DNA of 42,361 nucleotides from Actinomycetota bacterium (GTDB taxonomy: Bacteria; Actinomycetota; Acidimicrobiia; Spongiisociales; UBA11373): assembly GCA_043805935.1 (NCBI GenBank), contig JAZDHM010000012.1, forward strand, positions 1 to 42,361, given 5' to 3'. The translations under genes and the position numbers were made by a program. The notes below the pieces were generated by a model. The model saw only the letters and a program-made list of their open reading frames with translations, was not told where the DNA came from and made no database searches. Positions 1 through 42,361 of the stretch are shown piece after piece; positions within the stretch are counted from its first letter, which is position 1; each line of letters starts with the position of its first letter.

Positions 1-39
1 AGAGCGGGGTACACTCCGCTGACTCCAGCAAGGGCGCGA

Positions 40-1074
40 ATGGCTACCAGCTTGATGTCGCTGGCGACCCGCGACATGGCGATCGATCTCGGCACGGCGA
101 ACACTCTGGTGTACGTCCGCGGCCAGGGGATCGTGCTGAACGAGCCGTCGGTCGTGGCGATCAACACCAGGGACAACCGGGCTCTCGCCGTGGGCCTGGA
201 GGCCAAGCGAATGATCGGCCGCACCCCTTCACACATCCAGGCGATTCGCCCCTTGCGCGATGGTGTCATCGCTGACTTCGACATCACCGAGAAGATGCTG
301 CGCTACTTCATCAAGAAGGTGCAGCCGCGGCGATGGGCCCGCCCCAGGATCATCATTTGTGTCCCGTCCGGAATCACGGGGGTGGAGCGCCGCGCCGTCG
401 AGGAGGCCGCCTATCACGCCGGGGCGCGCCGGGCCTACACCATCGAAGAGCCGATGGCGGCCGCCATCGGGGTGGACCTCCCGATCCATGAGCCTGCCGG
501 CTCGGTGATCGTCGACATCGGGGGCGGTACCACCGAGGTGGCGGTCATCTCGATGGGCGGAATCGTGGTTGCCCGCAGCGCCAGGATTGGCGGCGACGAG
601 CTCGACGAATCCATCGTCAACTGGGTGAAGAAGGAATACAACCTGCTGCTCGGTGATCGGACCGCCGAGCAGCTGAAGATGGCAATCGGATCGGCGTGGC
701 CGTTCGTCGACGAACCGAACGCCGAGATCCGTGGACGCGACCTGGTCACCGGCCTCCCCAAGACGGTCATCATCACCGCCGCCGAGGTGCGGGAGGCCAT
801 CGAGGAGCCAGTCCAAGGTGTGGTCGACGCGGTCAAGTACTGCCTCGACAAGACGCCGCCGGAGTTGTCGGCGGACGTCATGGAGCGAGGCATCGTGATC
901 ACCGGTGGCGGTGCTCTGCTGCGCGGCATCGACGTCAGGATCGCCAATGAGACGGGGACCCCCGTCATCACAGCCGACAGGCCGCTCCATTCGGTCGTGC
1001 TTGGCTCGGGGCGGTGCCTCGAAGAGTTCGACATGCTCCAAGAGGTCCTGACGACGACGGCCGGCGGCGTGTAG
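40..1074 (+). CDS. mreB: Rod shape-determining protein MreB (actin-like ATPase)
   Basis: 344-aa ORF with MreB/actin-fold motifs AIDLGTANTLVYV, VIVDIGGGTTEVAV and VITGGGALLRG. It is followed by mreC, mreD, PBP2 and rodA. Confidence 0.95.
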   Translation: MATSLMSLATRDMAIDLGTANTLVYVRGQGIVLNEPSVVAINTRDNRALAVGLEAKRMIGRTPSHIQAIRPLRDGVIADFDITEKMLRYFIKKVQPRRWARPRIIICVPSGITGVERRAVEEAAYHAGARRAYTIEEPMAAAIGVDLPIHEPAGSVIVDIGGGTTEVAVISMGGIVVARSARIGGDELDESIVNWVKKEYNLLLGDRTAEQLKMAIGSAWPFVDEPNAEIRGRDLVTGLPKTVIITAAEVREAIEEPVQGVVDAVKYCLDKTPPELSADVMERGIVITGGGALLRGIDVRIANETGTPVITADRPLHSVVLGSGRCLEEFDMLQEVLTTTAGGV

Positions 1075-1087
1075 GGGCGCGCCGCTC

Positions 1088-2047
1088 ATGTGGCGCCCCA
1101 GCAACATCGACCGGCCCACCGGCATCTTCGTCGGCTTGCTCGTTCTCTCCCTCGCGCTGGTCACGATCGACCTCAGGGCATCGGGGGAGGGCCTCGGGAG
1201 CACTCTGCGGGATGGGGCGCAGGCGGTGTTCGCACCCGTAGAGCGTGTCGTGGCCACGGGCACCCGGCCGATTGCTGGCTTTTTCGAGGATCTCTCCAAC
1301 CTGTTCAGCCTGGCCGCCGACAACCAGCGGCTGCGGGACCAGGTCACCGACCTCCAGCGTCAGATCCAAGAGACAGAGAGCGTCCGCATCCGGGTCGCCG
1401 AACTCGAGGCGCTCCTTGGCGTGGAGCCACCGAGTGGACTCGACTCGATCGCCGCGTCGGTGCTCGCCGTGGGTGTGTCCGAGTTCGATCACGTGCGGGT
1501 CATTGACAAGGGTTCCGCCGACGGGGTCGGCGTCGACATGCCTGTGGTGGACGAGGGGGGCCTGATCGGACGGGTCGTGGCCGTCACCAACGACGTCGCC
1601 AGGGTTCGCCTCATCACCGATCCGACGGTCAACATCGCGGTGCGGATCCAACGAACTGGCGAGACCGGCGTGCTCACCGGCCGGGGCAGCGGGCCGATGG
1701 TCTTGGAGCTGTTCAACACCGATGCCGCGGTTGTCGAAGGTGACCTGCTCGTGACTGCCGACGGGCGCTTTCCGGCAGGGATCCCGGTGGCTCGGGTTCG
1801 TGAGGCGGCGCGGGCCGAGGTCGGGTTCTCATTGCGCACCACCGCCGACCCGGTGGCGGGGTTGACGAGCATCGATTTCGTCAAGGTGCTCGTGTTCACC
1901 CGCGACGAAGCCACGGTCACGGACCTGGAGGACCAGAGCGGGCTTCCCTTGCCCGTGCCCACCGAAGGCGGTACCCCGTCCGAGGGCGATTCGGATGAGG
2001 CTCCCACGACGAGCACGACGACGACCCTGGGCGGGTCGGCACCGTGA
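1088..2047 (+). CDS. mreC: Rod shape-determining protein MreC
   Basis: 319 aa with an N-terminal TM segment (GIFVGLLVLSLALVTIDL) and a coiled-coil stretch (LRDQVTDLQRQIQETE). The beta-rich core has GLIGRVVAVTNDVARVRLITD and the C-terminal tail is T/S/P-rich. It sits directly after mreB. Confidence 0.85.
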   Translation: MWRPSNIDRPTGIFVGLLVLSLALVTIDLRASGEGLGSTLRDGAQAVFAPVERVVATGTRPIAGFFEDLSNLFSLAADNQRLRDQVTDLQRQIQETESVRIRVAELEALLGVEPPSGLDSIAASVLAVGVSEFDHVRVIDKGSADGVGVDMPVVDEGGLIGRVVAVTNDVARVRLITDPTVNIAVRIQRTGETGVLTGRGSGPMVLELFNTDAAVVEGDLLVTADGRFPAGIPVARVREAARAEVGFSLRTTADPVAGLTSIDFVKVLVFTRDEATVTDLEDQSGLPLPVPTEGGTPSEGDSDEAPTTSTTTTLGGSAP

Positions 2048-2556
2048 AAGTCAGGCGGCTCATAGCCACCGCGGCGATCGTTGTCATCGCGGCGGCGCTG
2101 CAGACGACGATGTTCGCCACCATTCGGCCGTTCGACGCCGCCCCGGCGCTCGTCCTGCTCGTCGTCATCGCCTTCGCCCGTCACCTGCCCGCCGAGGCGG
2201 CGCTGCTGCTCGGCTTCGGGGCCGGCATACTCCAGGACCTCCTCTCCGACTCGGCTCTGGGGTTGTGGGCGCTGGTGCTCACGACCGTCGCGTTCTTCGT
2301 CCTCAGGTTCCGCGATCGCCTCGAAGACGACTTCAGCCTGATCGGGCCGTTCGTATTCGGGGTCACCGCGGGCGGCCTCGCACTGTTTTCGGTGCTCAGT
2401 ACGATCTTCGGTGAGAAGACGCTGGCCGATGTCGGCCTCATCAAGAAGGTTCTCCTCCCCTCCCTGTACAACATGGTGCTCGCAGCTCCCATCCTGCCGT
2501 TCGCCACGTGGGTGCTCGGGGCGGCCCGACGCCGCTCGACGCCGTTCGAGCTATGA
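2044..2556 (+). CDS. mreD: Rod shape-determining protein MreD
   Basis: 170-aa polytopic hydrophobic protein. Its GTG start overlaps the mreC stop (GTGA) and its stop overlaps the PBP2 start (ATGA). The call is mainly positional. Confidence 0.75.
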   Translation: MKVRRLIATAAIVVIAAALQTTMFATIRPFDAAPALVLLVVIAFARHLPAEAALLLGFGAGILQDLLSDSALGLWALVLTTVAFFVLRFRDRLEDDFSLIGPFVFGVTAGGLALFSVLSTIFGEKTLADVGLIKKVLLPSLYNMVLAAPILPFATWVLGAARRRSTPFEL

Positions 2557-4511
2557 AGCCGGGATGGCGCCTGCTCAGCGTCGGGGTCTTGATGGGGGGA
2601 CTCTTCTCGATCCTGCTGCTGCGGATGTGGTTCCTGCAGGTCACCGACATCCAGGACTCGCTTGACGTCGCCGCCAACCAGCAGGTGCGGGTGGTGACCA
2701 TTGAGGCGCCTCGGGGTGACATCTTCGACCGGGACGGCAAGGAGTTGATGGCGGGCACCACCGCCACCATGCGGGTGTTCGTCGACCGCCAGCTGCTGAG
2801 CCTGGACCAGGAAGCGGCGCTGATCCAGAACCTGTCCGCGCTGCTCTCCATCCCGGCGTCGGAGATCCGCCAGACGTTCGACGACCGGGGGTCGGGCAGC
2901 CGGTTCGCCCTCGGCGACCCCGTGACCCCAGCCACGGCGGCCTTCGTGCTCGAGGACCTCGAACGGTTCCCCGGCGTGTCGATCGAGCCGGTCCCGGTGA
3001 GGGTGTACCCGCTGGGCGAGACCGCCGCACATGTCGTCGGGTACATCGGCGCCCCGAGCGAGGAAGACCTGAGCCGCACCGACATCACCGCCAACGACCG
3101 CGTGGGCAAGTTCGGCATCGAGCGGTCGTATGACTGGATCCTCAGGGGTACGAGCGGGACGATCACCTACAAGGTCAATGCCCAGGGTGAGATCCTGGGC
3201 GTCATCGACGAGACCCCGCCGCAGCCGGGCGGGAGCGTCGTGACCACGATCGACCTCGACGTCCAGCGCTTCCTCGAGGACGATCTCACCAGGGCCATCG
3301 CCCTTGCCCGTCAGGAGGGGGAGCCCGTCAAGCGCGCCGCCGGCGTGGTCATCGACCCGAGGGATGGGTCGATCATCGCCATGGCCTCGATGCCCTCTTT
3401 CGATCCATCGGTGTTCTCCGACGGGTCGATCACCACCACAGAGTGGGAGGGACTCAAGCAGGAGGCCGTGCTCAACAACTTCGCGATCCAGGGCCTCTAT
3501 CCGGCAGGCTCCTCGTTCAAGACGGTCGTCGCCTCCCTGGCACTGGAGCAGGGCATATCTCCGGTCCTGGAGGATGAGTACAAGGACACCGTCGACCAGG
3601 TCGCCGACCCCACGGCCTTCTTTTCTGACGGACAGCTCCTCTTCCTCAACACGCCGCCCCTCAACGATTGGAAGCCGGGTGGTCACGGGTTGGTGAACCT
3701 GGACTCGGCACTCGCCGAGTCGGTCAACACCTACTTCTGGTCCATCGCCCTGGCGATCTGGAACGAGCGGGACGTCCGGTGGGACGAGGACCTCCTCCAG
3801 CAGTGGGCGAAGAAGCTCGGTTTCGGGAATCGGACCGGCGTCGATCTGCCGTTCGAGCAGCAGGGCCTCGTTCCCGACCGTGAGTGGTTCCAGTTCAACC
3901 AGCAGAACAGAACGGGTCTCGTCCGGTCGGAGGGCGGCTGGTCGGGCGGCGACGTGATGAACATCGCCACCGGCCAGGGGGCGCTGACGGTGACCCCCTT
4001 GCAGATGGCCGTCGCCTACTCCGCTCTCATCAACGGGGGGACCGTGTGGCAGCCCAGGGTGGTTGCCACGGTGAGGGACTCGCAGAACAACGTCATCTTC
4101 TCGAACCTCCCCAGCGCCACTCGCAAGCTCGACATGAAGCCGTCGACCACGGCACGCATCAGGCAGGATCTCAACGCCGTGGTGAACAGCCCGATCGGCA
4201 CCGCCCGCAGCGCCTTCCAGGGGTTCTGTGACAGCGGTGTTTCCGACGCCGACTGCGCTGCTCTGCAGGAGGTCGGCGGCAAGACCGGGACTGCCGAGAT
4301 CCTTCAGGCCACCGACACGCAGAGTGCCATCGACACCGCGTGGTTCGTCGGTGCGGCGCCGCTCAGCGATCCCCGATTCGTGGTCGCCATCGTGGTCGAC
4401 CGGGGCGGTTCGGGAGGCAAGGTGGCGGCTCCTGCGGCTCGGCGCATGTTCCAGTACCTCCTCGGCGAGCACCCCGACCCGCTGCGCGCCGGAGCGGACA
4501 CCGAACGATGA
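2553..4511 (+). CDS. mrdA: Penicillin-binding protein 2 (elongasome class B transpeptidase)
   Basis: Transpeptidase motifs are present: SxxK (AGSSFKTV), SxN (AESVNTYF) and KTG (GGKTGTAE), plus an N-terminal TM anchor. I chose the ATG at 2553 (ATGA overlap with the mreD stop) rather than the track start at 2508. Confidence 0.9.
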   Translation: MKPGWRLLSVGVLMGGLFSILLLRMWFLQVTDIQDSLDVAANQQVRVVTIEAPRGDIFDRDGKELMAGTTATMRVFVDRQLLSLDQEAALIQNLSALLSIPASEIRQTFDDRGSGSRFALGDPVTPATAAFVLEDLERFPGVSIEPVPVRVYPLGETAAHVVGYIGAPSEEDLSRTDITANDRVGKFGIERSYDWILRGTSGTITYKVNAQGEILGVIDETPPQPGGSVVTTIDLDVQRFLEDDLTRAIALARQEGEPVKRAAGVVIDPRDGSIIAMASMPSFDPSVFSDGSITTTEWEGLKQEAVLNNFAIQGLYPAGSSFKTVVASLALEQGISPVLEDEYKDTVDQVADPTAFFSDGQLLFLNTPPLNDWKPGGHGLVNLDSALAESVNTYFWSIALAIWNERDVRWDEDLLQQWAKKLGFGNRTGVDLPFEQQGLVPDREWFQFNQQNRTGLVRSEGGWSGGDVMNIATGQGALTVTPLQMAVAYSALINGGTVWQPRVVATVRDSQNNVIFSNLPSATRKLDMKPSTTARIRQDLNAVVNSPIGTARSAFQGFCDSGVSDADCAALQEVGGKTGTAEILQATDTQSAIDTAWFVGAAPLSDPRFVVAIVVDRGGSGGKVAAPAARRMFQYLLGEHPDPLRAGADTER

Positions 4512-5671
4512 CCGGAATCGGCGCCGTCGACCTCCGGCCGCACCCCACCCGGTCGCGCCCCGACTACTTGCTGATCGGCATCGTGGCCGTGCTCAGCGTG
4601 CTCGGCCTGGTGATGATCCTGAGCGCATCCGGCCCTCGACTCGAGGCGGCGGGCATCGCTCGCAGCCAGCAGATGGTCCGTCAGGCGATCTTCGTGGCCA
4701 TCGGCGCCGCCGTATTCCTGGCCGGATCGTTCATCAGCGACCGGAATTGGCGGCTGCTCGCCCCGGTGGCGTACGCCGGTGCCCTGCTGCTGCTGATGGC
4801 GGTCCTGAGCCCGGTCGGGGCCATCCGTCAGGGCGCCCAGCGCTGGATCTCCCTCGGCCTGTTCGATCTGCAGCCGTCGGAGGTGGCCAAGGTGGCGGTG
4901 ATCCTCGCCATGGCGTTGCTGCTCGCGCCGACCGAGGAGAACCGCATGGCATGGCTGCGGATCGCCAAGGTCGCGGCTCTGGTGGTGGTACCCGCGATCC
5001 TGATCTTCCTCCAGCCCGACCTGGGCACCATGCTCGTGTTCGGGTTCGTGACCCTCGTGATGCTGTTCGTGGCCGGTACGACGCTGCGCCAGCTGATCCT
5101 GTTGATCGTCCTCTCGATCGTGGCACTGCTTCTGGCAGTCGAGCTCGGCATCCTTCATGACTATCAGGTGGAGCGGCTCACCGGCTTCTTCAACCCGAGC
5201 GAGCAGACGCTGGGCGTCAACTACAACCAGAACCAGAGCCAGATCGCCATCGGAAGCGGTGGCATGTTCGGCCGTGGCCTGTTCGAGGGCACCCAGACCA
5301 ACCTGTCGTTCGTGCCGTCGCAGAGCACCGACTTCATCTTCACGGCGGTGGCCGAGCAGCTCGGTTTCGTGGGTGGGACGATCGTGATCGGGCTGTACGC
5401 GCTGCTCATCTTGCGGATGCTGATGATCGCCGGGCTGGCTCGTGATCGATTCGGGCAACTGGCTGCTACCGGGATCGCCGCGATGTTCGGGTTCCACGTG
5501 TTCGTCAACATCGGGATGGCCGTCGGCCTGCTCCCCGTCACGGGCCTGCCGCTGCCCTTCCTGTCCTTCGGCGGGTCGTTCTACCTGGCGATGGCGCTCA
5601 GTGTGGCCATCGTGAATTCCATTTGGATGACCCACAACCGAATGCCGGGGGAGCGCCACTACATGGGTTGA
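4508..5671 (+). CDS. rodA: SEDS-family peptidoglycan polymerase RodA (FtsW/RodA/SpoVE)
   Basis: Family motifs LQPSEVAKV, LQPDLGT, STDFIFTAVAEQLGFVGG and GLPLPFLSFGGS. The ATG at 4508 overlaps the PBP2 stop (ATGA). The upstream part of the track ORF from 4340 is Arg/Pro-rich and non-membrane, so I excluded it. Confidence 0.9.
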   Translation: MTGIGAVDLRPHPTRSRPDYLLIGIVAVLSVLGLVMILSASGPRLEAAGIARSQQMVRQAIFVAIGAAVFLAGSFISDRNWRLLAPVAYAGALLLLMAVLSPVGAIRQGAQRWISLGLFDLQPSEVAKVAVILAMALLLAPTEENRMAWLRIAKVAALVVVPAILIFLQPDLGTMLVFGFVTLVMLFVAGTTLRQLILLIVLSIVALLLAVELGILHDYQVERLTGFFNPSEQTLGVNYNQNQSQIAIGSGGMFGRGLFEGTQTNLSFVPSQSTDFIFTAVAEQLGFVGGTIVIGLYALLILRMLMIAGLARDRFGQLAATGIAAMFGFHVFVNIGMAVGLLPVTGLPLPFLSFGGSFYLAMALSVAIVNSIWMTHNRMPGERHYMG

Positions 5672-5760
5672 GCCGGGCGCGGCGCAAGCGGGAGTCCTGC
5701 GGCGCAGCGCCGGCCGCAAGGCGCCGGGGCGGGCGGCGATCCGCCACTACAGTCCACCGC

Positions 5761-6351
5761 ATGGATCGTCGCGATGACCGGGGATGGGTCGAGGTCATCT
5801 GCGGCCCGATGTTCTCGGGCAAGAGCGAGGAGCTGATCCGGCGGATCACCCGTTACACCATCGCCCGGGTTCCGACCCAGACCTTCAAACCGAAGATCGA
5901 CAACCGGTACGCCACCGACGCGGTCGTGTCCCATTCCTCGCTCTCGACCGCCGCCGAGCCGGTTGCCTCCAGCGACGAGCTCCTCCGGAAGGTCAAACCG
6001 CACACCGTCGTGGTCGGGATCGACGAGGCGCAGTTCTTCGACCAGGGACTCGTCGACGTGGTCTCCCGTCTCGCCGACGCGGGGAAGAAGGTGATCGTCG
6101 CCGGGCTGGACCTCGACTTCCTGGGCCGGCCCTTCGAGCCGATCCCGACACTCATGACCCGCGCCGAGTACGTGACCAAGAGCCTGGCGGTGTGCCACCG
6201 ATGCGGAGGCGCCGGGATGTTCACCCAGCGGGTGATCGAGTCCGACGAGCTGGTGGTCATCGGGGCCGAAGGTGCCTACGAGGCGCGCTGTCGGCATTGC
6301 TACGACCCCAGCGAGGGCCAGCAGGTGAAGCTGGAGATCGCGGGAAACTGA
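5761..6351 (+). CDS. tdk: Thymidine kinase
   Basis: P-loop GPMFSGKSEEL, Walker-B-like GIDEAQFF, and a C-terminal zinc ribbon (CHRCGG ... CRHCY). The start is taken at MDRRDDRGWVEV (ATG 5761) instead of the Arg-rich extension from 5623. Confidence 0.9.
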   Translation: MDRRDDRGWVEVICGPMFSGKSEELIRRITRYTIARVPTQTFKPKIDNRYATDAVVSHSSLSTAAEPVASSDELLRKVKPHTVVVGIDEAQFFDQGLVDVVSRLADAGKKVIVAGLDLDFLGRPFEPIPTLMTRAEYVTKSLAVCHRCGGAGMFTQRVIESDELVVIGAEGAYEARCRHCYDPSEGQQVKLEIAGN

Positions 6352-6363
6352 GCCAGTTTCCCG
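6341..6363 (+). terminator. Perfect 10-bp hairpin (CGGGAAACTG-AGC-CAGTTTCCCG) spanning the tdk stop codon
   Basis: Read directly from the sequence. The TGA at 6349-6351 lies at the loop junction, and the 3' arm runs straight into the GTTTCCC array. There is no U-tract, so terminator function is inferred only. Confidence 0.45.
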
Positions 6364-6390
6364 TTTCCCGTTTCCCGTTTCCCGTCAACC
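6356..6390. repeat. Tandem heptamer array (GTTTCCC)x4 plus one degenerate unit (GTCAACC)
   Basis: Perfect copies at 6356-62, 6363-69, 6370-76 and 6377-83, in the noncoding tdk-rne spacer. Confidence 0.9.
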
Positions 6391-6424
6391 CCGTGTTCGT
6401 CATCAGCTGTCCGCGTTTCTCCTG

Positions 6425-6452
6425 CTGGCAACTGGTAACTGGCAACGGGCAA
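6425..6452. repeat. Tandem heptamer array CTGGCAA / CTGGTAA / CTGGCAA / CGGGCAA
   Basis: Four consecutive 7-nt units read directly, located 42 nt downstream of the first array. Confidence 0.85.
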
Positions 6453-6709
6453 CGAGATTGGCGCCCAATCACCGAGCGGCGCGACGGCGCGTGGTAACCT
6501 CCCGGGCCGGAGGGCGCTGTTCGACGGGCTCCGTCTGTCGCCGCTCACCCATCGAAACCGGAGCACCCGAGTGCGCACACCTCACCTCGTCGAACGCATG
6601 ACCCGACCGACCTCGTCGGGCTGTCAGCGACGGGTGGGCGCCTCCGTGCCTCTGGCGACAGCCGTTCACGAGAGCCGCCCGCGCACGCGGGCGCCGAAGG
6701 GATCTTTCC

Positions 6710-8239
6710 ATGGGCCTGTTCCGCAAGCACCGCGCCGAGGTGATCCGGCGCGGGGTGGGAGACACCGCAGTCGAGGAGCGCACCACCCGCCGCGTCGGGG
6801 GTAGCACCGTCGAGATCACGCGCGTCCGCGAAGTCGCGCCCGAACCGACCAAGAAGTCGCGCGCCGAGAGCGCCACCCGTACGCAGCGGGAGTCGCGTCG
6901 ACGGGCACGGCGCCCCGAGCCGGAGGTCATCCTTCCGCCGCCGTCGACCGAGCGGAAGCAGATGTTGGTGCGGCGCACCCCGTACCAGACGCAGATCGTC
7001 GTGCTCGAAGGCGCGTTGCTCGTCGAGCACTACGTGGCCCGGTCCGACCGGCCCTCGCTCACTCACAACATCTACTTGGGTCGGGTGCGTAACGTGCTCC
7101 CGGGGATGGAGGCGGCGTTCGTGGACTTCGGCGAGCCGAAGAACGGCGTGCTCTATGCCGGCGACATCCAGGCCGACCCCAAGGACGGCCGTCACCGGAC
7201 CAGGATCGAGAAGGCCCTCAAGGTCGGCGACGAGGTCCTGGTCCAGGTCGTCAAAGACGCCATGGGCCACAAGGGCGCCCGTCTGACGAACGAGATCAAC
7301 CTTTCCGGCCGCTACGTGGTCCTCGACCCCAATGTCGAGAAGCCATCGGTGAGCCGTCGGCTGAGCGATGCCGAGCGGGAGCGGCTGCGTGACATCGCCC
7401 GGGAAATCTCCGACGAACTCGGCCTCGACCAGTTCGGGGTGATCGTCCGCACTGCGGCCGAGGGGACGTCTAAGGACGAAATTCGGGCGGACATCGAGCG
7501 GCTGCTGGCTGCCTGGGGCGAGATCATGGAGTCGGTGCCGCGAGGCGGCGCCCCGCGCCTCATCCATGAGGAGCCGCCGCTCGTGATCAGGGTCATTCGC
7601 GAGCACTTCACGGGGGACTTCCGCCGCCTCCTGATCGACGACCCGGACGTCTTCGAGCAGGTGGTCGGCTACCTCAAGGACGCCGACCCGGACCTGGTGT
7701 CACGGGTGCAGCGCTACGACGAAGAGATCCCGATCTTCGAGCGCTTTCACGTAGAGGATCAGCTGCGCAAGGCGCTCGATCGCAAGGTGTGGCTCCCCTC
7801 GGGAGGCCACGTCGTCGTCGACCGGACCGAGGCACTCACCGTCATCGACGTCAACACCGGCCGCTTCGTGGGTCACTCGAACCTCGAGGAGACCGTGCTC
7901 CAGAACAACCTGGAGGCCGCCGAGGAGATCGCCCATCAACTCCGGCTCCGCGACATCGGCGGGATCATCGTCATCGACTTCATCGACATGGAGGTCGCCA
8001 AGAACCGCGACGCCGTCCTCAGACGGCTGCGCGAGTCGCTGGCCAGGGACAAGACCAGGACTCAGGTGTTCGAGGTGTCGAATCTTGGGTTGGTAGAGAT
8101 GACCCGCAAGAACGAATCCGAAGGCCTCTTGGAGTCGTTCTCCCACGTGTGCCCGACCTGCGCCGGCCGGGGGGTGGTCCTCTACGAGGAGGCCGCCACC
8201 ACTGGGTCGGCGATGCCGGCACTGGAGGACGAGGACTAG
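6710..8239 (+). CDS. rne: Ribonuclease E/G family endoribonuclease
   Basis: 509 aa with a basic N-terminal tail and an S1 domain (NIYLGRVRNVLPGMEAAFVDFG). Catalytic-core motifs VIDVNTGRF and GGIIVIDFIDM are present, as is a Zn-link CPTCAGRG. The rne-rplU-rpmA-obg order is typical of Actinobacteria. Confidence 0.9.
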   Translation: MGLFRKHRAEVIRRGVGDTAVEERTTRRVGGSTVEITRVREVAPEPTKKSRAESATRTQRESRRRARRPEPEVILPPPSTERKQMLVRRTPYQTQIVVLEGALLVEHYVARSDRPSLTHNIYLGRVRNVLPGMEAAFVDFGEPKNGVLYAGDIQADPKDGRHRTRIEKALKVGDEVLVQVVKDAMGHKGARLTNEINLSGRYVVLDPNVEKPSVSRRLSDAERERLRDIAREISDELGLDQFGVIVRTAAEGTSKDEIRADIERLLAAWGEIMESVPRGGAPRLIHEEPPLVIRVIREHFTGDFRRLLIDDPDVFEQVVGYLKDADPDLVSRVQRYDEEIPIFERFHVEDQLRKALDRKVWLPSGGHVVVDRTEALTVIDVNTGRFVGHSNLEETVLQNNLEAAEEIAHQLRLRDIGGIIVIDFIDMEVAKNRDAVLRRLRESLARDKTRTQVFEVSNLGLVEMTRKNESEGLLESFSHVCPTCAGRGVVLYEEAATTGSAMPALEDED

Positions 8240-8284
8240 GTCGCCGCGCCGACCCCAGGAACGAGGCGGCGCCTTCACGGATTA

Positions 8285-8305
8285 CGGGTGACGGGAAACG
8301 GGAAA
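8285..8305. repeat. Heptamer array CGGGTGA / CGGGAAA / CGGGAAA, the reverse complement of the GTTTCCC unit
   Basis: Read directly, about 45 nt after the rne stop. GGGAAAC is the exact complement of the unit repeated upstream of rne. Confidence 0.8.
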
Positions 8306-8330
8306 CGCCGCTCGCGACCCGGTTATCATG

Positions 8331-8344
8331 TCCCCGTTCCCCGT
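8331..8344. repeat. Heptamer pair (TCCCCGT)x2, able to pair with the 8284-8304 array
   Basis: Read directly. 12 of 14 positions are complementary to ACGGGAAACGGGAA, giving a stem with a loop of about 26 nt that ends 13 nt before the rplU ATG. Confidence 0.7.
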
Positions 8345-8356
8345 CCCGAGGTTTTC

Positions 8357-8821
8357 ATGTACGCGATCATCCGCACCGGCGGCAAGCAGGCGAAGGTCCA
8401 CGAGGGCGACGTCATCGACGTCGAGCGTCTCCACGCGGACGGTGAGGTCACCTTCACCCCGCTGCTGGTCGTCGACGACAAGGGCAAGGTCATCTCGGGG
8501 CGAGAGCAGCTGAAGACCGCCAAGGTCACTGCCAAGGTCGTCGGCGAGACCGCCGGGGACAAGGTCGATATGTTCAAGTACAAGGCGAAGACCGGGTACC
8601 GGCGCCGCGGGGGCCATCGCCAGAAATACACGACGATCGAAGTGACCAAGATCGAGATGCCCAAGAAGGCCGCCGCCAAGGCGGCTGCGGGCGAGGCGGA
8701 TGCGTCCGACACCCCGGCGGAGACGCCCGTCGCGGAGACGCCCGCCGCGAAGACCCCGGCCGCCAAGACGACGGCCGCCAAGACCACGACCCGCAAACCG
8801 GCAGCGAAGAAGGAGTCCTGA
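8357..8821 (+). CDS. rplU: 50S ribosomal protein L21 with an Ala/Lys/Thr/Pro-rich C-terminal extension
   Basis: [25 protein letters not shown] is the canonical L21 N-terminus, and [17 protein letters not shown] is also present. The start is ATG 8357. After roughly 100 core residues there is a tail of about 53 aa ([12 protein letters not shown]...[15 protein letters not shown]). Confidence 0.9.
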
Positions 8822-8822
8822 C

Positions 8823-9077
8823 GTGTCGAAGACCAAAGGCGGCGGTTCCACCAAGAACGGCCGCGATTCGCATGCCAAGCGCCTCGGGTCCAAGGTGTTC
8901 GACGGCGCGGTCGTCGGGGCCGGCACGATCATCGTCCGCCAGCGTGGCACGCTGATCCATCCCGGTGAGAACGTCGGCAAGGGGGGCGACGACACACTGT
9001 TCGCCACCGCCGAGGGCGTGGTCCGCTACGGGACACGCCGCGGGCGCCGTGAGGTCGACGTCCTCGTCGAGAGCTGA
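8823..9077 (+). CDS. rpmA: 50S ribosomal protein L27
   Basis: From GTG 8823 the protein reads [28 protein letters not shown]...IIVRQRGT, the canonical L27 core. The upstream part of the track ORF overlaps rplU and is Arg/Pro-rich, so I excluded it. Confidence 0.9.
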
Positions 9078-9101
9078 GGCCGCCACGGCTGGTAGCGGGC
9101 C

Positions 9102-10373
9102 GTGTTCGTAGACGAGGTCGTCGTCCATCTCCGCGCCGGTGACGGAGGCGCCGGGATCGTCTCGTTCCAGCGCGAGCGCGGCAAGCCTCGCGGCAAGGCC
9201 GAAGGCGGGTCCGGTGGCGGTGGCGGGGACGTCATCGTGGAGGCCGATCCCGCGATGTCCACCCTGCTGGAATTCCGTCGCCGGCCGCACCGCCGCGCGG
9301 GGTCGGGCACCCACGGCAGGGGTGACCTCCAGCACGGACGCAGAGGGGACGACCTCCTGCTCCGTGTGCCTCCGGGAACGGTGGTGCGCGACGCCGCGGG
9401 AACGGTGCTTGCCGACCTCGCCAAGGCCGGCCAGCACGTGACCCTGCTCACCGGGGGACGTCCGGGCCGTGGCAATGCCGCGCTGATCGGGCCGCGGCGG
9501 GTGGCGCCCGACTTCGCCGAGCAGGGGGAGTACGGGACCGAGGCCGACTTCACCTTCGAGCTCAAGCTGGTGGCGGACGCCGCCATCATCGGGTTCCCCA
9601 ACGCCGGGAAGAGCACCTTGATCGCCAGGGTTTCCGCAGCCAGGCCGAAGATCGCCGACTATCCATTCACCACCCTCGAGCCGAACCTCGGAGTCGTCGA
9701 GGTAGACGACCGCCAGTTCGTGCTCGCCGACATCCCCGGTCTGATCGAAGGGGCGTCGGAGGGCAAGGGTCTCGGGCACCGTTTTCTCCGCCACGTCGAG
9801 CGGGCGCGGGCACTGCTCGTGCTGCTCGACCCGTCACCCCTCCAGGAGCATTCGGTGGCCCAGCAGCTCGGGATCTTGCGCACGGAACTGGTCCGGCACG
9901 ATCCGGCGCTGGCACGCCGGGCGGAGGTAGTGGCGGTGTCCAAGGCCGACCTGGCCGAGGCGGCGCCCGCCCGTGATGCCCTGGTGGCCGCGGGCATCGA
10001 TGCGCTCCTTCTGTCCGCGGTGACCGGGGCGGGGATCGACCAGGTGATGCACGCGCTGGCCGACGTCGTGGCGGAGTCGGAGCGCGACGCCCCCGAGAAC
10101 GAGGGGTTCGTGCTCCATCGCCCGGCACCGCCCGGGTTCGAGGTCCATTACGACGGTGAGCGGTGGGTGGTGACCGGACGGTTGGCGGAGCGCGCCGTGG
10201 CTTTCGACGACCTCACCAGGCCGGAGACCGCCGGCGCGGCTGCCGCACGGCTCGCCCGAGCGGGCGTCGACGCCGCCCTGCGTCGCCTGGGGGCGCGTCC
10301 GGGCGACGAGGTCCGGATCGGCGATCTCGTGTTCGAGTTCTCCGAGGACGGGGCCGCCCCCGAACCCGGCTAG
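9102..10373 (+). CDS. obg: GTPase Obg/CgtA
   Basis: Glycine-rich Obg fold at the N-terminus (FVDEVVVHLRAGDGGAGIVSFQRE). GTPase motifs are G1 GFPNAGKST, G3 DIPGLIEGA and an SKAD G4 variant. An Obg C-terminal domain is present and the start is GTG. Confidence 0.95.
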   Translation: MFVDEVVVHLRAGDGGAGIVSFQRERGKPRGKAEGGSGGGGGDVIVEADPAMSTLLEFRRRPHRRAGSGTHGRGDLQHGRRGDDLLLRVPPGTVVRDAAGTVLADLAKAGQHVTLLTGGRPGRGNAALIGPRRVAPDFAEQGEYGTEADFTFELKLVADAAIIGFPNAGKSTLIARVSAARPKIADYPFTTLEPNLGVVEVDDRQFVLADIPGLIEGASEGKGLGHRFLRHVERARALLVLLDPSPLQEHSVAQQLGILRTELVRHDPALARRAEVVAVSKADLAEAAPARDALVAAGIDALLLSAVTGAGIDQVMHALADVVAESERDAPENEGFVLHRPAPPGFEVHYDGERWVVTGRLAERAVAFDDLTRPETAGAAAARLARAGVDAALRRLGARPGDEVRIGDLVFEFSEDGAAPEPG

Positions 10374-10915
10374 CTGTTGCCCAGGTTGGCGAGCTCCTCC
10401 GGCGTCAGGCACTCCAGGAACACGGGAAGCATCGCCGTGACCACGGCGTCGCTGGCGAAGGTGCTGTCGCCGCTCACGAACGACTCGCCAACCGCATCGC
10501 GGAACGCATCGCTGGCGAGCATTCCCTCGATCACGCAGCGTGCCGAATCCTCGGACAGGCCGGTCCCCGAGCCGGACATCTCAGAGACCAGGGCGTCGGC
10601 TACGTCGACGCAGCCGAGCATCACGTCGACGACCAACCGCCGCTGCTCCGCCGACAAGGTGGCCATGAAGGCGTCGAAGCTGAGGTCGATCCCTGCCGTC
10701 ACGGTCTCGGCACCCAGCTCGTCGACTACACCCTCGGCGAAGCACTGTGCCGACTCATCGGTGATCGGGAGCTCGCCACTCTGGGCCTGAGGGCTCTCGC
10801 TGATGTTGCTGCGCAGCGACGACACGAGTTGTGGGTCGGCGTTGCTCGAGCTGTCGTCGCCACACGCGGCGACGAGAAGCATGGCGGTGAGAATCACGGT
10901 CACGAGGCGTCGCAC
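10370..10915 (-). CDS. Predicted lipoprotein of unknown function with two Cys-containing repeat modules
   Basis: Signal peptide with lipobox (MRRLVTVILTAMLLVAAC). An internal duplication is visible (ESAQCFAEGVVDELG... / EDSARCVIEGMLASD...). I recognise no family. Its stop overlaps the obg stop in a shared CTAG. Confidence 0.6.
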   Translation of the reverse strand: MRRLVTVILTAMLLVAACGDDSSSNADPQLVSSLRSNISESPQAQSGELPITDESAQCFAEGVVDELGAETVTAGIDLSFDAFMATLSAEQRRLVVDVMLGCVDVADALVSEMSGSGTGLSEDSARCVIEGMLASDAFRDAVGESFVSGDSTFASDAVVTAMLPVFLECLTPEELANLGNS

Positions 10916-10997
10916 ACGGCCCTCCTGGTCTGGTGCGTGCAGGCTATCAGGTGGAGGGTGTCACCTACACTCGCCGGGTGACCCCCCGCGTGTGGCC

Positions 10998-11864
10998 ATG
11001 ACGATGCTCGAACACCCCGACGCGGTGGTGCGGGCACTCGCATCCCAGGGCTACCTTGCCGACGATCGGATCGCCCAGGTGGTGTTCCTGGCGGATCGTC
11101 TCGACAAGCCGGTGCTCGTGGAGGGTCCTGCCGGAGTGGGCAAGACGGAACTCGCCAAGGCCCTGGCCGCCGCGACGGGCCGGCGCCTGATTCGCCTCCA
11201 GTGCTACGAGGGCATCGACGAGGCCAAGGCGCTCTACGAGTGGAACTACCGCAAGCAGCTCCTGCGGCTCCAGGCGGATCGGGGCCGGGAGTGGGCGGAT
11301 CTGGAGGGCGACATCTTCGCCGAGGACTTCCTGCTGAGCAGGCCGCTGCTGGAGGCGATCCGCTCGCGCGAACCCGTCGTGCTGCTCATCGACGAGGTCG
11401 ACCGCGTCGAGGTCGAGACCGAGGCGTTGCTGCTCGAGGTGCTCAGTGACTTCCAGGTGTCGATCCCCGAACTGGGCACGATCGCCGCCACCACCCACCC
11501 GGCGGTGTTCCTCACCTCGAACAACACCCGCGAGCTGTCCGAGGCGCTCAAACGGCGATGCCTCTTCCTCCACATCGGGTATCCGACCATCGAACGGGAG
11601 ACGCAGATCCTGCTCACCCGGGTCCCCGAGCTCGATGCCGTGCTGGCCGATCGGGTCGCCCGTCTTGTGGCCGGAATCCGGGCGCAGCCGCTGCGCAAAC
11701 CGCCTTCGGTGAGCGAATCGGTCGACTGGGCGCGGACCCTCCTCGCCCTCGGGGTGGGGGAGCTCGACGAACGTGTCGTCGCCGACACCCTCCACGTGCT
11801 GCTCAAGTATCAGACCGACATCGATCGGGTTCGTGCGGGCATGGCCGACGCCGCTGCCAAGTGA
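10998..11864 (+). CDS. MoxR-family AAA+ ATPase (CoxD-like)
   Basis: Walker A GPAGVGKTE and Walker B VVLLIDEVDR, with a size and layout typical of MoxR. The start is ATG 10998 (MTMLEHP...). A VWA partner follows directly. Confidence 0.85.
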   Translation: MTMLEHPDAVVRALASQGYLADDRIAQVVFLADRLDKPVLVEGPAGVGKTELAKALAAATGRRLIRLQCYEGIDEAKALYEWNYRKQLLRLQADRGREWADLEGDIFAEDFLLSRPLLEAIRSREPVVLLIDEVDRVEVETEALLLEVLSDFQVSIPELGTIAATTHPAVFLTSNNTRELSEALKRRCLFLHIGYPTIERETQILLTRVPELDAVLADRVARLVAGIRAQPLRKPPSVSESVDWARTLLALGVGELDERVVADTLHVLLKYQTDIDRVRAGMADAAAK

Positions 11865-13297
11865 TGGCTGCCTTCCTCACCACCTTCGTCGGCGAGCTCC
11901 GGGCGGTGGGCATTCCCGTTTCGATGGTGGAGGCGGTCGACGCCGCCCGCGCCCTGGAGCACGTGGACCTGACCCGGAGGCCGGCGTTCAAGGCCGCCCT
12001 CGGCGCCACGCTCGTCAAGAGCGCCCGGCACGTCGACGCGTTCGAGGCGGCGTTCGAGGCGTTCTTCTCGCTGCTGCCCGCCGCCGGTGAGGCCGCCGAG
12101 GGGCGGGACCGGGCCGACCTGGCGACCATCGCCGTCGCCGGCAGGGGAGGTTCCGGTTCCGGAGAGTCCGACCTGGAGGAGCTGGTCGCCGCCCTGTTCG
12201 CCGCCCTGCGGGACGGTGATCCCGGTCTGACCCAGGCGGTGGTCCGCCAGGCGGTGATTCGGCTCGCCGGGATGGAGCCCGGGCGGCCGGTCGGAGGCAC
12301 CTACTACCTCTATCGGGTGCTGCGCCGTCTCGACCTCGATGCGATCCGCCAGCGGCTGCTCGCCTCGTTGTCGGTGGCCGATTCGTCGCCCCTGGAGCGA
12401 CGGCTCATCGTGGAGGAGGTCGAACGCCGGCTGGAGGAGTTTCGGGAGGCGCTCCGGGCGGAGATTCGCAAGCGCCTCGTGGCCGACCGTGGGCGCGAGG
12501 CTGTGGCGAGAACCCTAAGGCGTCCGCTGGTCGAGGACATCGATCTCACCACCGCCACCCGCGAGGACCTCGCCCGGATCGAGGCGGTGATCCATCCCCT
12601 GACCCGCAAGCTGGCGGCGAGGCTTGCCCAGCGCCGCCGAGCCGGCCGCCAGGGGAGGCTGGACGTCCGTCGGACCCTCCGGCGGTCGCTGTCGACCGGC
12701 GGGGTGCCGGTCGACCCGCGGTTCCGCCGTCCCCGGCCCGGCAAGCCCGAGATCGTGCTGCTCGCCGACATCAGCGGGTCGGTGGCGACGTTCGCCCGGT
12801 TCACGATGCAGATCGTGCATGCGATCGCCGCCCAGTTCAGCCGGGTCCGGTCGTTCGCCTTCATCGACACCGTCGACGAGGTGACCGGGTTCTTCGGCTC
12901 GGGGACGGACTTCGCGGAGGCGCTGCGGCGGGTGGGCACCGAGGCGGAGGTGGTGTGGCTCGACGGCCACAGCGACTACGGAAACGTGTTCGGCACGTTC
13001 GTCGACCGGTACCTCGGAGCGGTGTCCCCCCGGTCGACGGTGATCATCACGGGCGATGCCCGCACCAACTACCACGACCCTGGAGTGGCCGCCCTGCGGC
13101 GAATGGCGGCGGCCGCTCGCGCCGTGTACTGGCTCAACCCGGAGCACCATCGGTACTGGGATACCGGCGACTCGGTGATCGGGGCGTATGCGCCGGCGTG
13201 CGACGAGGTGCACGAGGTGCGCAATCTGAGGCAACTGGAGCGGTTCGTCGAAAAGGTGGCCGCTCCCCTGACCAGGCCGGTGCGCCGCCCGGCGTGA
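11864..13297 (+). CDS. VWA domain protein (CoxE-like), partner of the MoxR ATPase
   Basis: The ATG overlaps the MoxR stop (TGATG). The C-terminal VWA domain has the MIDAS motif LLADISGSV. The N-terminal region is typical of CoxE-like proteins. Confidence 0.8.
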   Translation: MAAFLTTFVGELRAVGIPVSMVEAVDAARALEHVDLTRRPAFKAALGATLVKSARHVDAFEAAFEAFFSLLPAAGEAAEGRDRADLATIAVAGRGGSGSGESDLEELVAALFAALRDGDPGLTQAVVRQAVIRLAGMEPGRPVGGTYYLYRVLRRLDLDAIRQRLLASLSVADSSPLERRLIVEEVERRLEEFREALRAEIRKRLVADRGREAVARTLRRPLVEDIDLTTATREDLARIEAVIHPLTRKLAARLAQRRRAGRQGRLDVRRTLRRSLSTGGVPVDPRFRRPRPGKPEIVLLADISGSVATFARFTMQIVHAIAAQFSRVRSFAFIDTVDEVTGFFGSGTDFAEALRRVGTEAEVVWLDGHSDYGNVFGTFVDRYLGAVSPRSTVIITGDARTNYHDPGVAALRRMAAAARAVYWLNPEHHRYWDTGDSVIGAYAPACDEVHEVRNLRQLERFVEKVAAPLTRPVRRPA

Positions 13298-13305
13298 GCC
13301 GGGCG
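13286..13305 (+). terminator. Perfect 8-bp GC hairpin (CGCCCGGC-GTGA-GCCGGGCG) with the VWA stop codon in its loop
   Basis: Read directly. The TGA at 13295-13297 is in the loop and the 3' arm abuts the GCAGANN array. Terminator function is inferred. Confidence 0.4.
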
Positions 13306-13346
13306 CAGAGGGCAGAACGCAGACGGCACAAGGCGGAAGGCGGGGC
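13305..13346. repeat. Degenerate heptamer array GCAGAGG GCAGAAC GCAGACG GCACAAG GCGGAAG GCGGGGC
   Basis: Six consecutive 7-nt units read directly, immediately 3' of the VWA gene and 5' of the receiver gene. Confidence 0.8.
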
Positions 13347-13435
13347 CGCACTAGCTCGTGCGAGGGAGCCGCGGTGACCCTCAAGACGGCTGCGCCCGAC
13401 GCCGATATCAGGGGGAGTTACCAGAAGAGGTGCCG

Positions 13436-13825
13436 ATGGCACAGCGAGTGCTGGTGGTCGAGGATTCCGCCGTCATCCAGCGGCTGATCTCGGTGTGCTT
13501 GCGCCCCGCCGGGGTCGACGTCGAGACCCGCGCCGACGGCCCCACCGGTCTCGAGGCCGCCCTCACCACGCGGCCCGACCTGCTCATCTTGGACGTCGGC
13601 CTGCCTCGCATGGACGGATGGGAGGTCCTCGAACGCATCCGCTCCGATGTCCGGACGCGGGCGATGAAGGTGCTCGTGCTCACTGCCCACGCCCAGGAAG
13701 AAACGCGCGAACGCGCCGACCGGGGTGGGGCGGACGCCTTCCTGACCAAGCCGTTCCGTCCCGACGATCTGCGCAGCGTCGCCCTGCAGTTGCTCGCCGG
13801 ACCGGCCGCCGTCGCCACCGCCTGA
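13436..13825 (+). CDS. Single-domain response regulator (CheY-like receiver)
   Basis: 129 aa: VLVVEDS acidic pocket, LLILDVGLPRMDG (phospho-acceptor Asp), VLVLTAH (Thr) and FLTKPF (Lys). An AGAAGAGG Shine-Dalgarno precedes ATG 13436. There is no output domain and no kinase in the window. Confidence 0.85.
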   Translation: MAQRVLVVEDSAVIQRLISVCLRPAGVDVETRADGPTGLEAALTTRPDLLILDVGLPRMDGWEVLERIRSDVRTRAMKVLVLTAHAQEETRERADRGGADAFLTKPFRPDDLRSVALQLLAGPAAVATA

Positions 13826-13826
13826 G

Positions 13827-13854
13827 GCAGACAGCAGAGGGCAGAGAGCAGACG
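13827..13854. repeat. Heptamer array GCAGACA GCAGAGG GCAGAGA GCAGACG
   Basis: Four consecutive units starting 2 nt after the receiver stop codon. The unit and orientation match the 13305-13346 array. Confidence 0.85.
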
Positions 13855-13911
13855 CGGGGGCCAGCCGCTAGACCTCGGCCGGATCAGGCGATACGTTGCG
13901 TCGGCTCCTCG

Positions 13912-14400
13912 ATGTTGCCCCTCGTCGTCTCCCTCGTCTCGGTCTCCTGCCTGCTCGGCCCGCCGGCCGACGGACCGGTGGTGCGCCGATTCGCCCCCGA
14001 CGGCCTATTCGGAGGCCATTGGGGGATCGACGTCGGCGTCGCCGAGGGCACGCCGGTCCGGGCGGCAGCGAGTGGGGTTGTCACCTTTTCGGGAACCGTC
14101 GCCGGCAACCAGACAATCACGGTGCACCACGGCGGCGGGGTGCGCACCTCGTACTCCTATCTGACGTTACGGCGCGTGGCCGCCGGTGAGCGGGTGGCCG
14201 CCGGAGCGATCCTCGGCGCTTCAGGCGTCGATCACGGCATCCCGGCGGTTCACTTCTCGGTCCGGGTGGGTGACAGATACGTCGACCCCCTGGCGACGTG
14301 CCGGGGGCTTGGCTCGCCGTCGGCGGGGCTGCACCTCGCACCCACCATCGCCACCTATCCTGTCCCTCGTGCGCCGCGGCCTGCTCGGCGGGACCTTTGA
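13912..14400 (+). CDS. M23-family (LytM-type) metallopeptidase, secreted or lipoprotein
   Basis: N-terminal signal-like segment MLPLVVSLVSVSCLLG. HxxxD motif (HWGIDV) and C-terminal HxH-type motif (AVHFSV). The start is ATG 13912. The gene overlaps nadD by 32 nt. Confidence 0.8.
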   Translation: MLPLVVSLVSVSCLLGPPADGPVVRRFAPDGLFGGHWGIDVGVAEGTPVRAAASGVVTFSGTVAGNQTITVHHGGGVRTSYSYLTLRRVAAGERVAAGAILGASGVDHGIPAVHFSVRVGDRYVDPLATCRGLGSPSAGLHLAPTIATYPVPRAPRPARRDL

Positions 14401-14941
14401 CCCGCCCCACCTCGCTCACCTGGTCGCCGGCGAGGCGGCGTTCCGGGCGCTCGACCTCGACGAGGTCACCTTCATGCCCGCCGGGGCGCCGTGGCAGAAG
14501 ACGGATCGTGACGTCACCGCGGCCGCCCACCGCTGGGAGATGACCCGGCTGGCGGTGGAGGGCGTCGACTACTTCCGGGCCGACGATCGCGAGGTGCGGC
14601 GTGACGGCTGGACCTACACCATCGACACCCTCGACGAGTTTCCCGGCGACGAGATCGTGCTGGTGATGGGAGCCGACGCCGCCGCCGGGCTCCCCACCTG
14701 GCACCGCGCCCCCGACGTGATCGCGCGCGCCTCGATCGCGGTGATGCCGCGGGCGGGCGTGGACCGGGCGGCGGTGGAGGCGTCGGGGGCGGCGATGACC
14801 TGGCTCGACGTCCCCGAGCTGGCGATGAGCGGAACGATGCTGCGCGCCCGGTGCCGGGCGGGGCTGAGCATCCGCTTCTTCGTGGCCGAGCCGGTGTATC
14901 GGTACGTGCTCGACCACGGGCTCTATGGCGAACCGTCGTAG
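14369..14941 (+). CDS. nadD: Nicotinate-nucleotide adenylyltransferase
   Basis: GGTFDPPHLAHL nucleotidyltransferase motif directly after GTG 14369, a C-terminal SGT-type motif (MSGTMLR), and WTYTIDTL. The nadD-(LCP)-rsfS synteny also supports the call. Confidence 0.9.
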   Translation: MRRGLLGGTFDPPHLAHLVAGEAAFRALDLDEVTFMPAGAPWQKTDRDVTAAAHRWEMTRLAVEGVDYFRADDREVRRDGWTYTIDTLDEFPGDEIVLVMGADAAAGLPTWHRAPDVIARASIAVMPRAGVDRAAVEASGAAMTWLDVPELAMSGTMLRARCRAGLSIRFFVAEPVYRYVLDHGLYGEPS

Positions 14942-16106
14942 GGTCTGGCCGCGGGTGGTGACCGCGGTCGTCGTTGTGGGAGCGCTCGGCGCCGCCTGCG
15001 TGTTCCAGTGGGATTGGGTGCGGGCCAGGGCTGACGACGTGGCCGGCCAGGTGTCGCGGTGGAGCACGAGCTTGCGGAACACCGCAGCCACGCTCCCCGA
15101 GGCGGAGGTCGACGCCCGCACCCTCATCGGCGAGTCGGCTGCAGCCCTCATCGTGATCGGGTCGGACGAGAACGATGCCGCTTTTGCCCTGCTCTCGGTG
15201 GCGCCGACCGGACCACCCGCCGTCGTGATCTTGCCGCAGCCGATGCTGCTCTCGGTCCCCGGGTACGGCGAGTTCCGCCTGGTGGACGCCCTGCAGTTCG
15301 AAGGGCCCGACCTGGCGGCCCTGGCGGTGACCAACGAGTTCGGGGTGCGGATCGACCGGGTGGTGGCGGTGCCAGCGGGCACGCTGGCGACGGCGGTCGA
15401 CCAGCCGGTCACGGTCGACCTCGCCACGCCGATGTTCGTCGACCAGGGCGGCACCATCCAGCGAGTGGTCGATGCGGGGGAGTCAGAGGTCTCGCCTCAG
15501 GTCCTCGAGACGCTGCTCGTCACCCAGGGCGAGGGCGACCCGTTCGAGTGGCTGCAGCGCCAGGGGGCGGTGTGGCGGGCGGTCCTCGACGCGGTGGTGG
15601 CGCGTCCTGCCGTTGCCGACCGGCTGCTCATCGAGTCGGGCGGAACCGCCGCCGCCGATCTCCTGGTGACCGTCGCCGGGAACGACGACGCCGTCGTCGC
15701 CACCGTCCCGGTGGAACGTGCCCAGTCGGCCTCGCCGGACACGCTCGCTCCGGTCACCGACCGGATCGACGGGTTCGTCGCCGAGCGGCTCGGCCATCTG
15801 CTGATTCGGCCGGCAGGCCGTCCTCGCATCGAGATCCTCAACGGCAACGGCCGGATCGGGGCGACCCGGGGCGTGGCCGAGCTGCTGGTGCGCCTCGGGT
15901 TTGAGCTGGTTCGCACCGACAACGCCGCCAGCTTCGACTACCCCGAGACCATCGTGATCGGCCAGGGCCAGAACAACGAGGCCGCCGCCCGCGAGGTGGC
16001 CGCCGCCCTGGGGCGGGGGAGCCTGCAGCTGGAGGTGCGAGAGCCCTCGGCGGTCATCGACGTCTCTATCATCGTGGGCGACGACATTCCCGCAGAGGAA
16101 GGCTGA
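14925..16106 (+). CDS. LCP-like protein with a C-terminal LytR_C domain
   Basis: N-terminal TM (VVTAVVVVGALGAACVF) and a degenerate LCP-like core (LIVIGSDE ... LLSVPGYGEFRLVDAL ... GVRIDRVVAV). The C-terminal LytR_C pattern is clear (RIEILNGNGRIGATRGVAELLVRLGFELV). Its position between nadD and rsfS is as in other Actinobacteria. Confidence 0.6.
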   Translation: MANRRRVWPRVVTAVVVVGALGAACVFQWDWVRARADDVAGQVSRWSTSLRNTAATLPEAEVDARTLIGESAAALIVIGSDENDAAFALLSVAPTGPPAVVILPQPMLLSVPGYGEFRLVDALQFEGPDLAALAVTNEFGVRIDRVVAVPAGTLATAVDQPVTVDLATPMFVDQGGTIQRVVDAGESEVSPQVLETLLVTQGEGDPFEWLQRQGAVWRAVLDAVVARPAVADRLLIESGGTAAADLLVTVAGNDDAVVATVPVERAQSASPDTLAPVTDRIDGFVAERLGHLLIRPAGRPRIEILNGNGRIGATRGVAELLVRLGFELVRTDNAASFDYPETIVIGQGQNNEAAAREVAAALGRGSLQLEVREPSAVIDVSIIVGDDIPAEEG

Positions 16107-16201
16107 GGCCCATAGCGCTGCACCCGGAAACGGCATCGGCCGCCGAGGCAGCCGCGTCTGCGATCGACGACAAGAAGGGCCTCGACGTCGTCCTCCTCGA
16201 C

Positions 16202-16477
16202 GTGTCGCGGGTGATCGTGCTCACCGACGTGTTCGTCATCGCTGCCGGGACGTCGCGCCGCCACGTCAAGACGCTGGCCGACGAGGTCGAATTCCGTCTC
16301 AAGGGGATCGGCCGCCGGCCCTTGCGCCGCGAGGGGGTCGAGGACGCTACCTGGCTCCTCCTCGACTTCGGCGACGTTGTGATCCACATCTTCGACCAGG
16401 AGACCAGGCGCTACTACGACCTCGAGCGGTTGTGGTCCGACGCCCCCCGGCTCGAGTTCGTCCCCACCTCCCGGTAG
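16202..16477 (+). CDS. rsfS: Ribosome silencing factor RsfS (Iojap family); the true start is probably upstream
   Basis: VFVIAAGTSRRHVKTLADEV and DFGDVVIHIFDQETRRYYDLERLW are canonical RsfS motifs. The conserved IDDKKGLDVVLLDV segment lies in frame upstream of the first ATG/GTG/TTG (16202). The real start is therefore probably a non-canonical codon between 16103 and 16118. Confidence 0.85.
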   Translation: MSRVIVLTDVFVIAAGTSRRHVKTLADEVEFRLKGIGRRPLRREGVEDATWLLLDFGDVVIHIFDQETRRYYDLERLWSDAPRLEFVPTSR

Positions 16478-16526
16478 CCACCGTCCCGCATCCGGCGTCT
16501 CCGGTTCGGGTGATACCGTCCCGCCC

Positions 16527-17579
16527 ATGTGGGCGATGGTCGTCAAGGAGTTCCGCCAGGTGCGCCGGGACCGCCGCACCCTGGCGATGATGATTCTGAT
16601 GCCGGTCCTGCTGCTGGTGATCTTCGGCTACGCCGCCAGCTTTGACGTGGCGAACGTGAATGTCGCTCTGATGGGCCCCGGCGCCGAGGCGCTGCGCGAC
16701 CGTGTCCCCGACCGGCTGGAGGTGACCACGGTCGACCCGGCCGGCGACCGGGACGCCGCCGTCGACCTGCTCGAGCGGGGCCGGGTGGTGGCGGTGATCG
16801 TCGCCACCGACGACTCCCAGACCGTGCTCGTGGACGGGTCGGAGCTGTTCCCGGCACGGGCCGTGGTGCAGACCGTGACCGCGGCGCGCCAGGAGATGCC
16901 CGGGCTCACCCTCGAGGTGCTGTTCAACCCCACGCTCGACACGTCGGCAGTGCTCGTGCCCGGCCTGGGCGGACTCATCCTGCTCTTCGTGGGGACGGTG
17001 ATCACCAGCCTCGGCGTCGTCCGCGAGCGGCAGGCGGGCACGCTCGAGCAGCTGGCGGTGATGCCGCTGCGGCCGCGCGACGTGTTCGTCGGGAAGGTCG
17101 CCCCCTACTTCCTGGTGGCCGCCGTCGACCTGACCGTGGTGCTCGTGGTGGGGACGCTGCTGTTCGACGTGCCGTTCAACGGATCGGTGCTCACCCTCGC
17201 CCTCGGGTCGGTGCTGTTCCTCTTCGTGACGCTGGGGGTCGGGGTGGTGATATCCAGCGTGTCGGAGAACCAGGGCCAGGCGATCCAGCTGGCGCTGATG
17301 ACGCTGCTCCCGCAGGTGCTGCTCTCGGGGATCATCTTCCCGCTTTCGTCGATGGGACCCGGGGTGCGGTGGATCGGATATCTGCTCCCGCTCACTTACT
17401 TCAACCAGGTGGCGAGAGGGGTGATGGTCCGGGGGGCGCCGATCGACTCGCTGCTCGTCCCGCTCGGGCTGCTCGCCCTGCTCGGGGCGATCGCGTTCAC
17501 CCTGGCGGTGGCGCGGTTCCGTCGGTTCCTCACCGTCGGCGGTGGCCGCGGCGGCTCCGGCGGCGGCATTCCGGCATGA
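16527..17579 (+). CDS. ABC-2 type transporter permease
   Basis: 350 aa. The N-terminal KEFRQVRRDRRTLAMMILMPVLLL is typical of ABC-2 permeases, followed by a large extracytoplasmic loop and about 5 C-terminal TM segments. Confidence 0.85.
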   Translation: MWAMVVKEFRQVRRDRRTLAMMILMPVLLLVIFGYAASFDVANVNVALMGPGAEALRDRVPDRLEVTTVDPAGDRDAAVDLLERGRVVAVIVATDDSQTVLVDGSELFPARAVVQTVTAARQEMPGLTLEVLFNPTLDTSAVLVPGLGGLILLFVGTVITSLGVVRERQAGTLEQLAVMPLRPRDVFVGKVAPYFLVAAVDLTVVLVVGTLLFDVPFNGSVLTLALGSVLFLFVTLGVGVVISSVSENQGQAIQLALMTLLPQVLLSGIIFPLSSMGPGVRWIGYLLPLTYFNQVARGVMVRGAPIDSLLVPLGLLALLGAIAFTLAVARFRRFLTVGGGRGGSGGGIPA

Positions 17580-18394
17580 ACGGTTGGGGGCTGGCCGAGG
17601 TGACGGTCCGCCTCGGTTCCACCACCGCCCTCGACCGGGTGTCCCTGGCGGTCGACCCTGGTGTGGTGGCGGTGGTGGTCGGGGGCGACGGGGCCGGCAA
17701 GACCACCCTCGCCCGCACCCTCGCCGGCCTGGTGGCGGTGTACTCAGGCACGGTCGGCCGCCCCGAGGGGCGGGTGGGATACCAGCCGGCCGGGTCGGGC
17801 GTCTGGCCCGATCTGACCGTCACCGAAAACCTGTCGTTCGTGGCATCGGCGTTCCGCATTGGGGCCGCGGCCGCCGCCCGCCGCATGGCCGCACTGCTGG
17901 AGGCGACCGGCCTGGGTGCGGCCCGGGACCGCCTGGGGGCGAACCTGTCCGGGGGGATGCGCCGGAAGCTCGGGGTGACGATGGCACTCCTCAGCGAGCC
18001 GGAGATGGTGGTGTTGGACGAGCCGACCACCGGGGTCGATCCGGTGAGCCGGTACGAGCTGTGGCGGCTGGTGTCGCAGACCGCGGCCGCCGGCGCCGCC
18101 GTGGTGATGACCACCACGTACCTCGACGAGGCGGAGCGCGCCGGCACGATCCTGGCGCTCGAGGCGGGGAGGACGCTGGCGGCGGGCACCCCGGAGGAGG
18201 TGCGCGGGTCGTTGCGCGGTGCGGTGTACGCCGTCGACCGCGCCTCACAGGCCGATCACCAGTGGCGGCGCGGCGCCGCGTGGCGAATCTGGACCGAGGG
18301 GAGCCCACCGGCGGGGGCGAGGCGGGTCGACGCCGATCTGGGAGACGTGCTCATCGCCGCCTCCCTGGCCGGTGGGGGAGAGGGCTCACGGTGA
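17576..18394 (+). CDS. ABC transporter ATP-binding protein (first of two)
   Basis: ATGA overlap with the permease stop. Walker A GGDGAGKTT, signature LSGGMRRKL, Walker B MVVLDEPT. Confidence 0.85.
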   Translation: MNGWGLAEVTVRLGSTTALDRVSLAVDPGVVAVVVGGDGAGKTTLARTLAGLVAVYSGTVGRPEGRVGYQPAGSGVWPDLTVTENLSFVASAFRIGAAAAARRMAALLEATGLGAARDRLGANLSGGMRRKLGVTMALLSEPEMVVLDEPTTGVDPVSRYELWRLVSQTAAAGAAVVMTTTYLDEAERAGTILALEAGRTLAAGTPEEVRGSLRGAVYAVDRASQADHQWRRGAAWRIWTEGSPPAGARRVDADLGDVLIAASLAGGGEGSR

Positions 18395-19245
18395 GGGCCC
18401 TCGTCGATGTCCGCGACGTGGTCAAGCGCTTCGGGGACCTGGCGGCGGTCGACGGGGTGTCGCTCCAGGTGGGCGCCGGAGAGGTGGTCGGTCTCCTCGG
18501 GGCGAACGGGGCCGGGAAGACCACGCTGCTGCGGGTGCTGCTCGGGCTGTTGCGGCCCACGACCGGAACCGTTCTGCTGTTCGACGCCCCCGCCGACCGC
18601 ACCGCGTTGCGCCGGGTCGGGTACGTGCCCCAGGGCCTAGGCCTGTACACCGACCTGACCGTCACCGAGAACCTGGCCTTCCGGGCGCGCCTGTTCGGTG
18701 CGCCGGTCCCCCCGATCCCCGATGACCTCCGGTCGCGGCTCGGGGATGTGGTGGGCGGGCTGTCGGTCGGGTTCCAGCGTCGGGTTGCCTTCTTCGCCGC
18801 CCTGATGCATCGCCCGGCGCTCCTCGTCCTCGACGAGCCGACCTCGGGGGTCGGCCCACTGGGGCGGGCCCGGCTGTGGGACACGATCCGCCAGGCGGCC
18901 GACGAGGGGGCCGGGGTGCTGGTGACGACCCATCACCTCGAGGAGGCCGAGGAGTGCGACCGGCTGGTGATGATGGCCGAGGGCCGGGTGGCCGCCGAGG
19001 GGTCGATCGGCGACATCATCGGCAGTCTCCAGGCCGTGGAGGTCGACACGGTCGACTGGCGCCGCGCGTTGGTGGCGCTGGAAGACGCCGGCGTGCCGGT
19101 GGCGTTGGCCGGGGCGTCGCTGCGAGTGCCGGGAGGAGACCCCGAAGCGGTGCGGGCCATCCTCGCGGCGGCCGGGGTGACGGCGCTTGTCACCCGGCGC
19201 CCGGCCACCCTGGAGGAGAAGTTCGTCTCGCTGGCCCGGCGGTGA
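18391..19245 (+). CDS. ABC transporter ATP-binding protein (second; degenerate signature motif)
   Basis: GTGA overlap with the previous stop. Walker A GANGAGKTT, Walker B LLVLDEPT, H-loop TTHH. The signature motif is degenerate (LSVGFQRR). Confidence 0.85.
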   Translation: MRALVDVRDVVKRFGDLAAVDGVSLQVGAGEVVGLLGANGAGKTTLLRVLLGLLRPTTGTVLLFDAPADRTALRRVGYVPQGLGLYTDLTVTENLAFRARLFGAPVPPIPDDLRSRLGDVVGGLSVGFQRRVAFFAALMHRPALLVLDEPTSGVGPLGRARLWDTIRQAADEGAGVLVTTHHLEEAEECDRLVMMAEGRVAAEGSIGDIIGSLQAVEVDTVDWRRALVALEDAGVPVALAGASLRVPGGDPEAVRAILAAAGVTALVTRRPATLEEKFVSLARR

Positions 19246-19271
19246 ATCTCCGGGCGGTGGCCACCCCGTCT

Positions 19272-20477
19272 TCAAGCCGGCACGAACGACGCCACTGCCT
19301 CGAGGTGGAAGGTCTGGGGGAACAGGTCCACCGGCACCGCTCGGTCGAGGCGATACCCGGCGTCGGCGAGGTGCCGGGAGTCACGGGCGAGCGATGCCGG
19401 GTCGCATGACACGTAGGCGATGGCCCGCGGCCCGCCGTCGACCACGGCGTGGACCCCCTCGACGCCGAGCCCGGTGCGGGGCGGATCGACCACCGCGACC
19501 TGCCAGCGCTCCTTTCCGTGAAGGCCCGCCCGTTCGACCGGAGCGGCGATGATCGAATGCTCGATGCCACCGGCCGTCAGGTTGTGGACGAGGTCGAGCA
19601 CGCCGAGCGGGCTCGCCTCGATCGCCACCACCCGGCCCGCCTTGCGCCCGACGGTGGCGCCGAACAGGCCGCCCCCGGCGTAGGCGTCGAGGAGCGTCTC
19701 GGTGGGTTGCGGGTCCAGCGCCTCTTCGACCAGCCGGACCAGCGCCTCGGCCCCCGGGGTGTTGTTCTGGAAGAAGGCGTCCCCGGTGATCCGCAACGGG
19801 ACGCCGGCCACGGTTTCGGTGATCGCCCCGGCGCCGACCACCGGGCGGAGGACGTCGCCGTCGCGCCGTGACACCAGGCAACCCCATGCGGCGGCGCCGT
19901 CGGGAATCGGCCCGTGGACGACGGCGAGGGTGTCGCCGCTGGTCGAGGCGGCGCGCACGGTCAGCCGCCGCGCCTCGCCGAGATCGCCGATCCGATCGAC
20001 GGTCTCGGCGAGGAGAGGATGGAGGACGAGGCAGTTGGTGATCGGTTCGAGGTCGTGGCTGTGGCGGCGGTGGAACGCCGGCCGCCCGTCGAGCACCTCG
20101 AAGTCGACTCGGTTGCGGTACCCGTAGGGCGGTGCCACCGCCACGGTCGCCCGCACCGGGGGATCGGCCAGCCGCCCCAGGTGGGCGAGCTGCCCGGTGA
20201 GGATCGAGCGCTTCCATTCGAGCTGAGCGGGGTAGTCGGCGAACTGCCACTGACATCCGCCGCAAGTGTCGAAGTGGCGGCATGGCGGTTCCACACGCTG
20301 CGGGGAGGCCTCGAGTACCCGGCCCAGGGCGACCCGGGCCCATGAGGCGGTGGAGCGGACCACCTCGCCGACGACCCGCTCACCGGGCATCGCCCCGTCG
20401 ACGAAGTGCACCTTGCCGTCGAGACGGGCAACGGCCTCCCCGCCATGGGCGACATCGGTGGGGCGGAGCTCGATCAT
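19272..20477 (-). CDS. RNA (uracil-5-)-methyltransferase, RlmD/RumA/TrmA family
   Basis: N-terminal TRAM-like domain and an Fe-S cysteine cluster (CRHFDTCGGCQWQ). SAM-binding motif LLDAYAGGGLFG and catalytic-Cys motif AYVSCDPASLARD. Confidence 0.85.
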   Translation of the reverse strand: MIELRPTDVAHGGEAVARLDGKVHFVDGAMPGERVVGEVVRSTASWARVALGRVLEASPQRVEPPCRHFDTCGGCQWQFADYPAQLEWKRSILTGQLAHLGRLADPPVRATVAVAPPYGYRNRVDFEVLDGRPAFHRRHSHDLEPITNCLVLHPLLAETVDRIGDLGEARRLTVRAASTSGDTLAVVHGPIPDGAAAWGCLVSRRDGDVLRPVVGAGAITETVAGVPLRITGDAFFQNNTPGAEALVRLVEEALDPQPTETLLDAYAGGGLFGATVGRKAGRVVAIEASPLGVLDLVHNLTAGGIEHSIIAAPVERAGLHGKERWQVAVVDPPRTGLGVEGVHAVVDGGPRAIAYVSCDPASLARDSRHLADAGYRLDRAVPVDLFPQTFHLEAVASFVPA

Positions 20478-20504
20478 CGAATCAACATAACCGCGGTCCC
20501 GACC

Positions 20505-22076
20505 TCAGACCTCCGACTCGGCCGCCGGCCGTTCTGTGGAGCCGGTCTGGCTCGGTCCGACGGCGACGGTGTCCCGCAGCGGGAGCTCCGGCATGACGGA
20601 CAGCAGCACGATCGCGATCAGCACGATCGGCACGGCCACCAGGAATCCGAGGGTGATCGAGTCGGAGAAGGCCTGGATCACTCCGGTCTGGGTCGCCGGT
20701 GGGAGTTGTGCGATCAGTCCCGGGGAGCGGGCCAGCTGGTCGATCGGGACGTCGGTCATGGCCGACGTCGGCACCAGGCGTGCCAGGTTGCTCGCCAGGC
20801 TCCCGGAGAGGACCGCACCGAACAGGGCCGCCCCAAAGGCGCCGCCGAGGGAGCGGAAGAACGTGTTGGACGACGTGGCGACGCCGAGGTCGGAGATCTC
20901 CACCGCGTTCTGGACGGCGATGACCAGCACCTGCATGACGAATCCGATCCCGAGCCCGAGCAGCACCATGTACGCCATCACGACGACGGCGCCGGTGGCG
21001 GGGCTCATCGTCGAGAGCAAGGAGAGGGCCACTGCGGTGATCACCGTCCCCATGATCGGATACCGCTTGTAGCGCCCGGTCCTGGTGATGATGCGGCCCG
21101 TTGCGATCGAGCTGGTCAACAGACCTGCCATCAGGGGGACGAGCAGCAGCCCCGAGTTGGTGGCGCTCACCCCGCTGACCACTTGGAGGAAGAGCGGAAG
21201 GAAGATGATCGAGCCGAACATGCTGAGGCCGACCACGAACGAAGCCACCGACGTGAGGGCGAACACCCGGTTGCGGAAGAGCCGGAGCGGGAGGATCGGC
21301 TCGGCGGCGCGGCGCTCCTGAAGCAGGAACAGGCCAAGCAGCACGAGGGCGGCGGCGCCGAGGCCGACGATCGTTGTGGATCCCCACTCGTACTCACTAC
21401 CGCCCCACACGGTGACCAGGAGGGCACAGGAGACGGCGGCGACGAGCAAGGTCGCTCCGGGGTAGTCGATCCGGTGCTGTCGGCGGGCGACCGGAACGTG
21501 CAGCACCAGGCCGGTGACCACCAGCGCCGCCAAGCCGACCGGGAGGTTGATGTAGAACACCCAGCGCCAGGTCAGGTGGTCGACGAAGAACCCTCCGAGG
21601 AGCGGCCCGGCCACCGAGGACACGCCGAACACGGAGCCGATGTAGCCCTGGTACTTGCCCCGCTCGCGCGGGGAAAGGATGTCACCGATGATCGTGAGTG
21701 CCATCACGATCAGGCCCCCGGCTCCGAGGCCCTGGATTCCTCTGAACGCGATCAGCTGTGCCATCGACTGGGAGAGTCCCGACAGGATCGAACCGATCAG
21801 GAACACCACGATGGCGAACTGGAAGACGATCTTGCGCCCGTAGAGATCGGAGACCTTCCCGTACAGGGGTGCGCTCGCCGTCGAGGTGAGCAGATAGGCG
21901 GTGACCACCCACGAGAGGTGCTCGAGACCGCCGAGGTCGCCGACGATGGTGGGAAGGGCGGTGGCAACGATGGTCTGGTCGAGGGCGGCGAGGAGGATGC
22001 CGAGCATCAGCGCGCTGAACACCACCAGGATCTGGCGGTGGCTCATCTTCTCGCCCGGTTCGGCGATCGTCTCCAT
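20505..22076 (-). CDS. MFS transporter, DHA2 (EmrB/QacA-like, 14-TMS) family
   Basis: 523 aa. [13 protein letters not shown], motif A-like [12 protein letters not shown], and [14 protein letters not shown]. The protein is hydrophobic throughout. Confidence 0.9.
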
Positions 22077-22134
22077 GCGCGCTCACTCGGTGGCGTCGGG
22101 TGTGGACTCGAAAGGCGTCGAGGGTCGCCCTTCG

Positions 22135-22207
22135 TGGAGCTGGGGGGATTTGAACCCCCGGCCTCTTGCATGCCATGCAAGCGCTCTGCCAACTGAGCTA
22201 CAGCCCC
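22135..22207 (-). tRNA. tRNA-Ala (anticodon GGC)
   Basis: The reverse complement folds as a 73-nt cloverleaf: acceptor GGGGCTG/CAGCTCC with the G3:U70 alanine identity pair, D arm GCTC/GAGC, anticodon stem CTTGC/GCAAG with loop AUGGCAU, and T arm GGGGG-TTCAAAT-CCCCC. The 3' CCA is not encoded. Confidence 0.95.
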
Positions 22208-22300
22208 CGGAGCGACGGCAGTGTATCGCCCCGCGGCGGACTGGCCGCAGCGGACCTCTTCCCCTGGCGCGGTGGCGCGCGAGCCGGGGATGATGCGGCC

Positions 22301-22804
22301 ATGCCAGACCCGTCGATCGCCGAGGCGACCCCGGGCGACGTGGACGACCTCAGGGCGTTCTTCTGGGAGGCGTGGGCGCAGGCTGGTCCCGATGCTCCCG
22401 GGTGGGCCGGCGCCGACGACGAGGTGATGGGGGAGCTCACCGCCCCGGATGCGATCCTCGCCCGGCTCGGCGGCCCGGATCGGAGGATGTTCCTCACTCG
22501 CCGCGACGGCCGGGTGGCCGGGTTCGCCGCCACCCGGCGCATCGACCCAGCGACGGTCGAACTGGCCGGGGTGATCGTGCTGCAGAGCCTGATCGGCCAG
22601 GGGGTCGGGAGCGGCCTGGTGGATGGTGCCATCGCCGGGGCGGTCGGCGACGGGTACCGGCAGGTGGTGGTTCGCACCGAGGCGGACAACGACCGGGCAC
22701 GCGCCTTCTACCGGCGGCACGGCTTCGTCGAGGTGGCCGGCGCCGTAGAGGCTGTCGAGGGCGTCGGCGCCGTCCTCGTGGAGCTGCGGCGGGACGTCGG
22801 TTGA
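22301..22804 (+). CDS. GNAT-family N-acetyltransferase
   Basis: Acetyl-CoA motif VLQSLIGQGVGSGLV and C-terminal ARAFYRRHGF. The start is ATG 22301; the track ORF start at 22166 lies inside the tRNA. Confidence 0.8.
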   Translation: MPDPSIAEATPGDVDDLRAFFWEAWAQAGPDAPGWAGADDEVMGELTAPDAILARLGGPDRRMFLTRRDGRVAGFAATRRIDPATVELAGVIVLQSLIGQGVGSGLVDGAIAGAVGDGYRQVVVRTEADNDRARAFYRRHGFVEVAGAVEAVEGVGAVLVELRRDVG

Positions 22805-22843
22805 GCGCCGGCGCACCGGTACCCTCCGGCGCACGGAGGGCGC

Positions 22844-23356
22844 ATGGAAGTCTGGGATGCGATTCGGTCGCGGCGCAATGTGCGCCAGTTCACCACCGAG
22901 CCGATTCCCCCCGCCGATCTCGACCAGATCCTCGAGGCCGCCCGGCGCACCCCGTCGGCGCGCAACAGGCAGCCCTGGGACTTCGTGGTGGTCACCGACC
23001 GGGACCGCCTCGAGGCCCTCGCCGGGGTGTGGCGGGGCGCCTGGCACGTCGCCGGGGCGGCGGCGGCGATCATGATCGTCCTCCCCGATGCCACCGAAGG
23101 ATCGCCGCAGTGGCGGTTCTACGACGCCGGCCAGGCGACGATGAGCATCTTGGTGGCCGCCGCCGGCATGGGCATCGGATGCGGCCACGCCGCGGTGAGC
23201 GACCAGGCGATGGCCCGGGACATCCTCGGGGTTCCCGAGGGGCACACCTGCGCGGCCCTGCTCTCGCTCGGCTATCCCGCCGACCGGCCCCTCGCCCCGA
23301 TCAAGCAGCCCAACCGACGGCCGTTCGACGAGGTGGTGCACCGCGGGCAGTGGTGA
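22844..23356 (+). CDS. Nitroreductase-family protein
   Basis: RRNVRQFT and SARNRQPWDFVVV FMN-binding motifs, at 170 aa. Confidence 0.85.
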   Translation: MEVWDAIRSRRNVRQFTTEPIPPADLDQILEAARRTPSARNRQPWDFVVVTDRDRLEALAGVWRGAWHVAGAAAAIMIVLPDATEGSPQWRFYDAGQATMSILVAAAGMGIGCGHAAVSDQAMARDILGVPEGHTCAALLSLGYPADRPLAPIKQPNRRPFDEVVHRGQW

Positions 23357-23363
23357 CCGGGGG

Positions 23364-23762
23364 TCAGAGTCGGCGTTGCTGCCAGAGCTCGAGCAGACGG
23401 AGGTGCTCCCGGTCCTTGGGCCGCCCCGACACCCGTTTGTAGGCGATGACGTGCTCGAGGAGGACGAACGGGATGCCGTCGATCAGCTCGGCGGTGTCGA
23501 TCAGGTCGCGTACGTCGACCTCGCCGATGCCCCACGAAATGCCGAGTGTGATGGCCCCGTCGAACAGGCTCACCAGGTCGACGTCGTGATCGGCGTCGTG
23601 GACCAGCGGGCCGAGCCGCAGGGCCGCCTTCCACGCCGCCCCGCGGCAGATCACGTCGAGGTCCGACCCGGTGGGGACGATCCCCCGGACGATGAGCGGA
23701 CCGCTGCCGAACACCGCGTGGTCGTCCGCCGGGAGGCCGAGGCCGGCCAGCAGCGCGAACAA
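23364..23762 (-). CDS. Minimal nucleotidyltransferase-fold protein (start uncertain)
   Basis: NTase signature FGSGPLIVRGIVPTGSDLDVI (G-S ... D-x-D) and a C-terminal KRVSGRPKDREHLRLL helix. Start candidates are TTG 23762 and GTG 23714. The larger 314-aa track ORF overlaps the DUF1003 gene in another frame. Confidence 0.5.
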   Translation of the reverse strand: MFALLAGLGLPADDHAVFGSGPLIVRGIVPTGSDLDVICRGAAWKAALRLGPLVHDADHDVDLVSLFDGAITLGISWGIGEVDVRDLIDTAELIDGIPFVLLEHVIAYKRVSGRPKDREHLRLLELWQQRRL

Positions 23763-23803
23763 CCGTTGCCCTCGTTCGTCGGCGGCGTTCCAGGGGCGCT
23801 GGT

Positions 23804-24211
23804 TCAGGGCCGGTCTTCGGGCAGGTGCTGGGCCACGGTGAGGGCGTGGATCGCCTCGATCAACTCCAGGGCCCGCTTGTTGGTCTCGTAGTCGTGGACG
23901 GCCAACTCGGCACTGATCTGGTCGCTTCGCTTGGCGGCGATCAACAGGATCGATCCCTGGAGGGCGGCGACGCAGGAGAGGACGAGGTTGAGGAGGATGA
24001 AGGGGTAGGGGTCGAAGCCGGTGCCCTTGTTGCCCATCATCCAGCTGGCGAGAAATGCCAGGGCGCCGAACACGAACGCCCATGACCCCATCAGGTTGCG
24101 CATCCGGTCGGCCGCCCGCTCGGCCCGGGTCAGCTGCTCGTGGGTGCGTACCCCCGGGTGACGCCGCCACATCTGTCTGCCCGCGGGCATCGTCCAGTCG
24201 GACCACCTCAT
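23804..24211 (-). CDS. DUF1003-family membrane protein
   Basis: LTRAERAADRMRNLMGSWAFVF followed by FDPYPFILLNLVLSCVAALQGSILLIAAKR, as I recall for the DUF1003 family. The start overlaps the VOC gene stop (ATGA). Confidence 0.8.
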   Translation of the reverse strand: MRWSDWTMPAGRQMWRRHPGVRTHEQLTRAERAADRMRNLMGSWAFVFGALAFLASWMMGNKGTGFDPYPFILLNLVLSCVAALQGSILLIAAKRSDQISAELAVHDYETNKRALELIEAIHALTVAQHLPEDRP

Positions 24212-24579
24212 GTCGTGTCGCCTCCTCCATCGGGCCCGAGGAACTCGAGCCGGTTGCCGAACGGGTCTCTCGTGTAGAACCTCCGCCTCCCCGGAAACAG
24301 CGAGTCATGCAGGACCACGTGGCCGGCGGCGGTGAGCCGGCGCCCCACCTCGTCGAGGTCGTCCACCTCGATCCCCGGGTGGGCCTTCGCCGCCGCCCGG
24401 TGGGAGCCGTCGATCCCGAGGTGGAGCTCGACCGAACCGAGCCGGAACCAGGCGCCGCCCAGGGGAGCCAGGGTCACCGGCTTGGGGATCTCGGTCATGT
24501 GCAGGACGTCGCGGTAGAACGACCGGGCGCGATCCTCGGCGCCGGGGGGCATGGCCAGCAGGACGTGATGGAAGCGCAT
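24208..24579 (-). CDS. VOC (glyoxalase/bleomycin-resistance/dioxygenase) family protein
   Basis: 123 aa from ATG 24579. MRFHHVLLAMP ... HLGI ... HPGIEVDDLD ... FYTRDPFGNRLEF fits the VOC beta-alpha-beta-beta-beta pattern. Confidence 0.8.
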   Translation of the reverse strand: MRFHHVLLAMPPGAEDRARSFYRDVLHMTEIPKPVTLAPLGGAWFRLGSVELHLGIDGSHRAAAKAHPGIEVDDLDEVGRRLTAAGHVVLHDSLFPGRRRFYTRDPFGNRLEFLGPDGGGDTT

Positions 24580-24672
24580 GGCGGGACGGTACCGCCGACC
24601 GTGCACGATCGCCCCGGTGCCGGCCGCCGGTGGGCGCCTGCCTATCCTCCGGTCTCCCCCGGGGACCACACC

Positions 24673-27411
24673 ATGGCCGGTTACGACCACCAGATGATCG
24701 AAGGCAAGTGGCAGGCGTACTGGGACCGCCACCACACCTTCCACGCCCCCAACCCGGGCGAGCGCGGGTTCGACGGCACGCGGCCCAAGCTGTACGTGCT
24801 CGACATGTTCCCGTATCCGTCGGGCGAGGGGCTGCACGTCGGGCATCCGATCGGCTACATCGGGAGTGACATCTTCGCCCGGTACCACCGGATGCGTGGG
24901 TACAACGTCTTGCACCCGATGGGATTCGACGCTTTCGGGCTGCCCGCGGAGCAGTACGCGGTCGAGACCGGCATCCATCCCCGGGTGACCACCGAGCGCA
25001 ACGTCGCCAACTTCGAGCGCCAGCTGAAGGCGTTCGGGCTCTCCTACGACTGGGATCGGATGTTCGCCACCACCGACCCCGGCTACTACCGGTGGACGCA
25101 GTGGATCTTCCTGCGGCTGTTCGACTCGTGGTTCGACCCCGACCGGGGTGGGGCGCGGCCGATCGCGGAGCTGATCGCCGACTCAGAGGCGGGGCGGCGC
25201 GATGTCGACGGGACCCCGTGGAAGGACCTCGACGCCGCGGAGCGGCGCCGCTTCGTCGATGGGAAGCGGCTGGCCTACCTGGACGAGGTGATGGTCAACT
25301 GGTGCCCGGCCCTGGGCACGGTGCTGGCCAACGAGGAGGTGACCCGGGACGGCCGGTCGGAACGGGGCGACCACCCGGTGTACCGGCGCCCCCTGCGGCA
25401 ATGGATGCTCCGGATCACCGCCTTCGCCGACCGCCTGGTCGACGACCTGGAGACCCTGGACTGGCCGGAGCACGTCAAGGCGATGCAGCGCAACTGGATC
25501 GGACGCAGCGAGGGGGCCTCGATCCGCTTCGCGGTCGCCGGCTCGGACCGCGTGGTCGAGGTGTTCACCACTCGGCCCGACACCCTGTTCGGAGCAACCT
25601 ACATGGTGCTCGCACCCGAGCACCCGCTCGTGGACGCGCTGATCGCCCCTGCCTGGCCGAAGGGCACGAAGAAGGCGTGGACCGGCGGGGCGAAGACGCC
25701 CGCGGCGGCGGTCTCCGCCTACCGCGACGCCACGGCGCGTCGATCCGAGCGCGAGCGCCAGACGGAGATGAAGGACAAGACCGGGGTGTTCACCGGGGCG
25801 TTCTGCATCAACCCGGTGAACGACACCCGGATCCCGGTGTTCATCGCCGACTACGTGTTCATGGGGTACGGGACCGGGGCGATCATGGCGGTGCCCGGCC
25901 AGGACGAGCGCGACTGGGAGTTCGCCGAGCAATTTGACCTGCCGATCATCCGCACCGTGCAGCCGCCTCCGGATTTCGACGGCAAGGCGTACGTCGGAGA
26001 CGGACCGGCGATCAGCAGCGGACTCCTCGACGGCCTCGAGATCGCTCCCGCCAAGCGGGCGATCATCGACTGGCTGGCGGCCGGTGGCCACGGTGAGGCG
26101 ACCGTGTCCTACAAGTTGCGCGACTGGCTGTTCAGCCGGCAGCGGTACTGGGGCGAGCCGATCCCGATTCTGCACGGTCCCGACGGTGAGCTGCGCCCGG
26201 TTGCCGAAGAGGAACTGCCGCTGCTGCTTCCCGAGATCGAGGACTATCACCCCGGAGCCTCCGACGACGAGAACGCCGATCCGGAGCCGGCGCTGGCCCG
26301 GGTCGACGAGTCGTGGCGAGTTGTCGTGATCGACGGGGTGCGTTACCAGCGTGAACTCAACACAATGCCGCAGTGGGCCGGGTCCTGCTGGTACTACCTG
26401 CGCTTCGCCGACCCGGAAAACGCCGAGGCGTTGGTCGGGGCGGACGCCGAGCACTACTGGATGGGCGGCCAAGGGGTCGACCTGTACGTCGGCGGGGTGG
26501 AGCACGCCGTGCTCCACCTGCTCTACGCCCGGTTCTGGCACAAAGTGCTGTTCGACCTGGGGCATGTGACCACCCCGGAGCCGTTCGCCCGCCTGTTCAA
26601 CCAGGGGTACATCCTGGCCGACGCCTTCCAGGACGCCCGCGGCGTGTACGTGCCGGCGGAGAAGGTGGAGGCGCGGGATGGGGCGTTCTGGTTCGACGGC
26701 GAGCAGGTCACCCGCAGCCACGGGAAGATGGGGAAGTCACTGAAGAACTCGGTGAGCCCCGACGACTTCTCGGCCGACTACGGCATGGACACGCTGCGGC
26801 TCTACGAGATGTTCATGGGCCCGCTCGACGCCTCCAAGCCGTGGACCACGCGCGACATCGTCGGGATCGTGCGCTTCCTCCAGCGGGTGTGGCGGAGCCT
26901 GATCGACCCGGACACCGACGAGGTGTTGGTGGCCGAGGCCGCCCCGTCGCCAGACCTGAAGGTGCTGCTGCACCGCACGATCAAGGCGGTGACCGACGAC
27001 ATGGCGGCGCTGCGGTTCAACACCGCCGTCGCCAGGTTCTTCGAGCTGAACAACGCCATGGTCGGCCTCGAACGGGTCCCCCGCGAAGTGGCCGAGGCGC
27101 TGGTGCGCATGCTCGCCCCCTTCGCCCCCCACGTCTCCGAGGAGCTGTGGGAGCGACTCGGGCACCAGCCTTCGGTCGCCCATGCGCCGTGGCCCGACTA
27201 CGACCCGGGCCTGGCCCGCCAGGACACGGTGACGATGATCGTCCAGGTCAACGGCAAGGTCCGGGACCGCATCGAGGTGAGCGCCGGCATCTCCGAAGAC
27301 GAGGCGCGCGCCCTGGCGCTGGGGTCGGAGAAGGTCAAGGCATACCTGTCGGGGACCCCGGTGAAGGTGATCGTGCGGCCGCCCGTCCTCGTCAACGTCG
27401 TGGTGCGGTGA
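24673..27411 (+). CDS. leuS: Leucyl-tRNA synthetase
   Basis: YVLDMFPYPSGEGLHVGH (HIGH motif), a CP1 editing domain, KMGKSLKN (KMSKS variant), and a typical C-terminal domain. The start is ATG 24673. The 618-nt upstream extension in the track overlaps opposite-strand genes. Confidence 0.95.
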   Translation: MAGYDHQMIEGKWQAYWDRHHTFHAPNPGERGFDGTRPKLYVLDMFPYPSGEGLHVGHPIGYIGSDIFARYHRMRGYNVLHPMGFDAFGLPAEQYAVETGIHPRVTTERNVANFERQLKAFGLSYDWDRMFATTDPGYYRWTQWIFLRLFDSWFDPDRGGARPIAELIADSEAGRRDVDGTPWKDLDAAERRRFVDGKRLAYLDEVMVNWCPALGTVLANEEVTRDGRSERGDHPVYRRPLRQWMLRITAFADRLVDDLETLDWPEHVKAMQRNWIGRSEGASIRFAVAGSDRVVEVFTTRPDTLFGATYMVLAPEHPLVDALIAPAWPKGTKKAWTGGAKTPAAAVSAYRDATARRSERERQTEMKDKTGVFTGAFCINPVNDTRIPVFIADYVFMGYGTGAIMAVPGQDERDWEFAEQFDLPIIRTVQPPPDFDGKAYVGDGPAISSGLLDGLEIAPAKRAIIDWLAAGGHGEATVSYKLRDWLFSRQRYWGEPIPILHGPDGELRPVAEEELPLLLPEIEDYHPGASDDENADPEPALARVDESWRVVVIDGVRYQRELNTMPQWAGSCWYYLRFADPENAEALVGADAEHYWMGGQGVDLYVGGVEHAVLHLLYARFWHKVLFDLGHVTTPEPFARLFNQGYILADAFQDARGVYVPAEKVEARDGAFWFDGEQVTRSHGKMGKSLKNSVSPDDFSADYGMDTLRLYEMFMGPLDASKPWTTRDIVGIVRFLQRVWRSLIDPDTDEVLVAEAAPSPDLKVLLHRTIKAVTDDMAALRFNTAVARFFELNNAMVGLERVPREVAEALVRMLAPFAPHVSEELWERLGHQPSVAHAPWPDYDPGLARQDTVTMIVQVNGKVRDRIEVSAGISEDEARALALGSEKVKAYLSGTPVKVIVRPPVLVNVVVR

Positions 27412-27812
27412 GGTTCTCTGCCGCCGAGGCGCTCGACGCGTCGCACGTCGACCGGAACCTGCTGCGGGCGACCCTCCCCGACGTCGACCCGTCGGCCGTA
27501 CCGGTGTATGCGGCGTCCCGCTGGTTCCGCATGCTGTGGGCGCCGAACATCACCGCGGTGGCCATGCCGTGGGGGATCTACGTCCACCCCGACCGGCTCG
27601 CTGTTCCGCTGTCGGCGCTCGGCCCACTGATGGTGCACGAGTTGACCCACCTCCAGCAGTGGCGACTGCTCGGCCCGCTGCGCTGGGCGAGGGTGTACTT
27701 CGGTGAGTACCTTCGCGGCCGGCGCTCGGGTCTCGCCCACCATGCCGCCTACCGAGCGATCTCCCTGGAGGTGGAGGCCCGTGACGTCGCCGAGCGCATC
27801 ACCGCAGGCTGA
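27408..27812 (+). CDS. Small putative zinc metallopeptidase-like protein (HExxH; DUF4157-like)
   Basis: 134 aa from a GTG that overlaps the leuS stop (GTGA). It contains MVHELTHLQQW, an HExxH motif in a context resembling DUF4157-type zincins. I am not confident of any other family assignment. Confidence 0.6.
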   Translation: MRFSAAEALDASHVDRNLLRATLPDVDPSAVPVYAASRWFRMLWAPNITAVAMPWGIYVHPDRLAVPLSALGPLMVHELTHLQQWRLLGPLRWARVYFGEYLRGRRSGLAHHAAYRAISLEVEARDVAERITAG

Positions 27813-28485
27813 CCGCCTCCCGTGGCGGTCGTCCGACACCCTCAAGGCGCTCGGGTGGTGGTTCTTGGCCGGGACGGCCGCCTACGTGGCGGTGCTCCCC
27901 GGGGACGTCACCACCGGCGAGCTTTTCGGCATCGTGCTCCCGGTGCAGTCCTTCGGGGCGATTGGCGCGGTGGCGTGGATGGCGCGCACCCGCCAGCCCT
28001 GGCGCGAGGCACTGGCGGCGCGGATCGAGTGGGTGGACTGGGTGGGCGTCTTGATCGGCGCCGCCCTGCAAATCGGCCTGGCACTGGTGCTGGTGACGAT
28101 CGTGCAGGAGGTGTTCCGCGGCTCGGTCCCCGACCAGGAGGTGGTGGATGCCGCCGCAGTGGCGGTTGGCACGCTCGACAAGACCCTGGTGGCCGTCTCG
28201 CTGATCGTCGTCGGACCCCTGTCGGAGGAGTTGCTGTTCCGCGGCGTCCTGCTCAGGGGGTTGCTGGCACGGCACGGTCGCCGGTTTGCCGTGTGGGCAT
28301 CTGCGGGTGCCTTTGCCGCCCTCCATCTCCTCGACCCGGGAGCCTGGCTGGTCGCCCCCCTGTTGACGGTACTGGGCGTCGTGATGGGCAACGAGGTGGT
28401 TCGCACCGGCCGCCTCGGGCGGTCCGTCGCCATCCACGCCGGATTCAACCTGGTGACCGTGCTGGCTCTGTTCACGACGACGTGA
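27781..28485 (+). CDS. CPBP-family intramembrane glutamic protease (CAAX protease / Abi)
   Basis: Motif 1 LSEELLFRGVLL, motif 2 FAALH and motif 3 AIHAGFNL in a polytopic membrane protein. The start is uncertain: GTG 27781, ATG 27742 or ATG 27703, all overlapping the preceding gene. Confidence 0.75.
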   Translation: MTSPSASPQADRLPWRSSDTLKALGWWFLAGTAAYVAVLPGDVTTGELFGIVLPVQSFGAIGAVAWMARTRQPWREALAARIEWVDWVGVLIGAALQIGLALVLVTIVQEVFRGSVPDQEVVDAAAVAVGTLDKTLVAVSLIVVGPLSEELLFRGVLLRGLLARHGRRFAVWASAGAFAALHLLDPGAWLVAPLLTVLGVVMGNEVVRTGRLGRSVAIHAGFNLVTVLALFTTT

Positions 28486-28518
28486 AGTTCTGAGTCTTGA
28501 GTTCTGAGTTCTGAGTAA
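28483..28518. repeat. AT-rich heptamer array TGAAGTTC TGAGTCT TGAGTTC TGAGTTC TGAGTAA
   Basis: Read directly. It begins at the CPBP stop codon, and every unit carries a TGA. Confidence 0.85.
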
Positions 28519-28559
28519 GACCTTGGTTTGTCTTACTCACAACTCATGACCCATGACTC
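28492..28559. other. Extended imperfect stem-loop (core GAGTAAGAC-N8-GTCTTACTC) formed by the two opposed heptamer arrays
   Basis: A perfect 9-bp core stem (28513-21 / 28530-38) extends to about 30 bp with a few mismatches, because the right-hand array approximates the inverted copy of the left-hand array. Confidence 0.6.
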
Positions 28560-28600
28560 TCTTGCCTCTTACTCATGACTCATGACTCACGACTCATGAC
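28537..28600. repeat. Heptamer array based on TCATGAC (9 units, 5 perfect or near-perfect, one interruption)
   Basis: TCACAAC TCATGAC CCATGAC TCTCTTG CCTCTTAC TCATGAC TCATGAC TCACGAC TCATGAC. The hexamer TCATGA is itself palindromic. Confidence 0.85.
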
Positions 28601-28630
28601 TCTTGTGCCGGGCTGTGCCTGGCACAAGAG
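28600..28630 (+). terminator. Perfect 10-bp hairpin CTCTTGTGCC-N11-GGCACAAGAG
   Basis: Read directly, between the CPBP gene and comEA. There is no U-tract, so function is inferred. Confidence 0.4.
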
Positions 28631-28673
28631 CCTTCCTCGCGTCACAGCCTCCTGATACAAGATCGGCTGCCCC

Positions 28674-29207
28674 GTGGAACGCTCGTGGATCGCCGCCGGA
28701 GCCGTCGCGCTCGTCGCCCTCGCCGCGGCGGTGTTGCTGTGGCCCGACCCGACGACACCGCCGCCGATCGAGATCGTCGCGGCGCGGCCGCCCGACGCCA
28801 CGATCACCGTGCACGTGTCGGGGGCGGTCGCCCGTCCGGGCCTGGTGTCACTGCCCGCCGACGCCCGGGTCGCCGACGCGGTGCTCGCCGCTGGAGGCGC
28901 CCTCCCCGGGGCGGTGCTCTCCGGCCTGAACCTGGCGGCCCCCCTGGCCGACGGGGAGCAGCTGATCGTCCCACTCATCGACCCCTGGGGAGGGGCGACG
29001 TCCGTGGGCGACGGGAAGGTGCATGTCAACACCGCCGACGTGGTGGCGCTGCAGGACCTCCCCGGAGTGGGCCCCGTGCTTGCGCAGCGCATCGTCGACT
29101 ACCGCAACGAGTTTGGCCCCTTCACGGTGATAGAGGACCTGCTGGACGTGCCCGGGATCGGTGAAGCGAAGCTGGCAGCGCTGCGGGACGTGGTGATGGT
29201 GCCCTGA
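28674..29207 (+). CDS. comEA: ComEA-family DNA-binding competence protein (helix-hairpin-helix)
   Basis: N-terminal TM, a SLBB-like middle region (TVHVSGAVARPGLVSLPADARVADAV), and a C-terminal tandem HhH (LQDLPGVGPVLAQRIVDYR ... LLDVPGIGEAKLAAL). The start is GTG. Confidence 0.85.
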   Translation: MERSWIAAGAVALVALAAAVLLWPDPTTPPPIEIVAARPPDATITVHVSGAVARPGLVSLPADARVADAVLAAGGALPGAVLSGLNLAAPLADGEQLIVPLIDPWGGATSVGDGKVHVNTADVVALQDLPGVGPVLAQRIVDYRNEFGPFTVIEDLLDVPGIGEAKLAALRDVVMVP

Positions 29208-29269
29208 GCCGGCTCGGGGTCCCTCGGGGCGCCGACGCCCTCGCCGCCGGGTCGGCGGCCCTCATCTGG

Positions 29270-31366
29270 GTGGGTGCCTCGGGCAACCGGGCGGCGGTGG
29301 CGGTGGTGTGCCTCGGCCTCGTGCTCGCCCGCCGGTGGTTCCCCCGGTGGGTGGCGGCGCTCGTCCTGGTGGCGGTCGGCGCCTTCTCCGCGGGCGCCGC
29401 CGGCGCCCGCGAGACGATCCCCGAGCAGTGGCTGCCCGACGGGAAGGCGGTGATCACCGGGATCGTAGGGTCCGATCCGTCCGGTCCCGCTGGGTTCGAG
29501 GGGTTCACGCTCCGCCCGGATCACCTCTTCCTCGCCGGGTCGTGGCAGCCGTGGGCGGGGCCGCGTCTGTACGTGCGCGGCTCGGCGGCGGTGGCGGTGG
29601 GCGAGCCGGCCCTGGTGCGGGGTGTCGTGGAGCCGGCCGCCTTCCGGGTGCGGGCTGGTCCCGTGGCCGGGGTGGTCACCGCCGAGCGGATCGAGCGGCT
29701 CGGCCCGGCGCCCAACGTGCTCATGCGGGTCGCCAACCGCCTGCGAAGCCGGGTGCTCGGCTCCCTCGACGTCGTGGCCACTCGCCCCGAGGGCGCCCTC
29801 GTGGCCGGGTTCCTGATCGGGGACACCCGCGGCCTGCCCGACGCCGACTACGAGGCGCTTCGCCTTGCCGGCCTGAGCCATTTCGTCGCCGTGTCGGGGA
29901 GCAACGTCGCCCTGTTCCTGGCGGCCTGGTGGCTGGCGACCGGGCCGCTCGGCTGGGGGCCGCGCCGGCGGGCGGTGATCGGGCTGATCGGCATCGCCGT
30001 GTTCGCCGTGGTGACCAGATGGGAGCCATCGGTGGTGAGGGCATCGGTGATGGCGGCGACGGTGCTCGCCGGCAAGCTCGCCGGGGTGCCGATTGCCCCC
30101 TGGTCGGCACTCGGCTGGGCGGTGACGGCCGTGGTGGCTGTGTCGGGCGGGGTCGTCCACGAGGTGGGGTTCCAACTCTCGGTCGCCGCCACCGCCGGGA
30201 TCCTCGCCGGGGGGCCGCTGTGGGCGGGCCGTCGCCGGCGCTGGTTGTGGACCACCCTGGGGGCGACCCTGTCCGCTCAGGCAGCCGTCGCCCCGATCCT
30301 CCTCCACCACTTCGGGACGGTCCCGCTCATGGCGCCGCTCACCAACGTGATCGCCGCTCCGCTGGTGGTGGTGTCGACGGCCCTCGGCGGCGCCGGGGCG
30401 CTGGTCGGGATCGCCCCCGTGGTGCGGGCGGCGGCCCGGGTGGCCGCCGTCGTTCTGGCGGTGGCCCGCCGGGCGGCCGATCTTCCCCAGCTGCACACCG
30501 CCGGGGTGGCCGTCATCGCCGGGGGCTGCCTCACTGGGTGGCGGCTGCGCGCCCTGCGGCCGCTGCTGGCGATCGGCTGCGTGCTGGCGGTGGGCGCTTC
30601 CCTCCTCCCCGCCGGGCATCCCCACGGGCCCACCGTGGCGTTTCTCGACGTCGGCCAGGGAGACGCCGCCATCATCACCGGGCCCTCGGGGGAGGTGATC
30701 GTCCTGGACGGCGGGCCCGACCCGGCGGTGATGCGCGACTACCTGCGCGCCCGGGGGATCCGCCACGTAGACCTGCTCGTAGTGTCGCACCGCCATGCCG
30801 ACCACACCACCGGCCTGGTCGGGATCACTGCGGTCGCCCGGGTGGACCGGCTGTGGTACCCGCAACAGCTCGGGGAGGGCTCCCCGCTCGACGACATCGT
30901 GGCCGAGGTGGCGGCGGGCGGCGGTGCGGTCTCGACACCGGCTTTGGGCACGACCGCGACGGTCGGGGCCTTCGACCTCGAGGTGCTGGGCCCGCTGCGC
31001 CGCTACGCCGCGCCCAACGACGGTTCGATCGTGGTGCGGGTCACCGCCGCCGGGGTCTCGGTGCTGTTCACCGGTGACATCGAGGCCATCGCCCAGCAGG
31101 ACCTCGGGCCGGTCCGCGCCGACGTCATGAAGGTCCCGCACCAGGGATCGATCACCAGCGACCTCGACTGGCTGGCGGCGAGCGCCCCTTCCCTTGCCGT
31201 GATCAGCGTCGGCCCCAACGACGTTGGGCATCCGTCCGAGGCGGTGATCGCGACGCTCACCGAGGCTGGGGTGACGGTCATGCGCACCGACCGTGACGGC
31301 ACCGTGACGGTCCGCCTCGACCGGATCGCCCTGCACGAGCCGGCCGCACTACCGTCGGCACGGTGA
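29270..31366 (+). CDS. comEC: ComEC/Rec2 DNA internalisation protein with a metallo-beta-lactamase domain
   Basis: Polytopic competence domain (LRLAGLSHFVAVSGSNVAL) and a C-terminal MBL domain (VAFLDVGQGDA ... VSHRHADHTTGL ... KVPHQGS). The start at GTG 29270 is uncertain. Confidence 0.9.
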   Translation: MGASGNRAAVAVVCLGLVLARRWFPRWVAALVLVAVGAFSAGAAGARETIPEQWLPDGKAVITGIVGSDPSGPAGFEGFTLRPDHLFLAGSWQPWAGPRLYVRGSAAVAVGEPALVRGVVEPAAFRVRAGPVAGVVTAERIERLGPAPNVLMRVANRLRSRVLGSLDVVATRPEGALVAGFLIGDTRGLPDADYEALRLAGLSHFVAVSGSNVALFLAAWWLATGPLGWGPRRRAVIGLIGIAVFAVVTRWEPSVVRASVMAATVLAGKLAGVPIAPWSALGWAVTAVVAVSGGVVHEVGFQLSVAATAGILAGGPLWAGRRRRWLWTTLGATLSAQAAVAPILLHHFGTVPLMAPLTNVIAAPLVVVSTALGGAGALVGIAPVVRAAARVAAVVLAVARRAADLPQLHTAGVAVIAGGCLTGWRLRALRPLLAIGCVLAVGASLLPAGHPHGPTVAFLDVGQGDAAIITGPSGEVIVLDGGPDPAVMRDYLRARGIRHVDLLVVSHRHADHTTGLVGITAVARVDRLWYPQQLGEGSPLDDIVAEVAAGGGAVSTPALGTTATVGAFDLEVLGPLRRYAAPNDGSIVVRVTAAGVSVLFTGDIEAIAQQDLGPVRADVMKVPHQGSITSDLDWLAASAPSLAVISVGPNDVGHPSEAVIATLTEAGVTVMRTDRDGTVTVRLDRIALHEPAALPSAR

Positions 31367-32355
31367 AGCCCGTCCACGCGGTCGTCGGCCCCAACGATGC
31401 GGGACCGGGGGAGCGCCAGGAGATGCTGGACCGGGCACGGCACCTGCTCGAGCAGGCGGGGGTCGACGACATCGACCGGTTCGACATTCCCGGCCGCGGC
31501 GCAGGCGAGGAATCCGACGGCACCCTCCGGCCCGAGGTGGAGCGGCTGATCCCCGCCCTGCAGAGTGGGTCGCTCTTCGGTGGCCGCCGCGGGGTGATGG
31601 TGGTTGACGCCCACCAACTGCAGGCGGCCGAGGTGGAGGTGGTTGTCGACCTCACCGCCGCCATCGACGGCGAATCGGTGGTCCTGGTGTTCGTCGCCGA
31701 CGGATCCATTCCGGGCAGGCTGGGGAAGATGGTCAAGGCCGATGGCGAGGTCCACCCCGTGCAGAAGATGCGCGAGAAGGACGCCGCCGAGTGGCTCGCC
31801 AGGACGGCCCGGGAGCGGAAGATGCGCCTCGACGGCGAGGCCACCGCGACCTTGCTGCAGCGGTTCGGGTCCGACATCGCCTCCCTCGGCCAGGCGCTCG
31901 ACCAGCTTGCCTCGATCGAGGGCCCGATCACCGGTGCCGAGGTGGCGGCCCGGTTCTCCAACCGGCCGGATGAACCGATGTGGCATTACGCCGACGCCCT
32001 CGCCGCCGGCGACACCGGGGAGGCGCTGCGACGGTTGTCGGACTTCCTCACCCACGGGCACCCGCTGGCGCTCCTGACGTTCATCGAGAACGACCTCCGG
32101 CGGCGTGCCCTGGCGGCGGCCGCGCCGACGGTCGAGGTGTTCGCGGCATGGATCGGCGCCCGGCCGGACTACTACCCGGTGACCAAGGCGTGGAAGCTGC
32201 GGACGGCGGCAACCGACGTGGAGCTGCGACGGGCGTTGGATGCCGTCGCCCGGGCCGACGCCACCCTGAAGTCGGCGCCGGAGGCGCTGCACCGGCTGAC
32301 GATGGAGCGGCTCACGGTCGCCCTGTCGCGGTGGTATTCGCCCCGAGGACGCTGA
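31363..32355 (+). CDS. holA: DNA polymerase III delta subunit
   Basis: GTGA overlap with the comEC stop. At 330 aa its size, helical C-terminal part and the conserved comEA-comEC-holA order support the call. I recognised no strong catalytic motif. Confidence 0.7.
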   Translation: MKPVHAVVGPNDAGPGERQEMLDRARHLLEQAGVDDIDRFDIPGRGAGEESDGTLRPEVERLIPALQSGSLFGGRRGVMVVDAHQLQAAEVEVVVDLTAAIDGESVVLVFVADGSIPGRLGKMVKADGEVHPVQKMREKDAAEWLARTARERKMRLDGEATATLLQRFGSDIASLGQALDQLASIEGPITGAEVAARFSNRPDEPMWHYADALAAGDTGEALRRLSDFLTHGHPLALLTFIENDLRRRALAAAAPTVEVFAAWIGARPDYYPVTKAWKLRTAATDVELRRALDAVARADATLKSAPEALHRLTMERLTVALSRWYSPRGR

Positions 32356-32426
32356 CACGATGGACCGCGCGCACACTCGGGAATCGATCGGCGGAGTTGG
32401 TGGTTCATGGCGGCCGTGACGACCAT

Positions 32427-33188
32427 ATGACGATCGAGATCCCCGCCAGCCGCCTCGCCCGCCTTCGCAGCATCAACTGGATGCTCGGGCTGCTCCATGC
32501 CGCCCAGGGGGTGGTCGTGCTCGCCCTCGGCAACGGTTTCGCCCTTCCGGTCACCGGGAGTTTCATGGCGGGGCCTCCGGGAAGCGGGCTAGTGACCACC
32601 CGGACCCTGTTCCACGTGTCGTTCGCCGCCGGGGTTGCCGCGTTCTTGTTCGTGTCGGCGATCGCCCATCTCACCATCGCCACTCCGCGGGTGTTCCGCT
32701 GGTATGTCGCCGGTCTCGCCGGTGGCCGGAACTACGCCAGGTGGTTCGAGTACTCGATAAGCGCGTCAGTGATGGTGGTGCTCATCGCCATGCTCACCGG
32801 GATCTCCGACGTGGCCGCTCTCGGGGCGATCTTTGGAGTGAATGCCGCCATGATCCTGTTCGGGCTCGTCCAGGAGCGCTACGAGCGCCCGGGTGGCAGC
32901 CTGACGCCGTTCTGGCTGGGTGCCCTCGTCGGGATCGTCCCCTGGCTCGTGATCGGGGTTTATCTGATCTCGCCGGGGGTGGCCGCCCAGCCGCCGGCCT
33001 TCGTGTACGCCATCTACGTGTCGCTGTTCCTGTTCTTCAACAGCTTCGCGGTCAACATGTGGCTCCAATACCGCAAGGTCGGCAAATGGCTCGACTACGT
33101 GTACGGGGAGACCGTCTACGCGGTCCTGAGCCTGGTGGCGAAGTCGCTCCTCGCCTGGCAGGTGTTCGCCGGGACGCTCGCGTCGTGA
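32427..33188 (+). CDS. Heliorhodopsin (retinal-binding 7-TM photoreceptor with inverted topology)
   Basis: 253 aa and colinear with the prototype 48C12 as I recall it: LLHAAQ (H24), FALPVTGSFMAGPPG, AIAHL (H81), RWFEYSISASVMVVLIA (counterion E108), IFGVNAAMILFG, PFWLGALVGIVPW, FLFFNSFAV, and SLVAKSLLAWQVFAGTL (Schiff-base K239, AAG at 33141-33143). Confidence 0.9.
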   Translation: MTIEIPASRLARLRSINWMLGLLHAAQGVVVLALGNGFALPVTGSFMAGPPGSGLVTTRTLFHVSFAAGVAAFLFVSAIAHLTIATPRVFRWYVAGLAGGRNYARWFEYSISASVMVVLIAMLTGISDVAALGAIFGVNAAMILFGLVQERYERPGGSLTPFWLGALVGIVPWLVIGVYLISPGVAAQPPAFVYAIYVSLFLFFNSFAVNMWLQYRKVGKWLDYVYGETVYAVLSLVAKSLLAWQVFAGTLAS

Positions 33189-33205
33189 TGGCGGCCGGCG
33201 CCGGG

Positions 33206-33688
33206 CTAACCCTCGAACGGGCGCACCGCGACGATCTCCACCTCGAACATACCGCCGGGGGCTTCGTAGGAGACCGTTGAACCGATGCGGGTGCCGAGGA
33301 GCGCCGCCCCGAGCGGGCTGGAGGGGGAGGCGAGCACCATGCCGGGCAGCTTGTTCTCCTGGGGTGCGACGAACACGTCCATCTCGCCGCCGTCGGGCCG
33401 CCGCACGGTTACCACCGTGCCCACCTCGACGACGTCGCCGGCGGCCGCCTCCGACACTTGAGCGGTGTCGAGGCTCGCCTGGATCTTGCGGATGCGCGCC
33501 TCCAACAGCCCCTGCTCGTTCTTGGCGGCGTCGTAGTCGGCGTTCTCGCGGATGTCCCCGTGGGAGCGTGCCTCGGCGATCCGCTCGGCAATGCGGTGGC
33601 GCCCCTCGGTGGTGAGGTACTGCAACTCCTCGACGAGCTTCTGGTGAGCCGCGGGAGAAAGCCAGGTCGTGGGACCGTCGGTCATCAT
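33206..33688 (-). CDS. greA: Transcription elongation factor GreA
   Basis: 160 aa from MMTDG. Hallmark HGDIRENADYDAAKNEQG, an N-terminal coiled coil and a C-terminal FKBP-like domain. It lies 14 nt downstream of rpsT on the same strand. Confidence 0.9.
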   Translation of the reverse strand: MMTDGPTTWLSPAAHQKLVEELQYLTTEGRHRIAERIAEARSHGDIRENADYDAAKNEQGLLEARIRKIQASLDTAQVSEAAAGDVVEVGTVVTVRRPDGGEMDVFVAPQENKLPGMVLASPSSPLGAALLGTRIGSTVSYEAPGGMFEVEIVAVRPFEG

Positions 33689-33702
33689 GATGGGAGCCGG
33701 GC

Positions 33703-33969
33703 TCAGCCGTTGAGCTGGCGAGCCCTGCGGGTCAGGCGCGACTTTTGACGCGCGGCGGTGCGCTTGTGGAGGACGCCTTTGGAGACGGCGGAATCGATGC
33801 GCCGCTGGGCGAGGCGGAGGGAGGTCCCGGTGGCCTCGGCGTCGCCGGCGGCGATGGCGGCGGCGGTCGCTTTCGAGCGCGTCTTCAGCTCGGAGCGGAT
33901 GGCCTGGTTGCGGGCCTTGCGCTTTACCGTCTGGCGGTTGCGCTTGATCTGAGATGCGATGTTGGCCAT
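33703..33969 (-). CDS. rpsT: 30S ribosomal protein S20
   Basis: [30 protein letters not shown] is the canonical S20 N-terminus, at 88 aa. It is divergent from lepA, as in other Actinobacteria. Confidence 0.9.
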
Positions 33970-34032
33970 GTCGAGACGATCTGTGAGGTGGGGGAACGGC
34001 GGAACGATAGCAGTCCGACGCGCGACGGTACA

Positions 34033-35854
<1,822 letters not shown>

Positions 35855-35865
<11 letters not shown>

Positions 35866-37012
35866 CGCCGTCCGGCCCGACGACCCGGGCCTGGCCGACG
35901 AGGCCGCCGCCTGGGTCGGCGCCTACGCCCACATCCCGTTCTGCCGCCGGGTGTGCCCCTATTGCGACTTCGCCGTGATCGAGGGGCGTGACGATCTGCG
36001 CGCCCCCTACCTCCAGGCACTCGCCGCCGAGATCGCCTCTGACGAGCCGTTCGATCGCCCGCTCGACGCGGTGTTCGTCGGTGGCGGAACCCCCACTTCC
36101 GTGGAGCCCGAGGCGCTGGGGCGGGTCGTCGCCGCGCTCGCCGCCCGTTTCGGCCTCGCCGCCGGCGCCGAGGTGTCCATCGAGGCCAACCCTGAGGACC
36201 TCACCGCCGAGATGGCCCGGCGCCTGGCGGACGCCGGATTCAACCGGGTGTCGCTCGGGGTGCAGTCGTTCGATCCGGCGGTGCTCGCCACCCTCGGCCG
36301 CCGGCACACACCCGAGGAGGCCGATGCCGCGCTGGCCGCGGCCCGGTCCGCCTTCGGGTCGGTGAACGGCGACCTGATCTTCGGAACGGTAGGGGAGACG
36401 GCATCGTCCTGGCAGGCATCGGTGGAGCGCGCTCTCGACGCCGGCATCGATCATCTCTCCACCTACGCCCTCACCATCGAGCGCGGGACACCCTTCGGCC
36501 GGGCGGTTGCCGCCGGCGGGCCGCCGCCCGACCCCGACGACCAGGCCGACAAGTACCTCGCTGCGGCGACGCTCGCCGGGGCCGCCGGGATGGTGCGCTA
36601 CGAGACCTCCAACTACGCCCGCCCCGGTCACCCCTGCCGGTACAACCTGCTGACCTGGGCGGCGGGGGAGTACGTCGCCTTCGGCAACGGCGCCCACCGG
36701 CACCGCCGCGGGACCCGGTCGTGGAACGTCCGCCGGGTCGATCGGTACGTCGAGCGCTCCCCGGCGACGGTCCGCTCCGGGGAGGAGCGGCTCGGGCCCT
36801 GGGAACGCGACGTCGAGCGGGTGCTCATCGGCCTTCGCCGGGCGGCAGGAGTGACGCCCGGGCCCGCCGGAGTGGCGCTCGCCGGGTCGCCGGCGGGTGC
36901 CCGTCTGGTCGCCGCCGGGGTCCTGGCGGTTGCACCGGATCGCCTCCGGGTCGTCCGGCCTCTGCTCGGGGACGAGGTCTCCCGGGCCCTCTTCGCACTC
37001 CACCCGACTTAG
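35855..37012 (+). CDS. hemW: Radical SAM heme chaperone HemW (HemN-like, coproporphyrinogen oxidase family)
   Basis: Radical SAM motif [13 protein letters not shown] (CxxxCxxC), GGGTPT, and a HemN_C-like tail. It overlaps the lepA end by 11 nt, and lepA-hemW synteny supports the call. Confidence 0.85.
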
Positions 37013-37107
37013 AGGGTACGCAAATAGGGTCGCTCCGGGATCATGTTTCGGCTTGTCGGCAAGCCAAAACATGATGGGACCCGCGACCTATTTGCGCACC
37101 CTCTTAG
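37008..37107. repeat. Near-perfect AT-rich palindrome of about 100 nt (long hairpin) between hemW and hrcA
   Basis: CTTAGAGGGTACGCAAATAGGGTCGC...GGGATCATGTTTCGGCTTG-TCGG-CAAGCCAAAACATGATGGGAC...GCGACCTATTTGCGCACCCTCTTAG. The stem is about 45 bp with a few mismatches or bulges. It starts in the hemW stop codon and ends inside the CIRCE left half-site. Confidence 0.85.
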
Positions 37108-37130
37108 CACTCGGCCCGGTTCGCTGCTAG
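37104..37130 (+). promoter_or_regulatory. CIRCE-like HrcA operator (perfect left half, degenerate right half)
   Basis: TTAGCACTC-GGCCCGGTT-CGCTGCTAG compared with the consensus TTAGCACTC-N9-GAGTGCTAA: left half 9/9, right half 5/9. A second right-half candidate, TCCTGCTAA, lies at 37134-37142. The element is directly upstream of hrcA. Confidence 0.5.
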
Positions 37131-37151
37131 CAGTCCTGCTAATCTGAGGTC

Positions 37152-38144
37152 GTGATGCTCGACGAACGCAAGGCGGCGATCCTCGGAGCACTCGTCGAAG
37201 ACCACATCGAGACAGGCGCACCCGTCTCCTCACGCGCCATCCTGGAGCGGTCGGGGCTGGACTGCTCCTCAGCGACGATCCGCAACGAGCTGGTGGTCCT
37301 GGAGCGCGAGGGATACGTGTCCAAGCCTCACACCTCGGCGGGCCGGGTGCCCACCGACCGCGGATACCGGTACTACGTGGACCACCTGTCCCCGGGGCTG
37401 TTGCGTCCGTCGACCAGGGGGCGCATCGACCGGTTCTTCTCTTCCTATCACACCGAGTTCGGCCGCGTCCTGCGCGAGACCTCGGACCTGCTGAGCGAGG
37501 TCACGTCGTACCCGGCGGTGGTGCTCGGGCCGGGGATGCGGGGCCGGGTGCTGCGCGACGTCCACCTGCTCGGCGTCGAACCGGGCGTCGTGCTGCTGGT
37601 CCTCGTCGGCGACGGCGGGCGGGTGCACGAGTCGGTGATCAAGCTCACGGTGCCGGTCACGCCCGGCGAGGTCGACGACGCCCACCAGGCCCTGGTCGCC
37701 TGTCTCGCCGGCAAGCCACTGGCCGACGATCCCGAGGTGCCCGACCTGGCCGGGCTCGCACCGGCGGCTCGCTCGCTGGTCGCCCGGGCGCTGGAGGCAG
37801 TCGCCGACTCCGCCGACGCCGGGCGGGACATCTACGTCGGGGGCACCAGCCGCATGGTCGAGCTCTGGGAGGACCTGGCCAAGCTCCATCGCATCCTGGG
37901 GCTGCTCGAGCGCGAGGCGACGGTCCTGCAGCTGCTCGACGATTCCGGCGAGGGCACGACGGTGCGGCTCGGCCCCGAGATCCACGCCTCCGAACAGGAC
38001 CTCGCCGTCGTGTCCGCCCCGTACACGGTGGGCGGAGGGCGGAGCCGGATGGGGGTGCTCGGCCCGCTGCGGATGGACTACGGGCGGGTGATCCGGGTGG
38101 TCGAAGAGGTCTCCGAGGCCCTCGGCGACAGCCTGGCACCCTGA
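37152..38144 (+). CDS. hrcA: Heat-inducible transcription repressor HrcA
   Basis: N-terminal winged helix ([44 protein letters not shown]) and [23 protein letters not shown] Shine-Dalgarno 5 nt before ATG 37155 makes that ATG a slightly more likely start than GTG 37152. Confidence 0.95.
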
Positions 38145-39232
38145 TGGCCACCGACTTCTACGCCGCCCTCGGGGTGCCGCGCGACGCCTCCCAGGAGGAC
38201 ATCAAGCGCGCCTTCCGCCGTCTCGCCAGGGAGACCCATCCGGACGCCAACCCCGGCGATCCGGCCGCCGAGGCGCGCTTTCGCGAGATCGCCGAGGCGT
38301 ACGAGGTGCTCTCCGATCCGCAGCGCCGCAATGCCTACGACCGCGGCGACACGGTGAATCTGGGCGACCTGTTCTCCTCCTTCGCCGGCATCGACGAGGT
38401 GCTGAGCCGATTCTTCGGCGGCGGCTTCGGGCCATTCGGGGGTGTCGCCCGGGGTCCGGCCCAGGGGAGGGACGTGGCGGTGCGCACGTCGGTGACGCTG
38501 GTGGAAGCGGCCACCGGAACCTCCCGGGAGGTCTCCTATCGGGCTCCCGTGGTGTGCTCGCTGTGCTCCGGCTCGGGCTCGGCGCCGGGCGCGGCCCTCC
38601 AGACGTGCGACCGTTGCGCCGGCCATGGCTCGGTTCGGATCACCCGTCAGACGATCCTCGGGGCGACGATGACCATCGCGGCATGTGATCGATGCCGGGG
38701 CCGCGGCAAGATCGTCACCGACCCCTGTCCGGAGTGCTCGGGGGCCGGCTCGCTGACCCGGGACGTCGCGGTGTCCGTCGACATCCCCGAGGGGATCGAT
38801 GACGGCGCCCGGATGCGGCTCCCCGGGAAGGGCGCCGCCGGTGAGCCGGGCGGGCGCTCGGGTGACCTCTACGTCGAGGTGCGCGTCGAACCCGACCCGC
38901 GTTTCGTCCGCCACGGGGCGGATCTGGTCCACCGCGTGCATCTCGGCCTGGCCGAGGCGGCGCTCGGGATCGGGGTCTCGGTGCCTACGGTCGACGGCGA
39001 GGGGATCGAGATCGACATCCCGGCGGGCACCCAGCCCGGCACCGTGTTCAAGCTCTCCCGACAGGGCATGCCCCGCCTGCAGCGACGGGGGAGGGGTGAC
39101 CTGCTCGTCGAGGTGATCGTCGACGTGCCCACCCGCCTGTCGGCCTCCCAGGAGGAGGCGCTGCGGGCATTTGCCGCCGCCTCCGGCGAGGTCCCGGCGG
39201 GATCATCTCGAAAGCGCCGGCGCAAGACGTGA
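38144..39232 (+). CDS. dnaJ: Molecular chaperone DnaJ
   Basis: J domain ([31 protein letters not shown]), a short G/F stretch, and four CxxCxGxG zinc-finger repeats ([32 protein letters not shown]). The start overlaps the hrcA stop (TGATG). Confidence 0.9.
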
Positions 39233-39349
39233 GGCGGTGCGCCCGACGCGCTGGATATGCCCGGGGGCGCCCGCTAGTGTGTGCGGAGCGCGTTCCCGTC
39301 GAACACTCGGCGGTGTCGTGAGGGCTCCGGTGGAGGGAGTAGCCAGGCC

Positions 39350-39829
39350 GTGACCGCGACCTACAACGAGCTGGTGGGGGGACGGGTCCGCTCGATCCGC
39401 CGCCAGCGGGGACTGTCCCTCCAGGACGTCCAGCGGCTCTCCAACGGCGAGTTCAAAGCGGCCGTTGTCGGCGCCTACGAGCGGGGGGAGCGCAGCCTGT
39501 CGCTGCCGAGGCTGCAGCGCCTCTCGCAGTTCTTCCAGGTGCCGATCTCGCAGTTCATGCCGCAGGACGAATCCGGCAAGCGCACGATGGAGCCGTTGCC
39601 GAGTGGTGGTGTGACCATCGACCTCAACCGCCTCGAGCGCCTGTCGGGGACGGAGTCGGTGATCTTCACCCGCTTCCTCCGTTCGATCCAGATGATGCGT
39701 CAGGACTTCAACGGCAAGGTCCTCACCATCCGCCGCGACGACCTGCGTTTGCTCGCCCTGCTCATCGACCAGTCCGAGGAGGCGTTCTCCGAGCGCCTCC
39801 GCGAGGCGGGTCTCACCAGCGAGGCGTGA
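39350..39829 (+). CDS. XRE-family helix-turn-helix regulator with an uncharacterised C-terminal domain
   Basis: GTG 39350 is preceded by GGAGGGAG 12 nt upstream. The N-terminal HTH reads GGRVRSIRRQRGLSLQDVQRLSNGEFKAAVVGAYERGERSLSLPRLQRLSQFF. I do not recognise the C-terminal domain of about 90 aa. Confidence 0.7.
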   Translation: MTATYNELVGGRVRSIRRQRGLSLQDVQRLSNGEFKAAVVGAYERGERSLSLPRLQRLSQFFQVPISQFMPQDESGKRTMEPLPSGGVTIDLNRLERLSGTESVIFTRFLRSIQMMRQDFNGKVLTIRRDDLRLLALLIDQSEEAFSERLREAGLTSEA

Positions 39830-39899
39830 TCGCCCGGGACTGGTGCCCGCCGGCGGTATACTGACTCCTCTCCATGCTTCCCTCGCATCGAGGATTCCT

Positions 39900-40880
39900 T
39901 TGACGCAAGCCTCTCTCAACGAGGTCACGTTCCGCGTCCCCGGTGACCACTTCATGCTGGCCCTCTTGGGGGAGCGCGACGCGTTCCTCCGCCTGGTCGA
40001 GGACGCCTACCTCGACGCCCAGATCGTCGCCCGCGGGGACGAGGTGCGGATCAGCGGCCCGGACGCCACGACCCGGCTGGTCAAGACGACGCTCGAGGAG
40101 CTGCTGGTCCTGGTGCGCGAAGGCCAGACGCTCGACGCCGACCGCGTCCAGCGGGTGATCGAGCTGGTCAAGGCCGACATCACCAGCCCGTCGGCGGTGT
40201 TCAGCGACGGGGTGACGGTCGGCCGGGGCAAGGTGATCCACCCCAAGACCCTCAACCAGAAGCGGTACCTCGACGCCATCCGCCGCAACACCGTCGTGTT
40301 CGGCATCGGCCCGGCGGGGACCGGCAAGACCTACCTGGCGATGGCCCTCGCCGTGGCCGGTCTGCAGACCGGGACCGTGACCAGGCTGGTCCTCACCAGG
40401 CCGGCGGTGGAGGCGGGCGAGCGACTCGGGTTCCTCCCCGGCGACCTCGCCGCCAAGGTGGACCCCTACCTGCGCCCTCTGTACGACGCGCTGTACGACA
40501 TGCTCGGGCCCGACGAGACTCAGCGCCTGATGGAGCGGGGCACCATCGAGATCGCCCCCCTCGCCTACATGCGCGGCCGGACCCTCAACGACGCGTTCGT
40601 CGTGCTCGACGAGGCCCAGAACACGTCGCCGGAGCAGATGAAGATGTTCCTCACCCGTCTCGGGTTCAACTCGAAGATGGTGATCACCGGAGACGTCACC
40701 CAGGTGGACCTGCCCAGCGGCAAGGCGTCGGGGTTGCGTCAGGTCGGCGACGTGCTCGGGGACATCCCCGGGGTGGCCTTCATCACCCTCGGCGCCGAAG
40801 ACGTCGTCCGCCATCGGATCGTCGCCACGATCGTGGAGGCGTACCGCATGTACGACGAGCGGACCAAGAGGCCGGAATGA
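39900..40880 (+). CDS. phoH: PhoH-like ATPase (PhoH/YbeZ)
   Basis: Walker A GPAGTGKTYLA, RPAVEAGERLGFLPGDL, Walker B VVLDEAQN and GDVTQVDLP. The likely start is TTG 39900 (GAGGAT upstream); ATG 39843 is the alternative. Confidence 0.9.
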   Translation: MTQASLNEVTFRVPGDHFMLALLGERDAFLRLVEDAYLDAQIVARGDEVRISGPDATTRLVKTTLEELLVLVREGQTLDADRVQRVIELVKADITSPSAVFSDGVTVGRGKVIHPKTLNQKRYLDAIRRNTVVFGIGPAGTGKTYLAMALAVAGLQTGTVTRLVLTRPAVEAGERLGFLPGDLAAKVDPYLRPLYDALYDMLGPDETQRLMERGTIEIAPLAYMRGRTLNDAFVVLDEAQNTSPEQMKMFLTRLGFNSKMVITGDVTQVDLPSGKASGLRQVGDVLGDIPGVAFITLGAEDVVRHRIVATIVEAYRMYDERTKRPE

Positions 40881-42361
40881 GGATCGCCTCGCGGCTCTCG
40901 TCGATGGCCAAGACCGGCATCATCGCCGCCACCCTGGTGGCCACCGTCCTGGCTCTGGTGATCGGCCGCGACCCCGGGCCGGCGCCGATCGTGCTGAGCG
41001 TGGGCGAGCCGGCCCCCCAGGCGTTCTATGCCACGGTGAAGGTGGACGTGCCCGACGTCGACGAGACGGAGCGGCAGAAGGCCGCCGCCGCCGCCGCGGT
41101 CGAGGACGTCTACTCGGGTGACACCCAGGTCACCGAGACCGTGCTCGCCAGCATCGCCGAATTCTTCGCGGACGTCCGCAAGGCGGCCGAGCCGGTGGTG
41201 ATCGAGGTGGAGGACCCCGACTCGATCACGCCGTCGACCACCCAGGCGACCACCACCACCGCCGGAACCACCGGGACCTCGGAAGGTTCGTCGGAGACGA
41301 CGACGCCCGGGGAGACGACCACCACCACGCTGGCGACCACGACCACCACCGTCCCTCCCGAGCCGCCGCCGGTCGAGGAGCAGATCGCCCAGCTGGAGGT
41401 GCTCCACCCCCTGTTGCGGGACACGACGATCGAAGCCATGGTCGGGTTGGTCAACGCCGATCGCGACCTGGCCGTGAGCGACCAGCTGCTCCCGATCGCC
41501 CAGAGGGCGGCGCTCGACACCGCCGAGTCCTACCTGCTGGACGGGATCAGGTCGACCGAGCTGGCGTCGATCAAGGGCCGGCTGGTGACCTCGCCGCGCC
41601 CGCTCGTCCTCATCCCCGAGGACATGCGGACCGCCGTGGAGAACGCCGTCGCCGACCTGCTGTCGGTGTCGCTCCAGGCGAACGAGTTCGAAGACGAGAA
41701 CGCCACCCAGGCCGCCCGGCTCGAGGCACAGAATGCCGTGGCCGAACAGGTCAAGTCGTACGCGGCCGGGGAGCTGATCGTCGACCTCGGCCAGCGGGTC
41801 GAGGCCGTGCAGCTGCAGGCGATCGATGAGCTGGAGCTGCGCGTCGTCGGGGAGCCGGTGGCGCCGGTCCGCGCGCTTGGAGCCATCGCCATCCTCGTGG
41901 TGTTGCTGGCGATGGTCTTCCTGGGGAGGGTCACGGCCGACTACTGGCGGCGCCCCAAGATGGTTGGCCTGTTCGGGTTGCTCGTCGTACTGGCCGCCAT
42001 CGCCTCCCGGGTGCCGGCCCTCGTCGCCCGAGACCGGGTGGAGCTCGGGTTCCTCCTCCCGGCGGCTCTCTTCGGCTACCTCGCCTCCAACCTGTTCGAC
42101 GCCCGCGTCGCCGTGCTCATGGCGATCCCGGTGGCGGCGTTCACCGCCCTCACCACCGGGGACCTGGCCCTCGTGGTGTTCGCGGCAGTGGCGACGCTGG
42201 CGCCGATCCCGCTCGTGTCGGCGGTGTCGTCGCGTGCCCAGCTGAATCTCGCGGTCGTGTTCTCTGCCGTCATCCAGGTGCCGCTGGTCGCCGCCCTGGC
42301 CTGGTTCTTCTACGGCCCCGACGCCGTCGTGCTGTCGATGGTGTGGGGCTTTCTCAGCGGG
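40877..42361 (+). CDS. 7TM-HD membrane protein, PgpH-like (5' partial; runs off the window)
   Basis: Open frame from ATG 40877 (ATGA overlap with the phoH stop) to the window end, 495 codons. It has an N-terminal TM, an extracellular domain ending in GELIVDLGQRVEAVQLQAIDELEL (7TMR-HDED-like), then the start of a multi-TM block. The phoH-(7TM-HD)-ybeY position supports the call, but the HD domain itself is not in the window. Confidence 0.6.
   Translation, partial: MRIASRLSSMAKTGIIAATLVATVLALVIGRDPGPAPIVLSVGEPAPQAFYATVKVDVPDVDETERQKAAAAAAVEDVYSGDTQVTETVLASIAEFFADVRKAAEPVVIEVEDPDSITPSTTQATTTTAGTTGTSEGSSETTTPGETTTTTLATTTTTVPPEPPPVEEQIAQLEVLHPLLRDTTIEAMVGLVNADRDLAVSDQLLPIAQRAALDTAESYLLDGIRSTELASIKGRLVTSPRPLVLIPEDMRTAVENAVADLLSVSLQANEFEDENATQAARLEAQNAVAEQVKSYAAGELIVDLGQRVEAVQLQAIDELELRVVGEPVAPVRALGAIAILVVLLAMVFLGRVTADYWRRPKMVGLFGLLVVLAAIASRVPALVARDRVELGFLLPAALFGYLASNLFDARVAVLMAIPVAAFTALTTGDLALVVFAAVATLAPIPLVSAVSSRAQLNLAVVFSAVIQVPLVAALAWFFYGPDAVVLSMVWGFLSG

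What the first reader, a model, noticed from the sequence alone, without database searches (positions are those of the whole stretch)
32427..33188. Heliorhodopsin gene in the conserved holA | rpsT housekeeping junction, with no retinal or signalling partners in view
The 253-aa ORF carries the heliorhodopsin hallmarks in the right order. These are His in TM-A (H24) and TM-B (H81), the FALPVTGSFMAGPPG extracellular hairpin segment, the counterion Glu in RWFEYSISAS (E108), FLFFNSFAV, and the Schiff-base Lys in SLVAKSLLAWQVF (K239). Heliorhodopsins were described in 2018, have inverted topology, do not pump ions, and have no agreed physiological role; the proposed partners differ between lineages. 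Here the gene stands alone, 71 nt after holA and convergent (17-nt gap) with a greA-rpsT unit. Together with greA it interrupts the comEA-comEC-holA / rpsT / lepA order conserved in Actinobacteria. No blh or crt retinal-synthesis genes, histidine kinase or transducer occur anywhere in the 42 kb. The chromophore source and the downstream effector are therefore both open questions.
Basis: partly seen in the sequence, partly recalled or inferred. Interest (0 to 1): 0.7.

Follow-up and report, generated by a model that had tools for sequence, protein, structure and literature searches.

The report
Ordinary stand-alone heliorhodopsin gene, lineage-specific insertion
The ORF is a genuine, selectively maintained heliorhodopsin (a light-sensing retinal membrane protein), but it is a typical member of a large known family. 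Its position beside holA and greA is a quirk of one narrow lineage, not a clue to function.

Summary
Window 32427-33188 (+) encodes a 253-aa heliorhodopsin (Pfam PF18761 E=1e-93; NCBIfam HeR equivalog 309 bits against a cutoff of 100; 50% identical to 48C12). H24, H81, E108 and K239 align to 48C12 H23, H80, E107 and K241. The gene lies 71 nt after holA and 17 nt from convergent greA. No blh, crt, rhodopsin, histidine-kinase or transducer domain was found in the window ORFs scanned.

greA was not inserted with HeR. holA-><greA<rpsT->lepA is the common arrangement in this clade: 39 of 51 informative holA lineages have greA after holA without HeR. HeR lies between holA and greA in only four species-level lineages (HeR at least 77% identical). 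Equally close sister lineages have the same flanks and no HeR. HeR relatives at 70-75% identity, and 79 of 80 species-representative genomes, place HeR elsewhere with no recurrent neighbour.

Stand-alone HeR genes and the absence of blh nearby are already published as the norm. dN/dS of 0.15-0.23 shows the gene is functional. The most likely role is a light-switched regulator of an unlinked partner. Interest is low.

The parts
32427..33188 (+). Heliorhodopsin CDS (253 aa plus stop). H24 and H81 are the TM-A/TM-B histidines, E108 the counterion and K239 the Schiff-base lysine.
   Evidence: GC3 of 0.89 matches the neighbouring genes. dN/dS is 0.15-0.23 against three orthologues at the same locus.
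32356..32426 (+). 71-nt holA-HeR spacer, holding the presumed HeR ribosome-binding and promoter region or serving as a read-through path from comEA-comEC-holA.
   Evidence: Gap measured; it is 27-114 nt in orthologous loci. No sigma-70-type consensus promoter was found. Whether HeR is co-transcribed with holA is untested.
33189..33205 (.). 17-nt spacer between the convergent HeR and greA stop codons.
   Evidence: the spacer is 1-153 nt in orthologues. No terminator-like site lies here. Folding of 33140-33260 is no better than shuffles, z = -0.3.
31363..32355 (+). holA (DNA polymerase III delta subunit), the upstream same-strand neighbour.
   Evidence: NCBIfam TIGR01128 99.1 bits, cutoff 80. 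No Pfam hit at E<1e-3.
33206..33688 (-). greA (transcript cleavage factor), the convergent neighbour and an older resident of this junction.
   Evidence: Pfam GreA_GreB_N plus GreA_GreB. TIGR01462 129 bits, just under the 139 cutoff. greA follows holA without HeR in 39 of 51 informative related lineages.
33703..33969 (-). rpsT (ribosomal protein S20).
   Evidence: Pfam Ribosomal_S20p E=1e-24.
34033..35865 (+). lepA (EF4), divergent from rpsT.
   Evidence: Pfam GTP_EFTU, LepA_C and EFG_C.
28674..31366 (+). comEA (28674-29207) and comEC (29270-31366), upstream of holA on the same strand.
   Evidence: Pfam HHH_3/SLBB, and Competence plus Lactamase_B.

Best explanation
The ORF encodes a bona fide, functional heliorhodopsin of a monoderm actinobacterium. 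It is a seven-helix retinal protein inserted with its N-terminus in the cytoplasm.

How it works (inferred from the family). Retinal is bound as a Schiff base to K239. E108 is the counterion and H24/H81 form the proton-accepting group. Light isomerises the retinal and produces a long-lived intermediate. That intermediate changes the conformation of the positively charged cytoplasmic loops (R88/R91/R101/R105, R151/R154, R216/K217/K220). The loops bind and modulate a partner protein encoded elsewhere in the genome, either an enzyme or a transporter. Such partners have been shown experimentally for glutamine synthetase, photolyase and an ABC exporter in other HeRs. No ion pumping is expected.

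Genomic history. The gene is a single-gene, lineage-specific insertion into an older holA | greA-rpsT junction. It probably occurred once, near the base of a genus- or family-level cluster, and was later lost in some members. It has no functional tie to holA, greA or rpsT. Retinal must come from unlinked genes, an unknown pathway or the environment, as is usual for HeR genes.

What is shown and what is inferred. Shown here: family identity, key residues, purifying selection, native codon usage, and non-conservation of the neighbourhood. Inferred: photochemistry, topology, regulatory mode and partner.
For: Identity. PF18761 E=1e-93. NF038020 equivalog 309 bits against a cutoff of 100. 50% identity to 48C12 and 48% to TaHeR, with H/H/E/K plus R105, Y109, E150, Y224, E228 and S235 all aligned to their counterparts. 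These residues are invariant across 31 relatives.

Functional gene. dN/dS is 0.15-0.23 between four orthologues at this locus. GC3 of 0.89 equals that of the neighbours.

Topology. There are 12 K/R in the predicted cytoplasmic segments against 1 in the outer ones for an N-in orientation.

Insertion history. holA-><greA<rpsT without HeR occurs in 39 of 51 informative lineages, and HeR in 2. HeR-plus and HeR-minus members are about equidistant (holA 79-84%, lepA 89-93% identity) and interleaved in a concatenated tree. HeR relatives at 77-82% identity share the junction, while those at 70-75% sit in a different context.

No conserved neighbour. None of 79 other species-representative loci has holA, greA, rpsT or lepA within 10 kb. 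No neighbour cluster recurs in more than 4 of 21 Acidimicrobiia loci.

Literature. AbHeR binds glutamine synthetase through positively charged intracellular-loop residues (K216 is critical) and raises its activity in light (PMC9529153); the window protein has R216/K217 in that loop. HeR also modulates an ABC transporter, and that study reports 38.6% of HeR genes as co-operonic overall, with 18.8% given for Actinobacteria (PMC11109279). A photolyase helper role is reported in PMC9769723. blh is rare near HeR (10.1101/2021.02.16.431466).
Against: No partner is identified, so the regulatory mode is extrapolated from three experimentally studied HeRs whose partner genes are adjacent. Here no partner gene is adjacent.

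The retinal source is unknown because the rest of the genome was not available.

Co-transcription with holA (same strand, 71 nt apart) cannot be excluded.

Other roles have been proposed for HeRs: proton transport in viral HeRs (PMC9448325), lipid remodelling through DegV/DUF2177 (10.1101/2021.02.16.431466), oxidative-stress signalling (PMC8612252) and carotenoid-antenna light harvesting (10.1101/2025.11.27.691015).

The tree of HeR-plus and HeR-minus lineages is poorly resolved, so one gain with losses versus a later gain is not settled.
Confidence: 0.72

Rival explanations
1. HeR is functionally coupled to its neighbours, giving light control of transcription (GreA), replication (HolA) or translation (S20). 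The coupling would work through direct binding or through convergent, overlapping transcription with greA-rpsT.
For: The arrangement holA-HeR-<greA-<rpsT is kept in four species-level lineages with short spacers. The 17-nt convergent gap has no recognisable terminator, so the transcripts could overlap.
Against: The adjacency is confined to HeR relatives at least 77% identical. Sister lineages with the same flanks lack HeR. 79 of 80 species-representative HeR loci have none of these genes within 10 kb. greA occupied the junction before HeR arrived. Published neighbour surveys do not list GreA, HolA or S20 among recurrent HeR partners (PMC11109279, PMC8612252).
Confidence: 0.04
2. HeR acts on the membrane or on lipids, or as an energy or transport device rather than a regulator. 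Candidate roles are light-gated proton transport as in viral V2HeR3, lipid remodelling with DegV/DUF2177, or light harvesting with a carotenoid antenna.
For: These roles are proposed or shown for other HeRs (PMC9448325; 10.1101/2021.02.16.431466; 10.1101/2025.11.27.691015). The absence of an adjacent partner fits a self-contained activity.
Against: No DegV, DUF2177 or DUF1295 domain was found in the window ORFs scanned. The protein belongs to the bacterial 48C12-like group (50% identity), which the literature read here describes as lacking ion-pumping activity (PMC8612252 introduction; PMC9529153 introduction). It is not close to the viral proton-transporting HeRs.
Confidence: 0.15
3. The gene is a recently transferred or decaying passenger with no present function, for example an apoprotein in an organism without retinal.
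For: Presence and absence vary among close relatives. No retinal genes are in view.
Against: dN/dS is 0.15-0.23 while dS is 0.7-0.8 across four lineages. All catalytic and pocket residues are intact. Codon usage is native. There are no integrase, IS or flanking direct repeats in the window.
Confidence: 0.04

Closest known systems
Heliorhodopsin 48C12 (PDB 6su3, 6uh3, 9ljj), from a freshwater actinobacterial fosmid
   Same: E=2e-72 and 50% identity over 242 residues. H23, H80, E107 and K241 are conserved, as are R104, Y108, E149, Y226, E230 and S237. The A-B hairpin motif and the FLFFNSF block are the same.
   Different: The query has Met (M211) where 48C12 has Q213; TaHeR also has Met there. 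The E-F loop is 2 residues shorter and the D-E loop 1 residue shorter. No biophysical data exist for this protein.
AbHeR of Actinobacteria bacterium IMCC26103, which binds and activates glutamine synthetase (PMC9529153)
   Same: It is an actinobacterial HeR. It has positively charged intracellular loops, and the critical position K216 corresponds to R216/K217 here by shared numbering of the C-terminal region. It offers the presumed regulatory mode.
   Different: AbHeR sits in an operon with glnA, and its host carries crtEBIY, blh and a proton pump. Here no GS, crt or blh gene is within 42 kb.
OcHeR-OmrDE (ABC exporter) and TfHeR-photolyase pairs (PMC11109279, PMC9769723)
   Same: They belong to the same family and show regulation through protein-protein contact.
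   Different: In those cases the partner genes are adjacent. The nearest transporter genes here (an ABC-2 permease at 16383-17579 and an MFS gene at 20505-22082) are more than 10 kb away, and no photolyase was found.
TaHeR (Thermoplasmatales archaeon; PDB 6is6, 7u55)
   Same: E=3e-59 and 48% identity, with all key residues aligned.
   Different: It has an archaeal host and a different A-B loop sequence.

Membership tests
Heliorhodopsin (Pfam PF18761 / NCBIfam NF038020) | Full-length match to the family HMM above the curated cutoff | tested here: met
   PF18761: 313.5 bits (cutoff 26.7), profile positions 1-242 of 242. NF038020 equivalog: 309.4 bits (cutoff 100).
Heliorhodopsin (Pfam PF18761 / NCBIfam NF038020) | Schiff-base lysine in TM-G, aligned to K241 of 48C12 | tested here: met
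   K239 aligns to K241 of 48C12 and to the TaHeR lysine. It is invariant in 31 relatives.
Heliorhodopsin (Pfam PF18761 / NCBIfam NF038020) | Single Glu counterion in TM-C (E107 of 48C12) | tested here: met
   E108 aligns to E107 and is invariant.
Heliorhodopsin (Pfam PF18761 / NCBIfam NF038020) | Histidine pair in TM-A and TM-B (H23/H80 of 48C12) | tested here: met
   H24 aligns to H23 and H81 to H80; both are invariant.
Heliorhodopsin (Pfam PF18761 / NCBIfam NF038020) | Inverted topology (N-terminus cytoplasmic) | tested here: met
   This is a positive-inside count only. There are 12 K/R in the N-terminus and the B-C, D-E and F-G loops, against 1 in the A-B, C-D and E-F loops and the C-terminus. 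It is a prediction, not a measurement.
Heliorhodopsin (Pfam PF18761 / NCBIfam NF038020) | Binds all-trans retinal, has a slow photocycle and does not pump ions | not testable with these tools
   Requires expression and spectroscopy.
Heliorhodopsin (Pfam PF18761 / NCBIfam NF038020) | Monoderm host | tested here: inconclusive
   The closest named genome is 'Actinobacteria bacterium RBG_16_68_21'. The window carries a BldD-like regulator and actinobacterial-type synteny. The cell envelope itself was not assessed.
HeR-partner operons (GS, NAD+ synthetase, photolyase, MerR, TerC, ABC transporter, SDR, alpha/beta hydrolase, DUF2177, DUF2238, DegV, glutaredoxin) | Partner gene adjacent to HeR on the same strand or in the same operon | tested here: not met
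   The immediate neighbours are holA (same strand, 71 nt away) and convergent greA. None of the listed families was found in the window ORFs scanned. The lists come from PMC11109279, PMC8612252 and 10.1101/2021.02.16.431466.
Mobile element or genomic island | Integrase or transposase, flanking direct repeats or target duplication, atypical composition | tested here: not met
   No such domains were found in the window. No flanking direct repeats lie around HeR in the window. GC3 is 0.89, as in the neighbours.

The most novel reading that the evidence does not exclude
The holA | greA spacer may be a recurrent landing and excision site for single accessory genes in this actinobacterial clade. It holds HeR in one cluster and a Flp-pilin-like, poly-Thr protein in another. 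Turnover could be promoted by the fast-evolving heptamer tandem arrays that populate intergenic spacers in these genomes. In one relative such arrays flank HeR on both sides in direct orientation. If so, the HeR-plus and HeR-minus sister lineages would be natural knock-outs for finding what co-varies with HeR.
Probability: 0.2. Interest if true: 0.35.

Novelty: new member of a known kind. Interest (0 to 1): 0.15.

Why it matters
It matters little on its own. The gene adds one more uncharacterised actinobacterial heliorhodopsin to a family with thousands of members. Its stand-alone context and the lack of nearby retinal genes are the published norm.

The modest value lies in the comparative result. 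Closely related lineages share an otherwise identical holA-greA-rpsT-lepA junction and differ only by the presence of HeR. With complete genomes or isolates, these pairs could be used to look for genes or phenotypes that co-vary with HeR, which bears on the still open question of HeR partners.

Tried and rejected
Promoter and terminator scan of 31900-34200: no promoter-like site, and the one terminator-like site lies inside the HeR CDS (expected 1.0 by chance).

Folding of the convergent 3' region: no better than shuffles.

All-against-all clustering of ORFs within 5 kb of HeR in 80 species-representative loci: no neighbour family recurs widely. The largest, an SDR/NmrA-like gene, is in 13-19 mostly Chloroflexota loci, and none occurs in more than 4 of 21 Acidimicrobiia loci.

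Search for direct repeats flanking HeR as an insertion scar: none in the window, L164 or L167; only L085 has heptamer arrays on both sides.

Search for HeR remnants in HeR-less spacers: tblastn found none, and the spacers are only 55-172 nt.

Bootstrap values from the NJ tree are unreliable because of a rooting mismatch in the support calculation. I use only the pairwise identities and the observation that the six taxa are nearly equidistant.

Paper searches failed five times before working. The Environmental Microbiology version of Chazan et al. is not held, so the bioRxiv version was used.

I did not run structure prediction, because solved homologues at 50% identity make it redundant. I ran no further search on taxonomy or on Blh, because neither could be tied to this genome.

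Full report
1. The observation

The ORF at 32427-33188 (+) starts with ATG, ends with TGA and encodes 253 aa. It matches Pfam Heliorhodopsin PF18761 end to end (E=1.1e-93, 313 bits). It also matches the NCBIfam equivalog NF038020 'heliorhodopsin HeR' (309 bits, cutoff 100). The closest solved structures are 48C12 (6su3, 6uh3, 9ljj; E=2e-72, 50% identity) and TaHeR (6is6; E=3e-59, 48% identity).

H24, H81, E108 and K239 align to H23, H80, E107 and K241 of 48C12. So do R105, Y109, E150, Y224, E228 and S235, with R104, Y108, E149, Y226, E230 and S237. All are invariant in an alignment of 31 relatives.

2. Surroundings in the window

Pfam and NCBIfam scans of about 40 ORFs give the following map:
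- mreBCD, PBP2, rodA, tdk, RNase E/G, rplU and obg
- an AAA plus VWA (CoxE-like) pair
- a lone response-regulator receiver (13355-13825)
- nadD, a LytR_C protein and an ABC-2 permease
- three unassigned minus-strand ORFs
- a tRNA methyltransferase, an MFS transporter, a GNAT, a nitroreductase and a DUF1003 protein
- leuS, a CAAX protease, comEA, comEC and holA (TIGR01128, 99 bits against a cutoff of 80)
- HeR, then <greA and <rpsT, then lepA, hemW, hrcA, dnaJ, a BldD-like regulator, phoH and a 7TM-HD receptor

No beta-carotene dioxygenase, carotenoid-synthesis, type-1 rhodopsin, histidine-kinase, MCP, DegV, DUF2177, glutamine synthetase or photolyase domain was detected.

HeR has GC3 of 0.89, like its neighbours. 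No consensus promoter or terminator lies in its flanks. The convergent 3' region does not fold better than shuffled sequence. No direct repeats flank it.

3. Is the neighbourhood conserved?

Three independent samplings give the same answer.

(a) HeR relatives by identity. Proteins 82%, 80% and 77% identical (P0005, P0007 and P0017) all lie in comEA-comEC-holA-HeR-<greA-<rpsT-lepA. P0007 is from 'Actinobacteria bacterium RBG_16_68_21'. Proteins 75% and 70% identical (P0019, P0029) lie in an unrelated context of Tricorn-like, luciferase-like, YkuD and aminotransferase genes.

(b) Species-representative genomes. Eighty loci with the best HeR matches were retrieved (55-80% identity; Acidimicrobiia, Nanopelagicales, Demequinaceae and many Chloroflexota). 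Only RBG_16_68_21 has holA, greA, rpsT, lepA or comEC within 10 kb of HeR. Clustering of all flanking ORFs found no neighbour shared by more than 4 of 21 Acidimicrobiia loci. Lineage-local synteny does exist, for example five Demequinaceae loci share a context of their own.

(c) Searching from the other side, with holA as the query against metagenome contigs. This gave 80 loci, equal to 67 lineages at 95% nucleotide identity or more, of which 51 are informative:
- 32 have holA followed directly by <greA<rpsT
- 7 have a different 0.7-0.85 kb gene between holA and greA
- 10 have holA-><rpsT with no greA
- 2 have HeR (the window's own species and the RBG_16_68_21 type)

greA is therefore the older, widespread occupant of this junction, and HeR alone is the lineage-specific addition.

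4. Gain and loss

The HeR-plus loci are the window, L164/L165, L085 and L167. The HeR-minus loci L086/L087 and L088 are about equidistant from them (holA 79-84%, lepA 89-93% identity). All six form one tight cluster in a concatenated holA, greA, rpsT and lepA tree, with HeR-plus and HeR-minus members interleaved (the support values there are unreliable). The HeR-minus spacers are 55-172 nt and contain no HeR remnant.

HeR divergence among the four carriers (77-82% identity, dS 0.7-0.8) is similar to that of holA. This fits vertical descent from one insertion followed by loss in some lineages, although a slightly later single gain is not excluded. dN/dS of 0.15-0.23 shows purifying selection wherever the gene is kept.

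5. How it most likely works

The sequence carries every residue that defines the HeR photochemical core. A positive-inside count of 12 against 1 supports the N-in topology.

In the literature read here, HeRs are described as lacking ion-pumping activity and having long photocycles (PMC8612252 introduction; PMC9529153 introduction). Three have been shown to bind and light-modulate a partner:
- glutamine synthetase in an actinobacterium, through positively charged intracellular-loop residues, K216 being critical (PMC9529153)
- an ABC exporter (PMC11109279)
- photolyase (PMC9769723)

The window protein keeps a basic F-G loop (R216, K217, K220) and basic B-C and D-E loops. I therefore favour a light-switched regulator of an unlinked partner. 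The photochemistry and the partner are inferences, not results. Viral-type proton transport (PMC9448325), lipid-related roles (10.1101/2021.02.16.431466), oxidative-stress signalling (PMC8612252) and antenna-assisted light harvesting (10.1101/2025.11.27.691015) remain possible alternatives.

6. Comparison with what is known

- blh is rare among HeR neighbours. It co-occurs with HeR mostly when another rhodopsin is present, which prompted the idea of an unknown retinal route (10.1101/2021.02.16.431466).
- Only 38.6% of HeR genes are predicted to share an operon with a neighbour, with 18.8% given for Actinobacteria (PMC11109279).
- Neither these surveys nor PMC8612252 list GreA, HolA or S20 among recurrent partners.

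This gene is thus a regular stand-alone actinobacterial HeR.

7. Verdict

The identity is confirmed. This is a new, uncharacterised member of a known kind, of low interest. The only mildly useful extra is the presence/absence polymorphism of HeR at an otherwise identical junction among close relatives.

Noticed in passing
window 6356-6385, 6425-6453, 8291-8307, 13827-13852, 28486-28516, 28542-28602: Heptamer (period-7) tandem arrays of 2.4-8.6 copies sit in intergenic spacers: tdk|RNase E/G, before rplU, after the response regulator, and CAAX|comEA. Each has a different unit (GTTTCCC, CTGGCAA, ACGGGAA, GCAGAGA, AGTTCTG, ACTCATG). The orthologous CAAX|comEA spacer in L085 also has heptamer arrays, but with other units, so they evolve fast. 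Intergenic heptamer repeats are described in Beggiatoaceae and Nostoc (PMC4679880, PMC4692102). I found no description for Actinobacteria in one search.
   Followed up: partly
L085 8018-8074 and 8929-8988: In the RBG_16_68_21-type relative, HeR is flanked on both sides by related heptamer arrays (TTGCGCA, GCGAATC, GCGCATT) in direct orientation, 79% alike over 56 nt. This is a possible substrate for deletion of the gene. The window's own HeR flanks have no such arrays.
   Followed up: partly
L142 7121-7792 (-); also L147, L150, L151, L152, L155, L156, L157 between holA and greA: In more distant relatives (holA 51-55% identical) the same holA|greA gap holds a minus-strand ORF of about 200-260 aa. 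It has an Flp-pilin-like N-terminus (LRSQxGASLVEYALxxSL), a long poly-Thr linker and a conserved C-terminal domain. A different accessory gene therefore occupies the same junction.
   Followed up: partly
L086/L087 (holA-greA spacer 55 nt) and L088 (172 nt): These sister lineages are as close to the window as the HeR-bearing ones (holA 79-82%, lepA 89-91% identity) but lack HeR at the junction. They are natural presence/absence comparators.
   Followed up: yes
window 13355-13825 (+) and about 40880-42361 (+): A stand-alone response-regulator receiver domain gene has no adjacent kinase. A 7TM-HD (7TMR-HDED) receptor runs off the window end. Both are far from HeR and no link is suggested.
   Followed up: no
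window 17744-19380 (-): Three consecutive minus-strand ORFs with coding-like GC3 have no Pfam or NCBIfam match.
   Followed up: no
L101, L106, L107: In these relatives rpsT is followed by hrcA and no lepA was detected nearby, unlike the usual rpsT|lepA-hemW-hrcA order.
   Followed up: no
L009-L083 (one search list): Chloroflexota HeRs (62-67% identical) are interleaved with Acidimicrobiia and other actinobacterial HeRs (60-67%) in the ranking of relatives. Similarity therefore does not follow phylum boundaries, which hints at inter-phylum transfer of HeR genes.
   Followed up: no
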